Shown here piece by piece: positions 1-64,000 of a stretch of DNA of 64,000 bases (within the stretch, counting starts at the first letter, position 1; every line of letters starts with the position of its first letter). The stretch lies in IMG/VR virus record IMGVR_UViG_2711768037_000005, positions 1 through 64,000 of that record; one strand, written 5' to 3'. This DNA is from a virus (lineage: Duplodnaviria > Heunggongvirae > Uroviricota > Caudoviricetes). The translations under genes and the position numbers were made by a program. The notes beneath the pieces were generated by a model. That model worked only from the letters and a program-made list of their open reading frames with translations, was not told where the DNA came from and searched no databases.

Positions 1-142
1 GATCCTGGCATACAGGGTTGGTGTGTGAAAATAACTGATTAAGTGAGGAGGATGGTGTTGAAAAATAGGTAATCATATAACTATATAAATATGATGTGTG
101 ATATTAATTCACCATCCCGATTTGGCTTTTCATGGAGGAAAT

Positions 143-466
143 ATGTCGAACGAGATGGCGAGCGTGACAACAGAGCAAGTTGAGCGCATTGCCGCGATCG
201 TTGCTAGGGAAGTTGTTGGCAAATTAGGTAAAGAGCTACGAGAAGAAATTGGCCAAGAGGTCAACGACCAGCTTAAAACCTACTTTGGTGACATGACCCC
301 TGCGCAACATAGTATTCAACACTCTAATCTGGACAAACTCCTTAACCGGTTAGATTCCATCTCCAGTGGGTTCTTTGGCGGCATTGTATCTAAAATAACG
401 TCGTTCATTATTACCGCACTGCTTTTGGGGTTAGCCGCGTATGGCGTAAAAAATGGACTGCAATAA
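143..466 (+). CDS. hypothetical membrane protein with single C-terminal TM helix; possible holin or lysis regulator
   Basis: ORF track 98..466; ATG at 143 preceded by GGAGG; hydrophobic C-terminus ITSFIITALLLGLAAYGV; sits immediately upstream of the putative lysis genes. Confidence 0.3.
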   Translation: MSNEMASVTTEQVERIAAIVAREVVGKLGKELREEIGQEVNDQLKTYFGDMTPAQHSIQHSNLDKLLNRLDSISSGFFGGIVSKITSFIITALLLGLAAYGVKNGLQ

Positions 467-479
467 CAGGAGATCAAGG

Positions 480-1172
480 ATGAAGACTCCGAGAGGCATT
501 CGTAATAATAACCCCGGTAATCTGGATAAAGGATCACCGTGGCAAGGTCTGGTTGCGAATCCAGACGAACCGCGCTTTTGCACGTTTAAAGACCCTGTTT
601 GGGGGATTCGTGCGCTGGCGGTGACTCTAATTACCTACCACGACAAACGTCGCGCAAAAGACGGCTCAAGTATCGATACCATTCGTGAAGTTATTGAACG
701 TTGGGCACCGCCGAATGAAAACAACACTGACGCCTACATTAATGAGGTGTCTAAAGCCGTTGGTGTAACCGCAGACATGATCATCGATCTGCATGATTAC
801 GACATCCTTCGACCTTTGGTTGAGGCAATCATTCGCCACGAGAATGGTCGAGGTCCACTAAAAACGCTGAATACCTGGTATGCGGCAGAAGTTATTGAGG
901 AAGGTCTGCGTCGAGCTGGCGTCGTTAAGCCGGTGAAAACCGTGAAGGCTGTTCCTGTAACTAAAGAAACCGCAGGCGCAACTGTCACAGCAGGTATTGG
1001 TCTGGCGCAGCTTGCCGATGTTATGCCGCAGGTTTCCGCAGCTATGGATAAAGCACAAGGTCATATCTCTAGCGGGGATACAGTACGCATCATCTTCGGT
1101 ATTGCCACTATTGTTGTAGCAGGATTCATTGCCTGGTCGCAGGTAAGAAAACACCAGAAAGGGATGGTCTAA
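480..1172 (+). CDS. putative cell-wall hydrolase or lysis protein with conserved RNNNPGN motif and C-terminal TM anchor
   Basis: ORF 453..1172; likely ATG at 480 after CAGGAG; motif GIRNNNPGNL near N-terminus; hydrophobic segment IIFGIATIVVAGFIAW near C-terminus; position directly upstream of the spanin pair. Confidence 0.35.
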   Translation: MKTPRGIRNNNPGNLDKGSPWQGLVANPDEPRFCTFKDPVWGIRALAVTLITYHDKRRAKDGSSIDTIREVIERWAPPNENNTDAYINEVSKAVGVTADMIIDLHDYDILRPLVEAIIRHENGRGPLKTLNTWYAAEVIEEGLRRAGVVKPVKTVKAVPVTKETAGATVTAGIGLAQLADVMPQVSAAMDKAQGHISSGDTVRIIFGIATIVVAGFIAWSQVRKHQKGMV

Positions 1173-1173
1173 T

Positions 1174-1425
1174 ATGCTAGGCAGCCTGATGACAAAGCTA
1201 AAAGTTGCTTTGATTACGCTGGCTGCCGTTCTTTTCGTTCTGGTCGGCGCTTACACGATGGGCGGAAATGCGGCGCGACGAGCAATAGAAGAGAAGGCAA
1301 AACAGGAAGACAGGAAACGACTTCAAAGCACAGTGGACGTCAAAAATGAAACACTTGATGAGTTACGGAGCAAGGATGCTTCTACTGTTCATCATGAGTT
1401 GCACAATAAGTGGTTGCGTGATTAA
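1174..1425 (+). CDS. i-spanin (Rz-like)
   Basis: N-terminal TM LKVALITLAAVLFVLVGAYT followed by charged coiled-coil-like region; overlaps a lipoprotein ORF in another frame. Confidence 0.5.
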   Translation: MLGSLMTKLKVALITLAAVLFVLVGAYTMGGNAARRAIEEKAKQEDRKRLQSTVDVKNETLDELRSKDASTVHHELHNKWLRD

Positions 1426-1576
1426 GCCTCAACCCGCTGGTGTGCTTTTCTGCGATGCGGCTACACCGCTATACATCAGCCGTGATGATCTCATGACCGA
1501 AGAGACTGAAAGAGAGGTGCTTTTTCACAATATGATAGGGGAGCGATTGTGTGGATGGGGCAGAAAAGTACCATAA
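1346..1576 (+). CDS. o-spanin (Rz1-like) lipoprotein, overlapping the i-spanin gene out of frame
   Basis: Signal-like LLLFIMSCTISGC with lipobox-like cysteines, proline-rich mature part; overlapping Rz/Rz1 architecture; start may be the internal Met. Confidence 0.45.
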   Translation: MKHLMSYGARMLLLFIMSCTISGCVIKPQPAGVLFCDAATPLYISRDDLMTEETEREVLFHNMIGERLCGWGRKVP

Positions 1577-1753
1577 CAGAAGAGGAGTTTTCTAACATAA
1601 AATTTGCATATTATTAGAGCACAAGGTAGATTTGGCACATGGATGTCAAGTAAATCATCCCTTGCATTAATGCTGCGACGCATACTCGTAGCCTCTAAAC
1701 CCTGATAAGGGTCGCCGCTATGACATTAAGTTAATACCGGCTAAGGTGGACAC

Positions 1754-2137
1754 ATGCTGAACGAAAAACGTTCTATACAAACAATTCGCGATTGCACGAG
1801 TGTTATCGCAACTCATGTGCTGAATAAGCGCAAACTTGAGGTGCGTAAACTTAACAACGATGCGACTGCGCCAAAAGACACTCGCTTCATCGTAACTTTC
1901 AAAGACGATGTTGAGAATGCTGGTGCCAGTGTAAAACCGTTGGCTGAAGCGATTTTCCTGAACGATCGTGTTCGTTTCATTGTGAAGCCAGCAAAACAAT
2001 ACCCTGAATTAGCACGGTTTAGTGACCAATTCTCTGAAATTATTGAGAGTGCAATTCGCCGCTTTCTTAATACACATGGTAGCATTGTCAGCAATACAAC
2101 TGCTGATGGTACTGCTCTAAGATGGCACCTACACTAG
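1754..2137 (+). CDS. hypothetical protein
   Basis: ORF track; no recognisable motif. Confidence 0.4.
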   Translation: MLNEKRSIQTIRDCTSVIATHVLNKRKLEVRKLNNDATAPKDTRFIVTFKDDVENAGASVKPLAEAIFLNDRVRFIVKPAKQYPELARFSDQFSEIIESAIRRFLNTHGSIVSNTTADGTALRWHLH

Positions 2138-2874
2138 AACGCACATACTCTAAAAATCTTTATGAGTTTCCTCACCGTGGGGAAACTCGCGTTTCACGTT
2201 TTGGCTACCTCATCAACGAAGCATCGCTTTTCAAAATATCCGAAATAACCATTATCGAGCCTGATGATGATATCTGTCTGTATATCCTGATGGAGAAAGT
2301 TGGAGCACGAGATCAGGGTGAACTGATGGACTTCATTCTGGACAGAGGCGAAGATGGAATGTCTGATTCGGACATTATTCAAGCAATTCTGCGTTCCGAC
2401 ATGCTCGATCAGAGTAGAAACACGATAGCAGGCAGAATTGCCTTGCGTGAATACACATTCATCGAGGATGGGGTAGAGATTGACTGCTATCAGATTGCAG
2501 GTGTTGAGACAGAAAGAGCAATAAGGCAAAGGGGACTATGCAACCTCACGTATCGCTTCCTCCTTCATTGGTACGAACATCTTGTCTGTGATTACAATCA
2601 GACCATTCCTGGCGCAAAAATCTGGGCCGGTCCATTAATGCGAACAGGTGATGTAAGAATTTACAACGCAAAAACTGAGATGTTCGAGGATGTGTTAGGC
2701 GAATATGGGATGGGAAAAGAAACCGGCTTTTTGCCGTGGAACAGAGGATTGTTACTTGATCCAGAATTAAGCTCTTGGTTTCCAAATAAGGTGCAAGTTA
2801 ACGTTGAGAAATTTATCGTACTTATCATCTCCCGCAAAACAAGAACCCCAGTTGGTTTATATCTAAAAGATTAA
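2122..2874 (+). CDS. hypothetical protein
   Basis: ORF track; followed by an intrinsic terminator. Confidence 0.45.
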   Translation: MAPTLERTYSKNLYEFPHRGETRVSRFGYLINEASLFKISEITIIEPDDDICLYILMEKVGARDQGELMDFILDRGEDGMSDSDIIQAILRSDMLDQSRNTIAGRIALREYTFIEDGVEIDCYQIAGVETERAIRQRGLCNLTYRFLLHWYEHLVCDYNQTIPGAKIWAGPLMRTGDVRIYNAKTEMFEDVLGEYGMGKETGFLPWNRGLLLDPELSSWFPNKVQVNVEKFIVLIISRKTRTPVGLYLKD

Positions 2875-2879
2875 CAATT

Positions 2880-2903
2880 AGGCGACTTCGGTCGCCTTTT
2901 TTG
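2880..2903 (+). terminator. rho-independent terminator
   Basis: Hairpin AGGCGACTTCGGTCGCCT followed by TTTTTT. Confidence 0.5.
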
Positions 2904-3050
2904 TTAACAGCCATTGATTCTCGCCTAAAAATTCTAAGGCAGCACCAACCATTTAACCTTTACACAGCAGCCGTAGGCATTTAGGCTATATCACATATAA
3001 GAAAACAAGTTGTTTCAGACAATAATAATAGACGCAAAGGGAACTCTCCA

Positions 3051-3719
3051 ATGACCAAGATCTTTGTGGTTGGCGGCACAAAGGGCGGGCCTGGCAAATC
3101 CACCGTTGCCCAGCAAATTGCCGTTTGCCTGAAAGTCAAAAAGAAGAAGAAGGTTTATATTACCGATATAGATATTCAGCGCACGACAACGAGCTGGTGT
3201 GAAGACCGTCGACAGAACGAAAACCTTGAGCTGATTCCTTTTGCATATGTTCAGGATGACATCATTAAGCATCTAAAATCGCTTCAGGGTAGAGCTGAGT
3301 TTGTAGTGGTAGATGCTGGTGGCTTCGACTCCGAAATTCAGCGACAAGCGATGCTGATGGCTGACGTTATCATTATCCCGCTGCGTCCTAAGCGTCGTGA
3401 TTTGAAATCTTTACGTGACATCGATCCTATTATCGACAATGTTCGCAATGTAAACGATAAAGTGAAGGTCCGTGCGGTCATGAACCAGTGCCCGGCTTTG
3501 CCATCACAAGTGTCTCGCATTCTGGCGGCTAAAGAGATTGTCGAGACGTTTGGCATCGAGCCTGCGCCTGTCAATCTATATAACCGCAACGTCTACGATG
3601 ATGCGGAAGAGTCTGGTCGTTCTATCTTTGAAATGACCGGTAGCGAGCGCGACAAAAAGGCGGAAGCCGAGTTTGAAGAATTTGTAGATTATCTATTGAG
3701 TCTGGAGGAAGAAGAATAA
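3051..3719 (+). CDS. parA: ParA/MinD-family partition ATPase (small ParA type)
   Basis: Deviant Walker A GGTKGGPGKST at N-terminus; 222 aa; stop overlaps start of a small downstream gene. Confidence 0.75.
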   Translation: MTKIFVVGGTKGGPGKSTVAQQIAVCLKVKKKKKVYITDIDIQRTTTSWCEDRRQNENLELIPFAYVQDDIIKHLKSLQGRAEFVVVDAGGFDSEIQRQAMLMADVIIIPLRPKRRDLKSLRDIDPIIDNVRNVNDKVKVRAVMNQCPALPSQVSRILAAKEIVETFGIEPAPVNLYNRNVYDDAEESGRSIFEMTGSERDKKAEAEFEEFVDYLLSLEEEE

Positions 3720-4078
3720 TGTCCATGAAAATGGGTGACCTAGCAAAGCGCAAAGAACCAGATGCACTGGCCAAGAACACAACTCCTTTGCGCCAACCAG
3801 TCAGACCACAGGGACGCCCGACTCGTGGCAAAGAGAAAATTAAAAGCCGCACAATGTCGCTGGAGGACGAATACTTTGAACTTCTGGAAATGATGAAGTG
3901 TATCCCTCGCTTCGAGAAGTTCACCCGTTCTGATGTGATTCGCGCAGCCATTTTCCATCTGGCAGAGAAGTCACCGCAGGAAATCGAGGACATTGTGAAA
4001 CTTAACGAGGCGATCACAGCTGCCGATGTAACGATGCGTACCGATGAAATCAAGCGAGAACTCATGAAAAAAGGCTGA
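3719..4078 (+). CDS. small ribbon-helix-helix-like partner protein (ParG/ParB-like centromere binder), putative
   Basis: Translationally coupled to parA (TAATG overlap); 119 aa with basic N-terminus and RHH-like segment MSLEDEYFELLEMMK. Confidence 0.4.
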   Translation: MSMKMGDLAKRKEPDALAKNTTPLRQPVRPQGRPTRGKEKIKSRTMSLEDEYFELLEMMKCIPRFEKFTRSDVIRAAIFHLAEKSPQEIEDIVKLNEAITAADVTMRTDEIKRELMKKG

Positions 4079-4108
4079 CAACTTCCGGTCTGGCAGCTTC
4101 AATCAGAA

Positions 4109-4166
4109 CCTGTTTCTGTATATAAATAATAAGTAACTTATTATTTATACGGAAGCAGGTCTTTTA
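4109..4166. terminator. large AT-rich hairpin with T-run; likely bidirectional terminator
   Basis: CCTGTTTCTGTATATAAAT ... ATTTATACGGAAGCAGG inverted repeat then TCTTTT; near-identical element at 50821-50893. Confidence 0.45.
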
Positions 4167-4267
4167 AAAGAAACCCACCAGAACAACTCCCTTCCGTTTT
4201 CACTTCCAAAAACTGACACCAGTCGCTATCATCCGCTCATTGCAATAAGTAAGTAACAACCTACCTG

Positions 4268-5017
4268 GTGAGCCACATGAGCCAAATCTTTTTCGATACC
4301 ATCGACAACGACCAGTACGACTTCATGACAGAGTGGAATACCGCTGTTATGGACAAGTGGGTCGCTGAAAACATTGGTTTGTCGCGCTGTAAAGACGAGG
4401 CTGAACTCTTCGAGACGAAGTGGTTTGATTACCGCGACATGCATCCTCTGATGGCCACCTGTCTTTTTACGGAGGCATACAAACGTCAGTACTCAAATAT
4501 CATGCTGACGCACGGTCGTGAACACTTTGAAACAGCTCCGTTCACCACCGGGTTAAAACGCCTGCCTTATCAGGAGTTGTCGACTGCTAATAAAACGTCG
4601 CTATGGAAAGCACGCCAGTTTGCGGATCGCTATTGCTGCTCATACGACTACTTTATCTCCACCGTTCTTTCCGCAGCTGCACGACGGCTGTGGGACAAGC
4701 TGCCGCGCCCACAGCATTTATGGCAGCCAGAGCTGGTTGAGATATTCGAAGAGAAATTAGCCAGACGCGCAACAACACGTCTAGATGATTCTCTGATTAG
4801 CTTTAAGCATATGGGAGACATGCAGTTCAACCCGATTCAGGAAAGCTATTTTGAGTGGATTCTGGAGCGTTTGCGCACTATCCCTCGCAGCAAGCGCATA
4901 CGCGCAATTTTCTCCGCTATCTGGTTAATGGAAATCGTTCCAGAACGCCTTATTTCCGCCCACTTTCCAGAAGAACTGGAAGAAGCACGGCGGTTTATTG
5001 ATCCCCTATCTAATTAA
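4268..5017 (+). CDS. hypothetical protein (position suggests a helicase-associated factor)
   Basis: ORF track; immediately upstream of the helicase gene. Confidence 0.45.
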   Translation: MSHMSQIFFDTIDNDQYDFMTEWNTAVMDKWVAENIGLSRCKDEAELFETKWFDYRDMHPLMATCLFTEAYKRQYSNIMLTHGREHFETAPFTTGLKRLPYQELSTANKTSLWKARQFADRYCCSYDYFISTVLSAAARRLWDKLPRPQHLWQPELVEIFEEKLARRATTRLDDSLISFKHMGDMQFNPIQESYFEWILERLRTIPRSKRIRAIFSAIWLMEIVPERLISAHFPEELEEARRFIDPLSN

Positions 5018-5060
5018 CTAATGCTAGAAAACAATTTGTTTAAAAAACAAAGGAAAGCAC

Positions 5061-6401
5061 ATGACAGAACTTTGCCATACAGGACGCGGGCTGTCCGAAG
5101 AATTTGATGAAGATTTTCAGAACAGATTGACGGCCTATTTTTGTCGTGATCACGAGTTTCTTACTCGTGCGGGAGATCTTGTTGTGCCTAGCCAATTTGC
5201 CAATGCGGCCAATGCCATATTGGTTAATATGGTTTCGGGCTATTATCGTATGTACAAGAGCGCGCCCTCTTCATCTGCAATTCTGGATATGCTTAAGCGT
5301 GCGAAACGCGATAAGACTATCCGTGAGGAACTATTCGCCGATGTTGTTGCTGCGTTTAAGCGCATTCTTGCAGAAAAATTGTCCGATACCTCGTACATGG
5401 TTGACCAGGTATCAACCTTCGCAAAAAGCGTAGCGTTTGATGATGCTCTGATTAAGGCTGCTGAACTGAAAGAGAAAGGCGACTTTCAGGGGGCGATGGC
5501 AATCATGGCCAAGGTTCAGCAGATTGGATCGAACGAAGCGACCGGAATCTATGACTACTACACCTCCGCAAGTGAGCGATTGAAAGCGCGTGAATATGAG
5601 GCTTCAGAGGAGTATGTGCCAAACAGCATTACAACTGGACTCCCTCTGCTCGATAGGTTGCTGTACCAAAAAGGCTGGGCGAAGCGTGAAATGGTGCTCT
5701 TCATGGGGTTCGCTAAATCCGGTAAATCGACCGCAATGGGTGAGTTTTCCATAAACGCAACGCTTGCTGGCTACAATGTTCTGTATCTCTCGCTGGAGGT
5801 TCACACCAACATTTTGTCCGACCGTTTTGATGCAAGATTGTCGGAGACGGAAATGTCCAAGTTGGTGGAACGGCGCGATGAAGTTCATCGTAAGTTGGCA
5901 GAGTTGGGAGCCTCTAAGGGGATTGGTAGTTTGTGGGTTGTTGAGCGTCCGTCAGGAAGTATGTCACCGGCAGATCTGGACCGTATGCTTAACAGTATGA
6001 AAGCCAATGGCATGGTGCCTGACATGGTTGTTGTCGACTACGCAGATTTGATGCGTGCCAGTTATGACCTTCGTGATGATCGCGCCAACATTCGTAGTAT
6101 CTACACCGATTTACGTGCTCTTTATGACAAGCATAACGTTGCTGGGATCACGGCATCGCAGACAAACCGTGAAGGTGGCGCGTCAGAAGTTGCCACAATG
6201 ATGCACGCTGCTGACAACATCGAAAAAGTACGTATTGCTGACCTGGTAATAACGATCAATAAAACCGAAGAAGAAGAAGCGAAAGGAGAGGCTCGTCTCT
6301 ACTTTGCCGGTTCACGTAACCAGCAGGGAGGGATCAGCATTCGCGTTAAACAAAACCTCGAACAAATGCGCTTCATTCAGCGAATCTTAGACGTTACCTA
6401 A
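5061..6401 (+). CDS. DnaB-family replicative DNA helicase
   Basis: Walker A GFAKSGKST and RecA-like C-terminal domain; 446 aa; followed by primase. Confidence 0.6.
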   Translation: MTELCHTGRGLSEEFDEDFQNRLTAYFCRDHEFLTRAGDLVVPSQFANAANAILVNMVSGYYRMYKSAPSSSAILDMLKRAKRDKTIREELFADVVAAFKRILAEKLSDTSYMVDQVSTFAKSVAFDDALIKAAELKEKGDFQGAMAIMAKVQQIGSNEATGIYDYYTSASERLKAREYEASEEYVPNSITTGLPLLDRLLYQKGWAKREMVLFMGFAKSGKSTAMGEFSINATLAGYNVLYLSLEVHTNILSDRFDARLSETEMSKLVERRDEVHRKLAELGASKGIGSLWVVERPSGSMSPADLDRMLNSMKANGMVPDMVVVDYADLMRASYDLRDDRANIRSIYTDLRALYDKHNVAGITASQTNREGGASEVATMMHAADNIEKVRIADLVITINKTEEEEAKGEARLYFAGSRNQQGGISIRVKQNLEQMRFIQRILDVT

Positions 6402-6481
6402 AAAATAAGCGTGGAGAACACCTCCACGCTTGATTCATTGGTGAAACAACTTTTCTTTTGCCAAACCACAAAAGAAAAACA

Positions 6482-7664
6482 CATGAGCCTTTATGTTATA
6501 TCAACATTTAGGTTGGTCACAATATTGCCTGTTAAAAGTGGAATTATCGTGAGCGAGCTGAAAGAGCTAATTGCCGAATTAGATTTTGAACAATGGTTGG
6601 ATACTGAAGGTATCGTTTATCGACGTGGAGGCGTGAGTGCTCGCGGTCGTGAAGTGAATATCAAGGAGTGTCCGGTATGCGGCAGCTCCAACTGGAAGGT
6701 ATATTTCAATCTGACCAGTGGCGTCGGCAAATGCTTCGCTGGTGATCATCCCGAAGAGATTCAGTTCAATAAGCTGGTCTTCCTCAAGCACTACAGCGGT
6801 AAATCACGACGACAGTTCGAGGAATATGTGCAGAACGCTCTTCTTTCCCAGGGGTGGGCACCAAAGAAAGAAGAGATAGTGCTTGCAAGCACAGTCGAGT
6901 TAGAGGGACCACTTGCACTCCCTCGTCATTACGAACTTCCTATAGATGGCCGTCTTCCAGACTATCTGGTTGAACGAAACATATCGCCTGAAATGGCAAA
7001 GTATTTTGACCTACGATACTGCGTCGAAGGCAAGCACGCTTATGTAGATCCGTATACAGATCAGGTTAAAGGACAGATATTCGATATGCGAATACTGATA
7101 CCGGTTTACGATCTGGATGGGGTAATGAAGACATTTCAGGGACGAGACATTACCGGTACAGCAGAACGCCGCTACCTCTTTCCTATGCAGCTTCCAGCTT
7201 CAGGTAAGTTTCTCTACAACGGCCATAATGCAGTCGGCAAACAGACTGTAGTTGTCTGTGAGGGGGCGTTCGATGTTATGGGGGTTAAACGAGCTATTTT
7301 TTACGAAGAAACATTACGTGATTACGTGGAACCAATAGGAACGTTCGGGATGCATCTATCTGGTAACACCACTCAGGATGCAGAAGATCAGTTAGGCGCG
7401 TTCCTGACGCTCAAGGCGCGTGGGTTACGTAATGTGATCATGATGTGGGATAGTGAAAAGCAAGCTATACGCAACACTATGGCCGCAGCCAGGCGACTGA
7501 CCAGTATCGGTCTTAATGTCAAAGTTGCGTGTTTGGGTGAGGAAGGACTCGACCCGGGCGGTGCAACGCCAGAACAAATTATCAAAGCCTATTATCGGGC
7601 AAAACCGTATACCAAACAGTTGGAGTTGCAAAGCAAGATTTTGGGCATTAAGGCGCTATCGTAA
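6482..7664 (+). CDS. DNA primase (zinc-ribbon plus TOPRIM)
   Basis: CPVCGSSNWKVYFN zinc-binding motif; TOPRIM-like VVVCEGAFDVMGV and MMWDSEKQ; ATG at 6482 has the conserved AAAGAAAAACACATG context (ORF track start 6411). Confidence 0.6.
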
Positions 7665-7739
7665 CAAGCGCCGCCAAAATAAGTAGATGGTTACTTATCT
7701 TTCTGTAAGAATACTTTCATCTGTTAGCTAGGAGTTGGT

Positions 7740-8522
7740 ATGAAAGACGAAATTCAGAAATTAGCCTGCGACATCATTGATAAAACTGGTTTAGAAATCA
7801 GCGAGAGCAATCGGCTAGACATCATTGAAAAAGCCGTCAATACGGCAATGGATCATATCGCCACTCGTTTGGTCGAGATCCCGCTACCGGGGCTACCTTA
7901 TCTGAAGGTTAAGTTGTGCGTATGGGGCGAACCTGCACATGCACGACGTTCTGCATTAGTTGTTTTTGTACGCAAAGAAAACTTACGAACTCTAAAAGTG
8001 CAGGTTGGGGCGTGGTTTGATGGCAGAGTCATCTATACAGATACCATTATCTGTCCTCCAGGTGACGAACATATTGAAGCCGTCATTCGAGAATCAATTC
8101 GAGCTATGCGCAGTTTAGCTTTGCTGGAAGACAAGCAAAACTTTGAAGATTACTTGCTGTCGGTAAAAGCTGAACCAACATTGTCTCTGAAAGCCGATTT
8201 CGTAACTCCGACAAACCTGTTGGATGTTTTGATTAATAAAGGTGCTAGTGATGCCGTAAATGTAATCAGGGAGAGCGAATATTCGACTCTTTGCGACATG
8301 TGCAGAAGTCAGTTGGATCTTGTGCATATCGTTGTTGATGCGGGGAAGGCATGTGATGGAGTAATAGCGGAATTTGCTGGGAAGATGGTCAGGATTGCTA
8401 ACGAATTACCGATGATAGAGCAAGAGGCTAAATCATACGCCACCAATCATGTCACAGAGCTTCTTGCCCCCTATCGCTTAGAAAGCGATCAGCGCAAGAT
8501 GATTAGCTGGGGAAGTTGGTAA
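7740..8522 (+). CDS. hypothetical protein
   Basis: ORF track. Confidence 0.45.
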   Translation: MKDEIQKLACDIIDKTGLEISESNRLDIIEKAVNTAMDHIATRLVEIPLPGLPYLKVKLCVWGEPAHARRSALVVFVRKENLRTLKVQVGAWFDGRVIYTDTIICPPGDEHIEAVIRESIRAMRSLALLEDKQNFEDYLLSVKAEPTLSLKADFVTPTNLLDVLINKGASDAVNVIRESEYSTLCDMCRSQLDLVHIVVDAGKACDGVIAEFAGKMVRIANELPMIEQEAKSYATNHVTELLAPYRLESDQRKMISWGSW

Positions 8523-8589
8523 GCTCTCTGTGTGTCGTTTTTTACGCAAATAATGATAGGTAAGCACAAGATTATTTCTGGCGGTAATT

Positions 8590-9060
8590 GTGAAAGCTGA
8601 TTTGTCAAAAATCCCTTCTATTTCAGGAAATAACGGTTATTCACTTCGTTGTGAGGAAGTAAAGATAAACGGTGAGTCGGCATATTGCAGCTATTCCGTT
8701 TGCCAGCACACCATTCTTGCCTTCAAAGAAAACCGTCTTCCTCGAACTTCTTTCCAGTCGTGCGCAACCGCTATTAAAGCAGGCAAATGCAAGGCGTTAA
8801 AAATGATGGTTGAAGAGATTCGTAAAGGAGAATCTCTGTATTTCGAAGATATGACCGCACTCATTAAGGAGGTTGAAGAACGGAATAAACAAGCCAGAAC
8901 TATAAAACGAAAACGTGACAGTGTAACGATTAATGACATGGTTAAGAAGAGCGCCACATCACAAACAACGATCACTGACGTGTATGCGGCGTTGCTTGAA
9001 GAAACAACAAAAGAAACACATGAGCAAATCGATCAACATATGGAGGCAAAACAACAATGA
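8590..9060 (+). CDS. hypothetical protein
   Basis: ORF track; start uncertain. Confidence 0.35.
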   Translation: MKADLSKIPSISGNNGYSLRCEEVKINGESAYCSYSVCQHTILAFKENRLPRTSFQSCATAIKAGKCKALKMMVEEIRKGESLYFEDMTALIKEVEERNKQARTIKRKRDSVTINDMVKKSATSQTTITDVYAALLEETTKETHEQIDQHMEAKQQ

Positions 9061-10379
9061 AAAAGTTGATCGCACTTAAGCATAAGCTGGACGAAATGAA
9101 AGCTATGGGAACCAATGCAAAAAAAGAGGCATTGGCCAACATGGATGACTTTGAACAAAGCATGGTTTCATTGATGCTCAACCCTTTCATCCGTTTTGGG
9201 GTAAAGAAATACAAAGTGGCAGAGCCGCTTAGTGAGTCCGTCCCAAGTGACGAAAAAGCCATTGATATACTGAATAAGCTGGCCTCTCGCGAGCTGACGG
9301 GGAACGCAGCAATAGCAGCTGTTGAGTCTATCGTGGCGTCAATGTGCGCCGATGGGCAGGACGTGTTCCGTCGTTTCCTCTTAAAAGACCCGAAAGCAGG
9401 TGTTGGGATTAGCCTATGCAACAAGGTTTTTGAAAATCCCATTCCGAAATTCGAGGTGCAGCTGGCGTCACCGTATAAAGAAAAAGGCGACAAATACCCC
9501 TTCAAGCCAAATGCTAAAGCAAAATGGCCGATGATTGGCAGTCTTAAGCTCGATGGTTTGCGAGTAATTTGCGAGGTTATTGTTGACGAGGAAGAGGTTA
9601 ACTTCCTTTCTCGTACTGGTAATCCAATCACGTCTCTCGATCACCTAAAGCCAGCCATGCTCGAATTAGGCAAACTTTCAGGCCACAAACACATCTTCTT
9701 CGATGGTGAAGGAACTGCCGGTTCATTTAACCAGTCCGTATCTGCATTGCGCAAAAAGAACGTGCAGGCAATTGGCGCTATTTATCATGTTTTCGACTTC
9801 TTCCTACCGGAATGGCGAGCACAGGCTAAATCCAAAGAGTATGCAAAGACAGGTATGAAGCTGAAAGAGCGCCTGGCTATGCTGGTGGCGTTGTTCAAAA
9901 ACGATCGCAGTGAAGGCTACACACAAGACATTCACCTGCATCCGTTCTATATCATCCATAGCCACGAAGACTTCATCGAACGCTTCATGAAACGCCTGGA
10001 CGATAACGAAGAAGGGGAGATGGGCAAAGATCCGAACTCTGTTTACGAGTTTAAACGTACCCGCAGCTGGTGGAAGTTAAAAGACGAAGATTCAGAAGAT
10101 GGTGAAATTATCGACTTTGAGCCGGGCGATCCGGACTCTGGTTTTGCCAACACGCTTGGAAAAATTGTTATTCGTCTTGAAAACGGCGTCATCGTTCGTG
10201 CGAGCGGTATTAAGCATAAATATCTGGACGAGATCTGGAACAACAAAGAGAAGTACCGTGGTCGTATTGTTGAGGTTCATTGTCACGAGAAAACACCGGA
10301 TGGCAGCTTACGCCACCCACGACTGAAATGGCCGCGTTGCTTACGCGATACAGAAGATCGAATCGGAGATAAAGAATGA
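9057..10379 (+). CDS. ATP-dependent DNA ligase
   Basis: Adenylation motif I KLDGLR in SLKLDGLRVICEV; 440 aa. Confidence 0.7.
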   Translation: MKKLIALKHKLDEMKAMGTNAKKEALANMDDFEQSMVSLMLNPFIRFGVKKYKVAEPLSESVPSDEKAIDILNKLASRELTGNAAIAAVESIVASMCADGQDVFRRFLLKDPKAGVGISLCNKVFENPIPKFEVQLASPYKEKGDKYPFKPNAKAKWPMIGSLKLDGLRVICEVIVDEEEVNFLSRTGNPITSLDHLKPAMLELGKLSGHKHIFFDGEGTAGSFNQSVSALRKKNVQAIGAIYHVFDFFLPEWRAQAKSKEYAKTGMKLKERLAMLVALFKNDRSEGYTQDIHLHPFYIIHSHEDFIERFMKRLDDNEEGEMGKDPNSVYEFKRTRSWWKLKDEDSEDGEIIDFEPGDPDSGFANTLGKIVIRLENGVIVRASGIKHKYLDEIWNNKEKYRGRIVEVHCHEKTPDGSLRHPRLKWPRCLRDTEDRIGDKE

Positions 10380-10555
10380 TGCTCGGCTGGATGATTGCAT
10401 TTTTAGCAGTTGGTTTTTTCATAGGTATTGTGGTGATGTCCAGTTGCATCAATGACTACATTAAAAGCGGTGTTATAGAAAGACGCGGTCGTATTTATCG
10501 CATTGTAGAAATAACCAACACCCTGAAGGAGATTAAGGATGATCGTATTAAGTAA
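10376..10555 (+). CDS. small membrane protein (59 aa), hypothetical
   Basis: ATGA overlap with ligase stop; hydrophobic MMLGWMIAFLAVGFFIGIVVM; below the ORF-track length cutoff, translated by hand. Confidence 0.25.
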   Translation: MMLGWMIAFLAVGFFIGIVVMSSCINDYIKSGVIERRGRIYRIVEITNTLKEIKDDRIK

Positions 10556-10899
10556 ACGGGAGAAGGAAACGCTTCATGAAATCAGTAAGTGGCCGGAGTT
10601 CCCTGAGTACTGGAAGCCTAAAACGCGAGCTTAGTTAGAGCGTTTAGGGTTGGTTGCAAACGTTTCTGAAACGTGGTGTTCGGCCAACTACCAGTTAACT
10701 GATAAAGGGAAAGTATTGCTACAGCAATTAGTAGAATCAGGAGCGTTAAAATGATTCCATATATCTCATTAGCTTTTATGGGGCGCTTCCTTATCGGCTT
10801 CGGCATCTGTCGTGACTTAATTAAGCAGGAACTTAAAACCAAAACACTGTGCATCGGAAAGCGTGTGTATCGGGTAGTTCATGAAACAAAGGTTAGAAA

Positions 10900-11190
10900 A
10901 TGAGCAATTTAACTTCTTGGGACCGGTGGTTGGCCACCTATTTCTTAGCGGCCGGAGTCGCATTCGCCTTTTACGTAGGTCAGTTAGTCGTAAAACTGTT
11001 GCTGATTAAATTTGCTAGTCATAAACGTATCGATGATGGTCTGTGGCGTCTTGGCACCCTGGTGGAAACTCGCTACGGGCAACTTAAGGAGAACGAAACC
11101 ATTACTATCCAAGCGAAACGATTCACTGCCACCATCACAAGAACACCTAGTCGTAGAGTGGCCTTGATCAAAAAAGTTACAACCGAATAA
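10900..11190 (+). CDS. hypothetical membrane protein
   Basis: ORF track; TM-like WLATYFLAAGVAFAFYVGQLVV. Confidence 0.3.
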   Translation: MSNLTSWDRWLATYFLAAGVAFAFYVGQLVVKLLLIKFASHKRIDDGLWRLGTLVETRYGQLKENETITIQAKRFTATITRTPSRRVALIKKVTTE

Positions 11191-11957
11191 AAACATATCG
11201 ATAAGTGTTTACTTACTTATCCTTTGTGTATAAGATGACTTTGTTTTCGTTGAGACGCGACTGTTTGAACTTAAATACAAGTGCAAACGAAGAAGTCTAT
11301 CTGGCAGTAGCCTAATAAGCCAAACACCAGCGAGGTCAGTTTCCAGCCTCGTTACCGAAATGGGACACACTGAGCGAGTGTGATTGCAGAACGCAGGAGG
11401 GAACATGAGTGTTCCCTCCGATGAAGTAACAAAATGGGCGGTCGGTATATTTTCAACTCCATATGACTCCCGGATTCTTAGCCACTGACCGCCCATTCTG
11501 TTACGTCATTTTGTTCAATTATGTCGTTTATACTGGGTTAAAAAGCGGCGACGTAGCCCGGCTGGTATGGTTAGCCAGCACACAACGTTGAGGCCATTAC
11601 ATTTTTATCAATTCTAAGGTTCTATTCACAGAGATACCGGCGAGCGTTGATATGTAACATGTTGGGCAAACATTTAATCGGAGTAGTGGCCTCAACATTG
11701 TGAAGACGGGATTGTTGTGTAGGTTTAACCACTGTTGCCTGTTTTCACAACAAATGATTCCATACATCACATTGTATAAATTACAAAGTAGGTGCTGTCC
11801 TCAGAAACATCATCTACTTAAAGATTTAGCCTTCTATTGAGCGAAGTCGAAAGCGTCTGGCACTAACGAAAAGTGCAAGTAGCGGTGCGTTTCCTGGCAG
11901 AAACTAACACCGCCGCGATTAGCACTGTTGAGTAATAAATACTGTCAGTGCTGAATT

Positions 11958-12029
11958 GATGGTGTAGCTCAGCGGTAGAGCAGTTGGCTGTTAACCAACT
12001 GGTCGGTGGTTCGAATCCACCCACCATCG
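11958..12029 (+). tRNA. tRNA-Asn (anticodon GTT)
   Basis: Acceptor GATGGTG/CACCATC, D-arm TAGCTCAGCGGTAGAGCA, anticodon loop CTGTTAA, T-loop GGTGGTTCGAATCCACC, CCA encoded. Confidence 0.8.
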
Positions 12030-12037
12030 CCAATTTA

Positions 12038-12121
12038 GGGGAGTTAGTCCGTAGAGGTAGCGGTGTAGACTGTAAATCTACTGTCATGGCGACTCGGGTG
12101 GTTCGACTCCATCACTCCCCA
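12038..12121 (+). tRNA. tRNA-Tyr (anticodon GTA), long variable arm
   Basis: Acceptor GGGGAGT/ACTCCCC, anticodon stem-loop GTAGA-CTGTAAA-TCTAC, long variable arm, T-loop TTCGACT, CCA encoded. Confidence 0.75.
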
Positions 12122-12128
12122 CCAAATT

Positions 12129-12201
12129 GCCGGTTTAGCTCAGTTGGTAGAGCGGCTGCCTTGTAAGCAGGATGTCAGCGGTTCGAGTCCGTTAACCGGC
12201 A
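12129..12201 (+). tRNA. tRNA-Thr (anticodon TGT)
   Basis: Acceptor GCCGGTT/AACCGGC, D-arm TAGCTCAGTTGGTAGAGC, anticodon loop CTTGTAA, T-loop GGTTCGAGTCC, CCA encoded. Confidence 0.75.
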
Positions 12202-12695
12202 CCAACATAATATTGAGAACATTGGCGTAACGGGTTCATATCCCAATTTATGAATAAATGTTGCGTTGCCGCGTGACAACCAGTGTTCTCAACATTGTGG
12301 TGAATGCACAGGCTGATGTGCCGCAACTACAGTAGTGCGCGCTTTGCGGGGCTTGCTACAACCCTGTGTCGGAGATCAGCGCCGACCATCACAATTTGGC
12401 TCTCTTGCAACAGCATAACGCTGAAATATGTCCAATCTGGTGCGGCCTGTTCACCCGCCGTTAGCTCCACGAAACGGAGCGCACAACAGGAAAGAGCATT
12501 GAGAACCGCCGACTGCCCTGTTTGAAGCGTAAGTCCGTGCAAACGTCATACAGTGCTCTTTTCGTTGTGGTTGATGCGCAGACTGATGCGCGGAAAGAAA
12601 TGCCCCAGCGACACACGAGGCGAGTTCACACACTGCATTGCAGTCAGTAGCCGGGGTCGCTAAGCCGGAGATCAGTACCGGTAACCACAACAATT

Positions 12696-12779
12696 GGAGA
12701 GTAGGGAGCATGGTGCTCAAGCGGTCTTGAAAGCCGTCCCATTGCGCAAGCGATGATGGTTCGATTCCATTACTCTCCG
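12696..12779 (+). tRNA. tRNA-Ser (anticodon TGA), type II, putative
   Basis: Acceptor GGAGAGT/ACTCTCC, anticodon loop CTTGAAA, long variable arm, T-loop GGTTCGATTCC, CCA encoded; D-arm is atypical so the call is tentative. Confidence 0.55.
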
Positions 12780-13008
12780 CCAGACACAGCGTTGAGCGGT
12801 TTGGCCTTTTAATCAACCAGATTAAGACTCCGCTAACATAAACCAAACCGCTCAACGCTGTGTGTGAAATTCCACATATTTTATACATATCCATTTACGC
12901 AATTTTTTATTGTTCTTTCATACATTACTCTTATATTTTATTGTCGTTTTTTAACTGCTAAAATCGTATCGATTTTAGCTAAAGTTTATCGTTAAAGGAG
13001 TAACGATT

Positions 13009-14922
13009 ATGTCATTCATTGACTATGATATTTTGTCAGCATCATCAAGCAAAGAGCTTAGAGAAAAACTTGCGGAGAAAATCGCAGAGGGTTGGCAACC
13101 TTTCGAGTCACCAAACATTGTTGAACCAAGTAAGGGCGGACCAAATGCGTACAATCAAGCAATTGTGCGATCTGGTGATTTATCACAATTGCCCACACCG
13201 GTATCAAATGAAGATGAAGAGCCTGACTATTATTATGTAGTTACTATCGCAGGTCAATCTAACTCAATGTCATACGGCGAAGGACTGCCTATGCCAAAAA
13301 CTTTTGATCGGCCACATCCTCGCGTAAAACAGTTAGCTCGACGCAGCAATATTAAACCTGGTGGTTTTGCCTGTAAGTACAATGAAATAATTCCCGCTGA
13401 TCACTGTCTTCATGATGTACAAGACATGACTAAATTAAAGCATCCAAAAGCAAACGACTCTGAATATGGATGTGTTGGTCAGGGATTACACATTGGCAAA
13501 AAACTATTACCATTCATTCCAGCAAACGCAGGTATTTTGCTTGTTCCTTGCGGAAGAGGTGGTTCTGGTTTCACTGTTACAGGCTCTGAAGGCCAATATT
13601 ATGAAGAGTCAGGTGCAATCGAATCATCTTTAAAATGGGGATTAAATACTCCTTTGTATAAGGATATTGTAGCCAGAACAAAAGCGGCCTTAAGTAAAAA
13701 CAAAAAGAATGTATTTCTTGGTGTTGTCTGGATGCAAGGCGAAGCTGATTTGGCAACTGGCAAGCACTCGCAGCATAACGAACTGTTCCTCAAGATGGTC
13801 GAAGGTTTCAGAAAAGAGCTATCTCAATACGACGCACAATGTGTTTTCGGAAGTGCTGCAAATGTACCCTGGATTTGTGGCGATACGACCTACTGGTGGA
13901 AAAACAAATATCCAGAACAGTACGAAATTGTTTATGGTGGTTATAAGGGAAAAACCGCACAAGCAATTTATTTCGTTCCATTCATGAAAGATGAGAATGA
14001 TAATAACGTATTAACCAATAGCCCTACAGATGATCCAGACATCACATCTATTGGCTATTATGGTTCCGGTCATCGCAAGGATAATAAAACATGGACTTCC
14101 GAGAGTAGAGAGAGTCATTTTGGTTCATGGCAGCGACGCGGAATAATATCTGATCGTCTCGCAACTGCGCTCCTTGAACATTCAGCGAAATCATCTGCTT
14201 TTGTGAATGGCGTTACAGGTGAGATTATTAAACAAGAACAACCTACTCAACCTAAAAATGACAACATTGTCACAACTCCAACCCCGCGAACGGTTATTTC
14301 CTTAACTGGAGCAGGTGGTGATGTCGCTACTGAACAAGGATGGACTGTAACTGGTGCAAATATTCAGTCAGTTGAAAACGGAAAAGCAATTGCTTTAACT
14401 AAAGCGGTTTCTAACAAAACCTGGACGATCAGTAAAACTACTGACATAGCACAGGCTCTTCTTGAGAATGGAGGTAAATTACTTTGTAAGTTTAAATTAT
14501 CTGGAAACCCCGATCCCAAAAAAGCCAAGTTTGGCTTTGGTATATATTACAAAACCAGTAAACCTGTTGCTGACGATATATCATTCGACGGTACTGGGAG
14601 CCTGTTTCTGGCTAACTTCTTCCTTCAAACAATTGGAGGCAAGTTGAACATTATGATGCACAAGACAGGCAATAATCAAAATGTTCAGATAGACTCATAT
14701 GGTGACTACGACAACAATTGGCACACTCTTGAGTTGCAATATGAGAAAGGCACAGGAACTGTAATTCCCGTTCTCGATGGCAAGGCGGGAGGTAAATTCA
14801 AGCTGGTTAAAGACAATATTGCTCTTGGTGATGAGGCTTTTGTTTTAACAGATATAACAAACAACCAAACTCATGATCTTGCTATCGAAACACTTACCAT
14901 TAGCATCAACAACCCAACCTAA
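13009..14922 (+). CDS. SGNH/SASA-type carbohydrate esterase domain fused to a C-terminal beta-sandwich (lectin-like) domain
   Basis: GQSNSMSYGEG signature of sialate O-acetylesterase-like domains; Thr/Gly-rich beta-strand-like C-terminal half; gene visibly AT-rich; lies between the tRNA island and the recombinase. Confidence 0.5.
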   Translation: MSFIDYDILSASSSKELREKLAEKIAEGWQPFESPNIVEPSKGGPNAYNQAIVRSGDLSQLPTPVSNEDEEPDYYYVVTIAGQSNSMSYGEGLPMPKTFDRPHPRVKQLARRSNIKPGGFACKYNEIIPADHCLHDVQDMTKLKHPKANDSEYGCVGQGLHIGKKLLPFIPANAGILLVPCGRGGSGFTVTGSEGQYYEESGAIESSLKWGLNTPLYKDIVARTKAALSKNKKNVFLGVVWMQGEADLATGKHSQHNELFLKMVEGFRKELSQYDAQCVFGSAANVPWICGDTTYWWKNKYPEQYEIVYGGYKGKTAQAIYFVPFMKDENDNNVLTNSPTDDPDITSIGYYGSGHRKDNKTWTSESRESHFGSWQRRGIISDRLATALLEHSAKSSAFVNGVTGEIIKQEQPTQPKNDNIVTTPTPRTVISLTGAGGDVATEQGWTVTGANIQSVENGKAIALTKAVSNKTWTISKTTDIAQALLENGGKLLCKFKLSGNPDPKKAKFGFGIYYKTSKPVADDISFDGTGSLFLANFFLQTIGGKLNIMMHKTGNNQNVQIDSYGDYDNNWHTLELQYEKGTGTVIPVLDGKAGGKFKLVKDNIALGDEAFVLTDITNNQTHDLAIETLTISINNPT

Positions 14923-14933
14923 CACAAAGTAAC

Positions 14934-14960
14934 AGCCAGGCATGAAATTGCCTGGTTTCA
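14934..14960 (+). terminator. putative intrinsic terminator
   Basis: Hairpin CCAGGCATGAAATTGCCTGG followed by TTT. Confidence 0.35.
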
Positions 14961-15130
14961 ACATCGAATCAAATATTTAAAACTAGCTCTACAGAAAAAA
15001 ATGATTCCATACTCCTTAGGTATGGAATCATTTCCCGCATGAAAGATTTTAGCTTGATTCCAAAAGAATCAATGCCTAATATACTGGTTACTTATACAGG
15101 TAATCAGCGTAACTAGGTGAATACCAATAA

Positions 15131-16234
15131 ATGAAAAATAGCTTTGACAGAGCACGCGCAGCAGAAAACACCTCAAAAGAGGCAATTGAGTATCTCGAAA
15201 GAGCATCTCAAATGCAGGCCATTATGATCTCACAGATCAACAATAACATGATATTCTCGGACGCATTCATGTTATTCACTCGCTTATCTCTGCTGATAAC
15301 AAGACGTCGCCCAGAGATCGCTGTTCACTGTATTTTGATACATGTTTTACCGCACATTGCCGATATAAAAGTAAGTGACATTAATCGGTTCATGGTGAAC
15401 CAACTGGTAAACCCGTTAATACTGGATGGCAAAATTGTCATGGGCCGCCGCGTTTTCTCTCTGATGAAGCAGTTCCTTAGCTGGTGCGCCTTCCAGGGGA
15501 TGATAGACGTGTCACCGTTAAACGATATGTCACTAAACAAAGTTGCCGGTGGCGCAAAGCCCACACCTCGCGAGCGTAAGCTGACCGACGCAGAGGTATG
15601 GGTGTTCTGGAATATATGGGACTACTTCAATGTGTGCGCTGGTACAAAATGGGCGGCTAGGCTGTGTCTTGTATCAGCAAGACGACCTGACGAAGTACTG
15701 CGGGCTAAAAAAAGTGAGTTCAATCTTAAGCGTGGGGTTTGGAATCAAGGCAAGAGAAACAAGTCAGCACGTGAGCATTCGCTGCCTTTAAGCACATTAA
15801 TGCGCACATGCATTGAAGAGTTGTTCGAATACGGTAAAGACAGCCAGTGGCTCGTGCCTTCAAATAAAAAAATCGGGAAAGACCTTCCTATGTCTAAAGT
15901 GGCAATAGCACAGGCATTACGTCGTATTCTTGAACGGCCAGAACTGATGGAGCTTGAGCCATTTACACCCCGAGATTTGCGCCGTACTGCGCGTAGTTAC
16001 TTCCCAGCATTAGGCATAAGCCAGGAGGTATCACGCAAAATCATGAACCACAGTCTTGAGGGGATAGATCGGGTCTACGACCGGCACGATTATATGGACG
16101 AGATGCGAGACGCCTTAGAAAGTTTCTCGACGTACATCGCATCAATCGTAGAGCAACCGGATTTAGACGAAATTGACCACAAATTCAAGGGAGATCGTCT
16201 ATCAACAGAGCTTATTCGTGTAAATTTTTCATAG
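15131..16234 (+). CDS. tyrosine site-specific recombinase (integrase or dimer-resolution recombinase)
   Basis: C-terminal catalytic pattern: ARRPDEV (Arg), HSLEG (His), LRRTARS (Arg), YDRHDY (Tyr). Confidence 0.75.
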   Translation: MKNSFDRARAAENTSKEAIEYLERASQMQAIMISQINNNMIFSDAFMLFTRLSLLITRRRPEIAVHCILIHVLPHIADIKVSDINRFMVNQLVNPLILDGKIVMGRRVFSLMKQFLSWCAFQGMIDVSPLNDMSLNKVAGGAKPTPRERKLTDAEVWVFWNIWDYFNVCAGTKWAARLCLVSARRPDEVLRAKKSEFNLKRGVWNQGKRNKSAREHSLPLSTLMRTCIEELFEYGKDSQWLVPSNKKIGKDLPMSKVAIAQALRRILERPELMELEPFTPRDLRRTARSYFPALGISQEVSRKIMNHSLEGIDRVYDRHDYMDEMRDALESFSTYIASIVEQPDLDEIDHKFKGDRLSTELIRVNFS

Positions 16235-16615
16235 AGACTTTATGGCCTCAACAACCTTTTGTGATGCGCCTTTCTCTTTACCGAATCGCTCGTTATATGC
16301 AGCAAGAACCTGTTTTTCGTCCTCGTTAAGAGGAGCGGTGCCTTCTTTGTATAAAAATGCTGCGAGTTCAGGTTGGCGTTCTTCCAGCACCATCATCATA
16401 AGACGACTTGGCTCAATACCCAGCGCCAACGCCAGCGGACGAACCTTATCGATAGGCAAAGGAATTTTGCCACTTTTAATTAAAGAAAGGTTGTTGGCAT
16501 TTTTATAACCAATAAGTCTGGCTATTTGGGCCTGACTCATAGGCGAGGATTCAATCAGCCCTGCGATAAAAGCAGCATAGCGACTTTCTATAAATTCAAT
16601 GTTGTTGTCAGACAT
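16229..16615 (-). CDS. XRE-family helix-turn-helix transcriptional regulator
   Basis: HTH segment SQAQIARLIGYKNANNLSLIKSGK; only sizeable minus-strand gene besides rep; palindrome GGTAAGTGCTTACC about 30 bp upstream of its start. Confidence 0.65.
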   Translation of the reverse strand: MSDNNIEFIESRYAAFIAGLIESSPMSQAQIARLIGYKNANNLSLIKSGKIPLPIDKVRPLALALGIEPSRLMMMVLEERQPELAAFLYKEGTAPLNEDEKQVLAAYNERFGKEKGASQKVVEAIKSL

Positions 16616-16644
16616 TATTGCGACCTTTGCGCGTTAAACTCTCT

Positions 16645-16658
16645 GGTAAGTGCTTACC
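16645..16658. promoter_or_regulatory. candidate operator palindrome GGTAAGTGCTTACC in the divergent control region
   Basis: Perfect 6-2-6 inverted repeat; same core GTAAGTGCTTA recurs at 40641-40651 and, reverse-complemented, at 28410-28420. Confidence 0.4.
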
Positions 16659-16862
16659 GATATTACATCAAAGGTTAGGGTTGTAAAGATATAATCATTT
16701 TTTCTATAGGCACAAATATTAACCAATCAGCATTCATTAATGGAGAAAAACGACTAATAACATGTAACAAAACCAACTCAGATATGATATAGATAAGTTC
16801 AATTATGATATAAGATTTAATAGTACTCCCTACCATACTTTAAGTTAGAATGGATTGATTGA

Positions 16863-17075
16863 ATGAAAACAACTATTTCCAGCCTAATCACTCTTGAGAT
16901 CGGACACGTTGAAAAATTAGCTGATGAATGTGTAGCTGACATTCTCACCGAATTACCAAATGAGCAGATTCAGGTTGGTATGCATGACGCAACAGCCTTT
17001 ATATTCCTACTTAATAACAAACGCTTCACGCTTATCAATACCGGCTCTGGCTCTTTAGCCGTCAGAATCTGTTAA
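16863..17075 (+). CDS. hypothetical small protein
   Basis: ORF track; AT-rich surroundings. Confidence 0.25.
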   Translation: MKTTISSLITLEIGHVEKLADECVADILTELPNEQIQVGMHDATAFIFLLNNKRFTLINTGSGSLAVRIC

Positions 17076-17174
17076 CCCCCTCTGCTCCCTGCGCGAATGG
17101 CTTAGTCCCCTGTTCGCGCAGCGCTACATTAAACACACTAGTAAATAATTTGTTTTCACAACAAAGGATTAACC

Positions 17175-19283
17175 ATGTCTAAAAAACGATCTATCAAAGA
17201 GATTCAAGACTTCCGTGACAGTGTAAAACGAGTAGTCGCTCTTCTTTCTGGTAAAAACATCCCTGTTGCAGAACGAGGGGACGACGCTTATGTACGCTAT
17301 AACGATGATGGAGAGCCAATTCTCGTAAACATCCCATCAATCCCGGATAACGCAACACCGGCATTGATGAATGCTGTGCGCGGATTTCTCGATCATGAGG
17401 TTGCTCACATTTTGTTTACCGATATTCGTGTGTCCAACAAAATGAGAGAAAAAGGACGCGTTCCTTCCTGGTCGCTATGGAATGCCTTAGAAGACGTGTT
17501 CATCGAGCGAAAAATGGGGCAGGTCTTTAACGGAACAAGACGTAATCTGATGGCAACTCAGCGCCTTATAATCGAAAAAGTCTTTAAACCAAAGGCTTCA
17601 GAGGCTATTGCTTATTGTGGCAAAGATCAGCGCGCGCTTTTTCTAAACTTCTTTCTCTGTCCGGTTGTAAGAGCCTGGGATGGCCAAGCACCGTTCGTTG
17701 ATTTCATGGATGAATACTGGCCTGTCATTGAGAAACCAATTTCATTATTAAAAGAACATGGTATCGATGTGGCCGTGCGTAACATGTCTTGCACCGAGGA
17801 TTGTGTAAAGGTGGCTGCGACCATAGCTAAGATCCTCAAAGACACTGAAAGTGAAAGCAAAGGTAAGGAGTCAGCTCCGGGAAAAACTTCCGATCCTTCA
17901 GACGCTGACCAAACGGATGCCTCTGGAGAAAACAATGAAGACAACGGAGATCATGAGACACCCAAGGCGTTAGATAATCACAAATCTATCAAACCAGAAT
18001 CGAACAGTAACCACAAACATGATAATAACGACAGTGATGATTCAGATAATTCTGAATCATCAGAAACAATATTCGATGATACAGAAAATGATAACGAGGT
18101 ATCAGATTCTGATGCTTCTGATAACGCGGCGTCAGAATCATTAACCGCTGACCACGAAAAAAGAAAAACGACAGAAGACGGCTCTTCAGATATTCCAACT
18201 CCGTCAAAAATGAGTCTGGAAGAGGCTTTAGAGGAGCTGGATAGCATAGAAGATGAAGTCGGAGGCATGACAGAAGATGCTCTATCCGAAACGATTAAAA
18301 GCGAGTTAACAGAAAGCTCGAAAAGCGAATACAGGCCATACAATCGCTCATACGACTTCATCGGCTCGATTGATCAGGCAGAAGCCCATATCAAACGGCT
18401 TATTAAAACATTCTCCGATATTGATTTAGGAGAATATCCAATCAGCCGCTATCGCATCGTTCCTGAAGGCAACCAGCTCTTCGACAAATATATTGAAAAG
18501 CATCTTTCGTCAGGTGTTTCGTCGACGCTGGCAAAAGACCTGGAGCGAGCAATAGCAAGCAGAAACAGAGTTCAGTTTATACCGGGCCAGCGTCGGGGGC
18601 GCATTCATGGTTCTAGTATCTACAGATTAGCAATGAATGATGATCGCGTGTTTCGTAAAAAAGAAGAATCTAAAGCCGTTAACGCCTGTGTTCAACAAGT
18701 GATTGATTTATCAGGTTCAATGAGTGGTATAACGATACAGTTGGCTCTTGCAAGTGCATATACCATCGCCGATGCCCTTGATCGAATAAATGTTCCCAAC
18801 ATTATCACCGGCTTCACTACATTTGGTAGTCATATGGCGGCAGGAGAACTTAAGGCTGTCAAGTATGAGTTCTCTCGCTTTGAATCTTTAATGCTACCTG
18901 TCATCAAAAATTGGAATGAAAAGGTAAATTCTCGCGAAGTTCGCTCACGTATGGGGTGCGTAGGCTACACATTCCCACTTCTTAATAACGTGGATGGTGA
19001 AAGCATAGCCAGCCTTGCATCGTTATTTTCAGGTCGCATGGAGGACAGGAAGATCATGCTTGTTCTGAGTGATGGCGCGCCGTGGGCTGTTGGGAGAGGT
19101 TTTGACGCCCATTTGCGTTCGGTTGCTAAGCAAATTGAAACGCAGACTGACATTGATTTGATGGCAATTGGCATCATGACTGACGCACCGGAGAGATTTT
19201 ACTCAAATCATGCCCTGGTAACGAGCGTTGATAGTCTTGGTTCATCTGTAGTTACTGAACTATCTCGTATCATTTTGAAGTGA
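17175..19283 (+). CDS. vWA-domain protein with acidic low-complexity centre (CobT-like)
   Basis: MIDAS-type DLSGSMSG; long D/E/S-rich linker DNNDSDDSDNSESSE...; paired with the downstream AAA+ ATPase. Confidence 0.6.
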   Translation: MSKKRSIKEIQDFRDSVKRVVALLSGKNIPVAERGDDAYVRYNDDGEPILVNIPSIPDNATPALMNAVRGFLDHEVAHILFTDIRVSNKMREKGRVPSWSLWNALEDVFIERKMGQVFNGTRRNLMATQRLIIEKVFKPKASEAIAYCGKDQRALFLNFFLCPVVRAWDGQAPFVDFMDEYWPVIEKPISLLKEHGIDVAVRNMSCTEDCVKVAATIAKILKDTESESKGKESAPGKTSDPSDADQTDASGENNEDNGDHETPKALDNHKSIKPESNSNHKHDNNDSDDSDNSESSETIFDDTENDNEVSDSDASDNAASESLTADHEKRKTTEDGSSDIPTPSKMSLEEALEELDSIEDEVGGMTEDALSETIKSELTESSKSEYRPYNRSYDFIGSIDQAEAHIKRLIKTFSDIDLGEYPISRYRIVPEGNQLFDKYIEKHLSSGVSSTLAKDLERAIASRNRVQFIPGQRRGRIHGSSIYRLAMNDDRVFRKKEESKAVNACVQQVIDLSGSMSGITIQLALASAYTIADALDRINVPNIITGFTTFGSHMAAGELKAVKYEFSRFESLMLPVIKNWNEKVNSREVRSRMGCVGYTFPLLNNVDGESIASLASLFSGRMEDRKIMLVLSDGAPWAVGRGFDAHLRSVAKQIETQTDIDLMAIGIMTDAPERFYSNHALVTSVDSLGSSVVTELSRIILK

Positions 19284-19378
19284 ATAAAACAGCCTTAACG
19301 ATAAGTAACTACTTACGATAGCTAATGGTATATTTATATAAGAAGTTGAACGCTCATTAGAGAACAAAGGAAAAACGC

Positions 19379-20614
19379 ATGACGACTACTGCACTGCAAA
19401 ATGAAAAAAATCCTTCTGATTACCTTGTTTGCAAGTGGTGCGGCAAATCATTTCACTATTTTAAGTCCCATGTAGCCAATGGTAATTGCGAGGGCATTCC
19501 TGAGTCAGTAAAAGATGCCGATCCTGACACCGTACTGAAAATGTACACAACGCAGTTTCCAGATGAGCCAACGCTATCGAAAAAGGCACTTGATGCAATT
19601 CAAGCTAAACGTGCCGAGCAAAAAAGCGAAATGGCCAAATCTTCTGGCTTGACCAGTAGCCCTGGCTACACAGGCACAGTTGAGTACAAGACAGATCTGG
19701 TCGCAGCTCACGAACTGCTAAACGTAACAGTGGAAGAACTCGGAACAAAACGTGGGACGCCGCTCATGGTTAGCGTCAACGTCAATACGCCGTATCCAGA
19801 GTTCGTTCCAGAAGTGAAGAAGGGCTACGTATATGGCGACTTCGAACTGATCAAAGATATTTTCATGATGCTTGAACTTGGCATACCTGGCTATTTGTGG
19901 GGTCATGCAGGAACAGGCAAATCGTCATTGCCTACACAGCTATGTGCTTTGCTCAATCGTCCGTTGATCCGTGCCCAACATACAGCATCAATGGAAGAGA
20001 CACATGTTACGGGGCAAATTCTGGCGCGTGATGGCTCTACGTATTTCGAGCCTGGCTTGCTTGCGCTCGCAATGAAGCATGGCTGGGTTTACCTCGCGGA
20101 TGAATACGACTTTGCGTTTCCACAGATTCTTGGCGTGTATCAGCCAGTGCTGGAAGGTGAAGCGTTGGTCATCAAAGAGGCGACTCCAGAATGGCGTCGC
20201 ATTACTCCGCATGAACGGTTTGCTTTCATTGGCACTGGCAACACGAACGGATCTGGTGATGAAACCGGCTTGTACCAGGGTACAAACATCCAGAACGCCG
20301 CGAACTTTTCGCGTTTTGGCATCGTTTCGAATGTGAAATACATGAGCAAAGAGGCAGAGATCAACATGTTGATAAATGCCGGTATCGTGGATGAATACGC
20401 AGAAAAGATGGTTAAGTTTGCCGGTATCGTTCGCGATGGATACGAAGAACACCTTATCAGTCAGCCAATTGGCCCTCGTGAACTTTTGTTGTCGGCCAAG
20501 ATTGGAATGATGCGAGGCGACTTTGTGACAGGTATTGAACGTTCTTTCATTAACAAACTCCCTTCAGCTTCTGCACAAGCGGCTCGTGAAGTTGTTCAAA
20601 AAATATTTGGTTGA
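19379..20614 (+). CDS. AAA+ ATPase of MoxR/CobS type
   Basis: Walker A GHAGTGKSS, Walker B VYLADEYDF; N-terminal Cys/His cluster CKWCGKSFHYFKSH; conserved AAAGGAAAAACGCATG start context. Confidence 0.65.
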   Translation: MTTTALQNEKNPSDYLVCKWCGKSFHYFKSHVANGNCEGIPESVKDADPDTVLKMYTTQFPDEPTLSKKALDAIQAKRAEQKSEMAKSSGLTSSPGYTGTVEYKTDLVAAHELLNVTVEELGTKRGTPLMVSVNVNTPYPEFVPEVKKGYVYGDFELIKDIFMMLELGIPGYLWGHAGTGKSSLPTQLCALLNRPLIRAQHTASMEETHVTGQILARDGSTYFEPGLLALAMKHGWVYLADEYDFAFPQILGVYQPVLEGEALVIKEATPEWRRITPHERFAFIGTGNTNGSGDETGLYQGTNIQNAANFSRFGIVSNVKYMSKEAEINMLINAGIVDEYAEKMVKFAGIVRDGYEEHLISQPIGPRELLLSAKIGMMRGDFVTGIERSFINKLPSASAQAAREVVQKIFG

Positions 20615-20794
20615 TCGTGCGTAAAGGATGTTTCGGCTCTCTTATCGCTGCTTCTGAAACTGGTAAGGCTTGTCTGGTGTGTCCAGACAAGCCCGATTGT
20701 CACCAATCAGCAAAAGAAGTTGCGATTTCGATGCATGGGAAGTTCGTAGGCTTCCCCAATGACAAAATCAAAAAAACCAGAAAGGTAAAAACAC

Positions 20795-23700
20795 ATGAAG
20801 GCACTGATGGTTCGAACTGACTTCTCACTTGGGGAGTCGGCTTTAAAAGCAGAAAACGCGGTGAAGATTGCCAGAGAAGCTGGCTACACCGCTGTAATTT
20901 CAGCAGATAGCATGAATATTGCGAGTGTTATTCCACTACAACGTGCCGCTGGTGACGACATGGCGGTTATTTGTGGTGTGAAACTAAACATCGTTGATGA
21001 TCCCACATACGAGCACCGAGCTAAACTTGCTAAAGAATCTAAGAGGTGTATGGAATCATTAGAGCGAGGACGCAACTACTCGTTTACCGCTCTAATTAAA
21101 AATGAGCAAGGATATCGCGACATCTGCGAACTAATGACGGTGGCCAACACACGAGAACAGTTCTACTTTGTACCGCGTCTCTCGCTCGAACAGTTGGTTT
21201 CTACATATGCCAAAGGCAACATCATCCTGCTCACTTCCGACATCGGTAGCGTGTTCCAACGCAACGATTTTGCAAAAATCATAAGCACACTGATTACAGC
21301 GGGTGGAAAAGACAACTTCTATAGTGTGGTTTATCCGCACCCTACCCCATTCTACGACCAGATTAACGTCCGGGCGATGAAAGTTGCCAGCGCACTGAAA
21401 ATAGAGCCAGTAGCGTTTTATCCCGCTTATTACGAATCGATCGACGATGCTGACATTAAAGACATTGCGCACATGGTTACGAACAACATCAAAATCGACC
21501 AGCCGCATCGTCTGCGTATCCCCCACCAGCGAGATAACGCCATCAATGGTCGCCGCCATCTCCTTGAGGCGCTTAAAACCTTCTCCGTTCGCATGGATGT
21601 GCCGGTAACAGCTGCAATGGCCTCAACAACGCAGGATACCATTATCGATGCCTGCACATGGCGCTGGCATGAATTGCCGCCAGCACTGCCAAAGATGGCA
21701 GACGACGAGCCTGCAACGCTGATGAAACTGGCTGTTGCAGGGCTGCGTAAACGTCTTACCACAAAAGAGTTTGGCTACACACCACCTGCTTCTGAGAACA
21801 GGGTTTATGTTGAGCGGCTAAAGTACGAAATGGACACGCTGACTCGCCTGGGATTCTGTGGTTACTTCCTGATGGTGCGCGATCTGATGAATCATAGTCG
21901 TGAAACTGGCATTCCCGTTGGGCCTGGTCGTGGTTCCTCTGCCGGTTCTCTGGTGGCGTGGTGCATAGGCATAACCAACGTCGACCCAATCCGTCACGGT
22001 CTTCTGTTTGAGCGTTTCATCAACCCTGAGCGTCTCGACTTGCCGGATGCGGACTTGGACTTCAGCCAGGCACGTCGCCATGAGGTGATCGAGTATCTGA
22101 ATGAACGCTACGGCGAAGATTACGTTGCAGGCATTCCGAACTTCACCTACCTGGGCGCCGCCTCTGCACTACGTGACACCGCTCGTATTTATGGTGTGGA
22201 GTCCGCAGATATGGCGGTATCAAAAGAACTGAAGAACGTCGAGGATGATAGCCTTCCATTGGAAGAACTGCGCGAACAACTGGCAAGTCTCGACAAATAC
22301 GCAACAAAATATCCTGATGCATTCAATGCAGCCTGCAAGTTACAAAGCCTTATGCGTGGCTTTGGTAGACATGCGGCAGGGATGATCGTAGCAGGTGTTC
22401 CTCTGACAGAACGTACACCGGTTGAGCGCCGTGGTGACGCGCGTTGTATCGCATTTGACAAGCGTTACTGCGAGGCTATGGGCCTAATTAAACTGGACGT
22501 GCTTGGTCTGGCAACTCTCGATTTGCTCGATAGTGCAAAACGCTACATCAAAGAGAGTACCGGGGAAGACATCAATCTTGATGCCATTTCTCTTGAAGAT
22601 CGCAAGGTGCTGGATGGTTTTGCTGCTGGGTACACTCAAGGTGTTTTCCAGCTTGAATCAGGCCCAATGCGCAAGCTGCTTAAAGATTTAGGTGGTGGAA
22701 TTGAGCCAATGAGCTTTAAAACGGTCGTCGCTACAACTGCGCTCTTCCGGCCGGGGCCAATTCAATCAGGCATGTTGGATGACTATGTTTCTGTCGCCAA
22801 AGGCTTTATGACGCCGGAATCATTACACCCCGTTCTTGATGAACTTACCGCGGAAACAAATGGCGTGATTCTCTATCAGGAACAGACGATGAACGCGACT
22901 CGATTGCTTGCCGGCTTCACAATGGCTGAAGCTGACGGTGTGCGTTCCGCAATCGGTAAGAAGAACATGGAAAAAATGAAGAGCATGGGCGAGAAGTTCA
23001 TCGTTCAGGCTCAAGCTGGCTGGATAGACGTTGAGCTGGAAGATGGCACTACACAGCGCATTCACCGTGCGGAACATTTTAAATGCGAAGACGGAACTCT
23101 GAAAACTGTCGAAGAGGCACTTGAGTACGGCGCAAAACTACCTATAAACGCAGTACGCGTTACAGCGTCACATCCAGGGCTATCAGAGATGAAAGCGAAG
23201 GAGATCTGGACCGCATTCGAAAAGAATGGTGCCTACCAGTTCAACAAATCACACTCTGTTGCTTACTCCTTAATCAGTTATCAATCTATGTGGTTGAAAA
23301 CTCATTATCCCGCAGAGTTTTTCGCTGCTGCTCTCACTATTCTTGGCGAAGATAAACACCAGGGGCTGGTTAAAGATGCGCTGACCTATGGTATTCGCGT
23401 ATTACCACCAGACGTTAACATGTCATCTAACCGAATCGAGATCCGCACGCTTGAAGATGGCAGCCAGGTGCTGTATGCGCCCTTCTCTGCTGTGAAAGGT
23501 TGTTCTGAGAATGGCTGCCAGGCCATCATGAGAGCACGAGAAAAAGTTGGCGGCAAATTCGAGTCACTGGCGCAATTCGAAGAAGCTGTCGAGAAACGTG
23601 CCTGTAATAGTCGAGTGCGCGAATCGCTGCAAAAAGTAGGGGCGTTTGCATCCATCGAGCCAGGTAGTCTGCCAGCAACTGATCCAGAGCGCCTACGCGA

Positions 23701-24313
23701 CCAGGCTGAATTGATGGGAAACCTTGTCATAGACGCAGTTAAAGCCTCACGTCCGTTTGAGATGAACCCCAAACGTTCGGCTGAAATTAACGTACTCATG
23801 ACGCGGATGGCGGCTGAAATGGGCTTAGGTGATGAACTAATCCGCCCCAGCATTGGTATTAAGCCGAAAATCATGATCATTCTGGACAATGCGAACGGCA
23901 ATGATACTCGAACCGGTTACTTCATGGAAAACGGATACGACGATTTTAAGGCCAAGCTATTGACGGCTGGAGATTTACGCATGGGCGATCTCTATGTCAC
24001 AGGAGTTTGCAAGAAGGTTAAAGACAAAGAAAAAGACTACACCAAAGACGAGATCGGCCAGTTCACCGACTTTATGCGTGAAGAGATCAATCTGGTGCGT
24101 CCGACCTATGTGCTGACGTGTGGCAGCCGGGCAACTTCATTGTTTAACAACAAAAACAAGCCATCCGATTTGGTCGGCAGGAAGGAGTATCTTCCAGACC
24201 TTGACGTTACTGTCTTTTACGGGTTTAACCCCAACATTCTTTACTTCAGACCTGAAGAGGGAGAACGACTAGAAGCTATATTAGCCGACGTAGCAGAAAC
24301 TATTAAGACGTGA
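20795..24313 (+). CDS. dnaE: DNA polymerase III alpha subunit (DnaE-type, PHP domain)
   Basis: N-terminal PHP-like MVRTDFSLGESALK; palm motif GPGRGSSAGSLVAWCIGITNVDPI; 1172 aa. Confidence 0.85.
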   Translation: MKALMVRTDFSLGESALKAENAVKIAREAGYTAVISADSMNIASVIPLQRAAGDDMAVICGVKLNIVDDPTYEHRAKLAKESKRCMESLERGRNYSFTALIKNEQGYRDICELMTVANTREQFYFVPRLSLEQLVSTYAKGNIILLTSDIGSVFQRNDFAKIISTLITAGGKDNFYSVVYPHPTPFYDQINVRAMKVASALKIEPVAFYPAYYESIDDADIKDIAHMVTNNIKIDQPHRLRIPHQRDNAINGRRHLLEALKTFSVRMDVPVTAAMASTTQDTIIDACTWRWHELPPALPKMADDEPATLMKLAVAGLRKRLTTKEFGYTPPASENRVYVERLKYEMDTLTRLGFCGYFLMVRDLMNHSRETGIPVGPGRGSSAGSLVAWCIGITNVDPIRHGLLFERFINPERLDLPDADLDFSQARRHEVIEYLNERYGEDYVAGIPNFTYLGAASALRDTARIYGVESADMAVSKELKNVEDDSLPLEELREQLASLDKYATKYPDAFNAACKLQSLMRGFGRHAAGMIVAGVPLTERTPVERRGDARCIAFDKRYCEAMGLIKLDVLGLATLDLLDSAKRYIKESTGEDINLDAISLEDRKVLDGFAAGYTQGVFQLESGPMRKLLKDLGGGIEPMSFKTVVATTALFRPGPIQSGMLDDYVSVAKGFMTPESLHPVLDELTAETNGVILYQEQTMNATRLLAGFTMAEADGVRSAIGKKNMEKMKSMGEKFIVQAQAGWIDVELEDGTTQRIHRAEHFKCEDGTLKTVEEALEYGAKLPINAVRVTASHPGLSEMKAKEIWTAFEKNGAYQFNKSHSVAYSLISYQSMWLKTHYPAEFFAAALTILGEDKHQGLVKDALTYGIRVLPPDVNMSSNRIEIRTLEDGSQVLYAPFSAVKGCSENGCQAIMRAREKVGGKFESLAQFEEAVEKRACNSRVRESLQKVGAFASIEPGSLPATDPERLRDQAELMGNLVIDAVKASRPFEMNPKRSAEINVLMTRMAAEMGLGDELIRPSIGIKPKIMIILDNANGNDTRTGYFMENGYDDFKAKLLTAGDLRMGDLYVTGVCKKVKDKEKDYTKDEIGQFTDFMREEINLVRPTYVLTCGSRATSLFNNKNKPSDLVGRKEYLPDLDVTVFYGFNPNILYFRPEEGERLEAILADVAETIKT

Positions 24314-24438
24314 TCCAATAAACATGGCCTCTATGGCCATGTTTTCCCTTATCCCCTCATATCCCCTATCCTCGAACTCCTTGCCTTATCATCACAATGA
24401 TATAATCAATATAAAATGATAAGTAAAAAGGAAAGCAC

Positions 24439-24870
24439 ATGATCACCGATATTTACGAGAAAATAATGTCTGATCTCGAGTTTGACCGAGACAATCTGGA
24501 GGAAGTCTGGCGTAGACAACCCCGCCTTTTAATGGAGTATGGCTCAAAACTCGCTCATGCAGAAAGAAGTGTCGCAGAGGCAAAACTTAACCTTGAAGCT
24601 GTTGAAGCAAAGCTATACGACACAGAGCGTAAGAACTTGAGTATGAACGGCATTAAGTTCAACGAGTCTGTACTGGACGCTAAGGTTAAAACAAACCCAC
24701 AGTATCTGTCTAAACGGCAGAAGTTGGATGAAGCACGGCACATCGCAGACATATACAAACATGCTGTCGCCGCCTTTTCGCATCGCCGAGACATGATCGT
24801 TCAGGCGTCAAAGATGGCCATCGTTGAATTAGAGCGATTAGGCTCTGAACGCTTTATTACCCCCCGTTGA
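24439..24870 (+). CDS. hypothetical protein, coiled-coil
   Basis: ORF track. Confidence 0.45.
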   Translation: MITDIYEKIMSDLEFDRDNLEEVWRRQPRLLMEYGSKLAHAERSVAEAKLNLEAVEAKLYDTERKNLSMNGIKFNESVLDAKVKTNPQYLSKRQKLDEARHIADIYKHAVAAFSHRRDMIVQASKMAIVELERLGSERFITPR

Positions 24871-24987
24871 TTTTTGATAGATAATAAGTAAGTACTGATC
24901 TATCATTTAACAACTCAAAAGAGCCACGAATGAACGAAAGCCCAACGCGCATAGCGCCATCGGCCAAATCACAACAAGGAGAAACAC

Positions 24988-26016
24988 ATGTCTAAGACAT
25001 TACTTGATTTGCTTAACAAAACTCGTGAAGACATTGCCGCCAAACGTGGTAACAACGTTGATCTGACTCGTTTAAAAGATGGCGTCAACTATATCCGTAT
25101 CTTCCCGAATAAAGACGACCCAAACGGTAAGTTCTTCCAGACTTTCGGTATGCACTACGTTAAGTATCAGAACGAGGAAGGTAAAGAAGCAACCAACGCT
25201 TATATTTGTGAGCAACATACTCACGGTCGCGCTTGTCAGCTATGCGAAATGGTGATGGAAGGTCGCGCTCGTCACAAGGGTAACAAAGCAATGGAAGAAC
25301 GCATCGGTCAAATGCGTGCCACTCCTCGCTACCTGGTCAACGGCATTCTTTCTGCTCGTGAGGATTTCGCAGATGCTGAGAAATGCCAGTTAATCGAGCT
25401 GCCGTCTACTGTATTCGATGATATCTGCAAAGCAATCACCGAAGACATCGCTGATGATATCGGCAATCCACTGAGCAAAGAGGAAGGCTACGCATTCCTG
25501 ATTAAACGTACTGGCTCTGGTCGCGATACCAAATATGACGTCTCGCCTAAGCGTAAAGTCTACAAAGGCGATATCGAAGATAAATTCTGGAACACCCAGC
25601 ATGATCTGATCGCATACGCAAATCAGGCTGATGAAACTCGTCTTCTGTCGACAGTTCGCACTATGGGTCGTCTGATTGGCATCGCTGCACCAACTGCCGC
25701 AGCATCTGCACCAGCAATTTCCTCAACCGCGAAAACATCGGCCGCGGCACTGCCTGGATTTGGCTCTGTCACTGGTCATACGGAGGGTGCGACTGCTGTA
25801 GCTACCGCTCACACCCCAGCTTCTGAACCAACCAGTCTGGTTGATGAAGAAATCCTCCGTGCCGTTGAAACTGAATTTAAACCAGAAGCAAGTTCCGCTG
25901 CCGTTGCAGTATCAGTCAAAGAGTCTGAAGCAGTCGCAGCGACATCTGTAGCAGCCGCATCTGCGACGGAAGATGAAGGTCTGGATGACCTACTGAGAGA
26001 GCTGGACTCTCTGTAA
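24988..26016 (+). CDS. single-stranded DNA-binding protein, T4 gp32-like (putative)
   Basis: IRIFPNKDDPNG resembles gp32 IRFLPSKNDE; Cys/His cluster CEQHTHGRACQLC; Ala/Ser-rich linker and acidic C-terminal tail. Confidence 0.5.
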   Translation: MSKTLLDLLNKTREDIAAKRGNNVDLTRLKDGVNYIRIFPNKDDPNGKFFQTFGMHYVKYQNEEGKEATNAYICEQHTHGRACQLCEMVMEGRARHKGNKAMEERIGQMRATPRYLVNGILSAREDFADAEKCQLIELPSTVFDDICKAITEDIADDIGNPLSKEEGYAFLIKRTGSGRDTKYDVSPKRKVYKGDIEDKFWNTQHDLIAYANQADETRLLSTVRTMGRLIGIAAPTAAASAPAISSTAKTSAAALPGFGSVTGHTEGATAVATAHTPASEPTSLVDEEILRAVETEFKPEASSAAVAVSVKESEAVAATSVAAASATEDEGLDDLLRELDSL

Positions 26017-26043
26017 TCCCATTACGTGACCAGTAAGGCGTCT

Positions 26044-26073
26044 ACGGACGCCTTACTTTTTGGAAGGAATGTA
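26044..26073 (+). terminator. rho-independent terminator
   Basis: GTAAGGCGTCTACGGACGCCTTAC then TTTTTGG; member of the GGCGTC...GACGCC hairpin family. Confidence 0.4.
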
Positions 26074-26076
26074 CCG

Positions 26077-27021
26077 GTGAATTATCTCTTCGTAGATGGC
26101 AATAGCCTGGGTTATTACCACCAACAATCTGACAAATTGCACAACGGCGAAATGGAAGTACAGGCTGCTTTCGGCTTTGTTAAGAACGTCCGTCGTTATG
26201 CCTCCATCCTCCATGCCCGACCTATGATTCTTTGGGATGGATTTAGTGACAAGCGTCGCGACTTTTACCCGGACTACAAAGCAAATCGCGACGACGATCC
26301 TGATATGAAAAAGATGAAGGAAGGCTTTGCTATCCAGAAGCCATACATCCTCAAAATGATGACCGCGCTTGGAGTTACCCAACTCATTGCAAAAGATGCA
26401 GAAGCGGATGATCTGGCCGGGCTGCTGGTAGCCAGCATTGCACCGCAGCCAATCGTTGAACACATCTATCTGTTAACAGGCGATAGCGACTGGCTTCAGT
26501 TAGTTCGCGAAAACGTAAGCTGGGTAAGCCTGCGCGAAGACGCCAAAAACAAGCAGGTTAATTTTGAGCAATTTGCGGAGCTGACAGGATTCGCTACTCC
26601 TCGCGCATTTTTGGAAGCAAAAGCATTACAAGGCGATAAATCGGACAACATTAGCGGTGTTGGTGGCATTGGTGCTGGCGGTGCGAAAGAGCTGCTGCAT
26701 GAATGGGGAAGTGTCGCAACGATGGTACGCGGCATCAACGACGGCTCAATCGTGGTTAATAAAGGGCGTCATAAGACCGCCTTCAACAAACTAGCGAAGA
26801 ATGCCTTCAACGAGAAAACAGGCTGTCGAATGCTCGAAGCGTTCAAGAGAAACATCACGCTAATGAACCTGATTGAGACGAAGTTTCCGCCTACCGAAAT
26901 CGAAACAATCAAAGGCAATCGTGACGTGAAAGCATTCGAGCAACTGTGCTACGAGCTGAATTTCCGTTCGTTCCTTGAAGACCTTGAAGTGTTTGTTCTT
27001 CCATTCGAAAGGTATTGCTAA
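26077..27021 (+). CDS. 5'-3' exonuclease / flap endonuclease (FEN family)
   Basis: N-terminal VDGNSLGYY; H3TH-type LQGDKSDNISGVGGIG; ORF-track ATG at 26026 lies inside the upstream terminator hairpin, so GTG at 26077 is the likelier start. Confidence 0.7.
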   Translation: MNYLFVDGNSLGYYHQQSDKLHNGEMEVQAAFGFVKNVRRYASILHARPMILWDGFSDKRRDFYPDYKANRDDDPDMKKMKEGFAIQKPYILKMMTALGVTQLIAKDAEADDLAGLLVASIAPQPIVEHIYLLTGDSDWLQLVRENVSWVSLREDAKNKQVNFEQFAELTGFATPRAFLEAKALQGDKSDNISGVGGIGAGGAKELLHEWGSVATMVRGINDGSIVVNKGRHKTAFNKLAKNAFNEKTGCRMLEAFKRNITLMNLIETKFPPTEIETIKGNRDVKAFEQLCYELNFRSFLEDLEVFVLPFERYC

Positions 27022-27287
27022 TGCTTAAATCGATTATTAATGGCGCTACAACCACCCCTGCCCAACTGGCAAAAGAGATTGTCTTTTATCACGGTGAGTA
27101 CGCTGTCATCGCACTGCCGTCAATTCTAGGCGCTGCCGGAATGAAAGCGACAGATCGCGAGTTTGGATTAGTCAGCGAGCAGGTCGTAAAAATCCTCGCT
27201 CGTGTATCCAGACTCCTTAACCACGATGCGATTGTATTCGACGAATCCGTCGCTTTAAAACGAATCAACGAAACAAAAGGAGCCTGA
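27015..27287 (+). CDS. hypothetical protein
   Basis: ORF track. Confidence 0.3.
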   Translation: MLMLKSIINGATTTPAQLAKEIVFYHGEYAVIALPSILGAAGMKATDREFGLVSEQVVKILARVSRLLNHDAIVFDESVALKRINETKGA

Positions 27288-27289
27288 TC

Positions 27290-28363
27290 ATGGCAAAAGC
27301 AAAATCCGCACTGGCACTTGCTCTGAAAAAGAAAATCGGTAGCAACGACGAAATTCAGAAAGTAACTCATTGGATTGATACAGGCTTTCCACCGTTAAAC
27401 AAAGCTATTTCTGGTCGTTACGATGGCGGCTTCCCATGTGGTCGTATCGTCGAAGTATTCGGTCCTCCAAGTGCAGGGAAAACGTTCCTTGCAACAGCAG
27501 CGATGATCTCCGCTCAAAAACAAGATGGTCTGGCGGTATTCCTCGATCATGAAAACAGTTTTGACGTTGGCCTGGCTGTAGCCAATGGCCTGAACGCAGA
27601 TGAGGATGACGGTCAGTGGGTATACAAGCAGCCTGACACCTTCGAAGACTCTGTAGAGTTGATCGGCACAATACTTAAATTGGTACGTGATGAAGAGCTT
27701 ATCCCTGAATCAGCACCTATCTGTATCGTGGCTGACTCTCTTGCGTCTATGGTTCCGAACTCCAAAGCCGAGAAGTTCGAAAAGATGGCTGAAGGCACTG
27801 CCAAAGACAAAGATCAGCTAAACATGAACGACAATACGGCACTGGCTCGTGCGACGAGTGCGAACTTCCCTACTCTGGCTTTGTGGGCACGCAAATACAA
27901 CGCCTGCATCATATTCTTGAATCAGGTTCGCACAAAAATCGGTGTAATGTTTGGCGACCCTACTACGTCGCCAGGTGGAGATTCACCGAAGTTCTACGCT
28001 TCTGTACGTATCCGTCTTGGTGCATCGGTGATGAAGGATGGTAAAGAGAAGATCGGCCAGGACGTAGGCGCAGAGTGCATCAAAAACAAAGTTGCACCAC
28101 CTTATGGCAAATGCACCTGGAAATTCTACTTCGATCCTACTCGTGGCCTCGACGTTATCGAATCGCTCGTCGAGTACATGCTGGAAGAAGGATACCTGCC
28201 AAAGAACGCCAGCGGGCGAGTTGAAATTGGTGACAAGAAATACACCAAATCGCAGATCGTCGAGATGTATCGGGAGAAGCCACTGGCTGAAATCATTGCG
28301 GCTTTGCAGGCAATCGACGACCGAAGAGCAAAAGACAACCCCACCGAGTCAGTAGAAGAGTAA
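27290..28363 (+). CDS. RecA/UvsX-family recombinase
   Basis: GRIVEVFGPPSAGKTFLATAAM matches the RecA Walker A region (E. coli GRIVEIYGPESSGKTT). Confidence 0.8.
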   Translation: MAKAKSALALALKKKIGSNDEIQKVTHWIDTGFPPLNKAISGRYDGGFPCGRIVEVFGPPSAGKTFLATAAMISAQKQDGLAVFLDHENSFDVGLAVANGLNADEDDGQWVYKQPDTFEDSVELIGTILKLVRDEELIPESAPICIVADSLASMVPNSKAEKFEKMAEGTAKDKDQLNMNDNTALARATSANFPTLALWARKYNACIIFLNQVRTKIGVMFGDPTTSPGGDSPKFYASVRIRLGASVMKDGKEKIGQDVGAECIKNKVAPPYGKCTWKFYFDPTRGLDVIESLVEYMLEEGYLPKNASGRVEIGDKKYTKSQIVEMYREKPLAEIIAALQAIDDRRAKDNPTESVEE

Positions 28364-28368
28364 ACACA

Positions 28369-28393
28369 AGGCGTCCATAGGACGCCTTTTTTA
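28369..28393 (+). terminator. rho-independent terminator
   Basis: AGGCGTCCATAGGACGCCT followed by TTTTTT. Confidence 0.5.
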
Positions 28394-28455
28394 TCTCTTG
28401 AAAATATATAAGCACTTACTTATTATTTTCGCATAACAACCACATAGGAAAACAC

Positions 28456-28656
28456 ATGATCAAAATCTATCTATTGGCAGTAGCCACAGGCCTTTCAGTG
28501 GCTCTCATCTACGGTTTACTGGTTCCGTCGCTGATTTCTACCAAGAGTGATTTAGCCGTCATGTTTGGAGTTATCGTTGGTTTTGGTGCTCCTGTAATCG
28601 GTCTTATTGCTGGTCGTAAGTTTATCAACTCATTAATCAAAGCAAAGGGGAAATAA
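28456..28656 (+). CDS. small two-TM membrane protein (NfeD-like partner?)
   Basis: 66 aa, two hydrophobic segments; directly upstream of and nearly abutting the SPFH gene. Confidence 0.4.
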   Translation: MIKIYLLAVATGLSVALIYGLLVPSLISTKSDLAVMFGVIVGFGAPVIGLIAGRKFINSLIKAKGK

Positions 28657-28659
28657 GTA

Positions 28660-29490
28660 ATGAAGAAAGGTTTACTTGCAGTTGCTCTGGCGGCTATTTG
28701 CACAATGGGTCTTACTGGCTGCGATCGCGTGGAGCCTGGATACGTTGGCATCAAAGTAAACAAATTAGGTGAAGACAAAGGGATTGGTGAAGTAGTTGGC
28801 GTTGGTCGCCAATGGACAGGTCTTAACACCGAACTTTACGTATTCCCGACCTTCAAACAAATGAAGACCTACGACGAGCCGTTCACATTCCAGATGAGTG
28901 ACGGTACTGCTATTGGTCACAAAATTGGCGTTGCGTATCTGGTTAATCGTGACAAGGTAACGACGGTGTTCCAGACCTATCGCAAAGGCGTAGACGATAT
29001 CACCGAATCAGATCTGCGTCAGAAAATTGCCGACTCTCTAAACCGTTTGGCAAGCCGTATGACCACTGACTCATTTATCGACGGTGGTAAGGCGCAATTG
29101 CTGGACAACGCACTGAAAGATATTCAGAAAGAGATGTCTCCGGTTGGTATTGAGGTACTGAGCCTGTCATGGGTTGGAAAGCCTGATTACCCAAAAACCG
29201 TCATTGAATCTATCAACGCCAAAGTAACGGCTAACCAGCGTACTCTGCAACGTCAGCAGGAAGTTGAACAGCGTAAAGCTGAGGCGAATATGCTACGTGA
29301 ACAGGCTAATGGTGAAGCTGATGCTATCCGTGCTCGTGCGCAAGCAGAAGCCGACGCCATTCGTCTGCGCGGTGAAGCTCTGCGTCAAAACCCGAACGTT
29401 ATGGAGCTGGAAGCCATCAATAAATGGAATGGCCAGTTACCGCAGTACATGACTCAAGGGGCTAACACTCCTTTCATTACAGTGAAATAA
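28660..29490 (+). CDS. SPFH/band-7 (HflK/HflC-, stomatin-like) lipoprotein
   Basis: Signal plus lipobox LTGC; SPFH-like core; C-terminal coiled-coil EADAIRARAQAEADAIRLRGEA typical of HflC/prohibitin. Confidence 0.65.
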   Translation: MKKGLLAVALAAICTMGLTGCDRVEPGYVGIKVNKLGEDKGIGEVVGVGRQWTGLNTELYVFPTFKQMKTYDEPFTFQMSDGTAIGHKIGVAYLVNRDKVTTVFQTYRKGVDDITESDLRQKIADSLNRLASRMTTDSFIDGGKAQLLDNALKDIQKEMSPVGIEVLSLSWVGKPDYPKTVIESINAKVTANQRTLQRQQEVEQRKAEANMLREQANGEADAIRARAQAEADAIRLRGEALRQNPNVMELEAINKWNGQLPQYMTQGANTPFITVK

Positions 29491-29506
29491 CTCTCATTAA
29501 GAAGAT

Positions 29507-29534
29507 CAGGCGTCCAGTTGGACGCCGTTTTATT
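29507..29534 (+). terminator. rho-independent terminator
   Basis: CAGGCGTCCAGTTGGACGCCG then TTTTATT. Confidence 0.5.
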
Positions 29535-29585
29535 CTCGTTATTATCACACACAAGAAAACAATTTGTTAAAAGGTTAAGTTAATT

Positions 29586-30410
29586 ATGCCCAACCACATT
29601 ACAAACGAAATCCGAGTCATAGGTGGTACAAATAAACAACGCTTAGATTTCATACGTTCCATAACTAACAAAAAAGGTCTAATTGACTTTAATACCATTT
29701 GCAGACGTCCGAAAAGTATAGAAATGGAAGAAAACAATCATATCAGGCGCATGGCCTCTGCAATGGCGGGCGAAACAGTTTACGACCACATGTTCGGTGA
29801 ATTAAAGACTCCAGAACAGGTCGAATTAGCTATGCGTGAATCAGGAATGACACGCAAGGAAATTCGCAAAATCAAAGAGCAGGCTCTTATGCGGCTTGAG
29901 AATTATCGTCGCTATGGCTATTACTCATGGTTTGACTGGTCGCGAGCTAATTGGGGAACAAAATGGAATGCCTACAACATCGAAATGCCCGTAAAACGTA
30001 TCCCTACACGTATTAAGTACGGCCATAATTTCCGCCATACACACGTTCGAGCATATGCAAAACGAATCTATAAAAAACGTCTTGCAAGACATGCCGCAAC
30101 TGGTGGTGAGTTGGTGATTCGCTTTGAAACAGCCTGGTCTATGCCAAAACCAATTTATCAAGCGATGGCTAGAAAGTTCCCGCACCTTGAGTTTGTAATA
30201 CGTTATGCAGACGAAGACTTCGGCAATAACTGCGGATTCATTTTACTTCGCAACGGCAAATGGGAATATGACTACATTGCACCGGCGAATAACAAACAAT
30301 CGTCAGAAGAAAAAATCAAATGGCGCAAGTTCGCCTTTGAGTTATGTTGTCCTGGTATCACTCCACAAGAATACGGTCTAAATGAAGAATACGAATACGC
30401 CGGATATTAA
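29586..30410 (+). CDS. hypothetical protein
   Basis: ORF track; preceded by the AACAATTTGTT palindrome. Confidence 0.5.
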   Translation: MPNHITNEIRVIGGTNKQRLDFIRSITNKKGLIDFNTICRRPKSIEMEENNHIRRMASAMAGETVYDHMFGELKTPEQVELAMRESGMTRKEIRKIKEQALMRLENYRRYGYYSWFDWSRANWGTKWNAYNIEMPVKRIPTRIKYGHNFRHTHVRAYAKRIYKKRLARHAATGGELVIRFETAWSMPKPIYQAMARKFPHLEFVIRYADEDFGNNCGFILLRNGKWEYDYIAPANNKQSSEEKIKWRKFAFELCCPGITPQEYGLNEEYEYAGY

Positions 30411-30457
30411 AAAAAATTGTCATTTAGCTTTACGCATGAAGCATAGAGGTTAATAAG

Positions 30458-31198
30458 ATGAAAAGAAAAATTGAAGAACCAAAAACGACCCTTAATAAAC
30501 ATGGGGAAAAAATTCAAACACATCCAGCGTTCGGTCTTGTGAAAACAAGCCGTGTTAGCACAACTGGCATTCGCCTATTTGATTCAGAACTGGAACATAG
30601 AGACTATATTGAAATAGGCGTTTACGAGGCGGAACTGTCCTTAGACAATGAACGAACCCGCCCACAAAGAAGTTGCAATAGACGGCCTTTAGTTGAAATT
30701 AGACTTAGCCAGGCACAATGGGCTGCTATGGTTAGCAGTTTTGGAGTGGGCGAAGGTGTGCCATGCACTATTTCATATAAAACCATTGGAGACTCAATTA
30801 GAGTTCATGATATTGCCGAGCAAAAAAGTATTCGGCAAAAATTCAACGATCAAATAAAGGCCGCTACGAATAGTGAGATTGATCGACTTAATCAGCAAGT
30901 TTCAGAGCTAGGTGAACTTGTGAAAAAAGGAAGAGCTGGAAAACGTGACCTTGAAGAACTATATAGAAAACTAGCATCTGCTGTAGCTAACCTTCCTGAA
31001 AATCTGTGCTTTGCTACCGAATTAATGCAGGAACAAATGGATGAAATTGTCTCATCTGGAAAGGCGGAGATTGAGGCGTATGTTGCGGGCACGGTTATGC
31101 GTAAAGGGTTAGCAGCATTAGGCACAGAATCATGCATTAACGATGATCCTACTGTCTCTATCACCAAAATGGAAAGCGGTAAAGAATTACTGCCATAA
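30458..31198 (+). CDS. hypothetical protein
   Basis: ORF track. Confidence 0.5.
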   Translation: MKRKIEEPKTTLNKHGEKIQTHPAFGLVKTSRVSTTGIRLFDSELEHRDYIEIGVYEAELSLDNERTRPQRSCNRRPLVEIRLSQAQWAAMVSSFGVGEGVPCTISYKTIGDSIRVHDIAEQKSIRQKFNDQIKAATNSEIDRLNQQVSELGELVKKGRAGKRDLEELYRKLASAVANLPENLCFATELMQEQMDEIVSSGKAEIEAYVAGTVMRKGLAALGTESCINDDPTVSITKMESGKELLP

Positions 31199-31218
31199 AT
31201 GCATCTGAGGTACTGACA

Positions 31219-31608
31219 ATGCTTTTAATTCAACCTGGGTTCGGTTTAAAGATAAAAAAAGGACATATGTTCGGTTTCAAAGAATCGAAACGAAAAATTC
31301 TGTCCATTAGATTGCCGTTTATCACCATTCATTGGTTAAACAGAGAGTCAACCGATTATTGGTATAAATGTGCTCTGGCCGCATTTAACGACCCTGACTG
31401 GTTTATAAAAAACCACCATGCTGTTCGTCAGGCAAAGAGAAAAGCTAATACGACATACATGAAGGCGTATCGGAAGGCATGGAAAGAACACCGCGATCGA
31501 TACCAAAAAGACATGGAGAAACTTGAATTGGAAAATATGGATCTAAGAAGGAAGCTCGGTGAAGCACGGCGAGATATTGAAGCATATAAACGTCTTGTAT
31601 CGGAGTGA
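31219..31608 (+). CDS. hypothetical protein
   Basis: ORF track; start uncertain. Confidence 0.35.
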   Translation: MLLIQPGFGLKIKKGHMFGFKESKRKILSIRLPFITIHWLNRESTDYWYKCALAAFNDPDWFIKNHHAVRQAKRKANTTYMKAYRKAWKEHRDRYQKDMEKLELENMDLRRKLGEARRDIEAYKRLVSE

Positions 31609-31671
31609 ATATATCTTTGCTTTATTTTTTTCAAAGGTGATTATTTTCCTATTTATAAGGAGAAGTAAAAC

Positions 31672-32133
31672 ATGGCAGCAATTAAGAAACTCTACGATGC
31701 CGCAAACGCGGCTCTGGATGTTATTGATGATGAAGTATCAAAAGGCTTTCCTGAACCTGATTGGGCGCATCAGCTACGAAACGCTATCGCCGAAATGAAT
31801 CCACCAAATCCGACAACCGACGAGACAGACTGGCAGCGATTTATCCGTATGTACGCTCAGGAAATAGGTCCAACGCCAACGGCAGAGCAAGCAATGCTGC
31901 TGAAATACTTCAAAGAGGCGGGAAAGGATTTACCAATTGATGACTCAGCATATTGGTTCCACTGCGCATGGCGTAAGTTTGACGTGATATTCACACAAGG
32001 CATGGGGAGCAAAGATATGGTTGTGTGGCATCTACTCCATATAGACACAGCCGTTGACAGAGTTATTGAACAGTTTTCCCTAAACAAGAAGATTGATCGC
32101 CTATTCATAACTAACAAAATAAGTAAACACTAA
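31672..32133 (+). CDS. hypothetical protein
   Basis: ORF track; AGGAG-type RBS. Confidence 0.45.
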   Translation: MAAIKKLYDAANAALDVIDDEVSKGFPEPDWAHQLRNAIAEMNPPNPTTDETDWQRFIRMYAQEIGPTPTAEQAMLLKYFKEAGKDLPIDDSAYWFHCAWRKFDVIFTQGMGSKDMVVWHLLHIDTAVDRVIEQFSLNKKIDRLFITNKISKH

Positions 32134-32151
32134 CCACAAAAGGAAAAACAC

Positions 32152-32427
32152 ATGAGAGTTTTAGTTCGAATCGTTACCAGCACTGTCTATGACGCATTTC
32201 CGCTTTTTATCGTCAAAGCCGATGGCCTTAACGACGAAGAAACTGACGCGCTGATCCAGCGTATTCTCGTTGAATATACAGGTCATGACGCTGATTCAGT
32301 GATGGTTGATGATGATGGTGTTTGTTGGCATAACGGCAACTGTTGGTACGTAGAAGAGACTCAACAAATCAGTGATGAAGATGCCGCACATATTGAGCGT
32401 ATTTTAAGCATCAGCACTTTTGAGTGA
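32152..32427 (+). CDS. hypothetical protein
   Basis: ORF track; AAAGGAAAAACACATG start context. Confidence 0.4.
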   Translation: MRVLVRIVTSTVYDAFPLFIVKADGLNDEETDALIQRILVEYTGHDADSVMVDDDGVCWHNGNCWYVEETQQISDEDAAHIERILSISTFE

Positions 32428-32642
32428 GTTTACAGTAAAATTTATATAAGTTAGTATCTACCTATCATGAAGATTTTTATTGAATACTTGTTGCTCATCG
32501 TATCAATAGCTTTTGTCATCGACTGCATTTTCACTGGTGTCATTCGTAAAGTCTTTTCCCCGGTGAACGACGTAGTCATAAACGCTTTGGCTATCGTGCT
32601 CGTATTTAATTCAGCATTTGATGTAATCAAAGAGGTGGCAGC

Positions 32643-32978
32643 ATGAAGGCCATCCCATTCGCGCTGTTGTTCCTTTCTTCGATCGTTGTGGCCGACACCA
32701 CTGTTTATCAGTGTGAAATGTCTGTAGCCGACGTTAAGAATGGCGCTCTTACCGACGTCATAAAAGCACCATATGGAGCGATGGTCGTAGACAGCGGCGA
32801 CCAGTTCTATGTTGTGCGTGACGATCGAGTATTGTCATCCCCATATCTCACAAACCGTAATGGCAAATTAACCGGCGTCGGAGAAGACCACTTCGTATAC
32901 AACAAATACAAGGGCTTCTATGGCGTTCACGCTTCTCAGCAAAGCTACCTTTTCGATGACTGCAAGGAGGTTGGATAA
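32643..32978 (+). CDS. hypothetical secreted protein
   Basis: N-terminal signal-like MKAIPFALLFLSSIVVA. Confidence 0.4.
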   Translation: MKAIPFALLFLSSIVVADTTVYQCEMSVADVKNGALTDVIKAPYGAMVVDSGDQFYVVRDDRVLSSPYLTNRNGKLTGVGEDHFVYNKYKGFYGVHASQQSYLFDDCKEVG

Positions 32979-33190
32979 TGGCATTAACACTGGCAGGTCT
33001 GGAAATCGAGAAAACAAGCGGATACTGGCGTGCTAAGGGTTTCAAGCAGCCTGGCATTCTTGAGCGTCTGGAACGTGAAGATGGGTATATCGTCCACCAG
33101 CGGCGTGAATGGCGTATGTACGATCCAGAAACAGGAAAACTGACTACAAAAGCCGGAACACTTTGGGGTCTGTTGAAGAAAATACACTAA
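32978..33190 (+). CDS. hypothetical protein
   Basis: ORF track; ATGA overlap with upstream gene. Confidence 0.3.
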   Translation: MALTLAGLEIEKTSGYWRAKGFKQPGILERLEREDGYIVHQRREWRMYDPETGKLTTKAGTLWGLLKKIH

Positions 33191-33237
33191 ATGCAAACTG
33201 ACTGCGGCACGTTCCGCAGTCATATTTCATAGTCGTC

Positions 33238-33770
33238 ACCGCTGACAGCATACACAATCAACTGCCGCTGATAGCATATCGAGAGTCTATCTCACCGCTC
33301 ACAGCATACTTTACTCGATTTTTTACCGCTGACAGCATACTTAAGACATTGCATGAATAATGTGTACCGGTATGGGTATAACCAGAACAAAATTACCGCT
33401 GGCAGCATACGAAGGTCTGACATATGCCATTAATTACCGCTGATAGCATATCCAAACAAAAATTCCTCAATAAAACACCGCTGACAGCATACGTTCTATC
33501 AGGGAGCAGCAGGCAATAAATGCCTTTCACTACAAGCAATCAGCGCAATAGCAATAGAATGTTAGTGAGCGCAAACCTATATGGAATGCACTCTTCGAGG
33601 TTAGTAACCACTGGGGAGGTATGACAGAGCATTGAGTGGTGATAGATGATTTACCGCTCACAGCATACGTTCATCTCACTATACCGCTGGTAGCATATCT
33701 TTAACCGTTCACAGCATACATTTCAGAAAAATAGCCGCTGATAGCATACATTTCACCGCTGACAGCATAT
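33238..33770. repeat. iteron array downstream of rep: 12 copies of a 16-bp repeat ACCGCTGACAGCATAC (variants) in two clusters
   Basis: Copies start at 33238, 33264, 33294, 33325, 33395, 33436, 33477, 33653, 33683, 33704, 33734, 33755; irregular spacing; last copy overlaps the rep stop codon. Confidence 0.7.
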
Positions 33771-34864
33771 CAAAGCAGTTTGAGACTATTGGAAAGGATC
33801 TCAATCATCTTGATATTTTCAGGCGTCAAATTCTGCGAAAGTTCAGTTATCTTGTTGATAATGTTCTGTTTAGCATCAATTTCCCCGGCTTTCTCATCTG
33901 GTTTTTTGGGTTCGATGTCTTCAGGTTTTGGCGGTGCGACTTTAAGTTTTGGATTACGGCTGTGAATCTGGATATAGATCGACCGCCCTCGCTTAATCTC
34001 GCTGTATTCGAGATAGCCCAAATCTTGGAGAGCTTTTAAGCCGTTACGTATAGTCTGATTCTGCGAGCTTACATTCCTGCTACTCAAATTGAGTCGCGCA
34101 CGCAATCGAGCAAGCGATACCGGCGCAGGCTTGGTTGGAAGACTTTCGATGAAGGTGTACAGAGCCTGTGCTGTTTCTTTGCGTGGTAGCTTATTGATAA
34201 CCTTTAACTGCAAAAGAACCTTATGGTCAAAGCGATATAGTTCGGCCAGCTTCGGTTCTGCATAGAACACCACCGTATCTTTCTGCTCGTTGTAGTCCAC
34301 GCTATTGATGAGGTGCACCATCAGAAGCGAGATCTTGTTAGAGCCGTCGACGTTCTTTTCTTCATACGTTCTCTGGAAAGACAGAGTTGTACGCATGATC
34401 TTCAAAAGACTGTTTGTAAGCCGGTCGCGGAGTGTTTTGCGGATCTGTGACGATGGATAGCCACAAAACTTCGCAAATTTCGTGATGCTTAACTCGACAC
34501 GACCATTAGGTTCGCCGTATTCTGCCAGCGAACGCACAACGCCCACCCACGTTTTGAAATCATGATCCATGTCCAGGCGAGGACCGGTTATCTTGATATC
34601 GGAATAGCCTTCAGAACGGGCTACTTCGAGCTGGACAAGCTCCTTTGAAGCATCGATCTCATTTGGCTTGTTACGTTTACTGTATTTTGTTCCCTTAAGC
34701 GTGGGGACGAACAACCCCAGTCGCATCAACGCAATTGGTTGGACTGTATTGTTGCTATTAGGGACAAGTTCCCCTGTGTACAATTCAAGGGAACCTTCTT
34801 CAAAGTTGTCGATGTTATCTTCTACTTCTTTGTTATTTTTACCTTTTTTATTTTTTGTGGACAT
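33770..34864 (-). CDS. iteron-binding replication initiator (Rep), putative
   Basis: Only large minus-strand gene; flanked on both sides by iteron arrays; start taken at Met of MSTKNKKGK because the longer ORF-track N-terminus runs into the upstream iterons. Confidence 0.65.
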   Translation of the reverse strand: MSTKNKKGKNNKEVEDNIDNFEEGSLELYTGELVPNSNNTVQPIALMRLGLFVPTLKGTKYSKRNKPNEIDASKELVQLEVARSEGYSDIKITGPRLDMDHDFKTWVGVVRSLAEYGEPNGRVELSITKFAKFCGYPSSQIRKTLRDRLTNSLLKIMRTTLSFQRTYEEKNVDGSNKISLLMVHLINSVDYNEQKDTVVFYAEPKLAELYRFDHKVLLQLKVINKLPRKETAQALYTFIESLPTKPAPVSLARLRARLNLSSRNVSSQNQTIRNGLKALQDLGYLEYSEIKRGRSIYIQIHSRNPKLKVAPPKPEDIEPKKPDEKAGEIDAKQNIINKITELSQNLTPENIKMIEILSNSLKLL

Positions 34865-34884
34865 GTGGACACCTTTGTCATTCA

Positions 34885-34986
34885 ACCGCTGACAGCATAC
34901 TTGATTTGCCGCTGACAGAATACCAAAAACAGTTGGCAGCATACGGTGAACCGCTGACAGACTATCAATTACCGCTGACAGCATAC
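34885..34986. repeat. iteron array upstream of rep (about 5 copies, one degenerate)
   Basis: ACCGCTGACAGCATAC at 34885 and 34971; variants at 34908, 34931 and 34950. Confidence 0.65.
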
Positions 34987-35017
34987 ATGAACATGGCTTC
35001 AGACCAGTCGTGGCGCG

Positions 35018-35102
35018 GCTTACAGCGATCGGGGATCTTATTTGATCTATACAAGGATCTATCTATGGATCTCTTTATTAGGATCTATCCTGTGGATATG
35101 TG
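35018..35102. promoter_or_regulatory. candidate replication origin core: AT-rich stretch with clustered GATC sites and a DnaA-box-like sequence
   Basis: Six GATC within about 80 bp (CGATCGG, GGATCTT, TGATCTA, GGATCTA, GGATCTC, GGATCTA); TGTGGATAT resembles DnaA box TGTGGATAA; adjacent to iterons. Confidence 0.45.
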
Positions 35103-35185
35103 AATAATTAAAACAGGCATTTACTACCTTCGGCGCACCTGGTGGGTTATCGTTGCCTCGGCTAACAATCACAGAAAAATGACAT

Positions 35186-35830
35186 ATGGATCTAAAACGC
35201 ACGCGCTGGTTTCGTCGTCTTGAAGACGGCTCCTACACTATCGAATCAAATTCCAACCTGAATAAGCAGAAATTGCTTTGTGACATCTGCGGTATAGCGG
35301 CGAAGTGCCCGATCTACGAAACCAGAATTAAACTTGATAAGGCTGGTGTGAATTTTCATTTAAACAGTTGCATCAGGTACGTTCCATTACTCGCATTTCG
35401 TAAACCGATCATCGGATTGGATGCTCCCTACTTCAACACACTCCGTTCAGGTGTGACGTGGCGAGATCGTTTATCACCAGACAAGCTGATTTGCCTCGTA
35501 TCCGCAGACACAGGGAAAATCATCCGTTTTGGGAAAGTAGACAAGGTTTACTCAGGCCCAGTAGACGAAATGTTGCGGAAACACAGCCGGTTTAATCATC
35601 TCTGTATGGGTGGTGAGAAAATCGAGAAGGTAGAAGAAGTGATCCGCAAATCCTACGGACACTTTCTGACCAAAGATAGCCTGCTCACCGCAATCTACAT
35701 CAGACATGTAAAACGTGAGTTCGACCTCGAATACCACAGCGAAGAAGAGCTTAACCTTGTTGACCCACGTCCAAAAGCTGGCGTCATAAGCATAAACGCA
35801 GCGCGTAAAAAGCCCACTGACGCGCTGTAA
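35186..35830 (+). CDS. hypothetical protein
   Basis: ORF track. Confidence 0.5.
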   Translation: MDLKRTRWFRRLEDGSYTIESNSNLNKQKLLCDICGIAAKCPIYETRIKLDKAGVNFHLNSCIRYVPLLAFRKPIIGLDAPYFNTLRSGVTWRDRLSPDKLICLVSADTGKIIRFGKVDKVYSGPVDEMLRKHSRFNHLCMGGEKIEKVEEVIRKSYGHFLTKDSLLTAIYIRHVKREFDLEYHSEEELNLVDPRPKAGVISINAARKKPTDAL

Positions 35831-36084
35831 CCCTCCAGATCGTATATTGGCGTAGATAGAATCTACGCCCCCTCAAAATAGCTCTCATAGCGTTCTACAG
35901 TGATCCTGTCTTATTTTTAGTCATACAGACAAGCAAAGTTGCGCCACGATAAATAGGTATATACTTACTTATAAATTTTGTATATTAAGGCGCTCGTTTC
36001 ATTCCTAACATACCGTTATGCATAGTTGTTTACCTCCTCATTGCTCTTAGAATTTGTATCAAAATAAACACAAAGGAAAAATAC

Positions 36085-37170
36085 ATGACTTTGCCATACG
36101 GCGTCATTTCTGACTGCCACTACCACAAATGGGATGCGTTCTCCACGACGAACGCTGAGGGGCTTAACTCCAGACTTGAAATACAGTTGGAAGCAACGAA
36201 AGAAGCAGCCATCGCCATGAAGAAGGCCGGTTGTAAGTACATGTTGGTTGCCGGTGATACATTTCACGTCCGAGGAACTGTGTCCCCTTCTGTTTTGCAT
36301 TACGTAACTGAAACGTACAAGTGGATTATCAACGAGCTTGATCTGACAGTAGTAATGCTGGCCGGTAATCACGATCTTGAAACCAACGATTCAGTATATA
36401 GCGCCAACGCAGCAGCATCGCTGAGTTCTATCGGCGTGGTAATCGTATGTGGCAAGCGCCCACACTCAATAAAAATTGGTGATGTAACTGTCCACCTGAT
36501 TAGCTGGCGTAACAATCATGCAGAGCTTATCAGCGATCTGAAAGCATTACGTAAGAGCGTAGAAGGTGATAATCATGACGTTGTTATCCATACATCCATT
36601 AACAAAGCCATTCCAACAATGCCTGACGTCGGTATCGATGCGCAGGAGTTAAAGGATATCGGCTTTCGTCTCGTGCTTAGTGGGCATTACCACAACCACA
36701 AAGAGGTCATTCCTGGAGTTATCAGTGTCGGTGCACTGACCCATCAAAATTGGGGAGATGTTGGATCTCTGGCTGGTTACATGATCGTAAACCCGGACGG
36801 CAGTTTCAGTCACTACGAAACCAGTGCGCCTAAATTCATTAACCTAGAAGATTATGTTGCCGATGACCAAATTCGCGGCAACTACGTGCGTTTCCGCGCC
36901 GTAATTGAGAACGATGAAGAAGGCATTAAGTACCAGAATATCCTCAAAACAATGGGCGCAAAAGGTGTCGTGTGCAACTTCATCCGTAAGTCATCAATGA
37001 TGGAAGGTACAGCAAGCACAACGGAAACCAGCAAAATCGATAGCTTGGGAGAGTCGGTATCTGCTTATTGCAAGATTGTCCACGATACTGACGGCGGATT
37101 TGATCTGAGCAAGTTGGATATTTTGTGTCAGGAAATCCTCACCGAAGCGGAGAGTTCGGAGTCTGTGTGA
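36085..37170 (+). CDS. SbcD/Mre11-family metallophosphoesterase nuclease
   Basis: Calcineurin-like motifs VISDCHYH, VAGDTFH, LAGNHDL, GHYHNH. Confidence 0.75.
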   Translation: MTLPYGVISDCHYHKWDAFSTTNAEGLNSRLEIQLEATKEAAIAMKKAGCKYMLVAGDTFHVRGTVSPSVLHYVTETYKWIINELDLTVVMLAGNHDLETNDSVYSANAAASLSSIGVVIVCGKRPHSIKIGDVTVHLISWRNNHAELISDLKALRKSVEGDNHDVVIHTSINKAIPTMPDVGIDAQELKDIGFRLVLSGHYHNHKEVIPGVISVGALTHQNWGDVGSLAGYMIVNPDGSFSHYETSAPKFINLEDYVADDQIRGNYVRFRAVIENDEEGIKYQNILKTMGAKGVVCNFIRKSSMMEGTASTTETSKIDSLGESVSAYCKIVHDTDGGFDLSKLDILCQEILTEAESSESV

Positions 37171-37399
37171 GGCAAAGTCGTTATGGAAGCTTTCGAGACT
37201 TTGCCATCACGATGAAAAGACTTGAACGAGGCCAGACGGTGATGTTTCACAAGCCCTACCCGCCACAAGGAAATCCCGTAGCGTTTTATCTTGGAAGGTT
37301 AACCAGAAAAGGCGTATTGAGGCGCAGATCCTTCCCAGCGCATACGGAGTTCAGATTGAAAGAAGGCCAAAAACTAACACACGGTATCAGAGGTGTTAT

Positions 37400-39316
37400 A
37401 TGAAGTTTTTAAAACTCCAGGTTGAGAATTTTATGGCTATCGCCAGCGCGGAGGTCGAGTTAGATCAGCGTGGTTTAGTGCTCATTCAGGGTGTTAATAG
37501 TGATGATAGTTCCGCATCAAGTAATGGCTCTGGGAAGTCAACTCTAATGAATAGCCTGATGTGGTGTCTTTATGGCGAAACAGCTCATGGTGTGAAGGGT
37601 GACGATGTGTTGTCTACCGACCATGAAAAGAACTGTCGTGTTGCAGTAACCATCGAGGATGAAGGCAAGAGATATGCGATCATTCGTCACCGTAAACACA
37701 AAGAGTTCAAAAATCGTCTTATCGTTCGTGGTGAAGATGGCGATATGACGAAAGGCAAAGATGCGCTGACGCAGGAGTTCGTCGAGCGTCTGATCGGTGC
37801 ATCTAAAGAGGTTTTCATGGCTTCCATCTATGCGAGCCAAGAAGCTATGCCAGATCTACCTGGAATGTCCGACAAAAACCTCAAAACCATCGTAGAAGAA
37901 GCCGCTGGCGTTGACAGACTGACACGCGCCTACGCTATTGCTCGTGAGCGAGCTAATGCAGCTGCCGCACGTATGGATGTGGTTAAAACCAAATTGGAGT
38001 CGACAATCTCGACCATTGAGGCAACACAGTCAGAAATTGAGTCCGCGAAAGCCTCCTCTGAATCATGGGAACAAGAGCGTTCTAAACGTTATGACGATGC
38101 CTTGGCTGGGCTGGCAAGTGCCGAAGTTGAGTTAACGGAAGTTGAACTTGAGATCCGCACTCTTCCCGAACAGATCCGTGATACCGAGAAGGCAATCGAA
38201 AGTGAGCGCAAAAAGTTAGCCTCAAAAGAAGAACATGACGCCAAGTTGCTCAAAGTGCGTGGTGCGATAACTGATATTCGGGCAAGCATCAAAGCTACAG
38301 AAAATAGTCAGGCTGATGCAATGAACCGCGCGCGTAATTTTAAGACCAAAGCAGAAGAGGTTGGTACTAAAGTGGGATCACCATGCCCTACTTGTGGCAA
38401 AGCCTACTGCGAAGAAGATCTATCAACGGTGAAGGAGAATTTCATTGAACAAGCACGTCAGGAAATTGGTCAGGCGAAGACACTTGCAGAGGCAATGGCT
38501 AAACACAAAACGAATCTTGAGAAAGCGTTAAGCATTGAGTCTGCCCTTGTTAAAACGACACCTGATGTAACGGCTATCATTGCCCGGATTGAAGAGCTTA
38601 CGAAACAACTCTCATCTTTGCGTCATCGTGAGAAGGAGGTTGTTGCTATTGAGTCTCTTGTGACTCGTGCTCGTACTGAGGTCGATCGTATATCAAAAGA
38701 GATTAATCCGTTTATTGCTCTTATCGCCAGACACGAAGATAACTTGGTATCCAGTAAGTCTACCTTCAAGTCCTTAAAAGATGAGTTGAAGGCTATTCAG
38801 GAACAAACGTTGCTATTGGAAAAAGCTCGTCAGGTCTACTCTCCTGCCGGGGTGCGTTCTCATATTTTGACGTCTGTTACGCCTTTCCTGAATACACGCA
38901 CTGCCGAGTATCTCAATACGTTGTCTGACGGGAATATTACTGCTGAGTGGTCGACGATGGATGTCACTAAAAAAGGTGAGTATCGCGACAAATTCAACAT
39001 TAGTGTGCAGAAGAAAGGTTCAAGTAAGTCGTTCCAGACCCTCTCTGGTGGTGAGAAGCGGAAGGTTCGCATTGCGTGTTCTTTGGCATTGCAGGATCTG
39101 GTTAGTAACCGGGCGAGTAAAAACATCGATTTGTTTATCGGCGACGAAATTGACGATGCACTCGATACAGCCGGTCTTGAACGCCTCATGGGTATTCTGG
39201 AGTCCAAAGCTCGCGAGCGAGGTACTGTGCTGATTATCTCCCATAAAGAGATGAAGTCATGGTTCCGGGAAACTATTACGCTGGAAGTTAAAGAGGGGCG
39301 CAGCTATGTCGTTTAA
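37400..39316 (+). CDS. SbcC/Rad50-family ATPase
   Basis: N-terminal Walker A NGSGKSTLMNSLMWCLYGE; central coiled coil with CPTCGK zinc-hook-like motif; C-terminal signature LSGGEKRKVRIACSLA and Walker B FIGDEIDDALD. Confidence 0.75.
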   Translation: MKFLKLQVENFMAIASAEVELDQRGLVLIQGVNSDDSSASSNGSGKSTLMNSLMWCLYGETAHGVKGDDVLSTDHEKNCRVAVTIEDEGKRYAIIRHRKHKEFKNRLIVRGEDGDMTKGKDALTQEFVERLIGASKEVFMASIYASQEAMPDLPGMSDKNLKTIVEEAAGVDRLTRAYAIARERANAAAARMDVVKTKLESTISTIEATQSEIESAKASSESWEQERSKRYDDALAGLASAEVELTEVELEIRTLPEQIRDTEKAIESERKKLASKEEHDAKLLKVRGAITDIRASIKATENSQADAMNRARNFKTKAEEVGTKVGSPCPTCGKAYCEEDLSTVKENFIEQARQEIGQAKTLAEAMAKHKTNLEKALSIESALVKTTPDVTAIIARIEELTKQLSSLRHREKEVVAIESLVTRARTEVDRISKEINPFIALIARHEDNLVSSKSTFKSLKDELKAIQEQTLLLEKARQVYSPAGVRSHILTSVTPFLNTRTAEYLNTLSDGNITAEWSTMDVTKKGEYRDKFNISVQKKGSSKSFQTLSGGEKRKVRIACSLALQDLVSNRASKNIDLFIGDEIDDALDTAGLERLMGILESKARERGTVLIISHKEMKSWFRETITLEVKEGRSYVV

Positions 39317-40049
39317 ATTAAGCCGCTCGCAGTTTTTGCAGGTATTTGCAGTGATGCAGTCGATAAAACTGATCAATGGGCATACTTCCAATGGTGCGGC
39401 TCCACGTATTCTGTGGGGCAGCAACAATATTGACGGAGTACAATTCGCCGCGTTGCTTGGTCTAATATCCGAGACACCATTGATGCAAAGTTTGAAATCA
39501 CTACCACCTGGATGTATTGCGCCGATCCTGATTAATCCTTTTGTTGAGGGGGGATATCTTCCCAACGTCGGGCCTGGGTTTATTGCATCCCATGAAACTG
39601 AAGATCTTAACATTAATAGCGAAGGGTTCTTTGGGGGAATGGGTGCGCATCACTGTATGGCTTTCACGAACCTTATTCGACTTGCCAATAAGCGGGTGGA
39701 TAGTTTGGCATCGCCAGGTGATGCTTTTACTGGTTTCCTTATCCAAAGGAGGGATAAAAAGTACAGTGCGGACAAACTACAGTTTGTTGGTAAGTATGGA
39801 GAAATGGTAGAAATCGAACTTCAGCTCCCTCATGTTTTAGCAAACGATAGTGCAGACAGTCGGAGGCTGTTGGGCATCATGCGTCATTTCATAGCAAGTG
39901 GCGTTAAACATGCCGTAGATAAACGTGTCACGCAGGAAAATGAGTATTCAGACTTTGCAAACTATCCCCAACCAACGTTGCAAACGGCAATAGTAACCAA
40001 TTCGTTGGAGGCGAGATTATTGGAAAACCCTATATGGGGAACATGGTAA
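39306..40049 (+). CDS. hypothetical protein
   Basis: ORF track; overlaps SbcC stop. Confidence 0.45.
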   Translation: MSFKLSRSQFLQVFAVMQSIKLINGHTSNGAAPRILWGSNNIDGVQFAALLGLISETPLMQSLKSLPPGCIAPILINPFVEGGYLPNVGPGFIASHETEDLNINSEGFFGGMGAHHCMAFTNLIRLANKRVDSLASPGDAFTGFLIQRRDKKYSADKLQFVGKYGEMVEIELQLPHVLANDSADSRRLLGIMRHFIASGVKHAVDKRVTQENEYSDFANYPQPTLQTAIVTNSLEARLLENPIWGTW

Positions 40050-40058
40050 GGAGACTAT

Positions 40059-40628
40059 ATGAGTAAAAAAATCAGCGTAGTTGGTGTTGATCCCTCAATG
40101 AGTAACTTTGGGCTTGCTGTGGGCACTTTAGACCTTGAAACGGACGAACTTGAGATTCACGGCCTTACTCTTGTTGAGACTAAAGCGGGGAGTAACAAAA
40201 AGACAGTTCGTGTGAATAGCGACGATCTGCGCCGTGCCAGTGAAATATGGCGTGTTGCGAAGCCAATCATTGATAAGGCAAATATGGTTTTTTGTGAGCT
40301 ACCGGTTGGGAGCCAAAACTCTCGTTCGCAGACGTCTTACGGTATTTGTATCGGTGTACTTGCGTGTGTGGATAAGCCATTGATCCAGGTCACTCCAAAC
40401 GAAATCAAGCATTTTGTTGGCAATAAACTTACTACATCGAAAGAAGAGATTATCCAGTGGGCTACGAAAAAACACCCTAAAGCACCGTGGCTGCGTCGTA
40501 AGCAATCGGGACAGGATGTTCTCGTGAACAAAAACGAACATTTGGCTGATGCGGTGGCTGCCATCCATACCGGTATGCAAACGGATCAGTTCCGCCAGGT
40601 GCGCGATGTTCTTAAGTCTCTCATTTGA
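40059..40628 (+). CDS. RuvC-like Holliday junction resolvase (RNase H fold), putative
   Basis: N-terminal VVGVDPSMSNFGLAV resembles RuvC ILGIDPGSRVTGYGV; acidic CELPVGS; C-terminal EHLADAVAAIHTG resembles RuvC ADALAIAITH. Confidence 0.5.
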   Translation: MSKKISVVGVDPSMSNFGLAVGTLDLETDELEIHGLTLVETKAGSNKKTVRVNSDDLRRASEIWRVAKPIIDKANMVFCELPVGSQNSRSQTSYGICIGVLACVDKPLIQVTPNEIKHFVGNKLTTSKEEIIQWATKKHPKAPWLRRKQSGQDVLVNKNEHLADAVAAIHTGMQTDQFRQVRDVLKSLI

Positions 40629-40701
40629 TTTCATTGATAGGTAAGTGCTTATCTATTAACATGGGCCACTATATTTAGTGGCCCTCTTTATTTGGTGATA
40701 C

Positions 40702-43017
40702 ATGATAAGCATCGTAAAACGTAACGGCCAAACAGAGCCGTTATCCGAAGAAAAATACAACCGCGTCGTAATGTATGGCGTAGAAGGCATTCGTGGCGTA
40801 AGCGCATCCGCTGTAGCAATGGGAGCTGCGACCAGCATTTTTGATGGGATGACCACCAGCCAGTTGCATGAGGCTTTGGTTAAATCTGCCGCTGATTTGA
40901 TCTCACCAGAAGCACCAAATTACTCACAGGTGGCTGCCTGCCTGAACATTTTTAAAATCCGCAAAGATGCCTTCGGTCGTTACGACTATCCGAACTTCTA
41001 CCAACACATTGTCAAGAACGTTAACAAGGGCGTTTATGACAAGGATTTGCTGACACATTATTCGTTTGAAGAGATCGAAGAACTCGGCAATTACATTAAG
41101 CCGAAACGTGACGATCTTTTTGGCTATGCAGCTACGGTGCAGTTGCAAAGCAAATACCTCGTTCAAAACCGTGTTACAGGTGAGATTCATGAGGGGCCGC
41201 AACATATCTATATGCTGGTAGGCATGTGTCTGTTCCAGAATTGGGAAGACGACTGCGCTGGCAAAACACGTATGGAGATGGTCAAAGGTTTCTATGACGT
41301 TACAAGTACGTTCAAACTGTCTCTGCCTACACCAATCATGGCCGGCGTCCGTACTCCAACCCGTCAGTTCTCCAGTTGTGTGCTGATTGAGTCTGGCGAT
41401 AGTCTGAAAGGGATTAGTGCAGCTTCAGCCGCAATTATCGACTACGTTTCACGTCGTGCTGGAATTGGTATTGGTTTTGGCCGTATCCGTGCGCTGGGCA
41501 GCGAGATCCGCAATGGTGAAGCCACCCATACCGGAGTTATTCCATTCCTGAAGCATTTCCAGACGGCTGTTAAATCTTGTTCGCAAGGTGGTGTTCGTGG
41601 TGGCGCAGCAACAGCGTTTTACCCGATCTGGCATCTTGAAGTTGAAAGTCTGCTGGTGGTGAAAAATAACCGTGGTATTGATGAAAACCGCGTTCGCCAT
41701 CTTGATTACGGCGTCATGAGTAACCGTCTAATGTACCGTCGACTCGTCAGAAGCGAGAACATCACTCTGTTCAGCCCGCATGATGTGCCTGATATGTACG
41801 AAGCCTTCTTCACAGACCAGGATCTGTTTGAAAAGCTGTACCATAAATACGAAGCCGATGATTCAATTCGCAAGAAGTCAGTACCTGCCATTGAGCTGTT
41901 CTCATCTCTGATGCAGGAACGAGCGTCCACGGGCCGAATTTATATTGCGAACGTCGATCATATTAATGAGCATGGCGCTTTCATTCCTGCTCTTGCACCT
42001 GTCCGCCAGTCAAACCTGTGCATGGAGATCACTCTACCCACTCGTCCACTGGCATTTACCGACGACCCGAACGGTGAGATCGCGCTATGCACTTTATCCG
42101 CTTTTAACCTCGGAGCCATCCGTTCACTGGAGTCTCTTAAAGAGGTGGCGTTCTATGCCGTTGCTGCACTGGATTCGTTACTGGATTATCAAGACTATCC
42201 GATGGAGGCAGCCGAAGTGCCTGCCAAAGCTCGTCGTAGCTTGGGAATTGGTGTAACCAACTTTGCTTATTACCTGGCAAAGAATGGCGTTCGTTATTCT
42301 GATACCGCTGGCAATAAACTGGTGCATGAAACGTTCGAAGCTATCCAGTATTACCTTCTTGACGCCAGCTGCCGACTTGCCGAAGCAAAAGGTGAGTGTG
42401 ACTGGTTTGAGCAGACCAAGTACGCAATTGGTCAGTTGCCGATCGACCATTACCGTTCTTCATTAGACGAAAGTGGCGAAACCAACTTTGAGTTAAAGAT
42501 GCCGTGGGAAGAACTGCGTGAACGTATTGCAAAATACGGCCTTCGCAACTCCACACTGACGGCACAAATGCCATGCGAGACTTCCAGCCAGATCACTAAT
42601 TCCACCAACGGCATCGAACCGCCTCGTGGCCCGGTGTCAGTGAAATCTTCTAAGGACGGCATCGTCAAGATGGTCGTGCCTGAGTTTGAAAAACTGAAGG
42701 AACAGTATGAATACCTGTGGGATATGCCGGACAACCGCGGCTATCTGACAAAGGTGGCGATCATCCAGAAGTTCTTTGACCAGGCTATTTCAGCCAATAC
42801 CAACTATGACCCTTCTCGCTTTGAAGGCGATAAAGTCCCAATGATGACGCTACTGTCAGATTTGCTTCTCGCCTACAAGATGGGAGTTAAAACGCTTTAC
42901 TACCACAACACCAGAGATGGGGCAGGAAAGCGTGATGACGACGAACCGCAGAATCCACTGACGCAAGCTGTAGCCGTCGAGCCAGAAGATGAGTGCGACG
43001 GGGCCTGCAAAATCTGA
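40702..43017 (+). CDS. nrdA: ribonucleotide reductase class Ia alpha subunit
   Basis: Near-colinear with E. coli NrdA by eye (e.g. LVQNRVTGEI, QFSSCVLIE, GGVRGGAATAFYPIWHLEVESLL, C-terminal CxxxxACKI tail); 771 aa. Confidence 0.9.
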   Translation: MISIVKRNGQTEPLSEEKYNRVVMYGVEGIRGVSASAVAMGAATSIFDGMTTSQLHEALVKSAADLISPEAPNYSQVAACLNIFKIRKDAFGRYDYPNFYQHIVKNVNKGVYDKDLLTHYSFEEIEELGNYIKPKRDDLFGYAATVQLQSKYLVQNRVTGEIHEGPQHIYMLVGMCLFQNWEDDCAGKTRMEMVKGFYDVTSTFKLSLPTPIMAGVRTPTRQFSSCVLIESGDSLKGISAASAAIIDYVSRRAGIGIGFGRIRALGSEIRNGEATHTGVIPFLKHFQTAVKSCSQGGVRGGAATAFYPIWHLEVESLLVVKNNRGIDENRVRHLDYGVMSNRLMYRRLVRSENITLFSPHDVPDMYEAFFTDQDLFEKLYHKYEADDSIRKKSVPAIELFSSLMQERASTGRIYIANVDHINEHGAFIPALAPVRQSNLCMEITLPTRPLAFTDDPNGEIALCTLSAFNLGAIRSLESLKEVAFYAVAALDSLLDYQDYPMEAAEVPAKARRSLGIGVTNFAYYLAKNGVRYSDTAGNKLVHETFEAIQYYLLDASCRLAEAKGECDWFEQTKYAIGQLPIDHYRSSLDESGETNFELKMPWEELRERIAKYGLRNSTLTAQMPCETSSQITNSTNGIEPPRGPVSVKSSKDGIVKMVVPEFEKLKEQYEYLWDMPDNRGYLTKVAIIQKFFDQAISANTNYDPSRFEGDKVPMMTLLSDLLLAYKMGVKTLYYHNTRDGAGKRDDDEPQNPLTQAVAVEPEDECDGACKI

Positions 43018-43122
43018 CATATGGTGGGGTATAACCCCACCTTCTCTTTGATTTGTAAGCCTTGTTTAAACAAATAAGATAACAACTTGTTTAAACACAT
43101 CAAAAAGCAAAAGGAAAAACAC

Positions 43123-44265
43123 ATGTCATATTCAACGTTCCGTTTGGGTGCTAATGATGCAACCAAAGAGCCTATGTTCCTCGGACAATCTGTCAACGTG
43201 GCACGTTACGATCAGCAAAAATACCGTGATTTTGAAAAGTTGATTGAACGTCAATTGTCTTTCTTCTGGCGGCCGGAAGAAGTTGATATTTCGAGCGATC
43301 GTATCGACTTCAACACGAAGCTGCGGGACCACGAACGTCACATTTTTCTGAGCAATCTCCGTTATCAAACGTTACTCGATTCAGTTCAGGGACGTAGCCC
43401 AAATGCAACGCTGCTGCCGCTTATCTCTATTCCTGAACTGGAAACGTGGGTTGAAACATGGTCTTTCTCTGAGACTATCCATAGCCGCAGCTACACCCAC
43501 ATTATTCGTGGCATGGTGGACGATCCGAGCATTGTTTTTGACGGTATTGTTACGGATGAAGAAATCATCAACCGAGCGATCAGTATCTCTGCTGAATATG
43601 ACAGGCTTTATGGGATGACCTGCGAGCGCCAGTCGTTAGGTGAGAAAGAGTTTGAACGTCTGTACGTAAATGAATATGGCTGGGAGCCATATCCTTTGCA
43701 CCGTCAGCTTTTCCGCACGTTGGTGTCCATTAATGCGCTTGAGGCGATCCGTTTCTATGTAAGTTTTGCATGTACGTTTGCCTTTGGCGAACGGAAGTTG
43801 CTTGAGGGTAACACCAAAATTATGCGCTTTATTGCCCGTGATGAAGCTCTGCATTGCGAAGGAACTGAACGCATGATCCGCTTCATGCGTACCGGTCGCG
43901 AAGGTTTATTGTGGAAAGAGATTGCTGCTGATGAAGAAAACGTCATTTACGACACCATGAAATCAGTCGCCGAACAAGAAATGAACTGGGCAGACTATCT
44001 CTTCAAAGACGGTTCGATGATTGGTTTAAACGCGGATATTCTCAAAACCTATGTAAAATACCGCACCAATCTGGCTATGAATCGTCTTGGCCTGAAGGCT
44101 TTATTTCCAGAAGTTACCACTGATCCGCTGGTCTGGATGAACAAGTGGTTGTTAACCGACACACTGCAAATTGCACCACAAGAGGCAGAGCAAAGCACAT
44201 ATCTGGTAGGTCAGATCGATTCTACCGTGGATAAGGCTTCTCTAAGCCAGTTTGCAGACCTGTAA
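43123..44265 (+). CDS. nrdB: ribonucleotide reductase class Ia beta subunit
   Basis: Very close to E. coli NrdB ([38 protein letters not shown]); start at MSYSTF with AAAGGAAAAACACATG context, not the ORF-track 43087. Confidence 0.9.
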
Positions 44266-44342
44266 ACCGATACAAAGCATTATGTGGCCTGGCAACGCTG
44301 GGCCACAATGGATCACAAGAATTAAGAAGGAACAAAACTAGC

Positions 44343-45221
44343 ATGAACTTTACCAAACTGACTGACCACCTGAAACTTGCCACCGATCGACTCATTGGAT
44401 TTAAGCCAGAACCATATGAGTTGCATGAAGGTCATGGTGTAGCTACTGAAAGTATTTACAAGATGGTCGATCAGTTTCATGAACTCTTCCAGCATCCGAG
44501 ACGCGTTATGCCGACACCAGAGCTGCTTCGTCTCCGTGCAAGCCTGATTCATGAAGAAGCTGTAGTGGAAGGTATTCCAGCCGCAATGAATGGGGATATT
44601 GAGCAACTGCTGGATGCAATGGCCGACTTTTTATACGTTGGTATTGGTACGATGGTCGCCATCAAAGGTGGTATTTCTACCGGCATGACCTATTACACGC
44701 AGGAACAGAGCATTGATCGCTTTATGCAGACAATTTTTGTGCCTGGTAACACTGTTTTCGATGATATGGCAATGCCATTTCAGGAAGCTCGTGAGGCGTC
44801 ATGTATGCTCGAAGAGCTGGCAGATAAACTTGAGAACAAGACTGTTAAGGATTCTGAGCTGATTCAGGAACTGCGCCGTGTCATGAACAAAATCTATGTG
44901 GCGTGCATGATGACCTATCGACTGGCTGATTTCCTCGGTATCAATGTAGTTGAGCTGGTTGGCGAAATTCATCGGTCTAACATGACAAAATTATGGCCTG
45001 CTGATGTCGAGGAACGTCGCCAGGCTGTGGCCAACTGCAAATACGACTCTTCAGATCTGGGATTCCGCCATGCTGATGGCACCGATAAGATGATCGGTTT
45101 TCGAATTTCCGATGGAAAGATTCTGAAGTCTCCAACCTATAGTGATGTAGATTTATCCTCCTTTGTTGAGCAAGCTAAAGCCTCTGCAATGTATGAAATG
45201 ATAAAAAATAATTGTAGGTGA
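44343..45221 (+). CDS. hypothetical protein; possible MazG-like all-alpha NTP pyrophosphohydrolase
   Basis: Weak resemblance of IHEEAVVEGIPAAMNGDIEQLLDAMADFLYVG to MazG EExxE...D metal-binding helix pair; sits in the nucleotide-metabolism block. Confidence 0.3.
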   Translation: MNFTKLTDHLKLATDRLIGFKPEPYELHEGHGVATESIYKMVDQFHELFQHPRRVMPTPELLRLRASLIHEEAVVEGIPAAMNGDIEQLLDAMADFLYVGIGTMVAIKGGISTGMTYYTQEQSIDRFMQTIFVPGNTVFDDMAMPFQEAREASCMLEELADKLENKTVKDSELIQELRRVMNKIYVACMMTYRLADFLGINVVELVGEIHRSNMTKLWPADVEERRQAVANCKYDSSDLGFRHADGTDKMIGFRISDGKILKSPTYSDVDLSSFVEQAKASAMYEMIKNNCR

Positions 45222-45354
45222 TTATCTATTAGTGTATATTTGATTTGCGTATAAAACTCTGGAACGACTATTCTTTTTGGTGGCCTATGGCCACCATTTT
45301 TTTTATCTATCTGGCCTTGTTCCCTCAATAAATGTAAACTCACGCAATGAATAA

Positions 45355-46485
45355 GTGGTTACTTATCTTTGTGAGGTTTTTGTGTCACTCCTTTTGAATC
45401 GTGAGCATACGAACGGTCAGGTAACAAACGCATCGTATGCAAAAGTTATTGAGACGGTGCTTAAAAGCGGCGTGCAGGCTGATGATCGCACAGGCACTGG
45501 TACTTTAAGCACCTGCTACGTTCCCTCTTACTACATGCTTACTGGTGGGACTGTGCCGCTTATTTCTGGAAAGGCGGTAAATCTTAAGCCACTGCTTGTC
45601 GAACTTGAGTGGTATCTGAAAGGCACGGGCAACATCCAATTTCTCAAGGATAACGGCGTTAAGATTTGGGATGCATGGGCCGATGAGAATGGCGATTTGG
45701 GGCCGGTTTACGGTAAGCAGTGGCGTCGATGGGAAGATACCCGCATCGTGAGCCATAGTGAATATCTGAGCAAGATCGCTACTTTCCGTGAACGCGGGTA
45801 CAAAGTCGAGGGATACCTGGGTATCAGTGAAGATCGCGTAGTGCTGTCCCGTGAAATCGATCAGCTACAGCGTATTGTCGATACACTGCGCACGAACCCT
45901 ACCGATCGTCGCATCATGCTTAACGCATGGAACGTAGGCGAGCTTGAGGATATGAAACTGCCACCTTGCCACTTTGTCTTCTCTTTGTGGAGTCGTGAGC
46001 TGGATTTTGAAACCCGTTTAACGATGGCAACTGACATTGGTCTTCAACACAGTCGCCTCGGTTACGAGTCTATCTACACCAAGATGCTATACGATCTGGA
46101 GATGGACGGCAGTGTTACTGAAGCTGAACTGGATGAACTTGGAATCCCCAAACGCATCCTCAACTCCTGCCTCGTACAGCGTAGCGTAGACACTTTTGTT
46201 GGTATGCCATTCAATATTGCTGGCTATGGCATTCTCACTCATTTTCTCGCGAAGATTACGGGTCACATGGCCGGTGCATTTGTGCATTTTGGCTTTGACG
46301 TGCATTTGTACAACAACCACATGGAAGGTGTGTGTGAGCTAATGAAACGACAGGCTCCAGAGCATTCAGATCCGGTCGTTATTTTCCCTCATGAATGGTC
46401 AGAGTTGGATGATTTCAAATGGGACGAGGTTTTAATTCTTGGCTATGACCCTCTACCGTGGATCAAGGTTCCAGTGGCGGTGTGA
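45355..46485 (+). CDS. thyA: thymidylate synthase (ThyA family) carrying two internal insertions
   Basis: DRTGTGT, WDAWADENGDLGPVYGKQWRRW, RRIMLNAWNVGEL, catalytic LPPCH, C-terminal GYDPLPWIKVPVAV all align with E. coli ThyA; about 30 and 50 extra residues at two sites; start codon ambiguous (GTG 45355 or 45382). Confidence 0.85.
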   Translation: MVTYLCEVFVSLLLNREHTNGQVTNASYAKVIETVLKSGVQADDRTGTGTLSTCYVPSYYMLTGGTVPLISGKAVNLKPLLVELEWYLKGTGNIQFLKDNGVKIWDAWADENGDLGPVYGKQWRRWEDTRIVSHSEYLSKIATFRERGYKVEGYLGISEDRVVLSREIDQLQRIVDTLRTNPTDRRIMLNAWNVGELEDMKLPPCHFVFSLWSRELDFETRLTMATDIGLQHSRLGYESIYTKMLYDLEMDGSVTEAELDELGIPKRILNSCLVQRSVDTFVGMPFNIAGYGILTHFLAKITGHMAGAFVHFGFDVHLYNNHMEGVCELMKRQAPEHSDPVVIFPHEWSELDDFKWDEVLILGYDPLPWIKVPVAV

Positions 46486-46486
46486 T

Positions 46487-46900
46487 ATGGCAAGAGGTAT
46501 GTATGTCTTATGCGAAATTGAAGGTGTGCTGGCAAATGCCAGCCATCGTAAATCAGTATCTGACGCGGATGCAGGCCAGCTCATTGCCGGTGATGAACTC
46601 ATTTTCCCCACCAGCCGTATGTTGCGTGGTTTTGCTCGCTCAGGGGCTGAAGTGGTGCTTATCAGTAGCCGCTCTGAAACTCTTGAAGCGCCAACTAAAC
46701 GATGGCTGAAAGATTTTGGCGTTGATTATGACTGGCTTCATCTCGTACCGAATGGCACCAGTTATGAGAAGCATATTAAGCGCACATTAGCGGAGCATAA
46801 AGGCGATCTGCTTATCGCTGCGCTGGTGCACGATCCTCGACTCCGTGCCGCTTTAGCCGACTCTCACCATCGACCGGTCATCTATGAGGTGAGCAAATGA
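46487..46900 (+). CDS. hypothetical protein
   Basis: In-frame ATG at 46487 just after thyA stop (ORF track 46439); translationally coupled to DHFR gene. Confidence 0.3.
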   Translation: MARGMYVLCEIEGVLANASHRKSVSDADAGQLIAGDELIFPTSRMLRGFARSGAEVVLISSRSETLEAPTKRWLKDFGVDYDWLHLVPNGTSYEKHIKRTLAEHKGDLLIAALVHDPRLRAALADSHHRPVIYEVSK

Positions 46901-47373
46901 AGATGATCGCTGCTGTTGGCCGTAACTATGAGATCGGCATAGCGAATGAACTCCCCTGGCGTTGTTCTACCGATCTGAAGCTATTTAAGAGACTCACCAA
47001 AAACGCCACTGTCGTTATGGGGCGTAAAACGATGGAAAGTCTCAAACGCCCTCTTCCAGAGCGTCATAACCTCGTTTTGACGCGCTCTCATGGCTTTGTA
47101 CCAAATGGATTCTACCCTGCTGGTGTGGATGATGTGTTGCGATTACCAGAGCCTGTGTGGGTGATTGGCGGGGAACAAATTTACTCGCTATTCATGCCGC
47201 ATGTTGAAGAGATTTGGCTCTCCCACATCGGCGTTGATGTACCAAACGCCGATGCATTCTTCCCGGCAAGCATGATGCGTAACTTAGGCTTTGTGCCTGT
47301 TGAAACAGCTTATACCCAACGAGCCAGCGAGGAAGAGCCTGGCTTTTCGCAGATCGTATACAGAAGGTCGTAA
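46897..47373 (+). CDS. dihydrofolate reductase
   Basis: MIAAVGRNYEIGIANELPW and VVMGRKTMESLKRPLPER match the DHFR N-terminal fold; 158 aa; adjacent to thyA. Confidence 0.8.
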   Translation: MKMIAAVGRNYEIGIANELPWRCSTDLKLFKRLTKNATVVMGRKTMESLKRPLPERHNLVLTRSHGFVPNGFYPAGVDDVLRLPEPVWVIGGEQIYSLFMPHVEEIWLSHIGVDVPNADAFFPASMMRNLGFVPVETAYTQRASEEEPGFSQIVYRRS

Positions 47374-48017
47374 TGGATTACCGGATTGGGATCACTGGTG
47401 CTCAGGGCAGTGGGAAAACAACCCTGGCTAAATATATCGACAAACATTACGGAATCCCTTACGTGGATGCTGGTGTCGGAAGTTTGATGAGCCGCCTCGG
47501 TGTTCGAGTAGGTGATTCTATGCCTCTATATGAGCGGCTTCAGATTCAAATGGAAATAGCAAAGCATATAGAGCTACTTACGCGTGGTGTTGAAGGCTTT
47601 GTTATCGATCGCACACCTGCTGATGTTATGGCCTACACGTTGGATTTGGTCGGCCATACAAATGAAGATCGGTGTATTGAGTTAGCCCTCGATATCGAAA
47701 AGTTTTGCCACAAAACTGCTATTTCAAACTTTAACGCCATTGCTGGCCTACGTCCGGGGGTCGCTCTCTCAGAGCGAGATTACTTGCGGTCACAACGAGC
47801 ATCATTAGACCGTCTGTATGTCGCTCGTATTGATGCGTTGATGTGCGGGGAACTGACAAAAATTCACCTGCATCCGCAAAGGGGAGATCTGCAAACCTTC
47901 GTCGTTTCCAACCGGTATCGCACAGTTGAAGCAAGAGCCAGATCAGTGATGAGAATGCTAGATAACGCTGTAGAAAAGATAGAAAACCGGTTCTGTGGCC
48001 GAGTGACCGTTCATTAG
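47373..48017 (+). CDS. P-loop NTPase, probable (deoxy)nucleotide kinase
   Basis: N-terminal Walker A IGITGAQGSGKTTLAK; size and context within nucleotide-metabolism genes. Confidence 0.4.
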   Translation: MDYRIGITGAQGSGKTTLAKYIDKHYGIPYVDAGVGSLMSRLGVRVGDSMPLYERLQIQMEIAKHIELLTRGVEGFVIDRTPADVMAYTLDLVGHTNEDRCIELALDIEKFCHKTAISNFNAIAGLRPGVALSERDYLRSQRASLDRLYVARIDALMCGELTKIHLHPQRGDLQTFVVSNRYRTVEARARSVMRMLDNAVEKIENRFCGRVTVH

Positions 48018-48078
48018 AAATTGTTCGCCTCTTCGACATTGCGACAATAAAACTCTCAAAATGGGTTAAGGATAAAAA

Positions 48079-48498
48079 ATGTTTAGTGAAATGTTGCTTG
48101 AAGATGAACTGGATCGGAAAACAACAGAGGCTTTGATTCGTGTAGCGGACGAACATTCCCGGTCGCTTATGAGCGATCGAGAGGCTCGTCTGGCTATTCG
48201 TGCCATATTCGAAACTGCGCAGGGGCTTGTTGGTACACAAGTGGGTGAAGCCATTAACATCGCCATGTCTCAGTTCAGTGAAGGCAGTAAAAAGCCTCTG
48301 TTTCCTATGCATTTGATGCTGGCTGGTGGCACGGTGCTTTATATCTCTGTTTGTCTGGATAGCAACCAAATCAATATTCTCAACACTGTGTCAGGTAAGT
48401 GGAAAGATCCGATTGTCTGTGAAACCAGTGAAGAAACTTTGAAAAAAGCGGCTCAATTTGTACGTAGCGCACTACTTAAGGGCGCTAAGAAGTTGTAA
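48079..48498 (+). CDS. hypothetical protein
   Basis: ORF track. Confidence 0.4.
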   Translation: MFSEMLLEDELDRKTTEALIRVADEHSRSLMSDREARLAIRAIFETAQGLVGTQVGEAINIAMSQFSEGSKKPLFPMHLMLAGGTVLYISVCLDSNQINILNTVSGKWKDPIVCETSEETLKKAAQFVRSALLKGAKKL

Positions 48499-48507
48499 GG
48501 AGTTCTG

Positions 48508-49062
48508 ATGACAACGATTGTTGCAGGCATCGATATCGAGTCTACGGGACTGGATTTCCTTGCTGGTCATAAAATTATTGAAATCGCAATTACCCGCTAT
48601 GAACTGGAGACACAGAGACATATTGATAGTTTTGTAATGCGGTTCAACCCGCGTCGCAGTATCGATCCGAAAGCGCAAGCGGTACACGGCATCAGTCTTG
48701 AAGATTTAGCCGCCGAGCCGTTACTAGCCGATCACGCTTCATCTGTCGCTTCGTACCTCTCTTCTTCCGATATTTGGATAGCCCACAACGGCGAAGCGTT
48801 CGATATTCCGTTTATTAGGCATGAGCTGAAAAGTTACGGTTTTTCGCTTCCAGACATCCCATTGATTGACACTCTATTTTCCCTGTGGGCCACAGAAGAC
48901 GGTAAACGTCCCCGCCTTGAAGAGTTGGCCTTCTCTCTTGGCTTTATATACGATCATGCCAAAGCACATAGTGCCTTATATGACACAAACTTAATGATGC
49001 AATGCTTCTTTAAGGCACGTAATAAGTACGGATTTTTTAAATTACCCTCTGAAATTGTGTAA
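48508..49062 (+). CDS. DnaQ-like DEDDh 3'-5' exonuclease (proofreading epsilon-like)
   Basis: Exo I GIDIESTGLD, Exo II AHNGEAFDIPF, Exo III HSALYDT. Confidence 0.7.
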   Translation: MTTIVAGIDIESTGLDFLAGHKIIEIAITRYELETQRHIDSFVMRFNPRRSIDPKAQAVHGISLEDLAAEPLLADHASSVASYLSSSDIWIAHNGEAFDIPFIRHELKSYGFSLPDIPLIDTLFSLWATEDGKRPRLEELAFSLGFIYDHAKAHSALYDTNLMMQCFFKARNKYGFFKLPSEIV

Positions 49063-49067
49063 AGCAA

Positions 49068-49106
49068 AAGCCTACTTTAAAGAGAGTTTAAAGTAGGCTT
49101 TCTTTT
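49068..49106 (+). terminator. rho-independent terminator
   Basis: AAAGCCTACTTTAAA...TTTAAAGTAGGCTTT followed by CTTTT. Confidence 0.5.
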
Positions 49107-49222
49107 AAAGAACAGTCGCCTTTCAATCATTTCCTGCCTGTATTTAATACTTTTCCGCCTGACAGGTTTAGTCAAAATGTAGCCATCGAAACGCAAATGT
49201 AACCAAACAGAAGGAGACTTAC

Positions 49223-50032
49223 ATGAGTTCGGTTGAAAATGTAATGACAAATGATGATCTGGACGAGCTGACAGCCATGTTGCAATCACTTGATGAACCA
49301 GTAAAAAAAGCTGCACAGGTTGAAAATACTGATGATATTGACGATCTGCTGCTCGGCCTCGATGCTGGCGTAGCCATGAGTTCTGATGATGTTGCCGAAG
49401 AACTGTTCAATGAAGAAAAAGCAGGTGATTTCAGCTCTGCTTTAAATGAGTTGGAGTTAGCGCATGAGCCTATAAACGTAATTAACGCTGAAAGTGTTGA
49501 ATCTGCCGAAAACGAGCCAGAACAATTGGGATTGATTGAGGTTGAAGACTGTGTTGAGGTTAATGATGAATTAAAAGTTCAACAGTCAAATGATAGCAAT
49601 ACAAATAAAAAAGCTCGTACTGCAAGAGGTCCTCGTTTTACTTTAAGTGATAAAGATGATTCGTTTTTCAATAAAGCAGGCTTAGAAAAAGATATTTTCT
49701 TAGACGCTTACGATAACGCGCCTGTCAAAGCAAAGGATAAGATATTAAACCTTCTTAATTGGTTTAGCGGAGGTCCAGATATTAGTGTTTACACGGTAAT
49801 TTCCATGAGACACCTTCTCACAGAAAAGAAGGCTACAAGTAATAGTATTAAGATTGCTTTAATGAGCAATCCAGAAAAACCGTATCCGCTTAACACTGCG
49901 TCAACTCAGGCTGGGCAAATGATGGCTGTATTTCCAGCGACAGGAATTGCTGTTAGAGACGGTGGAAATCTAACATTGAACGAAGAATCACCGATCGTTA
50001 AGAAGTTTGTCGCGGAGTACACTATTGGATGA
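49223..50032 (+). CDS. hypothetical acidic protein
   Basis: ORF track; Asp/Glu-rich N-terminal half. Confidence 0.45.
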   Translation: MSSVENVMTNDDLDELTAMLQSLDEPVKKAAQVENTDDIDDLLLGLDAGVAMSSDDVAEELFNEEKAGDFSSALNELELAHEPINVINAESVESAENEPEQLGLIEVEDCVEVNDELKVQQSNDSNTNKKARTARGPRFTLSDKDDSFFNKAGLEKDIFLDAYDNAPVKAKDKILNLLNWFSGGPDISVYTVISMRHLLTEKKATSNSIKIALMSNPEKPYPLNTASTQAGQMMAVFPATGIAVRDGGNLTLNEESPIVKKFVAEYTIG

Positions 50033-50110
50033 TGTTCCCCTACTGAAAATAAAGCCCATAGAGAGCTTTATAGTGCTGGGTACGCTAACCCATACCCAGC
50101 ACCACAAAAA

Positions 50111-50154
50111 CGCGCCAGAGAGCTTCTTGTTCGCATTTCTGGCGCGTTTTATTT
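50111..50154 (+). terminator. rho-independent terminator
   Basis: CGCGCCAGA...TCTGGCGCG hairpin followed by TTTTATTT. Confidence 0.45.
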
Positions 50155-50214
50155 GATTGCCATACATAAAATCAAATGCAAAAATAGGTAATCACTTACC
50201 TATTGATAAAGAAG

Positions 50215-58635: not shown

Positions 58636-59277
58636 ATGTCTAGTATTTCCGAAGCACATATGTTCGCCGCTGGCGCTCATGGTGGCGTTGGTCAGAAAAG
58701 AAAATATACCGGCGAAGACTACATCAACCACCCGGTTGCTGTCCGAGATATTGTTGCATTGCATGACGGAACCGTGGAGATGCAGATCGCGGCGCTTCTG
58801 CATGATGTGGTCGAAGACACCAATGTAACCATAGAGATGGTTCGTGATCACTTCGGTGAGCGCGTAGCTGAAATGGTTCAGGCTCTGACCAACATTGCAA
58901 GGTCAGAAGACGGCAATCGAATACAGCGTTTCATCATCAATGTCCGGGAGCTGGAGCAAAATCTCGACATGCAGACGCGCATGATCAAGCTGGCTGACCT
59001 GCTCGACAATACCTCTTCTATTGTGAGTCGCGATCCTGAGTTTTCAGCTATCTACCTTGCAGAGAAAGAGCTGATGCTGGACGTACTTTTTAACGGGAAG
59101 GAGATTGGTGCCAACGCTGATGTTGTCGAGTACATGGAGAGGATAGGTATAGAACACCCGTTGTTATTAAGCGCAAAGGCGAAAGTCACTGAAGGTATTG
59201 CGCTTCTGAAACCGGTACACATCAAACGTTATGAAAAACACAAATCGCTGATCTGGAGCGCGTGGGAGGCTGCATGA
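58636..59277 (+). CDS. HD-domain phosphohydrolase of SpoT/Rel hydrolase type (small alarmone hydrolase), putative
   Basis: GQKRKYTGEDYINHPVAV ... AALLHDVVEDT ... IKLADLLDN aligns with the (p)ppGpp hydrolase HD domain of SpoT. Confidence 0.7.
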   Translation: MSSISEAHMFAAGAHGGVGQKRKYTGEDYINHPVAVRDIVALHDGTVEMQIAALLHDVVEDTNVTIEMVRDHFGERVAEMVQALTNIARSEDGNRIQRFIINVRELEQNLDMQTRMIKLADLLDNTSSIVSRDPEFSAIYLAEKELMLDVLFNGKEIGANADVVEYMERIGIEHPLLLSAKAKVTEGIALLKPVHIKRYEKHKSLIWSAWEAA

Positions 59278-59816
59278 AGGTAGAAAAAATAGATGTTCTT
59301 TCCTTTGTGTTGACAGAGCTGGAGCGTCTCGATCCGGTTCGAGTGATGATTGAAAACTACGAACCTGGTAAGGGAAGAATCACCATCACCTGCTACGGAA
59401 AAGCCTGGACAGCGGCTTGGTTTGCTATGGGCGGTGATGATGTGCAGACGTTCATTAAGCGAGTTAGCAACGACTATCTAATCGACAATTTCGACCCTCA
59501 ACTGCTAAGCACGGTCGACGATGACAACGATGCAAATCTGCTTTTCGTGAAGTCAGAAATCATAAAGTTACGAAGAGAGAGAGAAATCGACGCCGTACAG
59601 GCTCGCGAAATGTGGGACGAGGCGGAAAACGCTGATGACGTAAAAGAAAGCTGCTGTTGTTTCGGCGTCGGTAACAAACTGCTGAATCTCTTTGGTGATG
59701 ATCCGTGGTATGCCGACTGGCCAACTGTACCAAACCCGAAATACCAGTATCTGGAACGCATTGTGAACGCGGTACGTGAAGGGCTGAAAGAGTTAGACAA
59801 GTTAGAGGCATCGTAA
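59262..59816 (+). CDS. hypothetical protein
   Basis: ORF track. Confidence 0.4.
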   Translation: MGGCMKVEKIDVLSFVLTELERLDPVRVMIENYEPGKGRITITCYGKAWTAAWFAMGGDDVQTFIKRVSNDYLIDNFDPQLLSTVDDDNDANLLFVKSEIIKLRREREIDAVQAREMWDEAENADDVKESCCCFGVGNKLLNLFGDDPWYADWPTVPNPKYQYLERIVNAVREGLKELDKLEAS

Positions 59817-60352
59817 TGAGAGAGAAAATCAAGAACCCGGTCGTCGTATTGTATAAACGGGAAACCAGCGATTCTTATGCGGTATCCATCACTGATGGAA
59901 GCCAGAACATGCACGATGGTCTGCTAATGGCCTCCGTATCTCCTGATGATTCGGACTACCCTTTCGCCACTTTCGCTATGGTTGGTTACTACATGGCTGC
60001 CGAAATTGAGAAGTTGCGGGCGCAGAGAGACGCATTAGCGGCGGAGAATGTGGCATTGCGATCTAAGGCTGCGGAACTGGCACATGAAGCGTCAAAAATT
60101 TACTCGGCATATAACGCCACTATCACAGAGCCTGACGGGGATTTTATGGACATGCAGACATTGCATGAAATGCAGTGCATAGAAACCCCAGCCACCGATG
60201 CTTTCCTGGCTGAAATTGAACGCAAAGCAATCCGCAAGTTCATTAACAGCATTGAACACATCCTGCGTGACAAGCTGTCACCGTATGACACCGAAGAGAT
60301 GCTTGAGGCTATGCGTATTTTTCTGGAAGAACAGGGAGGTGAGCAAAAATGA
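59816..60352 (+). CDS. hypothetical protein
   Basis: ORF track. Confidence 0.4.
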   Translation: MREKIKNPVVVLYKRETSDSYAVSITDGSQNMHDGLLMASVSPDDSDYPFATFAMVGYYMAAEIEKLRAQRDALAAENVALRSKAAELAHEASKIYSAYNATITEPDGDFMDMQTLHEMQCIETPATDAFLAEIERKAIRKFINSIEHILRDKLSPYDTEEMLEAMRIFLEEQGGEQK

Positions 60353-60663
60353 CAATCACAAAACAACGGGTAGAAAAAATCATATATCGCCATGAAATGG
60401 GACTGAACAGCGATGTCACTGCCGAAGAGGTTTATGACCTAGCTGTACTGGCGCTGAATTTATCAAATATCGCAAACCTGAAGCGATACGAGCTTGATAT
60501 GGATGGTTGCGACTCGTGCGGTCAGGATTGTGGCGCTGACATGACTGAAGATCCTGATGGTGATTATGTCCTGTTTGATGACGTGGTTAAGTTGTTTGAA
60601 TTTGATACAACCACTCAAAAGTTAGAAAGCCCAGCAAAGGAGTCATCCAGTGAGCAAGATTGA
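60349..60663 (+). CDS. hypothetical protein
   Basis: ORF track. Confidence 0.35.
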   Translation: MTITKQRVEKIIYRHEMGLNSDVTAEEVYDLAVLALNLSNIANLKRYELDMDGCDSCGQDCGADMTEDPDGDYVLFDDVVKLFEFDTTTQKLESPAKESSSEQD

Positions 60664-61165
60664 CTATCAGGCACTGCGTGAGGCGGCAGAGCGTGCAATT
60701 CCGGCAATGGAACGCCTGTTAATGTTGCCAGTTGATGATGAGCTGATAAGCGAACAGGAACTTAAAGATAGCGGTGTTGATATTGATGCGCTCAACGCCT
60801 TCAAATTTCTGGCCGGACCAGAAACCGTGCTGGCGCTACTGGATGAGAGCAACGCATTAGAGGAAACGCGTATCAACGATGTTTGTCGTATTGCAGAACT
60901 AACAAAACAACTGGAGTTGGCAAAATCAAAACTCAACGAGCAGCGTGAGTATTACGAGGGCGTTATCTCGGATGGAAGTAAGCGTATTGCTGAACTGGAA
61001 GCGCGGGAAGTTCAATTACCGACTCGCTACGACCTTCGATATGGACACCCGATAAATGCAGATGAGCGACATGTCATGATACCTAAAGAAAATGGCAGTT
61101 GGCTTTACCTGATTGACCTAGAACACGCATTACGCGTCGCTGGCATTCGCATCAAAGGAGAGTGA
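60650..61165 (+). CDS. hypothetical protein
   Basis: ORF track. Confidence 0.4.
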
Positions 61166-61166
61166 G

Positions 61167-61490
61167 ATGGCCACATCGCATTATGCAATCACCCAGGAAA
61201 AAGTATTTCGCTTGCTCGAACGTCTGGAGGCGCTCGCCACGGAGGAAGATATATCCCCGGAGATGCTGGTTGAGTGCAGCCGTGTGATATTGCGTCACAA
61301 GAACGACATCGCGCGGCTGACATCTGGCGCACCATCCGTATCAGCCAGTCCAACGCTTTATTGCAGCTTCTGCAACAAATCCCAGCACACCGTTAAAAAG
61401 TTAATTGCCGGGGACAACGTTTTCATCTGCAACGAGTGCGTGAAAGATTGCAACAACATTATCCAGGAAGATCAAAGGGAATCAGCATGA
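61167..61490 (+). CDS. small protein with C-terminal ClpX-type zinc-binding domain
   Basis: [39 protein letters not shown] is nearly colinear with the E. coli ClpX N-terminal zinc-binding domain; no AAA+ module follows. Confidence 0.6.
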
Positions 61491-62041
61491 AATTTTCCAA
61501 ATTTTCTGAGTTGGTGAATCGTATTTTGTCCAACAACCACAGCCATCGTCGCGATATGGATGTAACGATCGTTGTTCATTCGCCTGGTCGCATCGGTTCA
61601 ACACCATCAGTTGAGGTTCAGTCAATTCAGGCGGGTTTTGATTGGGATGCCGGGCAAGTGATGATTTTTCCAGCACAGCCACTGACCACGCTAACACCAG
61701 AGCAGGTTGCTGATATCACTGATAGTGTGCGCAAAGGTCAGTCTTGGCACGCGTATCAGGAATACAAGAAGCATAAAGAGCAGTTGGAAAAATTGTCGAT
61801 GGAGTTGGAAGCCGCTAAACAGCGGGAAAAAGATCTGTTTATGGAAAATGTTCGACTTAAGTCAGGTATAGCCGGTCTGATACACCTCGGTATTCGATAT
61901 GCGGATGTTGAGGTCATGAAAATTGCTGGAGATGCCCAGCTTTCTACTCCATGCACTGACAGCATCATAAACAGCATTGCAGCAGGCATTTTCACCAAAG
62001 AGGGGGGTCAGCACGATGAGAACACTAGAAGTTCGCGCTGA
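61488..62041 (+). CDS. hypothetical protein
   Basis: In-frame ATG within ORF-track 61436..62041; ATGA overlap with upstream stop. Confidence 0.35.
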
Positions 62042-62201
62042 AGACGTAATCCCTGGTGATGTGCTCATAACATCTAAAGGTCAACAATGTGCGGTTAAAT
62101 CTTTTTGGATGGAAGATGACAAAGTGACTCTGTTCGGTACGGATGGTTCCGAAACTGATTATGACTACGACGAATTGCTTGTTGTTGAGAGAGCTGCCTA
62201 A
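62016..62201 (+). CDS. hypothetical small protein
   Basis: Internal ATG of ORF-track 61977..62201. Confidence 0.3.
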   Translation: MRTLEVRAEDVIPGDVLITSKGQQCAVKSFWMEDDKVTLFGTDGSETDYDYDELLVVERAA

Positions 62202-62623
62202 TGACCACCTTAACCAAAGAACAGTTAATCTCCCATGCACGCGAAAGCGTTAGTTATCTGGAAGACTTGAAAGGACGTGTTAGTAAAGAAGGTGCGGACT
62301 GCAAAGTTGTTATTGAGATGGTTGAACGAGATCTAAAACTGGCACGAATTGCACTGGCCTCGCTGGAAGCAAAACCAATAGGTGCTTTCCACATTGCAGA
62401 ACAGCAGGTCGATGGCACAAGTGACTACATCAAGGATGGAGAATGGCCTATTGATAATGGAATTATTGAGGTCTACGCCGCTCCACCCGTTCCAGTAGTA
62501 CCGGAAGAAAAACCAATGCCTAATCCTCTTAGCATGTACGCGGTTGATGCTGTTGCCGCTATTGCAGAGGTGAGAGGCTGGAACGCCTGCCGTGCCGCTA
62601 TGCTTCAGGGAAAAGGAGAGTGA
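62201..62623 (+). CDS. hypothetical protein
   Basis: ORF track. Confidence 0.4.
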   Translation: MTTLTKEQLISHARESVSYLEDLKGRVSKEGADCKVVIEMVERDLKLARIALASLEAKPIGAFHIAEQQVDGTSDYIKDGEWPIDNGIIEVYAAPPVPVVPEEKPMPNPLSMYAVDAVAAIAEVRGWNACRAAMLQGKGE

Positions 62624-62624
62624 T

Positions 62625-63200
62625 ATGACCACTATAACCGATAAGAAACAGTATCCAGGCGAGCAATATCTTAATGAGCTGATCACCAACATAGAGTTTG
62701 CTGCAAGGGCACCAGTTGAAGTCGTGAGAGCAATGGCAGCAGAGCTACAGAAGCGGCGCGAAGCTGATAGTGCCGAACCTGCAAGTAATCATGAAGAGTT
62801 GCCGCTTGATTATCTCCAAGGTCAAAAAGATGGTCTTGAATGGGCTGCGCAGCTTGCAGAAGCAAATCACCCACAAACTGGCGACTGGCTTTACGATGAC
62901 CCGCTGGAGCTGGCTAAAGCTATCAGAAAAGGTCCTGACATGCCCGAATTCGATGGACCAACTCCGGTAACTCCGGATGGCTGGATAAGCTGTAGTGAGC
63001 GAATGCCGAAAAAGAATCAGAACGTACTTATTTCGGTGAATTTCGATAGTGATCTGGTTGAGCCGCTAATATGCTCCGCACGCTATACCGGAAGCACCTT
63101 TCGGCGAGGAGAAGCAACGATTAAGCCGGGCAATGGTGTTGAGCAGGTAACACACTGGATGCCGCTACCAGAACCGCCGCAGGAGTCGAAGAGTGAATAA
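62625..63200 (+). CDS. hypothetical protein with C-terminal W-x-P-L-P-E-P-P motif
   Basis: In-frame ATG 62625 after GGAGAG; C-terminal motif HWMPLPEPP. Confidence 0.35.
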   Translation: MTTITDKKQYPGEQYLNELITNIEFAARAPVEVVRAMAAELQKRREADSAEPASNHEELPLDYLQGQKDGLEWAAQLAEANHPQTGDWLYDDPLELAKAIRKGPDMPEFDGPTPVTPDGWISCSERMPKKNQNVLISVNFDSDLVEPLICSARYTGSTFRRGEATIKPGNGVEQVTHWMPLPEPPQESKSE

Positions 63201-63414
63201 AGCAGAGTTATTTCAGAAAATATCGGCTCTCGCGACTGAATGCCACGCTATAGCATCTGAGCTTGATGTTGGCGATGAACGAACCGAGATGTTCGAAATA
63301 TACAGTGTGCTGCGCAATCTCTGTCGGCGTGGCTACGCCACTCAGGTAGGGCGAATAACTAACCCACTGCTCACCTCCTTTGGTGATGATGACTCGAATG
63401 AGGATGAAGAATGA
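63193..63414 (+). CDS. hypothetical protein
   Basis: ORF track. Confidence 0.3.
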   Translation: MNKAELFQKISALATECHAIASELDVGDERTEMFEIYSVLRNLCRRGYATQVGRITNPLLTSFGDDDSNEDEE

Positions 63415-64000
63415 TGCATAAATCATTAGCCGGTGAGCTTCAGGAGGAAGTAGATAATACTACCGTTCTATTGGACGATATTATAAGCATTCTTGCGCTT
63501 CTTGAGGCTGGCGATTGGTCAGAACATTGCACTAAAACAGAGCTAGGCGGTCGGCTTGAAAGAGAGATTACACGACTTATTGATGATGCGCAGGAAGCTA
63601 CAGTCACTAGTTATGAGTTAATCGCTGAAGCCTGGCGTTTGATGGATGGACAAGATCCTAAAACCAGCGATTGGCATAGCAAGGCTTCGAAGTATTTAAA
63701 TTCCGATAGGGTAGAAAAAGTTGATGATGTGAAACCGAAGCCAGTAGACCACGGTTTCCGCGATAACTGCGAATGCTCTAGTTGCCAGACCACGGCCCGT
63801 ATTTGTTCCGAATTGACAGATAAGTCCAGCCTAATCTACGAAGTTAATGTAGGCGGTAATACATGGGGCGAATGCACAAGAGCTGCATACGTAAGAGCAA
63901 AAGACAAGGGTGAATTAACCAGAGTTGTTACCCATCACCCAAATAATGAGCTTAAAGATCAACAGATTAGAGAACTGGTGAACGAGTTGCGGGATATTGC
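63411..64000 (+). CDS. hypothetical protein, 3'-truncated at window edge
   Basis: ATG 63411 overlapping upstream stop; reading frame open to the end of the window by manual translation. Confidence 0.3.
   Translation, partial: MMHKSLAGELQEEVDNTTVLLDDIISILALLEAGDWSEHCTKTELGGRLEREITRLIDDAQEATVTSYELIAEAWRLMDGQDPKTSDWHSKASKYLNSDRVEKVDDVKPKPVDHGFRDNCECSSCQTTARICSELTDKSSLIYEVNVGGNTWGECTRAAYVRAKDKGELTRVVTHHPNNELKDQQIRELVNELRDI

Follow-up and report, generated by a model that had tools for sequence, protein, structure and literature searches.

The segment 33199-35110 is very probably the plasmid-prophage replicon of an SSU5-like phage-plasmid, belonging to the P1 RepA/RepFIB iteron family and working by the mechanism proposed below. 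The window (the whole 64-kb stretch of DNA that was analysed) is ~99 % identical to Escherichia coli SSU5-like phage-plasmids of the p09EL50/pECOH89 type, for which the PlasmidFinder type is IncFIB(H89-PhagePlasmid) (PMC12838234). The original prediction, which likened the region to P1 oriR/repA/incA, is upheld by alignment with the P1 record K02380, with which the replicon is colinear. Rep is 46 % identical to P1 RepA over 278 aa in BLASTP (E 3e-86; tblastn 43.5 %, E 2e-64), and the core made up of DnaA boxes, GATC sites and GC-rich spacer matches the annotated P1 oriR at 68 % identity. In the iteron block, divergence has left 41 % identity to P1, near the background level. Judged by these alignments, the relation to the P1 replicon is true homology, beyond analogy; the replicon is of a known kind and its iteron sequence itself is new. 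The features are as follows.

33199..33222, both strands: palindromic GC-rich hairpin TGACTGCGGCACGTTCCGCAGTCA, terminator-like, 9-bp stem with 6 GC pairs
33238..33492, plus strand: distal control cluster, 7 copies of ACCGCTGACAGCATAC in the orientation of the origin iterons, spacings 26, 30, 31, 70, 41 and 41
33493..33652: spacer between the control clusters
33653..33770, plus strand: proximal control cluster, 5 copies of ACCGCTGACAGCATAC, spacings 30, 21, 30 and 21
ATG 34864 to stop 33770-33772, minus strand: rep, 364 aa, RepA/RepFIB-family WH1-WH2 initiator (Pfam, phrog, BLASTP, AF2/Foldseek)
34870..34876, minus strand: Shine-Dalgarno sequence AAAGGTG
34885..34986, plus strand: origin iterons, 5 copies found with ACCGCTGACAGCATAC, equivalent to P1 incC
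34926 to 34897, minus strand: candidate rep promoter TTGGTA-18-AAGTAT (consensus match), positional equivalent of the P1 repA promoter
34968 to 34938, minus strand: candidate rep promoter TTGATA-19-TATGCT (consensus match)
34987..35026: GC-rich spacer, 57.5 % G+C, GATCGCTGTAAGCCGCGCCACG on the rep strand
35027..35110: six GATC (Dam) sites within AT-rich DNA, as repeats of the (A/T)AGATCC type (sequence, P1 alignment)
35091..35107, minus strand: tandem DnaA boxes TTATTCACA and ATATCCACA, overlapping by 1 base (P1 alignment)

Iterons

A search of the window with ACCGCTGACAGCATAC, allowing up to 3 mismatches, returned 18 matches against 0.33 expected, and 0 of 100 shuffles reached 18. Seventeen are on the plus strand in the same orientation, all of them inside the replicon region. 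The remaining match (12167, minus strand, 3 mismatches) sits in a tRNA and was rejected as chance. Conservation is confined to a 16-bp core of the iteron, beyond which the sequence shows just an A/T bias.

Twelve iterons, in clusters of 7 and 5, are found downstream of rep (33238-33770) and five upstream (34885-34986). The original prediction had a 16-bp repeat present about 12 times downstream and about 5 times upstream, with two downstream clusters about 160 bp apart. Both counts are borne out (17 copies versus 0.33 expected), and the gap is exactly 160 bp. The irregular spacing that it described applies to the downstream array but not to the upstream array, where the spacings are 23, 21, 21 and 21 bp and the iterons therefore all lie on one helix face.

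Iterons in related replicons were surveyed at 84 family loci, mainly using a 650-bp iteron-search window together with hand-checked loci; a run with a 330-bp search was crude, and sometimes took GATC repeats or missed arrays. Iterons phased at 21-23 bp were the rule across the 84 loci, and at least four GATC sites were present within 80 bp upstream of rep in 76 of them. Each Rep clade has its own iteron, the Rep and iteron sequences co-varying by clade.

The rep gene and the Rep protein

The rep gene encodes 364 aa, rather than the 365 aa first predicted. In RefSeq, the start is placed at ATG 34984, which is located within an iteron, giving a protein of 404 aa. The Shine-Dalgarno sequence 5 nt before ATG 34864 supports the 364-aa start over the RefSeq call. 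The corresponding Met is the annotated start in many relatives, and rep of the phage PhiR41_1 is annotated at 1095 nt.

The profile search against Rep families suggested in the original prediction assigned the protein to a Rep family, with a match to Pfam Rep3_N (PF01051, WH1) at residues 118-239 (37.5 bits versus a cutoff of 22.4, E 3.9e-9). Rep also matched phrog_775 (E 5e-133), and an NCBIfam search gave no match. It is 48 % identical to SSU5 RepA (also PMC3999498), ~85 % identical to the Rep of Klebsiella phage-plasmids and ~50-55 % identical to proteins named RepFIB RepA or RepB family. A total of 477 relatives were recovered at E<=1e-5, and those named by their source are RepB-family initiator, RepA or RepFIB RepA.

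The AF2 model of Rep (pLDDT 77-91 over residues 71-300) contains two tandem winged-helix domains. The top PDB matches found by Foldseek were RctB domains 2-3 (E 7e-8) and the RepE dimer 2z9o (8e-5), followed by a WH1 domain, the Rep-iteron complex 8aan, Pi 2nra and TrfA 9a0w, with TM-scores that were modest (0.4-0.5). By homology and predicted fold, Rep is a WH1-WH2 iteron-type initiator. The N-terminus (residues 1-41) is disordered and Lys-rich, and the C-terminal two-helix tail (331-363) is common to classical RepFIB proteins and missing from P1 RepA. In a phmmer search against PDB sequences, solved RepE included, Rep had no match, and its link to solved initiators is through fold comparison only.

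The origin

The rep ATG is only 20 nt from the last origin iteron. A standard promoter scan of the minus strand within the iterons found no promoter. In a relaxed scan, the candidates inside the origin iterons were weak, agreeing with the consensus at 7-9 of 12 positions. The GC-rich spacer on the far side of the iterons is kept in P1, RCS47, JK004 and pJN2-26.

The AT-rich stretch with six GATC sites noted in the original prediction was confirmed. All six are found in 59 bp (35027-35085), the sole place in the window with more than three GATC per 80 bp, and the G+C content of 35036-35110 is 29.3 % compared with a window mean of 45.6 %, within the lowest 2 % of 75-bp windows. The region 35027..35110 is presumed to be the unwinding element and the SeqA/Dam control region. 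Its counterpart in P1 oriR has four annotated Dam heptamers plus the further GATC.

The DnaA-box-like sequence of the original prediction, TGTGGATAT, is present at 35091-35099 (ATATCCACA in the list, 1 mismatch). However, single boxes of this quality are no evidence by themselves, as 67 9-mers with 1 mismatch were found in the window versus 66.7 expected, and a second box, a perfect TTATNCACA at 35099-35107 on the minus strand (TTATTCACA in the list), had been missed. As a lone DnaA box is at chance level, only the tandem layout and the alignment with P1 give it meaning; in that alignment, the two boxes coincide with the DnaA binding site annotated for P1 (K02380 729-746).

The predicted control array

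The last iteron of the proximal cluster and the rep stop codon have one base in common. Twelve control iterons is at the upper end of the family range, and an array that is all-direct, bipartite and unlinked from parAB is unusual in the family. The all-direct array, the lack of a neighbouring parAB and the new iteron sequence are specific to this clade. As the control iterons are all direct, unlike those of P1 and most relatives in the 84-locus survey, the pairing geometry could differ from that of P1.

The 160-bp spacer is found at 95-100 % identity in ~120 plasmids and is never annotated there. We have treated it as non-essential, because an Rfam search found no family, the RNA fold signal is weak (z-scores of -1.3 for the plus strand and -2.9 for the minus strand), the sequence is not conserved in the Klebsiella relative and an insertion is tolerated. 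In NZ_CP062914, a maintained plasmid, an insertion of the IS91 family in the spacer leaves the clusters ~1.9 kb apart with the distal cluster intact. The suggestion in the original prediction that the two-cluster layout matters for handcuffing is unsupported because of this insertion.

Other variation was found in the number of control iterons. In the PhiR41_1 phage, a deletion of 87 bp, exactly from iteron to iteron, removes three distal copies. Among the natural variants, the five origin iterons are constant and the control iterons number 12, 10, 9 or 8, or are split by IS91, as would be expected if the control locus were dispensable. For the FIB replicon, the downstream iterons were found to displace the plasmid by themselves, an effect that the upstream ones lack (PMC11983097). 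A further reading of this variation, which we consider rather unlikely, is that the array is a fast-evolving copy-number dial, where loss or gain of iterons raises or lowers the dosage of the phage-plasmid. If so, cargo such as blaCTX-M-15 would change in dosage and the lytic induction threshold would shift, and variation would be reversible and heteroresistance-like. A 2026 preprint on phage-plasmid heteroresistance, which is heavy on repA and copy number, may already cover this idea.

Genomic setting and maintenance

A phage replication and nucleotide-metabolism block that includes dnaE, nrdAB, thyA, a dam-like methyltransferase gene and rnhA surrounds the repA gene, which stands by itself on the minus strand at the centre of the block. 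As the element carries dnaE, a gene for a toprim protein and further replication genes, RepA/oriR may not be its only replication route. No second origin was identified within the 64-kb window. This position of repA and the single origin would suit dual use, in which lytic replication, too, would begin from the RepA/iteron origin upon induction, the downstream array being a switch that is then overridden. In N15, a linear phage-plasmid, one RepA serves both replication modes. However, the plasmid (oriR/repA) and lytic (oriL/repL) replication systems of P1 are separate, replicons of the handcuffing type serve to stop runaway replication and nothing in the sequence indicates a bypass. We therefore regard dual use as distinctly improbable.

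The possibility that the Rep/iteron module is an inherited and inactive relic, with the element maintained by another system elsewhere, was also considered. F has a poorly functional FIB replicon beside others (PMC11983097), and many replication proteins are encoded by the element. Against this, the Rep ORF is intact and the replicon layout is kept, at 95-100 % identity, in ~120 plasmids from Escherichia, Shigella and Salmonella. In every plasmid record opened, rep_cluster_488 was the sole replicon typed. In the compared relatives, moreover, the number and phase of the origin iterons are kept while the spacers diverge. Inactivity is thus very improbable. That the repeats are only operator arrays, regulating rep and neighbouring phage genes with no role at an origin, is hardly credible. 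The iterons of the family do double as operator sites at the rep promoter (P1 annotation), but here the neighbouring AT-rich element, Dam cluster and DnaA boxes are homologous in nucleotide sequence to an origin that has been defined biochemically, and both sequence and fold mark the protein as an initiator.

The replicon type matched 188 PLSDB records, 181 of which are non-mobilizable, and the phage-plasmids of this family are ~110 kb in size and non-mobilizable. Some plasmids of this replicon type carry blaCTX-M-15 (PMC3999498, PMC12838234).

On the side away from rep, the control array is adjoined by small converging ORFs. The hairpin at 33199..33222 lies between the converging plus-strand operon (stop 33190) and the iteron array, which it probably shields from read-through. 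Pfam searches with the small ORFs on either side, among them the 214-aa neighbour, were uninformative. The control iterons are not followed directly by a parA-parB-parS set of the kind found in the P1-type linked rep-par module, and no par genes were found in the p09EL50 sequence examined around rep, which spans 49.5 kb (~29 kb to one side of rep and ~19 kb to the other). In pECOH89, parA and parB were reported at another location on the plasmid (PMC3999498).

Proposed mechanism

For an active plasmid-prophage replicon of the P1 RepA/RepFIB family, we propose the following, largely by extension from P1 and FIB. Rep would bind the 16-bp iterons as a monomer. The origin would consist of the five phased iterons, the tandem DnaA boxes and the AT-rich GATC cluster, methylated by Dam, in a layout that is homologous to that of P1. 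As in P1, opening would be by Rep together with DnaA and would depend on Dam, with sequestration by SeqA after firing. As the candidate rep promoters are within the origin iterons, Rep would be expected to repress its own synthesis.

The 12 downstream iterons are predicted to control copy number and incompatibility, as the counterpart of P1 incA and of repeats E-K of FIB. They would titrate Rep and pair with the origin iterons in cis and in trans (handcuffing), and titration and handcuffing together would hold the replicon at a few copies per cell. In the sibling phage-plasmid Cyrano, a copy number of 5.5 per cell was measured (PMC9928086). Indirectly, this value and the sole typing of this replicon in the plasmid records fit the predicted autonomous, DnaA-dependent theta replication at low copy number. 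The iteron sequence is different from those of P1, p0111, SSU5 and classical FIB and should therefore define a separate incompatibility specificity.

Comparison with known replicons

P1 (IncY; oriR/incC, repA, incA; loci listed in PMC6906374) is likewise a phage-plasmid that carries its replicon. The order of DnaA boxes, GATC heptamers, GC-rich spacer, five iterons (at 21-22 bp in P1), rep and control iterons is the same, and the control iterons start at the rep stop in both, P1 incA (1866-2150) beginning at the repA stop (1866) as the proximal cluster does here. However, the iteron here, GTATGCTGTCAGCGGT, is unrelated to the P1 iteron GATGTGTGCTGGAGGG, by which IncY would be recognized, except for a common TGCTG. 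P1 has nine control iterons, six of them inverted, whereas the 12 here are all direct and in two clusters. Unlike in P1, parAB/parS do not follow the control array. Rep has ~12 extra N-terminal and ~55 extra C-terminal residues relative to P1 RepA, and the DnaA boxes found between the iterons and the rep start in P1 are absent here. An origin layout with five iterons at ~21 bp is found in P1, RCS47, JK004, pJN2-26 and most of the 84 loci.

In the RepFIB replicons of IncF plasmids (P307, F, pO157), rep also lies between upstream origin iterons and downstream control iterons. The C-terminal Rep tail is common to both, and the downstream block is the FIB incompatibility and control determinant (PMC11983097). 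The iterons differ, and the replicon here and IncFIB(AP001918) are compatible within one cell, as plasmids of the two types have been found together within the same strains (PMC12838234). The start codon is ATG with a good RBS here and CTG in classical FIB (PMC11983097), and the location is a phage genome here and a conjugative plasmid for RepFIB.

SSU5, pHCM2 and pLF82 (Cyrano) are in the same phage-plasmid supergroup. The genomic slot in SSU5 is the same (214-aa ORF, origin, repA, iterons, cra-like gene), and the SSU5 group also has five iterons at 21 bp with downstream arrays. However, Rep identity is no more than 48 %, the iteron resembles AACCACTGTAGAGAGTAG, the SSU5 downstream array is of mixed orientation, with an extra upstream iteron group present, and the GATC cluster has partly degenerated (3 sites per 80 bp). 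The Klebsiella pKpn-type elements (pJN2-26, vB_KpnS_p4727) are closer, with Rep 85 % identical, the same iteron core GTATGCTGTCAGCGGT, five origin iterons and a control array that is all-direct and bipartite, as here. They differ in having 8-9 control iterons, an inter-cluster distance of 87 bp start-to-start and an unrelated spacer. Mini-F (RepE/ori2/incC) has an initiator of the same fold class (the 2z9o match) and the same logic of origin and downstream control iterons, but there is no sequence similarity to RepE detectable by phmmer and it belongs to a different Rep_3 subfamily.

Implications

The replicon type is often found in E. coli, Shigella and Salmonella of clinical and animal origin. 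Though the replicon raises no new biological question, the map shows that replicons with completely diverged Rep-iteron pairs have kept the host-factor half of the P1 origin in common. The map also defines the exact fragment with which such plasmids could be cured through incompatibility, the downstream array minus rep, following what was shown for FIB (PMC11983097). Being resolved to the base, it also corrects annotation, as the 404-aa Rep of RefSeq translates the origin iterons. One GenBank record mislabels the iterons as attL/attR.

Iteron arrays and origin

The replicon at approximately 33199-35110 is a member of the P1 RepA/RepFIB family. The 16-mer ACCGCTGACAGCATAC has 18 matches in the window with up to 3 mismatches allowed, compared to 0.33 expected, and none of 100 shuffled sequences reached 18. 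Seventeen are on the + strand inside this region, and the counts of 12 copies downstream of the rep gene (control iterons) and 5 upstream (origin iterons) agree with the original prediction, as does the 160 bp gap between the two downstream clusters. The irregular spacing that was also predicted applies to the downstream copies, but the upstream copies are regularly spaced. The conserved core of the iteron is 16 bp, with flanks that are merely A/T-biased. The 18th match (12167, minus strand, 3 mismatches) is inside a tRNA gene and is due to chance.

Features of the replicon and the flanking ORFs
32978-33190, +: 70 aa ORF, phrog_804, directly beyond the control array
33238-33492, +: distal control cluster, 7 iterons (spacings 26, 30, 31, 70, 41, 41)
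33493-33652: inter-cluster gap, 160 bp
33653-33770, +: proximal control cluster, 5 iterons (spacings 30, 21, 30, 21), the last overlapping the rep stop codon
34926 to 34897: candidate rep promoter TTGGTA-18-AAGTAT, positional equivalent of the P1 repA promoter
34968 to 34938: candidate rep promoter TTGATA-19-TATGCT
34885-34986, +: origin iterons, 5 copies (spacings 23, 21, 21, 21)
35186-35830, +: 214 aa ORF, phrog_2105, several Cys, divergent from rep and starting approximately 80 bp beyond the DnaA boxes

Beyond the upstream array, the AT-rich stretch with six GATC sites was recovered as predicted. The sites are at 35027-35085, and elsewhere in the window there are never more than 3 per 80 bp; the G+C content of 35036-35110 is 29 % (window mean 45.6 %), among the lowest 2 % of 75 bp windows. 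The DnaA-box-like sequence of the original prediction, TGTGGATAT, is present at 35091-35099. A single near-consensus box is statistically meaningless, as 67 were found in the window and 66.7 expected. However, this one adjoins a perfect TTATNCACA (35099-35107, minus strand) on the same strand, forming a tandem pair.

The proposed resemblance to P1 oriR/repA/incA is borne out by the order of the elements. In the P1 replicon (GenBank accession number K02380), the DnaA site (729-746) is followed by four Dam sites (751-801), five incC iterons (846-949) that include the repA -35 and -10, repA (1006-1866) and incA (from 1866). On the rep strand, the window origin reads TTATTCACATATCCACA-GGATAGATCC...AGATCCATAGATAGATCC...GATCGCTGTAAGCCGCGCCACGACTGG and its P1 counterpart reads TTATCCACATTATCCACT-GGATAGATCC...AGATCCATATAGATCC...GATCGTTGCAGGCCGCGCCACGTCTGG, with the order the same and the sequence recognisable. 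In an alignment of six replicons (window, P1, RCS47, JK004, SSU5 and pJN2-26), the window and P1 share 68 % identity between the start of the DnaA boxes and the first iteron but 41 % in the iteron block; the host-factor half of the origin is thus conserved and the Rep-specific half replaced.

The window replicon is nevertheless not an IncY (P1) replicon. Its clade has a new iteron sequence, unlike that of P1, the 12 control iterons are all direct and bipartite, and DnaA boxes are absent between the iterons and the start of rep. It also lacks the P1 arrangement of linked rep and par genes, parAB being unlinked. Existing annotation includes the Rep gene, and the replicon is covered by typing schemes. 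A literature search found no paper on the iterons and origin of this clade; for Klebsiella pKPHS1-type plasmids, which are also SSU5-like, four downstream iterons have been predicted (PMC6735626).

The Rep protein and its start

The rep ORF begins at ATG 34864 on the minus strand, with the Shine-Dalgarno sequence AAAGGTG 5 nt before it. Its position between the arrays is as predicted, but it encodes 364 aa rather than 365 aa. An HMM search against plasmid Rep families, proposed earlier as a check, supported its assignment as an initiator, with Pfam Rep3_N scoring 37.5 bits (cut-off 22.4); the match to phrog_775 has an E value of 5e-133. Rep shares 46 % identity with P1 RepA (278 residues, E 3e-86), 48 % with SSU5 RepA and approximately 85 % with the Klebsiella phage-plasmid Rep. 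A large protein database contained 477 relatives at E<=1e-5, and those approximately 50-55 % identical that carry a source name are labelled RepFIB RepA or RepB family initiators. In an AlphaFold model (29 sequences), pLDDT is 77-91 for residues 71-300, and residues 1-41 and 308-329 are disordered. The best PDB matches, all of them tandem winged-helix iteron initiators, are RctB domains 2-3, RepE, a WH1 domain, a Rep-iteron complex, Pi and TrfA. Classical RepFIB proteins also have the two-helix C-terminal tail, whereas P1 RepA lacks it.

The RefSeq protein is 404 aa, starting at ATG 34984. The additional 40 residues (MLSAV..SLSAV..MLPTV..ILSAA; 34865-34984, minus strand) result from in-frame translation of the five origin iterons, possible because the 21 bp period is a multiple of three (7 codons). 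ATG 34984 is inside an iteron, has no obvious ribosome-binding site and is upstream of both candidate promoters, and ATG 34864 with AAAGGTG is likely to be the true start. Many database relatives (including P0001, P0002, P0009 and P0025) carry the same artefactual extension.

Distribution and neighbourhood

Approximately 70 plasmids match the 2 kb region at 99 % identity and approximately 166 at 95 % or more; they are mostly non-mobilizable, approximately 110 kb and from Escherichia, Shigella and Salmonella. The region also matches Escherichia coli phages PhiR41_1 and CMS-2020a. One representative, p09EL50 (E. coli O104:H4), has rep_cluster_488 as its sole MOB-suite replicon. The RepA of pECOH89 is identical to that of p09EL50 and 48 % identical to that of pLF82, and the plasmids in that study are phage-like, of the SSU5/pHCM2 kind (PMC3999498). 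Plasmids like pECOH89 are typed as IncFIB(H89-PhagePlasmid) (PMC12838234), and Pfeifer et al. assigned these elements to the SSU5 supergroup of phage-plasmids (PMC7969092). It is unlikely that the replicon is a relic, as the module is intact, highly conserved in >100 plasmids and, in each record opened, the only replicon typed.

In p09EL50 31500-81000 (window approximately 14500-64000), no other gene shares the strand of rep over approximately 47 kb, a co-directional block that extends from one edge of the region examined to the gene of a helix-turn-helix regulator approximately 17 kb away on the far side. Block products include DnaE, NrdA/NrdB, thymidylate synthase, DHFR, a phage N6-adenine methyltransferase, RNase HI, a 3'-5' exonuclease and an SbcCD-like ATPase/phosphoesterase pair. 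This replication and nucleotide-metabolism setting would suit an origin that also serves lytic replication, but P1 keeps its plasmid and lytic modes apart and there is no hint of a bypass here. Such dual use is improbable. Arrays acting solely as operators, with no origin function, are in practice excluded by the homology to P1 oriR.

The 214 aa ORF has no Pfam match, and its promoter must adjoin the unwinding region. SSU5 and pJN2-26 each have a 645 bp ORF on this side of the origin, and in pSTM_Phi a matching ORF is cut by the locus edge. The 70 aa ORF is annotated 'Cre-associated protein' in SSU5 and pJN2-26. Over the last 41 bp of the 70 aa ORF there is 100 % identity to part of phage Cyrano annotated 'P1 Cra protein'. 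Three adjacent tRNA genes were found at 11958-12201 (+; Rfam 75.5, 41.6 and 68.2 bits); the pECOH89 paper lists only two tRNAs, Thr and Asn.

Variation of the control array

The 12-copy layout is identical in six Escherichia plasmids, including the window. Salmonella pSTM_Phi has 10 control copies, with a gap of approximately 175 bp as in the 12-copy layout, and pJN2-26 has 8. Relative to window 33238-33324, PhiR41_1 has an exact 87 bp deletion from iteron 1 to iteron 4 that removes 3 iterons and leaves 9. In all loci where the origin part was recovered, the 5-copy layout and its 21-23 bp phase are retained, though in a few relatives 1 or 2 origin copies fail the 3-mismatch cut-off. Such a pattern would be expected of an essential upstream set and a downstream set that serves as a tunable control locus.

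The 160 bp spacer is 95-100 % conserved in approximately 120 plasmids and annotated in none. As minus-strand RNA, it folds somewhat better than shuffled sequences (z -2.86, 1 of 200) and could be the site of the rep terminator, yet an IS91-family insertion is tolerated there in NZ_CP062914 (1333-3046 of that locus), placing 5 and 7 iterons approximately 1.9 kb apart. The natural variants, this one included, argue that the spacer and exact two-cluster geometry are not critical, and the suggestion that the two-cluster layout underlies handcuffing is not sustained.

Replication and copy control

The general model of P1 replication comes from the work of Chattoraj, Austin and Wickner. If the replicon works as P1 and FIB do, Rep monomers activated by DnaK/DnaJ/GrpE would fill the five phased iterons and act with DnaA, bound to the tandem boxes, to open the AT-rich GATC region. 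Methylation by Dam would have to be complete, with hemimethylated sites sequestered by SeqA after firing; the element-encoded adenine methyltransferase could make methylation of this Dam-site-rich origin independent of the host. As the rep promoter would be within the origin iterons, Rep would repress itself. By titrating Rep and by pairing in cis and in trans with the origin iterons (handcuffing), the 12 downstream iterons would limit copy number and cause incompatibility. In a FIB replicon, the downstream block alone displaced a resident plasmid and the upstream block did not (PMC11983097), and the sibling phage-plasmid Cyrano/pLF82 has a copy number of 5.5 per cell (PMC9928086). With its distinct iteron, the replicon is predicted to be compatible with P1 (IncY), p0111, the pLF82 type and classical FIB; its presence alongside an IncFIB(AP001918) plasmid has been documented (PMC12838234).

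Family-wide survey

A one-genome-per-species scan yielded 80 loci encoding Rep relatives, and the set analysed, with P1, RCS47, JK004, SSU5, pJN2-26 and the window, was 84 loci in all. At least 4 GATC sites are within 80 bp upstream of rep in 76 of the 84, and arrays typically comprise 3-5 or more repeats, spaced at 21-23 bp or multiples thereof. Rep and iteron sequences co-vary, each Rep clade having its own iteron (e.g. ATAAGCTATAGT, AACCACTGTAG, GACTGCGGTATG and TGTTGACTATACGCGA; TGTGCTGGAGGG in P1). Downstream arrays normally mix direct and inverted copies, and arrays of at least 4 copies with none inverted were found only in the window's clade, namely the window (12), pJN2-26 (8-9) and Klebsiella sp. 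BIGb0407 (6).

In SSU5, an additional iteron-like repeat group (892-999 of the locus) is approximately 300 bp upstream of the five origin iterons. A second upstream group (spacings approximately 250-380 bp) is also present in many Pantoea, Rahnella and Yersinia relatives and absent from the window's clade. In Klebsiella phage pJN2-26 (GenBank accession number MZ779062), 20 bp sites at 1378-1397 and 2648-2667, the edges of the iteron arrays either side of rep, are labelled attR/attL. The labels are almost certainly a prophage-finder artefact produced by the direct repeats and, like the 404 aa RefSeq start, are worth correcting. In Cronobacter phage JK004 (GenBank accession number MZ188976), a P1-type RepA gene (1468-2328), annotated only as 'hypothetical protein', has P1-like iterons, ATGTGCGCTGGAGGG, on both sides.

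Follow-up and report, generated by a model that had tools for sequence, protein, structure and literature searches.

An operon encoding a phage-type SbcD/SbcC pair and a RuvC-family resolvase in an SSU5-like phage-plasmid

Genes for a metallophosphoesterase nuclease and a zinc-hook ABC ATPase stand in the order sbcD then sbcC in E. coli. In a T4-like phage transcription runs 47, 46.2, 46.1 and 46, with the Mre11-type nuclease first and the two small overlapping ORFs, 46.2 and 46.1, lying before the ATPase gene; T4 resolves junctions with endonuclease VII (gp49), rather than with an enzyme of the RuvC fold. End resection by gp46/gp47 feeds gp32, UvsY and UvsX (PMC3016280). The Herelleviridae (SPO1/Twort/K-like), strictly lytic phages with hosts among the Firmicutes, carry recombination exonucleases A and B (RncA/RncB). 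The order in a Staphylococcus Twort-like phage is exonuclease A, exonuclease B and then, a few genes downstream of the two abutting subunit genes, a resolvase followed by nrd genes.

The locus described here lies at positions 36085–40628 of a 64,000-nucleotide stretch of viral DNA, the whole of which is called the window, and is an ordinary operon of five genes, annotated before, in an SSU5-like phage-plasmid of E. coli. The region is 98.9% identical over 4.7 kb to Escherichia phage Cyrano (pLF82) and CMS-2020a and 76.5% identical to SSU5, and the Cyrano record already labels the counterparts of its genes ‘SbcD-like’, ‘SbcC-like’ and ‘RuvC resolvase’. A search of the literature found no experiment on this module. 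We read the operon as the DNA-end-processing and junction-resolving unit of an SSU5-like temperate phage-plasmid, acting by the mechanism set out in the final section, and put the probability of this reading at roughly 0.8.

Layout, boundaries and distribution of the operon

The sequence-only reading that preceded this analysis had described nuclease and ATPase genes in tandem with a small ORF between them, then an orphan gene and then a RuvC-family gene, and this order was confirmed. All five ORFs are on the + strand at the coordinates it had given, and none is a chance ORF, as judged by PHROG matches and by dN/dS, which is 0.0–0.25 between lineages for all five genes. The genes are co-oriented, and their junctions are, in turn, a GTGTGA overlap, an ATGA overlap, an 11-nt overlap and a 9-nt gap. 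Domain, profile and fold evidence, HMM searches included, backs the three assignments made at that stage (SbcD, SbcC and RuvC).

A conserved palindrome brackets the operon, with a copy on each side. The upstream copy, ATAGGTATATACTTACTTAT, occupies 35953..35972, 118 nt 5' of the sbcD start codon, and SSU5, Salmonella, Klebsiella and Y. pestis pMT1 have it at the same position; at the operon's 5' boundary, we take it as a candidate operator or regulatory element. There are 12 occurrences of the pattern ATAGGTANNNNCTTA in the window where 0.71 would be expected, and nine of its 10 distinct sites are intergenic and upstream of + strand genes. The second copy, GATAGGTAAGTGCTTATCTAT (40636..40656), lies between ruvC and nrdA and is conserved across the aligned lineages, with a few pairs that stay paired despite changes on both sides. 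At 40663..40694 on the + strand a terminator scan finds a G+C-rich hairpin of terminator-like form, GGGCCACTA-TATT-TAGTGGCCC, with a T-run after it. Its RNA fold has an energy of -25.6 kcal/mol (z = -3.9), hairpin and U-tract are kept in seven of eight lineages, and with this structure the five-gene unit ends on its 3' side, ahead of nrdA. Immediately downstream of the operon are nrdA (40702), nrdB and the genes for a MazG-like pyrophosphohydrolase, thyX, polynucleotide kinase and dhfr. The position directly upstream of nrdAB, mazG, thyX and dhfr fits a nucleotide-salvage role equally well.

The module is conserved in hundreds of phage-plasmids: 862 plasmid records in PLSDB match it, in 731 the match spans 80% or more of the module, and the carriers include Klebsiella, Escherichia, Enterobacter, Yersinia pMT1, Salmonella and others. 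It is kept in nearly all SSU5-like plasmids, among them Y. pestis pMT1, which is maintained as a plasmid, and a RepA/iteron plasmid replicon (the repA gene with its iterons) lies about 1.1 kb from it. Both observations would suit a role in upkeep of the plasmid state, in which RuvC would resolve multimers or recombination intermediates while the SbcCD-like nuclease removed hairpins and cruciforms or repaired breaks in a low-copy plasmid prophage. We hold this to be quite improbable, as multimer resolution and partition are served in this element by an integrase-type recombinase and ParA of their own, both nuclease subunits have their closest relatives in strictly lytic phages (Herelleviridae and T4-like), and the dispersed palindromic motif upstream suggests a control common to other DNA-metabolism operons.

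The nuclease and ATPase subunits

The first gene (36085..37170, + strand), which has an AAGGA ribosome-binding site about 8 nt 5' of its ATG, encodes a 361-aa metallophosphoesterase of the SbcD/Mre11 type, the nuclease subunit, as had been proposed. Three lines of evidence agree on this: a Pfam Metallophos match (8.3e-10; 39.8 bits against a cut-off of 21.5), a match to PHROG 100 ‘SbcD-like’ that covers residues 1–359 (4.4e-92), and hhalign to gp47 of a T4-like phage (probability 94.6%, E 6.6e-8). Alignment by hhalign to exonuclease A of a Staphylococcus phage (Mre11_N-type; cd00840/COG0420) reaches 97.7% with E 1.3e-12. The phosphoesterase metal-binding motifs I–V (D-x-H, G-D, G-N-H-D/E, H and G-H-x-H) are all present, and D10-x-H12, G57-D58, G94-N95-H96-D97, H169 and G200-H201-x-H203 are invariant in six lineages. 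The best PDB sequence match is to a nuclease MPE (E 0.03). Residues 240–361 are conserved within the group, the C-terminal third being where one would expect capping and Rad50-binding regions. The curated models of bacterial SbcD are not passed (TIGR00619, 12.7 bits against 77.65; NF008206, 11.8 against 450).

The ATPase gene (37400..39316, + strand) is on the same strand as sbcD and linked to it via overlapping start and stop codons. Its product is a 638-aa ABC ATPase of the SbcC/Rad50 type, and the earlier claim of a Rad50-like protein is upheld by matches above the cut-offs to Pfam AAA_23 (8e-17) and SMC_N (6e-14), by PHROG 77 ‘SbcC-like’ (4.5e-165), by Rad50 structures in the PDB (3qf7, 1.5e-11, with N- and C-terminal ATPase lobes both matched) and by tblastn, which finds Rad50-like proteins of the Herelleviridae at 26–36% identity and T4-like gp46 at 20% identity over 97% of the length. 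The split ABC head has a P-loop (Walker A) NGSGKST at residues 41–47 and a signature LSGGEKR with SGG at 549, and its C-terminal lobe carries a Walker B motif, DLFIGDE, from 578 and an H-loop SH at 614. The zinc hook that had been claimed is also there, as CPTC at residues 329–332 of 638 (codons at 38384..38395, + strand) in the middle of the protein; the CxxC is kept in all eight lineages compared and sits in a conserved block, VG.PC..CGK.Y. Between the lobes the protein resembles segments of SMC/Rad50 coiled-coil models, and coiled-coil arms are predicted. Curated models of SbcC and archaeal Rad50 are not passed (TIGR00618, 75.2 bits against 478.5; NF002244, 92.4 against 847), and the ATPase is a short, phage-type member of the Rad50/SbcC family. 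As the scores lie far below the curated SbcD and SbcC cut-offs, neither subunit is judged orthologous to the host enzymes.

The PADLOC model of LmuB also matches the ATPase (5.5e-23), those of PbeC, DndD and JetC match it more weakly, and a survey of the SSU5 supergroup reports ‘Lamassu-Fam’ predictions in some elements (10.1101/2025.09.12.675607). On this view the ATPase would be part of a Lamassu (LmuB) or other SMC-like system of anti-phage defence carried by the phage-plasmid. This is extremely improbable: the match to the phage SbcC-like PHROG 77 is vastly stronger, the partner of the ATPase is a gp47-like Mre11 nuclease, and the same survey found no defence system in pHCM2-like elements, for which the module is confirmed in related Salmonella plasmids only. 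PADLOC defence models match the ATPase only and fail to match its four neighbours, among which an LmuA effector and LmuC are thus lacking.

The resolvase and the two orphan proteins

RuvC was at first the weakest of the assignments because the 189-aa protein of the last gene (40059..40628, + strand) is without a Pfam match: PF02075 (RuvC) finds nothing in it at E ≤ 10, and the NCBIfam RuvC model gives 16.7 bits against a cut-off of 163. PF02075 matches seven of its 44 homologues at E ≤ 0.01 (best 1.3e-6), these seven being 44–52% identical, and PHROG 159 ‘RuvC-like’ matches the protein itself at 3e-57. An AF2 model (pLDDT 92.5, pTM 0.89) bears out the proposed fold. The first 14 Foldseek matches in the PDB are all RuvC-family resolvases (E 1e-8 to 2.5e-5; target-normalised TM 0.58–0.78), from sources that include D. 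radiodurans, T. thermophilus, P. aeruginosa, E. coli, Lactococcus phage 67 and the chloroplast. D11, E80, H161 and D164 are invariant in the 44 homologues, and alignment with E. coli RuvC pairs D11 with its first Asp and E80 with its Glu; His can fill the third catalytic position, as in T. thermophilus RuvC. On the evidence of this modelled structure and of the four invariant residues the protein is confirmed as a RuvC-family resolvase, and junction cleavage is predicted.

The small basic ORF between the subunit genes had been placed at 37125–37403. The ORF is real and its product very basic (pI 11.7; 17 K/R against 4 D/E), but the start did not stand, 37125 being only the first possible start codon of a maximal ORF of 92 aa. 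Translation most likely begins at GTG 37167, in overlap with the sbcD stop (GTGTGA), to give a protein of 78 aa (37167..37403, + strand). In Cronobacter and Klebsiella relatives the start is one codon downstream, aligned with window position 37170 and also overlapping the sbcD stop, and it is here that the profile of PHROG 37951 (1.5e-38) begins. The stop codon overlaps the sbcC start (ATGA), and by this arrangement of codons the gene is translationally coupled to sbcD and sbcC alike. It is under purifying selection, with dN/dS of 0.10–0.22 in its own frame and at least about 1 in the two other frames (six lineages). The protein has no match in Pfam, NCBIfam, PDB or PADLOC. Two divergent lineages, K. 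oxytoca pCAV1099-111 and a Moellerella plasmid, lack the gene, and in them sbcD and sbcC overlap directly.

The gene for a 247-aa orphan protein (39306..40049, + strand) overlaps the end of sbcC by 11 nt at its start. PHROG 2117, which has no assigned function, matches it at 1e-127, and there is no match in Pfam, NCBIfam, PDB or PADLOC; among 1.84 billion proteins it has only 25 representatives. It is a fast-evolving slot in the operon, its identity being 43–48% where that of the adjoining genes is 81–88%, with dN/dS of 0.06–0.25. The AF2 model (pLDDT 67, pTM 0.73) falls below 50 at residues 201–247, and the C-terminal region is predicted to be disordered, ending in a conserved Trp-rich motif in which E235, L238, E240, P242, W244 and W247 are invariant. 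A fold search with this model against the PDB and BFVD gave no match.

The two proteins, co-translated with the ATPase, are most simply lineage-specific accessory or modulatory proteins. Translational coupling of both genes to the Rad50-like gene is the basis for a more specific suggestion, that they serve the phage Mre11/Rad50 machine as subunits or modulators specific to the lineage; the basic protein could be a DNA-binding adaptor, and the orphan, whose tail is disordered and ends in an invariant ExPxWxxW, could be a docking factor or a decoy against a host nuclease or defence. We think these roles unlikely. If they were true, the two proteins would be functional analogues of the poorly understood 46.1 and 46.2 ORFs of T4, or of the eukaryotic cofactors Nbs1 and CtIP.

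Proposed mechanism and relation to known systems

Upstream of the module the window encodes a gp32-like SSB (Pfam gp32, 1.7e-66), a RecA/UvsX-like recombinase (PF00154, 2.3e-42; PHROG 97), a FEN-type 5'-3' exonuclease and a weak UvsY-like match (1e-4). With the T4-like gene order, the SSB, the UvsX/RecA-like recombinase and the weak UvsY-like match therefore make T4-style end resection and junction resolution the reading that would fit best. The 361-aa metallophosphoesterase and the 638-aa ABC ATPase would form a phage-type Mre11/Rad50 complex, like SbcCD and T4 gp47/gp46, whose Rad50 dimers, bridged by the zinc hook, would bind DNA ends. ATP hydrolysis would power endo- and exonuclease cuts by Mre11, and the ends would be cleaned and resected. 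The element's gp32-like SSB would coat the resulting 3' single strands, which would pass to the UvsX/RecA-like recombinase, possibly with a UvsY-like mediator (the genes are about 8–12 kb upstream), and strand invasion would prime recombination-dependent replication and repair broken forks in lytic growth. A dimer of the RuvC-family protein would cut Holliday junctions and branches in concatemeric DNA, making packaging possible. We infer that the complex forms, that the proteins have these enzymatic activities, that the genes are expressed in the lytic cycle and that they take part in recombination-dependent replication, with which the gene context can reasonably be said to fit. For its replication the element can draw on a RepA/iteron replicon, DnaE, a helicase and a primase of its own, so it need not depend on recombination.

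Mutants of T4 in 46 and 47 fail to degrade host DNA, one T4-like record calls gp46 a ‘host-DNA degrading endonuclease subunit’, and the run of genes from nrdA to dhfr stands right after the operon. The nuclease might thus mainly break down host DNA, its products supplying the adjacent nucleotide-metabolism genes, rather than act in recombination. This seems unlikely, since a temperate element living as a plasmid cannot do so constitutively, and the RuvC resolvase in the same operon, with SSB and recombinase genes nearby, points to recombination; in T4 the two roles are not mutually exclusive. Elements of this type live as plasmids at about five copies per cell (PMC9928086).

As a unit for end processing and junction resolution, the operon can be compared gene by gene with described systems. 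Its resolvase has the RNase H-like fold in common with bacterial and phage RuvC (E. coli, T. thermophilus, D. radiodurans and Lactococcus phage bIL67; target-normalised TM 0.64–0.78) and resembles them in the acidic/His catalytic positions. It is only 14–21% identical to these proteins and about 30 residues longer than cellular RuvC and, unlike bacterial RuvC, has no RuvA or RuvB partner encoded near it. The nuclease and ATPase genes share the order and architecture of E. coli SbcCD, but the proteins are far below the equivalog cut-offs. Cellular SbcC has about 1,040 aa (1043 positions in the TIGR00618 model), far more than the ATPase of this operon, whose coiled coil is accordingly much shorter as well. 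The closest relatives outside the SSU5 group are the Herelleviridae exonucleases A and B, the ATPase identity with them extending over the full length; in these phages, unlike the window, no small gene separates the subunit genes, and the downstream resolvase is annotated with a restriction-endonuclease-like domain, whereas that of the window is RuvC. T4 differs in having two intervening ORFs where the window has a single, non-homologous one (homology of the 78-aa protein to gp46.1 or gp46.2 was looked for and not found), in an identity of only about 20%, and in that the window element is temperate and plasmid-borne. The likeness to gp46/gp47 that had been noted from the sequence nevertheless holds, for the nuclease precedes the ATPase in both, with small ORF coding between them, a short coiled coil bearing a CxxC hook is common to the T4-type ATPase and that of the window, and T4-like genome and window both carry genes for a gp32-like SSB and a UvsX-like recombinase.

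The nuclease subunits and the gene between them

The five open reading frames that the sequence-only reading had placed at 36085-40628 lie where it put them, all on the plus strand. The first, sbcD (36085-37170, + strand), encodes a 361-aa protein that matches Pfam Metallophos above the cut-off (8.3e-10) and, over residues 1-359, PHROG 100, 'SbcD-like subunit of palindrome specific endonuclease' (4.4e-92). It falls far under the cut-offs of the curated SbcD models, and its sole match in a PDB sequence search is the nuclease MPE (E 0.03), which is unrelated in role. With hhalign, the family pairs with gp47 from a T4-like phage (94.6% probability, E 6.6e-8) and with 'recombination exonuclease A', annotated with an Mre11_N domain, from a Twort-like phage of Staphylococcus (97.7%, E 1.3e-12); all five phosphoesterase motifs are invariant in the lineages aligned. 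At the level of sequence, this profile-sequence comparison settles the homology to phage Mre11 proteins. Because of the profile homology, the invariant motifs and the sub-cut-off SbcD scores, the protein is assigned as a predicted phage-type Mre11 and not as an orthologue of host SbcD. The metallophosphoesterase nuclease proposed earlier is thus borne out by the Metallophos, PHROG 100 and hhalign matches.

The same holds for the proposed Rad50-like ATPase with a zinc hook. The sbcC gene (37400-39316, + strand) encodes 638 aa, scoring above the cut-offs of AAA_23 and SMC_N and matching PHROG 77, 'SbcC-like', at 4.5e-165 and, with both ATPase lobes, crystal structures of Rad50 (3qf7, 1.5e-11). 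The ATPase motifs are NGSGKST, LSGGEKR, DLFIGDE and SH, and CPTC stands at residues 329-332, exactly mid-protein, with CxxC present in all eight lineages aligned. Compared with Rad50 of T. maritima (GP---------NGAGKSS), the P-loop region (residues 33-47) is extended by an unusual insertion of some nine residues that is rich in Ser and Asp (GVNSDDSSASSNGSGKST). The ATPase also matches LmuB in PADLOC (5.5e-23), as it might if it were part of a Lamassu-type defence system, but this reading was rejected because the ATPase alone matches: no neighbouring protein matches any defence model.

A 'small basic ORF' had been reported between the two subunits at 37125-37403. The frame is real and its product very basic (pI 11.7), but 37125 is just the earliest start codon available; translation likely begins at the GTG at 37167, preceded by GGAG, giving 78 aa. 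In Cronobacter (ATG) and Klebsiella (GTG) the small gene begins one codon further on than the equivalent of 37167, at a codon that aligns with 37170 and also overlaps the sbcD stop, and the PHROG 37951 profile (77 positions) begins at the same point. Among six lineages, substitutions fall mostly at third codon positions and dN/dS is 0.10-0.22 in the gene's own frame and at least about 1 in the others. This purifying selection in one frame shows the gene to be real and rules out an untranslated conserved element. The 229-nt spacing is constant. The protein has no match in Pfam (E <= 10), NCBIfam, PADLOC or the PDB (single sequence and profile), and no detectable relatives beyond SSU5-like plasmids, where 21 proteins were found. 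Homology to T4-like gp46.1 or gp46.2 was rejected, the hhalign probability being ~0.1%. In Y. pestis pMT1 (locus L007, 1381-1647) the small gene is cut short by a stop codon four codons ahead of its usual end and so loses its overlap with the sbcC start codon. Nor is the gene universal: it is missing from K. oxytoca pCAV1099-111 and a Moellerella plasmid, pW18-2-b, where sbcD and sbcC overlap directly (L009 2571-2574 and L010 3090, respectively).

The resolvase, its variable neighbour and the predicted operon

The 189-aa product of ruvC is, on sequence, the weakest of the assignments. It has no Pfam match even at E <= 10 and scores 16.7 bits against a cut-off of 163 for the NCBIfam RuvC model. 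Against one sequence, E. coli RuvC, hhalign gives its family a sensible alignment in which the first Asp and the Glu coincide, at a probability of only 2.6%. A profile of 44 homologues found RuvC as its sole match in the PDB (E 0.04), and PF02075 is matched by seven of the 44 (best 1.3e-6). As this evidence is weak, the protein was modelled (pLDDT 92.5, pTM 0.89). Foldseek ranks 1-14 are all RuvC-family resolvases (E 1e-8 to 2.5e-5; target-normalised TM 0.58-0.78), among them RuvC of D. radiodurans, T. thermophilus, P. aeruginosa and E. coli, RuvC of Lactococcus phage 67 and a chloroplast resolvase; D11, E80, H161 and D164 are invariant across the family. The call is now on a structural footing, and the putative RuvC-fold resolvase of the sequence-only reading is confirmed, for the model, at the level of fold and active site only.

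Between sbcC and ruvC lies what the sequence-only reading called an 'unknown gene'. Its 247-aa product gained no function from Pfam (E <= 10), NCBIfam, PADLOC or the PDB (single sequence and profile), and an exhaustive profile search of 1.84 billion representatives returned only 25 matches, all of the same family or its fragments. The model is moderate (pLDDT 67, pTM 0.73), its alpha/beta body being followed by a disordered tail (residues 201-247) with an invariant E-x-x-L-x-E-x-P-x-W-x-x-W motif at its end; no fold match was found in the PDB or BFVD (E >= 0.08, query-normalised TM <= 0.20 throughout). Its versions in Salmonella, Klebsiella and Cronobacter are 43-48% identical to it, against 81-88% for neighbouring genes, which makes this a fast-evolving slot, and dN/dS of 0.06-0.25 indicates purifying selection despite the fast divergence. 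The K. oxytoca and Moellerella plasmids, the two most divergent SSU5-like plasmids examined, have a different orphan of 232 or 288 aa here, which shows no detectable homology to the 247-aa family and matches no PHROG. Around such variable slots the enzymes make up a conserved scaffold.

The five genes look like a single transcription unit. The sbcD stop overlaps the GTG at 37167 (GTGTGA), the stop of the small gene overlaps the sbcC ATG (ATGA), the start of the 247-aa gene lies 11 nt ahead of the sbcC stop and ruvC starts 9 nt past the end of the 247-aa gene. After ruvC comes a G+C-rich, terminator-like hairpin followed by a T-run (40663-40694; z = -3.9), which seven of eight lineages retain. 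A scan upstream of sbcD gave no consensus sigma-70 promoter; a 20-bp palindrome lies 118 nt upstream of it, with a second copy just before the hairpin.

The element and its dispersed palindrome

The palindrome, ATAGGTA-N4-CTTAyCTAT, occurs 12 times in the window against 0.71 expected by chance, with sites of ~15-20 nt at 16647, 19301, 28409, 32451, 35953, 40637, 45352, 50184 and 57370. Nine of ten distinct sites are intergenic, 20-130 nt upstream of plus-strand genes, and the two that bracket the module are conserved in SSU5, Salmonella, Klebsiella and Y. pestis pMT1. This suggests either an RNA hairpin common to the sites or a multi-operator repressor regulon, comparable to that of P1 with its dispersed C1 operators. 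An Rfam scan of the window found three tRNAs only, clustered at 11958-12201 (+ strand) outside the module; the corresponding genes in the Cyrano record are annotated as tRNA-Asn, tRNA-Thr and tRNA-Ser.

Over 4.7 kb the region shares 98.9% identity with Escherichia phage Cyrano and phage CMS-2020a, and 76.5% with Salmonella phage SSU5. Cyrano is the phage-plasmid pLF82 of E. coli LF82. By blastn, 862 PLSDB plasmid records match the module, 731 of them over at least 80% of it; they are mostly non-mobilizable, and the examples inspected measure ~105-115 kb, their hosts being Klebsiella, Escherichia, Enterobacter, Yersinia (pMT1), Salmonella, Citrobacter and Cronobacter. On account of these identities and plasmid matches, the window is assigned to an SSU5-supergroup phage-plasmid, a well-described group (PMC7969092; PMC9928086). 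Since collinearity is lost upstream of ~35 kb, the element is distinct from Cyrano itself, and the recombination genes were therefore re-checked directly in the window.

As a discovery the module carries little weight, being an ordinary phage recombination module that is already known. The Cyrano GenBank record holds all three enzyme assignments (SbcD-like, SbcC-like and RuvC), the SSU5 record annotates both nuclease subunits, and on many of the hundreds of plasmids PGAP names 'exonuclease SbcCD subunit D' and 'AAA family ATPase'. The only loose ends are the dispersed palindrome and the operon's two conserved orphan proteins.

A proposed recombination pathway and its counterparts in other phages

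Elsewhere the window encodes a gp32-like SSB (Pfam gp32, 1.7e-66), a RecA/UvsX-like recombinase (PF00154, 2.3e-42; PHROG 97), a FEN-type 5'-3' exonuclease and, by a weak match (1e-4), a UvsY-like protein. The recombinase (27290-28363) has 357 aa, against 779 aa in Cyrano, and PHROG 9666 (779 positions) matches it in two stretches, the best pairing residues 65-357 with positions 487-779; Cyrano therefore has a ~420-aa insertion near residue 64, possibly intein-like, without counterpart here.

In T4, gp46/gp47 resect ends and so feed gp32, UvsY and UvsX (PMC3016280). Judged from the parts list, the best-supported pathway for this element would begin with MR-type processing of DNA ends, continue with strand invasion by the recombinase, either to restart replication or for recombination-dependent replication, and finish with RuvC resolving branched concatemers before packaging. 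Two other roles are retained and may coexist with it. The nuclease may break down host DNA for nucleotide salvage, as the adjoining nrdAB, mazG, thyX and dhfr genes would favour. Alternatively, the module may serve maintenance of the plasmid state: ~1.1 kb upstream of sbcD lies the plasmid replication origin, consisting of repA (33770-34984, - strand), a Rep3/RepB-family initiator gene, and fifteen flanking iterons (33232-33769 and 34879-34985; core ACCGCTGACAGCATA), 11 downstream and four upstream of the gene.

A T4/SPO1-style recombination toolkit is carried by SSU5-type phage-plasmids, among them pMT1 of Y. pestis and plasmids of clinical E. coli and Klebsiella isolates. The likeness to the T4 gp46/gp47 arrangement drawn in the sequence-only reading was right, since the order of transcription in a T4-like phage is 47 -> 46.2 -> 46.1 -> 46. 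In a Twort-like phage exonuclease A precedes exonuclease B, and a resolvase and nrd genes come a few genes later.

Follow-up and report, generated by a model that had tools for sequence, protein, structure and literature searches.

An uninterrupted open reading frame on the + strand (45355-46485, GTG start, 376 aa in the open reading frame list) of the window, by which is meant the whole 64,000-nucleotide stretch of viral DNA analysed here, encodes a protein resembling E. coli ThyA (264 aa; PDB 2TSC and 1TYS). In its probable 367-aa form (see below) it exceeds the latter by 103 residues, of which about 15 are N-terminal, 34 lie in the loop 102-107 and 51 in the hairpin 154-158. Which enzyme is this, and are its two internal segments artefacts, modifiers of its chemistry, or elaborations of its surface? 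The gene is the already annotated, ordinary ThyA-type thymidylate synthase of an SSU5-like phage-plasmid, and the enzyme is a canonical one that belongs to a widespread, insert-bearing phage variant. It is very probably a working synthase, the inserts of which are inherited, folded surface subdomains that leave the chemistry unaltered. Its enzymatic activity, its dimerisation and any role of the inserts are what we infer from the results below.

The gene, its start and its active site

The protein is most likely shorter than the open reading frame. A GAGG Shine-Dalgarno motif read from the sequence (45373..45376, + strand) stands 5 nt before a GTG at 45382, and a start at this position, yielding 1104 nt and 367 aa, is annotated in SSU5 (SSU5_081), in Cyrano (CYRAN_72), and by RefSeq/PGAP. 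The thyA coding sequence is therefore most likely 45382..46485 (+ strand, 367 aa and a stop codon), so that the 376 aa originally put forward stand as the length of the open reading frame, but probably not as that of the protein. Residues are numbered below on the 367-aa protein unless stated otherwise.

Profile searches place this protein firmly among thymidylate synthases. It matches PF00303 (Thymidylat_synt) with E = 2.5e-78 and 263.4 bits, against a cutoff of 24.3, the Pfam match being split in two stretches; TIGR03284 with 219 bits, above its cutoff of 108.35; and phrog_160 with E = 8.8e-95 and 318.4 bits. The sequences of solved ThyA structures in the PDB are matched at E = 1e-63 to 4e-60. 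Four narrow NCBIfam equivalog models (NF0024xx) are missed (NF002497, for instance, scores 261 bits against a cutoff of 327), as expected of a divergent insert-bearing subfamily. The ThyX label of CYRAN_72 in the Cyrano record is a misnomer, as Pfam gives PF00303 only and no ThyX (Thy1) domain.

The fold is that of E. coli ThyA, with a core identity of 44% over the E. coli columns, and the model described below superimposes its core on the E. coli enzyme with a TM score of 0.94 normalised to the target. Twenty-five of the 28 catalytic and ligand-binding positions checked in E. coli ThyA are identical, the exceptions being H51N and the conservative I55L and I264V. Positions kept, in E. coli numbering, include R21, E58, W80, W83, Y94, R126, R127, C146 and H147, as well as R166, S167, D169, N177, H207 and Y209. 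The catalytic cysteine codon of the PPCH motif (45967..45969, + strand) encodes Cys196, which residue mapping equates with E. coli Cys146 and the column of which is invariant across 120 homologues. Together with His197, Glu74 and Tyr110, it makes up the P-C-H motif and the general-base network Glu58/Tyr94/His147; the Glu74 and Tyr110 columns are also invariant in the aligned homologues, and that of His197 shows one exception in 120. The phosphate-binding set is present as R36, R267, R176, R177 and S268 (Arg21, Arg166, Arg126', Arg127' and Ser167), the folate-site residues as I95, W96, W99 and F277 (Ile79, Trp80, Trp83 and Phe176), and the counterpart of Asn177 as Asn278, within PFNIAG. The latter residue sets the specificity for dUMP rather than dCMP, that is, for uracil over cytosine (PMC8670742). 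The C-terminus is PVAV, keeping the closing V-A-[IV] end (P-V-A-[IV] in the comparison with E. coli ThyA).

With such an active site, Cys196 would attack C6 of dUMP, and 5,10-methylene-tetrahydrofolate would give the one-carbon unit and the hydride, producing dTMP and dihydrofolate.

Nature and origin of the two inserts

The HMMER alignment to E. coli ThyA structures falls into three blocks, in which query residues 27-127, 165-212 and 270-376 of the 376-aa open reading frame pair with chain residues 3-102, 106-153 and 160-264, leaving 128-164 and 213-269 unmatched. Insert 1 (45736..45846, + strand; residues 119-155 of the 367-aa protein) amounts to about 34-37 aa and follows GKQWRRWE, in the loop corresponding to E. 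coli ThyA 102-107. Insert 2 (45991..46161, + strand; residues 204-260) amounts to about 51-57 aa and follows PPCHFVFSLW, at the tip of the beta hairpin corresponding to E. coli ThyA 154-158. MAFFT yields a net gain of 34 aa in the 101-109 loop and 51 aa in the 153-159 hairpin, besides the N-terminal extension and two indels of 1-2 aa. The original prediction, namely homology to ThyA across the core with about 30 and about 50 extra residues behind these two motifs, agrees with PF00303 and the three-block match, and its sizes and both anchors are right.

The AF2 monomer model has a mean pLDDT of 95.1 and a pTM of 0.93, and the structure prediction proposed at the outset thus folds both inserts with pLDDT >90. 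In the model, insert 1 is a small beta/alpha unit in which two short helices accompany an extended beta ribbon (strand 117-124, helices 125-130 and 132-137, strands 141-146 and 152-159; pLDDT at least 91), and insert 2 consists of three helices (209-225, 231-242 and 247-253; pLDDT at least 96). Foldseek against the PDB found neither insert in solved structures, the best TMq being 0.71. Both segments are under purifying selection, pN lying far below pS in insert 1 (0.04-0.37 against 0.58-0.99) as in insert 2 (0.02-0.45 against 0.43-0.83). The surface elaborations proposed originally hence behave as folded ones, by pLDDT and pN alike.

Could the extra residues result from a mis-set frame, a sequencing error, an in-frame intron or a degenerate intein? 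Phage genes for thymidylate synthase are well known for harbouring introns, T4 td and that of Bacillus phage beta22 being examples (cited in PMC8541194), and such a reading has that precedent in its favour. The gene, however, is one unbroken open reading frame, the inserts of which are modelled as compact units, and copies 100% identical to it are found on independent complete plasmids of ~110 kb, in many separate assemblies. Furthermore, relatives in Salmonella and Klebsiella, at 63-89% protein identity, keep both the frame and the insert lengths. Identical plasmid copies and lengths kept over such divergence rule out an error of frame or sequencing, and with pN far below pS within the inserts, this whole family of explanations has virtually no chance of being right.

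More specific origins of the inserts were also examined. No Rfam family, group I and group II introns included, was matched within the gene at E = 0.1, nor with the limit raised to E = 1. As the segments moreover evolve like protein-coding DNA, an intron in thyA was rejected; a scan of 45000-47000 returned two sub-threshold sRNA-like matches only, both at the upstream terminator. An intein or homing endonuclease was discarded as well, the inserts being of 37 and 57 aa against about 130 aa or more, and PF00303 being the only Pfam domain: the view that they are too short for either is borne out. The G+C content of both inserts equals that of the remaining gene and no meaningful direct or inverted repeats flank them, which leaves no footprint of a mobile element. 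Insert 2 does not seem to be borrowed from another protein either, since a search with this segment alone against 1.8 billion representatives found no homologue outside thymidylate synthase, its sole hits being one fragment of this very gene and two artefactual matches to repeat proteins.

The inserts are instead shared with other phage enzymes. The gene is found in 230 of 5,426 complete E. coli genomes (about 4%), and 232 of the 234 matching places are on plasmids. Beyond the SSU5-like elements, jumbo and phiKZ-like phages, such as SPN3US, Erwinia phage Machina, Cronobacter phage CR5 and Pseudomonas phage 201phi2-1 (B3FJL1), encode synthases with inserts at both sites. These are 37-41% identical to the query over 93-96% of its length, and their predicted structures match the whole query model, inserts included, with TMq values of 0.83-0.87, against 0.68 for E. 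coli ThyA. The insert lengths differ (about 5 to 42 extra residues at site 1, about 15 to 74 at site 2), with conserved frame motifs: DTR, RGY, SRE-x5-R and LD-x3-IP-x-R persist in relatives only 37-45% identical, and the last two are insert 2 motifs conserved in distant insert-bearing homologues. The inserts vary freely in length among relatives, as does insert 2 in its middle part. Both inserts occur in 66 homologues, insert 1 alone in 15, insert 2 alone in two, and neither in 32, counts that ignore phylogeny. No characterisation of the jumbo and phiKZ-like insert-bearing enzymes was found in the literature, and no description of these inserts in that on SSU5, jumbo phages, the small domain or phage-plasmids.

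Surface insertions have precedents in this family. The thymidylate synthases of Lactobacillus casei and of eukaryotes carry them in the small domain, with catalysis unchanged. In the L. casei enzyme (316 aa), Trp83 and Gly89 (E. coli numbering) flank an insert of 50 aa, at a third site where the query is not expanded, and the eukaryotic enzymes have just eight extra residues at site 1. Unlike the query, both have nothing at the 154-158 hairpin. The inserts of the query are probably inherited, independently folded surface subdomains at two sites of the fold that tolerate changes in length.

Chemistry and the nucleotide operon

The original prediction had allowed for a changed substrate choice, possibly a hydroxymethylase-like activity. 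The protein would then be a pyrimidine hydroxymethylase producing 5-hydroxymethyl-dUMP or -dCMP for modified phage DNA, with inserts that admit water instead of hydride transfer. Phage homologues of ThyA do include such enzymes, and known dUMP hydroxymethylases are also long, reaching 383 aa in SPO1. However, the query keeps Asn177, which is an Asp in the dCMP enzymes, together with Trp80, Trp83, Tyr94, His147 and the C-terminal PVAV. A dCMP hydroxymethylase of the T4 gp42 type was rejected on that Asn and as no dCMP-hydroxymethylase PHROG is found among the matches. SPO1 gp29, a dUMP hydroxymethylase established by experiment (383 aa), belongs to the same superfamily and shares the catalytic cysteine and the Asn at the 177 equivalent; its identity to the query is nevertheless only 19% (E = 0.024). 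It has Met and Phe aligned with Trp80 and Trp83, has no inserts at the two sites, and is long because a C-terminal extension, about 150 aa in size and ending in ...YIRREE, replaces the PVAV terminus. gp29 scores 455.7 bits on phrog_5131, where the query scores 62.7, against 318.4 for the query on the thymidylate synthase profile phrog_160; a gp29-type enzyme was hence rejected too.

The neighbourhood bears on the same question. Upstream of thyA, all on the + strand, are the ribonucleotide reductase genes nrdA (40702-43017) and nrdB (about 43123-44265), assigned from the open reading frames and from how the syntenic genes of SSU5 and Cyrano are annotated, and a MazG-like all-alpha NTP pyrophosphohydrolase gene (44343..45221; PF01503, 1.1e-8; phrog_671, 2.8e-48), the product of which has a weak PDB match to the MazG-like DR2231 (E = 0.002) and is possibly a dUTPase supplying dUMP. 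A hairpin resembling an intrinsic terminator (45278..45305, + strand; 8-bp stem, T8 tail) separates it from thyA. Downstream, starting one base past the thyA stop codon, comes a HAD-type phosphatase gene (46487..46900, + strand), encoding a homologue of the PNKP phosphatase domain (PF25109 at 1.1e-4, below the gathering score; phrog_5387; PDB match to Pnkp1 at 1.9e-5) with counterparts in SSU5_082 and CYRAN_73. The start of the dihydrofolate reductase (DHFR) gene (46897..47373, + strand; PF00186, 1.6e-34), two genes downstream of thyA, overlaps the stop of the HAD gene, the two being translationally coupled in the same operon. It is followed by a gene for a P-loop protein resembling nucleoside-monophosphate kinases (47373..48017, + strand; PF13521, 1.4e-9; phrog_2107 'thymidylate kinase', 4.8e-10); PDB matches are only weak, to adenylate and cytidylate kinases, and it is possibly a dTMP kinase. 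The order nrdA-nrdB-MazG-thyA-HAD-DHFR-kinase is conserved in nine of nine SSU5-like loci, and DHFR lies near thyA in all of them.

Hydroxymethyl-uracil phages encode a dTTPase/dUTPase, a dTMP phosphatase and a dNMP kinase (PMC8989533), a set to which the MazG-like, HAD and kinase genes bear a loose, superficial resemblance. A DHFR, on the other hand, is needed only if dihydrofolate is produced, as by thymidylate synthase, and a dUMP hydroxymethylase does without it (PMC4528723); no DHFR is annotated in the 30-kb stretch of SPO1 examined. Moreover, the element exists as a plasmid that draws on the nucleotide pools of the host for its replication. With the active site kept, DHFR two genes downstream, and gp29 distant, placed in another PHROG and insert-free, a hydroxymethylase finds no support and is very unlikely.

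With a dTMP-forming enzyme, the dihydrofolate would be recycled by the DHFR, and the nrdAB, MazG-like, HAD and kinase-like genes probably form with thyA a module raising the dTTP supply for phage DNA replication. A similar link is found in phage T4, the td product of which (286 aa) is a phage-encoded ThyA working with a phage DHFR. In the jumbo and phiKZ-like phages this operon was not found, and the genome context is unlike that of the query. Among distant insert-bearing homologues, single-sequence phmmer, an insensitive search, revealed no conserved partner gene except an occasional DHFR.

Possible roles at the subunit interface

Since the AF2 model is that of a monomer, we infer from it where the inserts stand with respect to the partner subunit and to both active sites. 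Insert 1 would extend the beta ribbon of the small domain. Insert 2, with its three helices, would occupy the tip of the interface hairpin, at the dimer-interface rim; neither insert would change the active site. The residue just before insert 2 aligns with E. coli Tyr153, which we take to be the equivalent of human Tyr202. In the human enzyme, Tyr202 belongs to the accessible perimeter of the dimer interface, where it stacks against Phe59' of the other subunit (PMC9831607). Otherwise conserved residues of the interface strands (F30, G31, Q33, Q151, F152 and C161) are replaced in the SSU5-like clade, as is the residue pair aligned with Tyr153 and Phe30 of E. coli, and the quaternary behaviour could consequently differ from that of E. 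coli ThyA. Our preferred guess is that the inserts serve to stabilise the contacts between subunits or to extend them, or else as docking sites for other proteins, with the chemistry unaltered. The altered partner binding suggested originally is possible.

The T4 thymidylate synthase also has surface insertions, probably smaller than those of the query and differently placed. They have been proposed to provide contacts within the dNTP-synthesising complex of this phage. The complex itself is named in PMC8541194. In the same way, the inserts of the query might be functional modules rather than neutral decoration, with dTMP synthesis kept: they might recruit DHFR, ribonucleotide reductase or the kinase into a phage dNTP-synthesising complex, or, with the remodelled interface strands, insulate the phage enzyme by blocking mixed dimers with the host ThyA. 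Purifying selection and high-confidence folding of both inserts, frame motifs that persist among divergent relatives, the phylogeny-blind co-occurrence of the two inserts, and the replaced Tyr153/Phe30 pair and other interface positions all argue for such a function, as does the position of insert 2 at the rim, if Tyr153 is presumed to equal Tyr202. However, no docking partner was identified and the gene neighbourhoods of the distant insert-bearing enzymes differ, and free variation in insert length and in the central part of insert 2 is in keeping with an elaboration under loose constraint. Docking or insulation appears unlikely. Quite unlikely is also that the inserts and the remodelled interface strands make up a purpose-built interaction surface, be it a tether for substrate channelling or a block to mixed dimers. 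Inherited surface subdomains on a canonical synthase remain the favoured reading.

The predicted chemistry of the enzyme would be ordinary in either case. Thymidylate synthase is among the best-studied enzymes and is a drug target, and the insert-bearing form is common, being carried by about 4% of complete E. coli genomes via SSU5-like phage-plasmids and by many jumbo phages. If the inserts are neutral elaborations, their presence is merely a note for annotators. If they form an interaction surface, thymidylate synthases of this kind would be a structural class specific to phages, with new behaviour at the quaternary or regulatory level. Should they mediate dimer or partner contacts, they would serve as a natural experiment on the dimer-interface rim, a region at which dimer-destabilising drugs against the human enzyme are now aimed.

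Catalytic core and active site

The thyA reading frame at 45355-46485 (+) is uninterrupted and encodes 376 residues from its GTG, the length given in the original prediction. The frame stands but the start probably does not: a GAGG ribosome-binding site (45373-45376, +) lies upstream of a GTG at 45382, which is the start in all public annotations and yields a 367-residue protein. By every sequence criterion tested, this product classes as a ThyA family member. It matches Pfam PF00303 at 2.5e-78 and solved ThyA structures with E-values of 1e-63 to 4e-60; the structure matches fall into three blocks, leaving residues 128-164 and 213-269 (376-aa numbering) unmatched. MAFFT alignment with E. coli ThyA places a net 34 additional residues after GKQWRRWE, in the loop corresponding to E. 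coli 102-107, and a net 51 after PPCHFVFSLW, in the hairpin corresponding to E. coli 154-158. Since the frame is real, the ThyA matches are gapped, and the alignment contains both insertions, the first description of a ThyA core with about 30 extra residues after GKQWRRW and about 50 after PPCH was correct.

Of 28 E. coli ThyA catalytic or ligand-binding positions checked, 25 are identical, the exceptions being H51N, I55L, and I264V. Those kept include Arg21, Glu58, Trp80, Trp83, Tyr94, Arg126, Arg127, Cys146, His147, Arg166, Ser167, Asp169, Asn177, His207, and Tyr209 (E. coli numbering), and the C-terminus is PVAV. Asn177 is the determinant of uracil over cytosine (PMC8670742). The predicted chemistry of the enzyme is almost certainly ordinary.

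Conservation, spread and ancestry of the insertions

The window is part of an SSU5-like phage-plasmid. Its thymidylate synthase shares 99.5% identity with the Escherichia phage Cyrano counterpart, 85.7% with that of Salmonella phage SSU5, and 76% with those of several Klebsiella phage-plasmids. Copies of the 1104-nt gene with 100% identity sit on non-mobilizable plasmids 108-114 kb in size. Among 5,426 complete E. coli genomes, 230 have the gene (232 of the 234 matching places being on plasmids), and so do 372 PLSDB plasmids, every matching plasmid copy bearing the plain label "thymidylate synthase". The Cyrano orthologue CYRAN_72 (L083:9028-10131) is labelled 'ThyX Thymidylate synthase', wrongly, because the protein is of ThyA type (PF00303 only).

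An artefact or a mobile element can be ruled out as the source of the inserts (residues 119-155 and 204-260, 367-aa numbering). Relatives as distant as about 60% identity keep the insert lengths. When codons of the window and eight SSU5-like loci are aligned, pN inside the inserts (0.02-0.45) is far below pS (0.43-0.99), as it is in the core, so that the segments must be translated and selected as protein; the same observations speak against a mis-set frame or a sequencing error. An Rfam scan found no intron, no repeats flank the inserts, and their G+C (0.51 and 0.48) matches that of the whole gene (0.49). Pfam detects no second domain in the protein, in keeping with the initial view that these are not inteins or homing endonucleases. 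Insert 2 alone, searched against 1.8 billion representative proteins, retrieved nothing beyond a fragment of this gene and two artefactual matches to repeat proteins.

From 5.8 billion proteins searched came 113 full-length homologues, surveyed together with the query and E. coli ThyA. As raw counts that ignore phylogeny, 66 sequences have inserts at both sites, 15 at site 1 only, 2 at site 2 only, and 32 at neither. The extra residues number about 5 to 42 at site 1 and about 15 to 74 at site 2. Conserved motifs border the inserts, W-x-D-T-[RK] and R-G-[YF] for insert 1 and S-R-E-x5-R and L-D-x3-[IV]-P-x-R for insert 2, a pattern that favours inheritance over several separate gains. A core-only neighbour-joining tree puts the query in a group made up entirely of two-insert sequences; its deeper nodes are not resolved. 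Beyond phage-plasmids, SPN3US-like and Erwinia jumbo phages encode the nearest relatives of the query (37-41% identity). The L. casei enzyme carries its small-domain insert at a third site, where the query is not expanded. A two-insert thymidylate synthase of 353 residues from Photobacterium ganghwense, 51% identical to the query, is encoded on a 2.03-Mb contig, as against contigs of the ~100-kb phage-plasmid size; its gene could lie in the chromosome proper or in an integrated prophage.

Operon context and the hydroxymethylase alternative

The gene lies in a tightly packed operon (nrdA, nrdB, MazG-like NTP pyrophosphohydrolase, thyA, HAD phosphatase, DHFR, NMP-kinase-like) conserved in 9/9 SSU5-like loci examined. 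As a group, the nearby pyrophosphohydrolase, phosphatase, and kinase are reminiscent of the enzymes that hydroxymethyl-uracil phages encode (PMC8989533), and the query was therefore compared directly with SPO1 gp29, an experimentally defined dUMP hydroxymethylase. The two share 19% identity (E = 0.024). On phrog_5131, gp29 scores 456 bits and the query 63, whereas phrog_160, the thymidylate synthase family, gives the query 318 bits. The loops of gp29 are short at both sites where the query is expanded, its extra length being a C-terminal extension; it aligns Met and Phe at ThyA Trp80 and Trp83, and lacks the PVAV terminus. The query keeps both Trp residues and this terminus. The inserts are therefore rejected as a hydroxymethylase signature. 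Furthermore, thymidylate synthase makes dihydrofolate and needs DHFR, whereas a hydroxymethylase makes tetrahydrofolate, rendering DHFR unnecessary (PMC4528723). With DHFR in the operon and Asn177 also kept, the hydroxymethylase-like activity originally proposed is not borne out, and the simplest reading of the operon is a dTTP-supply module centred on a canonical synthase.

The HAD phosphatase starts one base past the thyA stop (46485/46487), and the HAD/DHFR (46897-46900) and DHFR/kinase (47373) junctions likewise abut or overlap, implying translational coupling. A strong intrinsic-terminator-like hairpin (45278-45305, GGTGGCC-TAT-GGCCACC then T8) separates the MazG-like gene from thyA, so that thyA-HAD-DHFR-kinase may be transcribed as a separate unit; the stretch between hairpin and thyA yielded no sigma-70-like promoter. 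The HAD gene separates thyA from DHFR in every SSU5-like locus, and its product is a homologue of the PNKP phosphatase domain (phrog_5387, function unknown). In the MazG-like protein (44343-45221, 292 aa), the PRA-PH/MazG match is confined to residues 42-106, the remaining ~180 residues having no Pfam or NCBIfam match; the protein is weakly similar to Deinococcus MazG-like DR2231 (E = 0.002). The NMP-kinase-like gene of Cyrano carries the label 'ABC transporter ATP-binding protein' in its record.

Predicted fold and dimer interface

An AlphaFold2 model from a 100-sequence alignment has a mean pLDDT of 95.1 and a pTM of 0.93, with pLDDT >= 91 in every 10-residue block of both inserts. On the fold, both sites are at the surface. 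For insert 1, the model gives a long beta ribbon plus a pair of short helices (E117-124, H125-130, H132-137, E141-146, E152-159). For insert 2, it gives three helices (H209-225, H231-242, H247-253) topping the tip of the hairpin made by the catalytic-cysteine strand and the next strand. The best PDB matches are 264-residue ThyA chains (TM 0.94 target-normalised, only 0.68 query-normalised). No PDB entry exceeds a query-normalised TM of 0.71, and these subdomains are therefore absent from all solved thymidylate synthases. Among viral structure predictions, the query-normalised TM rises to 0.83-0.87 for large synthases from phiKZ-like and other jumbo phages, including a 471-residue protein and the 457-residue Pseudomonas phage 201phi2-1 enzyme, which thus provide structural counterparts of the inserts.

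Trp203 (367-aa numbering), directly before insert 2, aligns with E. coli Tyr153, which we take to be human Tyr202, E. coli Arg126 presumably being human Arg175. In the human dimer, Tyr202 occupies the accessible edge of the interface, where it stacks on Phe59' of the other subunit and is close to Arg175, a residue that extends into the active site of the partner (PMC9831607). By this analogy, insert 2 should emerge at the interface rim and could add subunit contacts. Several positions that hardly vary across the rest of the ThyA enzymes, whether these carry inserts or not, are substituted in the SSU5-like clade alone (F30 by C or S, G31 by F or Y, Q33 by P or S, Q151 by S, Y or G, F152 by L or V, C161 by S). 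Given these interface-strand replacements, the dimer interface may have been remodelled; insulation from the host ThyA sharing the cell with the plasmid-borne enzyme would be a speculative explanation. K18 and S160 (E. coli numbering) are also altered in these strands. That the inserts themselves act as docking or insulation modules is improbable.

No description of these inserts turned up in the literature searched. Hundreds of public records already carry the gene as an annotated thymidylate synthase, and its product is a well-represented but uncharacterised structural variant of ThyA with two conserved, folded surface subdomains.

Follow-up and report, generated by a model that had tools for sequence, protein, structure and literature searches.

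A predicted stand-alone PaSpo-type small alarmone hydrolase encoded among the accessory genes of an SSU5-type phage-plasmid from Escherichia coli

Introduction

What might an extrachromosomal element gain from a hydrolase of the SpoT type that comes without a synthetase, and on which molecules would such an enzyme act? The question is raised by a gene at positions 58636-59277 of the window, a term used here for the whole stretch of 64,000 nucleotides that was analyzed (positions 1 to 64,000 of IMG/VR record IMGVR_UViG_2711768037_000005). An initial annotation, made from the letters alone, described an element-encoded SpoT-type HD hydrolase, possibly a small alarmone hydrolase (SAH), and proposed that it could lower host (p)ppGpp in favor of replication or counteract alarmone-based defense signaling. 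The explanation that best accommodates the locus as a whole, and in which we place considerable confidence, is that of a stand-alone PaSpo-type hydrolase of the RelA/SpoT-homologue (RSH) superfamily, whose gene belongs to the accessory region of an E. coli SSU5-type phage-plasmid and whose product is very probably able to neutralize toxic small alarmone synthetases (toxSAS).

The host element

Over 300 plasmids of Escherichia, Salmonella, Enterobacter and Citrobacter, all non-mobilizable and ∼106-115 kb long, match the 3 kb around the SAH gene, as do the phages SSU5, Cyrano, CMS-2020a and PhiR41_1. Positions 44635-64000 of the window are 99.7% identical to the E. coli plasmid pOkiPb01698_2 (NZ_AP042587.1), and the gene order tracks the annotation of a sister plasmid, NZ_CP027369.1: a DNA ligase gene with four tRNA genes, an integrase gene, a CobT-like gene, dnaE, and RepB with iterons are followed by SbcCD-like genes, nrdAB, a gene for a PRA-PH/MazG-like pyrophosphohydrolase, thyA, and genes for dihydrofolate reductase (DHFR), RNase H and methyltransferases, and finally by many small Ead/Ea22/Eaa-type genes that form a long array in a single orientation. 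What the window covers is the half of an SSU5/pHCM2/pECOH89-type phage-plasmid that is given to replication, nucleotide metabolism and accessory functions.

Iteron-like repeat arrays with the core ACCGCTGACAGCATAC (33249-34989) flank and overlap both ends of the RepB gene (33770-34984, - strand), with which they make up the origin from which the phage-plasmid replicates as a plasmid; the direct repeats found in 30000-64000 are these RepB iterons and are unrelated to the SAH gene. The DHFR gene (46897-47373; Pfam DHFR_1, E = 2e-34) is annotated in pOkiPb01698_2 as 'trimethoprim-resistant dihydrofolate reductase DfrA51', a resistance label on a phage-type gene of nucleotide metabolism. The PRA-PH protein (MazG-like all-alpha NTP pyrophosphohydrolase; 292 aa, 44343-45221, E = 1e-8), whose gene adjoins nrdAB and thyA, is a candidate for a second nucleotide-pyrophosphate hydrolase on the element.

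The gene and its local signals

The features of the locus, all on the + strand, are the following.

58544..58610, + strand: conserved leader 5′ of the SAH gene, forming the left edge of the variable cassette, with a GC-rich hairpin (blastn and alignment against Cyrano and SSU5)
58611..59815, + strand: variable two-gene cassette, SAH gene plus 180-aa ORF (local blastn boundaries, alignment)
58626..58629, + strand: Shine-Dalgarno sequence GGAG, 6 nt before the SAH ATG (read off the sequence)
58636..59277, + strand: SAH gene, PaSpo-type, 213 aa (ORF, HD_4 match, SSU5_099 orthology, catalytic residues, AlphaFold/Foldseek)
59274..59816, + strand: 180-aa ORF, phrog_3451, second gene of the cassette (its ATG overlaps the SAH stop, ATGA)

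The SAH reading frame runs uninterrupted for 213 codons from an ATG to a TGA, and stops abound on the complementary strand when it is read in that register. The product is laid out as a catalytic core (residues ∼1-140) and a helical C-terminal extension (residues ∼141-213).

The leader is kept in Cyrano and SSU5 up to position 58610 and occurs a single time within the window, as judged by a repeat search. A terminator scan marked the hairpin of this leader (58547-58567, AAGGCCATAAGTTGTGGCCTT) as terminator-like on the - strand. In the sister plasmid (locus L003 of NZ_CP027369.1), ∼65 bp of the leader (58544-58608) recur at 89% identity 5′ of an S24-peptidase/HumD-like gene (18439-18503), and part of it is also found, from 22397 of that locus onwards, 5′ of the HD-less paralogue described below. 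This ∼65-bp sequence may be a module common to these sites, with a part in regulation or recombination, that marks the edges of cassettes. A sigma-70 promoter scan of 55000-62500 returned five promoter-like sites, compared with 11.7 in shuffled sequences, and none on the + strand 5′ of the SAH gene; being below its shuffled background, the scan is uninformative on SAH expression or its timing.

Domain composition, catalytic residues and fold

The Pfam profile HD_4 (PF13328) matches residues 8-135 of the SAH protein with E = 9.1e-19 and 68.1 bits, the gathering cut-off being 27.2 bits, and PHROG 990, 'metal-dependent phosphohydrolase', matches with E = 4e-54. The match to NCBIfam TIGR00691 spoT_relA (E = 4.7e-25) is limited to positions 1-123 of the 687 in the profile, which indicates that the hydrolase domain is present alone. 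HD_4 and the generic HD family are the sole Pfam matches, and profile searches of the protein for synthetase (RelA_SpoT), TGS and ACT domains found none. The HMM search suggested in the initial annotation thus agrees with its description of an HD hydrolase that has no synthetase domain.

The three motifs from which that description had been drawn lie in the 213-aa product exactly as reported: HPVAV contains H32; AALLHDVVEDT contains H56, D57, E60 and D61; and IKLADLLDN contains K118, D121 and N125. The absence of catalytic HD residues on careful alignment had been named as grounds for abandoning the assignment, and nothing of the kind was seen, all ten catalytic and substrate-binding residues (the eight above together with R22 and K23) being intact. 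HMMER alignments to Acinetobacter baumannii SpoT, Mycobacterium tuberculosis Rel, human MESH1 and Lmo0812 place H32, H56-D57, E60-D61 and D121/N125 on the matching motifs and R22-K23 on the basic pair ahead of the first His. The PaSpo enzyme of phage SSU5 has the same residue at each of the ten positions, as do 71 of 72 aligned homologues (41-98% identity).

The best PDB sequence matches are the hydrolase domains of long RSH enzymes (SpoT, Rel; E ∼1e-13). An AlphaFold model, for which an alignment of SAH homologues of 41-98% identity served as input, is all-helical (pLDDT 96.9, pTM 0.92), and among the matches listed by Foldseek against the PDB, 50 out of 50 are RSH hydrolase domains with probability 1.00, drawn from MESH1/Mesh1, Pseudomonas aeruginosa SAH, Corynebacterium glutamicum RelH, Rel and SpoT; for MESH1 3nr1 the TM-score is 0.66 (query) and 0.78 (target). 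Relative to SAHs of 175-180 aa the protein has extra C-terminal helices (∼161-212). An HD_4 score above the cut-off, the metal, catalytic and substrate residues, and the all-helical fold place the protein among RSH hydrolase domains, and a hydrolase domain as its only domain places it in the SAH class. The identification proposed in the initial annotation is therefore upheld by profiles, residue mapping, the AlphaFold model and PDB matches, which agree with one another. On these analyses, the product is most likely a Mn2+-dependent hydrolase of ribose 3′-pyrophosphates.

Comparison with characterized enzymes brings out the ways in which this SAH differs from its relatives. MESH1/Mesh1 (3nr1, 5vxa, 3nqw) provides the best structural matches, with metal and substrate residues that align with those of the window SAH, and also neutralizes toxSAS and restores pyrophosphorylated tRNA; however, it is a eukaryotic protein of ∼179 aa and ∼27% identity that lacks the C-terminal helices ∼161-212 and has an additional NADPH phosphatase activity. 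The SAHs of P. aeruginosa (6yvc, 6z3n) and L. levettii (7qoe) and C. glutamicum RelH (7qod) share the fold and the single-domain architecture at 21-26% identity, but their genes are chromosomal and not phage-plasmid-borne, and they serve in housekeeping or self-resistance. The long RSH enzymes (SpoT, Rel; 7qpr, 5xnx, 1vj7, 6s2t) have the HD1-HD6 motifs in common with the window SAH, and regulate their hydrolase via synthetase, TGS and ACT domains that the window SAH does not possess. ATfaRel, a PbcSpo-subfamily type IV antitoxin from Cellulomonas marina, and the PbcSpo enzyme of Salmonella phage PVP-SE1 are likewise single-domain RSH hydrolases, which break down the products of toxSAS and in this way neutralize every one tested. 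Both belong to a different SAH subfamily from the window gene, and ATfaRel adjoins its toxSAS in a toxin-antitoxin locus, whereas the window SAH has no such neighbor.

Orthology to the SSU5 enzyme

The SAH is 86% identical and 94% similar to SSU5_099 (YP_006906731.1) over 213 of 213 aa without gaps. The gene order DUF4942 methyltransferase, 234-aa Ead-like gene, Eaa-like gene, SAH gene and phrog_3451 ORF is common to the window and SSU5. SSU5_099, labeled 'putative guanosine polyphosphate pyrophosphohydrolase/synthetase' in GenBank and 'metal-dependent phosphohydrolase' in RefSeq, is the single SAH homologue that tblastn finds in the SSU5 genome, and must for this reason be the 'Salmonella phage SSU5 SAH (PaSpo subfamily)' of Jimmy et al. 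(2020). By orthology to that enzyme, sequence comparison assigns the window SAH to the PaSpo subfamily (Atkinson, 2011; Jimmy et al., 2020). The two proteins have the same length, catalytic residues and flanking genes, and each is encoded on an SSU5-like phage-plasmid with no adjacent toxSAS; they differ in host, E. coli for the window SAH and Salmonella for SSU5 PaSpo. That the gene is the orthologue of an enzyme already named and tested had escaped the initial annotation.

The 29 substitutions that separate the two proteins are unevenly placed, 18 of them falling within the C-terminal 73 aa, so that identity is 75% in the C-terminal extension and 92% in the core. The dN/dS ratio is 0.20 for the whole gene (dS 0.33), 0.13 for the core and 0.26 for the extension. 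Purifying selection acts on the gene as a whole, and on these sequence comparisons the extension evolves faster than the core.

SSU5 PaSpo neutralized all five validated toxSAS when tested in E. coli, namely CapRel, PhRel2, FaRel2, PhRel and FaRel (Jimmy et al., 2020; PMC7229694, Table 1). PaSpo(SSU5) has since become a routine detoxifier during expression of FaRel2, PhRel2 and CapRel-SJ46 (for CapRel-SJ46, see PMC9712102); leaky PaSpo expression suffices to detoxify FaRel2, with removal of the tRNA modification stated by the authors (bioRxiv 10.1101/2024.07.05.602228). Four of the five toxSAS neutralized by PaSpo pyrophosphorylate the tRNA 3′-CCA end and make no alarmones (Kurata et al., 2021), which suggests that the relevant substrate is probably modified tRNA as much as an alarmone. 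The proposal in the initial annotation that the enzyme counters alarmone-based defense has experimental support as to neutralization, through the activity of the 86%-identical SSU5 enzyme, and needs amending as to the signal, since such defense operates largely by pyrophosphorylation of tRNA and not by alarmones. MESH1 and ATfaRel undo tRNA 3′ pyrophosphorylation in vitro, with aminoacylation restored (Kurata et al., 2021), and neutralization is lost in the ATfaRel D54A catalytic mutant. Our literature search turned up no study in which PaSpo itself was assayed in vitro, and its substrate range is inferred from genetics, since the in vitro work on tRNA used these other two SAHs. Taken together, these analyses make the enzyme class and a capacity to neutralize toxSAS highly probable for the window SAH.

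The prominence of MESH1 among the structural matches raises a different option, namely that the SAH mainly dephosphorylates a metabolite unrelated to alarmones, as does MESH1, an NADPH phosphatase that binds PAPS. Complexes of MESH1 with NADPH and with PAPS (5vxa, 9chy) are among the best fold matches, and promiscuity of SAHs is documented (PMC9765508). Rescue from five toxSAS by the SSU5 orthologue, however, requires action on 3′-pyrophosphorylated products, and identity to MESH1 is only ∼27%; we consider this option very unlikely. Prediction from sequence of a preference among (p)ppGpp, (p)ppApp and pyrophosphorylated tRNA is, according to the literature, unreliable at low identity. We know of no validated sequence determinants of SAH substrate preference.

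A two-gene cassette without a linked toxSAS

Both the window and SSU5 carry the cassette at 58611-59815, in place of which phage Cyrano has 43 bp. The second gene of the cassette begins within the SAH stop codon (GCATGAAGG), at a start (59274) that agrees with the sister-plasmid annotation, and is probably co-translated with the SAH gene. The 180-aa product matches PHROG 3451 with E = 5e-89 and no Pfam family.

Such an arrangement could be that of a type IV antitoxin or addiction module, in which the SAH neutralizes a linked toxin encoded by the overlapping ORF or elsewhere on the element. The ATGA overlap, the joint gain or loss of both genes relative to Cyrano, and the precedent of C. marina, where FaRel has a SAH as its antitoxin, all point in this direction. 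Against it, the 180-aa ORF has neither a RelA_SpoT synthetase nor any other Pfam domain, and is found without a SAH in the lambdoid phage EC.W1-9, from which it follows that the two genes form a mosaic cassette and are not obliged to occur together. Searches of the nine flanking ORFs (55685-62041) with Pfam, PHROGs and tblastn found no RelA_SpoT synthetase, so that the adjacent toxic synthetase that characterizes a toxSAS toxin-antitoxin module is missing and the SAH is to be regarded as stand-alone and not as a toxSAS antitoxin. Jimmy et al. (2020; PMC7229694) likewise described the SSU5 SAH as stand-alone and found toxSAS generally not to be plasmid-borne. A module of this kind, for which neither a toxSAS nor another toxin partner was seen among the nine neighboring ORFs by Pfam and PHROGs, was rejected, and we rate it as most improbable.

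Three genes 5′ of the SAH gene lies that of a 561-aa DUF4942 protein (55685-57370) matching PHROG 6263, 'DNA methyltransferase', with E ∼1e-298, and an N6-adenine methyltransferase is annotated farther 5′ in sister plasmids; together they suggest that the accessory arm collects anti-restriction and anti-defense functions.

Distribution and variant forms

The SAH gene was detected in 143 PLSDB plasmids (48 from Escherichia, 41 from Enterobacter, 39 from Salmonella and 14 from Citrobacter), the Salmonella carriers including pHCM2 of S. Typhi CT18. The flanking 3 kb are matched in 330 plasmids, 172 of them from Escherichia, and the gene is present in ∼48 of these ∼172 related Escherichia plasmids. 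Among 5,426 complete E. coli genomes it occurs in 41 (∼0.8%), always on plasmids and never on chromosomes. More distant homologues are found in 330 phage genomes, strictly lytic jumbo phages included. A tblastn search for a second copy within the window found one copy only.

Related plasmids of E. coli and Enterobacter carry altered forms. In one protein (P0010, 186 aa) SAH residues ∼60-213 follow an AAA-ATPase N-terminus, and in another (P0012, 206 aa) SAH residues ∼77-213 are joined to the N-terminal part of the 234-aa Ead-like protein; both lack H32 and the HD dyad. A third (P0011, 139 aa, on 139 contigs) keeps the catalytic core and has lost the C-terminal extension. In plasmid AP026520 the neighborhood of the gene is interrupted by an IS. 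The locus is a recombination hot spot and the gene is dispensable, being missing from Cyrano and many E. coli relatives and existing in shortened and chimeric forms.

Presence/absence polymorphism, the 139-aa shortened form, the chimeric forms without the HD dyad and the IS in AP026520 might together be taken as signs of a decaying passenger gene that has no current function for the element. The window copy argues otherwise, in that its ORF is intact, its ribosome binding site is good and every catalytic residue is kept. The dN/dS of 0.20 relative to SSU5 was moreover measured over ∼0.33 synonymous substitutions per site, and the gene is conserved across plasmids of Escherichia, Salmonella (including pHCM2), Enterobacter and Citrobacter. 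Decay is, in our judgment, barely credible.

A second HD_4 gene of 230-231 aa lies outside the window, ∼9 kb 3′ of the SAH gene in NZ_CP027369.1 (L003 22469-23161), where it adjoins apbC-metG; it is missing from pOkiPb01698_2 and SSU5. Its product is 61% identical to the SAH over 210 aa without gaps, with the His-Asp dyad replaced (AALLNGVIEDT in L003, AALLHGVIEDT in cluster P0009, which has 17 members on contigs of up to 113 kb). Synonymous sites between paralogue and SAH gene are saturated and dN is 0.26, values that suggest continued constraint on the protein encoded by the HD-less paralogue, which may act as a decoy or as a binder that no longer catalyzes hydrolysis.

Proposed mechanism and role

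By analogy with RSH hydrolases, Mn2+ would be held by H32, H56, D57 and D121, a water molecule would be activated by E60/D61, and the substrate would be positioned by R22/K23, K118 and N125, the bond cut being that of a pyrophosphate esterified to a ribose 3′-OH. The expected substrates are the products of toxSAS, namely (pp)pApp, (p)ppGpp and the 3′-pyrophosphorylated CCA end of tRNA. Such an enzyme would destroy the product without binding the toxin itself and could thereby act as a universal toxSAS neutralizer, in a manner resembling type IV antitoxins. For the element, the benefit would be that translation and nucleotide pools are kept running once a CapRel-type toxSAS defense or a (p)ppApp toxin has been triggered; in addition, the enzyme may lower host (p)ppGpp.

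Synthetases of the CapRel type are toxSAS that act against phages; CapRel-SJ46 is found in prophages of Salmonella and E. coli, a host range shared with these elements, and on this account counter-defense is the most economical reading of the gene. Our analysis gives it, tentatively, somewhat under an even chance of being the main natural role. A swappable, plasmid-only cassette in ∼0.8% of complete E. coli genomes is the pattern that a conditionally useful counter-defense gene would fit.

The other role to be weighed is reprogramming of the host, with host (p)ppGpp as the main substrate, such that the stringent response is lowered and ribosome synthesis and DNA replication are kept high during lytic growth or plasmid replication. 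RSH hydrolase domains, the stand-alone Mesh1 included, hydrolyze (p)ppGpp, and ATfaRel lowers ppGpp in vivo, so that an effect of the SAH on host (p)ppGpp, as put forward in the initial annotation, is plausible by analogy. Elevated (p)ppGpp restricts phage T7, an effect that T7 counteracts with its portal protein (PMC13483052). Genes for replication and nucleotide supply (dnaE, nrdAB, thyA, DHFR, the PRA-PH/MazG-like pyrophosphohydrolase) are numerous in the window, as would suit an element with an investment in nucleotide metabolism, and the occurrence of homologues in phages that include strictly lytic jumbo phages would also accord with such a role. On the other hand, E. coli already has SpoT, and the absence of the gene from many near-identical relatives suits a conditional counter-defense gene better than a core replication aid. 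We consider reprogramming rather unlikely as the main role; it and counter-defense are not mutually exclusive.

A more specific form of counter-defense is that the SAH is deployed naturally to let SSU5-type phage-plasmids infect, or establish in, Enterobacteria with tRNA-pyrophosphorylating CapRel-type immunity, maybe as part of a 'tRNA protection kit'. This is a possibility that we advance with reserve. The kit may comprise the SAH, the element tRNA genes (11958-12782), a plasmid-borne methionyl-tRNA ligase encoded just past the window and, in some relatives, the HD-less paralogue. Our literature search found no paper in which a phage SAH had been tested in the course of infection or of plasmid establishment, and what phage SAHs do in vivo is a testable question, for which the presence or absence of the SAH gene among related plasmids provides natural plus/minus pairs.

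Little of this is new as to the enzyme, since its class, its subfamily and the orthologue in the type phage were previously described, the last having been named, genetically tested and used as a laboratory tool. Near-identical RefSeq proteins nevertheless carry the label 'HD domain-containing protein', which on more than 140 Enterobacterial phage-plasmids, S. Typhi pHCM2 among them, can now be read as PaSpo-type SAH.

Two further observations concern tRNA. The four tRNA genes of the element are Asn-GTT, Tyr-GTA, Thr-TGT and Ser-TGA; phage tRNAs bypass tRNA-targeting defenses and FaRel2 targets tRNA-Gly and tRNA-Thr, and any functional link between these genes and the SAH is speculation. Just past the 3′ end of the window, 3′ of the accessory array, related plasmids carry apbC and a full-length metG, encoding methionine--tRNA ligase (20912-24203 in locus L005, 19025-22316 in L003), and the presence of an element-borne aminoacyl-tRNA synthetase near a putatively tRNA-repairing SAH is suggestive.

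Follow-up and report, generated by a model that had tools for sequence, protein, structure and literature searches.

A two-domain protein of an SSU5-like phage-plasmid with a ClpX-type zinc-binding domain, a candidate decoy of the ClpX N-domain

The 64,000-nucleotide stretch of DNA analysed here (the window) belongs to an SSU5-like phage-plasmid, not to a conventional phage, and encodes a protein of 107 amino acids in which a C-terminal ClpX-type zinc-binding domain (ZBD) is joined by a linker to an N-terminal helical hairpin. The protein is not a ClpX: it has neither the AAA+ module nor the IGF loop, and its ZBD is C-terminal. Purifying selection acts on both the hairpin and the ZBD, most strongly on the hairpin, and evolution of the linker is neutral. 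Members of the family occur solely in temperate elements of enterobacteria, namely SSU5-like and P1-like phage-plasmids and P2/186-like prophages. Judged from sequence comparisons, the protein may act in trans as a decoy of the ClpX N-domain, titrating the adaptors and substrates that dock on the ZBD and selectively blocking their degradation; we give this reading slightly less than an even chance.

The gene and its zinc-binding domain

The open reading frame, as read from the 64,000-nt window, starts with ATG and ends with TGA. The Ead/Ea22-like ORF upstream (60650..61165; Pfam Ead_Ea22, 81 bits; stop codon 61163-61165) ends one base ahead of the ATG, and the stop codon of the zinc-finger gene overlaps the start of the next ORF; the gene is thus embedded in a tightly packed same-strand operon, and the overlap implies translational coupling within it. 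The Shine-Dalgarno sequence sits within the conserved '...GIRIKGE*' tail of the upstream ORF, which forms a junction between gene cassettes; in other elements, ORFs unrelated to it end in the same tail. Within positions 54000-64000 of the window, nothing resembling a promoter or a terminator rose above background. The features of the gene, together with the replication initiator considered below, are as follows.

61155..61160, plus strand: Shine-Dalgarno AAGGAG, 6 nt before the ATG, read directly in the sequence
61167..61490, plus strand: coding sequence of the hairpin and ClpX-type zinc-binding-domain protein (identical RefSeq protein, PHROG 6797)
61188..61322, plus strand: predicted N-terminal amphipathic helical hairpin, aa 8-52 (AlphaFold2 model, dN/dS, family-specific)
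61323..61355, plus strand: flexible linker, aa 53-63 (low pLDDT, neutral dN/dS)
61356..61472, plus strand: ClpX-type C4 zinc-binding domain, aa 64-102 (Pfam PF06689, PDB 1OVX/2DS5)
61362-61364, 61371-61373, 61428-61430 and 61437-61439, plus strand: predicted Zn ligands Cys66, Cys69, Cys88 and Cys91, respectively (CxxC...CxxC spacing)
61487..61490, plus strand: ATGA stop/start overlap with the next ORF (ATG at 61487), seen in the sequence
33770..34984, minus strand: Rep_3-type initiator

The first-pass annotation of this DNA had claimed that the C-terminal residues resemble ClpX's zinc-binding domain, and had suggested their alignment to profiles of that domain as a check. The similarity holds in such an alignment: Pfam PF06689 (zf-C4_ClpX) matches residues 65-101 over model positions 2-39 of 39, scoring 64.2 bits where the gathering cut-off is 27 bits (E = 9.9e-18). 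In the PDB, the sequence is matched best by 1OVX and 2DS5-2DS8, which are structures of the ZBD of E. coli ClpX (E = 2.4e-15), and 27 of the 39 core residues (69%) are shared with the E. coli domain. The four cysteines Cys66, Cys69, Cys88 and Cys91 are invariant among 48 distinct family sequences. In an AlphaFold2 monomer model, built on 23 family sequences and with a pTM of 0.35 that is too low for the inter-domain geometry to be interpreted, the ZBD has pLDDT values of 75-82 and appears as a zinc ribbon followed by a helix. Foldseek placed this C-terminal part of the model on 2DS5, 2DS6 and 2DS8 with a probability of 1.00, an rmsd of 2.5 A and 68% identity, so that the predicted fold is the treble clef, with beta-hairpins and a C-terminal helix, that is expected of a ZBD.

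It had further been claimed that no AAA+ module follows the domain. This is borne out by the end of the protein at residue 107, by the absence of an AAA match in Pfam, by scores of 47 and 43 bits for the NCBIfam ClpX equivalogs, below their cut-offs of 359 and 371, and by the downstream ORF, which belongs to PHROG 6026/368 and not to an AAA+ family. The description of the domain as a free-standing copy stood in part: the ZBD does occur without the motor, but it is fused to an N-terminal helical domain that takes up the first 60 residues.

The protein is 100% identical to RefSeq WP_053265194.1, named 'ClpX C4-type zinc finger protein', and its residues 1-106 match positions 1-106 of 107 of PHROG 6797, a profile of unknown function (E = 1.6e-54). 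The name 'carboxylate--amine ligase' was considered as well, since it is carried by the copies of P0002, P0004, P0007, P0011, P88 and D6, but the sole Pfam match of the window protein is zf-C4_ClpX. With 107 residues and no ligase domain of the ATP-grasp or GCS2 type, which comprise several hundred residues, the ligase name must be wrong, and its presence on many database copies is, from these sequence matches, a propagated misannotation. A full-text literature search found no study of the PHROG 6797 protein or of any free-standing phage ZBD. Only the name had thus been catalogued; the two-domain architecture, the exclusivity of the N-terminal domain, the selection pattern, the alignment, residue by residue, to the mapped pocket of ClpX, the identification of the window as an SSU5-like phage-plasmid and the restriction of the family to phage-plasmids and P2-type prophages are new.

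The peptide-binding site of the ClpX ZBD has been mapped by others. The substitutions L12S, L13A/D and H23A in ClpX abolish recognition of the MqsA degron, and the strongest chemical-shift perturbations were seen at L13, K27, I29 and A30, in a site that overlaps that of the SspB tail (PMC8808172). In addition, F16 and I46 of ClpX (F17 and I47 when Met1 is counted) line a hydrophobic side pocket overlapping the lambda-O site (PMC7804408). The corresponding positions of the family, given for 48 sequences, are listed below.

ClpX L12, T63 in the window protein: Thr in 47 of 48, unlike ClpX
ClpX L13, L64: L, I or V across the 48
ClpX F17, F68: invariant
ClpX H23, H74: H in 20 and Y in 28
ClpX K27, K78: K in 47
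ClpX I29, I80: invariant
ClpX A30, A81: invariant
ClpX I47, I98: I in 41 and V in 5

Seven of these eight pocket residues are kept in the window protein, the exception being the change of L12 to Thr, and the variable positions (75, 77, 83, 84, 89, 93, 94, 97, 100 and 101) lie outside the mapped set. ClpX L42, beside I46 on the helix, corresponds to Asp94 in the allele of the window and to L, V or A in other alleles; ClpX P31 is replaced by Asp. The pocket therefore looks largely intact, though not identical, and is compatible with binding of XB-type peptides; with Thr63 and Asp94 in place of L12 and L42, its specificity may differ from that of ClpX. The pocket residues might also be conserved for folding alone.

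Distribution, origin and selection of the family

The first 25 kb of the window share 97% identity with Escherichia phage CMS-2020a, and 80% with Salmonella phage SSU5 over the replication module. A DnaB-like helicase, a DNA ligase, an integrase-family protein, CobT, a gp32-like SSB and a 5'-3' exonuclease are encoded in the window, as are a RecA homologue, an SbcCD-like pair, a ribonucleotide reductase and a thymidylate synthase. Near-identical copies of the zinc-finger gene were found 52 times in 5,426 complete E. coli genomes, all 52 on plasmids of 90-110 kb and none on a chromosome. Some member of the family is present in 195 of these 5,426 genomes (~3.6%), with plasmids and chromosomes contributing roughly equally. 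Within PLSDB, the family occurs on ~105 plasmids of Escherichia, Salmonella, Shigella and Klebsiella; 126 records matched, and 119 of them have the type non-mobilizable.

Three subfamilies could be distinguished. Subfamily A belongs to the phage-plasmids, both SSU5-like and the P1-like D6, and its ZBD reads 'AGD/E' where ClpX has 'AGP'. Subfamily B is found in P2-like prophages of the P88/UTI89/CB9615 type, with 50% identity overall and with a ZBD that, at 79% identity to E. coli ClpX, is nearer to the host protein than the ZBD of the window. Subfamily C is represented by P0031, within a 186/P2-like prophage. In both types of phage-plasmid the gene is surrounded by a mosaic of 'ea'-type cassettes of lambdoid character (Ead/Ea22-like, DUF551 and EaA-like), and humD, coding for a UmuD' homologue, is found downstream in the same-strand block, at a distance of 3.6 kb in SSU5-like elements and 6.4 kb in D6. 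In the P2/186-like prophages its place is behind replication gene A, whether or not ParM/ParR-like genes are present, and no humD is found nearby; genes for ParM and a ParR-like protein precede the P88/UTI89-type copy almost always and are absent in the P0031 lineage. A conserved partner gene was sought and rejected, as the downstream neighbours vary between and within the subfamilies and none is consistently adjacent.

Recent capture of the host clpX gene was also rejected as the origin of the ZBD. A sensitive blastn search with the 141 nt of ZBD-coding DNA against the 5,426 E. coli genomes never matched clpX; its matches, spread over 195 genomes, were all to other small ZBD genes. At the protein level, the ZBD of the window shares ~66% identity with ClpX, whether the latter comes from alpha-proteobacteria, gamma-proteobacteria or Firmicutes. 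Taken together, the missing nucleotide similarity and the equal protein identity indicate that the domain was not recently captured from E. coli.

In the AlphaFold2 model the N-terminal region is predicted to form an amphipathic hairpin of two helices (residues 10-26 and 31-52), followed by a linker with pLDDT values below 50 at residues 53-59. A search of viral contigs with the N-terminal region alone returned 76 loci, and the ZBD follows the hairpin in 75 of them; the remaining locus is cut by the contig end. When residues 1-62 were compared by phmmer with 1.84 billion representative proteins, nine matches were obtained, of which two were repeat artefacts and all the genuine ones were hairpin-plus-ZBD proteins. 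Both searches indicate that the N-terminal domain occurs in this architecture only. Foldseek gave no match for the hairpin, and a scan of species-representative genomes with the N-domain alignment found nothing.

Selection was estimated as Nei-Gojobori dN/dS from 48 distinct coding sequences, with the following values.

Subfamily A against B: hairpin 0.18, linker 1.27, ZBD 0.29
Within subfamily A: hairpin 0.26, linker 0.88, ZBD 0.62
Within subfamily B: hairpin 0.24, linker 0.82, ZBD 0.29

These values bear directly on the possibility that the gene is a decaying, functionless fragment of a captured clpX. It is an accessory gene, present in the ~3.6% of complete E. coli genomes given above, and two IMG/VR copies (L027 and L036) are frameshifted into the downstream gene, as might be expected of decay. 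Purifying selection on both folded parts, hairpin and ZBD, nevertheless effectively refutes such a reading, to which we assign a close to negligible probability. The ZBD is, moreover, C-terminal and stands behind a dedicated N-domain, unlike a truncated clpX; the Shine-Dalgarno sequence and the coupling are intact, all three diverged subfamilies keep the four cysteines, and there is no nucleotide similarity to the host clpX. The low dN/dS of the hairpin implies that it has a function of its own. Its heptad pattern suggests that it is too small to form a stable core alone, and most likely it either dimerises, which would make a multivalent decoy with more avidity for dimeric adaptors, or binds one client.

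A possible decoy of the ClpX N-domain and alternative functions

The proposed decoy finds a precedent in vitro. The isolated E. coli ZBD forms dimers and, supplied in trans at 5-20 uM, inhibits the RssB-dependent degradation of sigma-S by 0.6 uM ClpXP (PMC7226468). ClpX without its ZBD loses the degradation of sigma-S and lambda-O and keeps that of ssrA-tagged substrates (PMC7226468, PMC7804408). The phage-plasmid protein is most economically read as a natural version of this laboratory competitor. The first-pass annotation had likewise suggested that the domain could compete for ClpX adaptors or substrates, or dimerise with host ClpX; this idea is reasonable, agrees with all the results and is better founded given the precedent. 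As a mimic of the host docking domain, it would be expressed from the early or accessory operon of a temperate phage-plasmid; its C-terminal ZBD would fold around one Zn, probably dimerise as the ZBD of ClpX does, and offer the same hydrophobic peptide-binding pocket. The domain could then capture the XB-type tails of adaptors such as SspB, RssB and UmuD, as well as ZBD-dependent substrates with lambda-O-like, MuA-like or MqsA-type degrons. Delivery of the captured clients to ClpXP would be blocked and ZBD-independent degradation, such as that of plain ssrA tags, would be unaffected, making the protein a selective, not a global, inhibitor of ClpXP. The hairpin, held on its flexible linker, might add oligomerisation and avidity or bind a particular client for specificity.

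Several observations speak for a decoy: the close identity to the ClpX ZBD, the retained pocket, the in vitro precedent, the selection, the Shine-Dalgarno sequence with translational coupling, and the plausible clients encoded nearby. Candidate protected targets are the HumD/UmuD' homologue, the Rep_3 initiator of the element and antitoxins. Rep_3-class initiators are, in other plasmids, remodelled or degraded by Clp ATPases. The ClpX N-domain is used by UmuD and UmuD', among others (PMC8808172), which makes protection of HumD an attractive candidate role. Against the decoy it must be said that a plain decoy needs no extra domain, still less one more constrained than the ZBD, and that a dN/dS of 0.62 for the ZBD in the phage-plasmid subfamily would be unexpected if its only partners were the invariant host adaptors. 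The equal identity to E. coli and to distant ClpX proteins gives no hint that the domain has been tuned to ClpX of the host. Since inhibition in vitro needed a ~10-30-fold molar excess over ClpX, the protein would have to be highly expressed or to gain additional avidity. Finally, L12S impaired MqsA-degron binding in ClpX, and the family has Thr63 at this position in 47 of 48 sequences.

Two further candidates that would have given the protein a ligand or degron of its own were considered. Set beside 'LRVVK' of SspB and the LKxh consensus from the literature, an XB-like self-ligand in the N-domain, 'RVILRHK', fails at the hydrophobic position and is not supported. A C-terminal ClpX degron was rejected, as the tails QRESA, KEGSA, DLRK, KGKNA and EEKTHE are not conserved.

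The strong constraint on the hairpin could also mean that the protein is a hijacking adaptor, which would join ClpX through a ZBD-ZBD heterodimer or by bridging XB tails and use the hairpin to recruit a target, a specific host or rival-phage protein, for degradation by ClpXP or remodelling by ClpX. As the most constrained part of the protein (dN/dS 0.18) and one unique to the family, the hairpin is what would be expected of a target-binding module, and in its layout of folded domain, flexible linker and docking element the protein corresponds to SspB with the last of the three swapped. The ZBD of ClpX is a dimerisation domain (PMC7226468), and a precedent exists in T5 Gp00X, which induces proteolysis of RpoS by ClpXP (meeting report, PMC11806420). 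Against an adaptor, the local concentration at which ZBD dimers arise within a ClpX hexamer is very high, so that their invasion by a free monomer would be unfavourable; Asp94 in place of L42, on the helix face beside I46, may weaken the pairing with ClpX. We consider such an adaptor unlikely.

The divergence of the pocket allows for a use of the domain that is independent of ClpX. The treble-clef ribbon would in this case bind proteins or nucleic acids in a generic manner and leave ClpXP unaffected; the protein might, for instance, be a small regulator of early functions, replication or partition of the phage-plasmid. The family is always found among replication or early accessory genes, after gpA or in an ea22-type block; the allele of the window has Thr for L12 and Asp for L42; and the variation in subfamily A falls on the exposed helix face, suggesting partners that vary. 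Yet 69-79% identity to the ClpX ZBD and a near-maximal Pfam score go far beyond what conservation of the fold needs, and the invariant residues are those of the ligand pocket. Neither a DNA-binding motif nor a match to a regulator family (Pfam, NCBIfam, PADLOC) was found for the protein. A function without ClpX thus appears improbable.

In a physiological variant of the decoy, the block of the ClpX N-domain would serve superinfection exclusion, protecting the host cell against phages that depend on the ZBD, with Mu-type phages as the prime example. The Mu transpososome must be remodelled by ClpX. The copies of subfamilies B and C lie in the variable gpA-to-portal region of P2/186-like prophages, which in P2 holds the exclusion genes tin and old. 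MuA is, furthermore, among the substrates that contact the ClpX N-domain directly (PMC8808172). On the other hand, the PADLOC anti-phage defence profiles matched neither the zinc-finger protein nor either of its neighbours; in the P2-like prophages the gene is co-directional with the early replication operon and directly behind it, and is not an independent lysogenic-conversion unit, and in the window it has no promoter of its own above background. An exclusion function is accordingly regarded as very unlikely.

One view, which we hold tentatively and at somewhat below an even chance, is that the protein is a dedicated two-domain 'anti-ClpX-N-domain' protein, carried by temperate enterobacterial elements in the form of plasmids or P2-type prophages, which does more than inhibit ClpXP and rewires its selectivity. 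The ZBD would here capture XB-type tails and the hairpin would select the client or multiply avidity. The effect would be either to shield one particular protein of the element, be it the Rep initiator, an antitoxin or the HumD/UmuD' homologue, or to exclude rival phages that depend on ClpX, such as Mu. If this were true, the protein would be the first natural trans-acting mimic of the substrate-docking domain of an AAA+ protease.

Comparison with known systems

ClpXP controls the stability of lambda-O-type initiators, the remodelling of the Mu transpososome, the turnover of antitoxins, the clearance of UmuD' and LexA fragments after SOS, and the levels of RpoS. To our knowledge, all selective control of ClpX described so far is exerted by adaptors or anti-adaptors docking on the ZBD. 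A natural free ZBD, if confirmed in this role, would be a novel means by which a mobile element alters the degradome of its host, and would provide a genetically encodable tool for separating ZBD-dependent from ZBD-independent functions of ClpXP in vivo. With only 107 residues to handle and standard ClpXP assays in existence, the hypothesis is quickly testable.

The domain shares with the ZBD of E. coli ClpX the C4 treble-clef ribbon and the C-terminal helix, with 69% identity over 39 residues; unlike E. coli ClpX, the protein has no AAA+ ring or IGF loop, and its gene lies on a phage-plasmid instead of the chromosome. It resembles the recombinant isolated ClpX ZBD (PMC7226468, Fig. 1d) in being a ZBD without the motor, and the competitor activity of that ZBD is the one proposed here. 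The recombinant domain, however, is a laboratory construct of ClpX residues ~1-60, whereas the phage-plasmid protein carries one more conserved domain and its surface has diverged. The small ORFs of PHROG 12435, of PHROG 5259 and of the region 81.3-81.7 kb of Caulobacter phage Cr30 are similar in consisting mostly of a ClpX-type zinc finger; they differ in lacking the N-terminal hairpin and in belonging to unrelated phages.

With SspB the protein has in common a modular organisation of folded domain, flexible linker and one element of the ZBD-XB docking pair, although SspB carries the XB peptide and the phage-plasmid protein the receptor (ZBD) side, and the two have no sequence similarity. The ClpX docking interface proposed for the ZBD protein is the same one that is concerned in the action of SspB and of the anti-adaptors IraD, IraM and IraP; the latter three bind RssB and do not act via a ZBD.

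Phage regulators of host AAA+ proteases include T4 PinA and T7 Gp4.5, directed at Lon, lambda CIII, directed at FtsH, and SPO1 Gp53, directed at ClpC. T5 Gp00X acts on ClpXP and RpoS (PMC11806420). The protein of the phage-plasmid resembles all five in being a small early or accessory phage protein that would reprogramme host proteolysis. We know of none among PinA, Gp4.5, CIII, Gp53 and Gp00X that copies a domain of the protease itself. The present protein has no sequence relationship with any of them and differs in its proposed mode of action, which would be domain mimicry by a 'microprotein' or dominant-negative decoy.

Conserved tail and cassette junctions around the ZBD gene

The same tail, '...G(I)RIKGE*', closes unrelated open reading frames at three places, namely positions 61140-61169 of the window and positions 7440-7470 and 7930-7960 of the UTI89 prophage region (L002). 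Its DNA includes a Shine-Dalgarno sequence, the stop codon and the next gene's ATG, and the stretch looks like a conserved linker joining cassettes. As such, it could allow accessory genes to be reshuffled in mosaic fashion between SSU5-like, P1-like, P2-like and lambdoid elements.

Directly downstream of the gene for the zinc-binding domain (ZBD) protein, the window was compared with positions 6321-7034 of plasmid pOkiPb01698_2 (L001):

61487..62041, open reading frame of 184 aa
61977..62201, open reading frame in another frame

The former is identical over 173 aa to a 238-aa protein of the plasmid, after which the frame shifts, and the rest of the plasmid protein is encoded by the latter. 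This split of 61487-62201 comes either from a 1-nt indel (a pseudogene, or an error in the sequencing) or from genes having fused in pOkiPb01698_2. The ZBD homologue P0002 ends in 'QHDEN.RSSR', the same peptide as the out-of-frame one of 61487-62201, which marks a cassette junction.

In two IMG/VR copies (L027 and L036), the ZBD reading frame is fused to the downstream PHROG 6026 gene by a frameshift beyond the second CxxC, giving reading frames of 282 and 293 aa. Each fusion is probably either an inactivated copy of the gene or an error of assembly.

Other genes of the window

Three further genes of the phage-plasmid were assigned from domain and profile matches:

33770-34984, minus strand, Rep_3 iteron-type replication initiator (PF01051)
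55685-57370, plus strand, 561-aa DUF4942 protein, opening the accessory block
58636-59277, plus strand, HD_4-domain protein of 213 aa (PF13328, 68 bits; PHROG 990)

The Rep_3 gene is the sole long minus-strand gene in that part of the window, and its product is a candidate Clp-chaperone client. In its C-terminal third, the DUF4942 protein matches PADLOC DNA methyltransferase profiles (mad2 and Type II MTase) with E values from 6e-15 to 2e-10; it is a probable methyltransferase of the orphan or anti-restriction kind. Since HD_4 is the fold of RelA/SpoT-type (p)ppGpp hydrolases, the 213-aa protein may be a small alarmone hydrolase.

Gene neighbourhoods in related elements

Directly upstream of their ZBD gene, the integrated P2-like prophages of UTI89 and CB9615 have a plasmid partition pair of the actin type:

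L002:5480-7151 (UTI89), ParM and 'partitioning/stability' protein
L003:5479-7150 (CB9615), ParM and 'partitioning/stability' protein

This pair, present in nearly all IMG/VR loci of this type (subfamily B), is unexpected in an integrating phage.

In the phage-plasmid pOkiPb01698_2, full-length homologues of apbC/mrp, for an iron-sulfur cluster carrier, and of metG, for methionyl-tRNA synthetase, both housekeeping genes, adjoin the UmuD' homologue humD (L001:10381-12324), about 4-5 kb past the point matching the window's end; both also lie beside humD in PhiR41_1 (L081).

In the T4-like Caulobacter phage Cr30, tblastn revealed one ClpX-ZBD-like coding stretch (46% identity over 59 aa):

L085:1335-1725, running across two tiny annotated reading frames, gp169 and gp170

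A small ZBD gene that stands alone may be split or missed in the Cr30 annotation.
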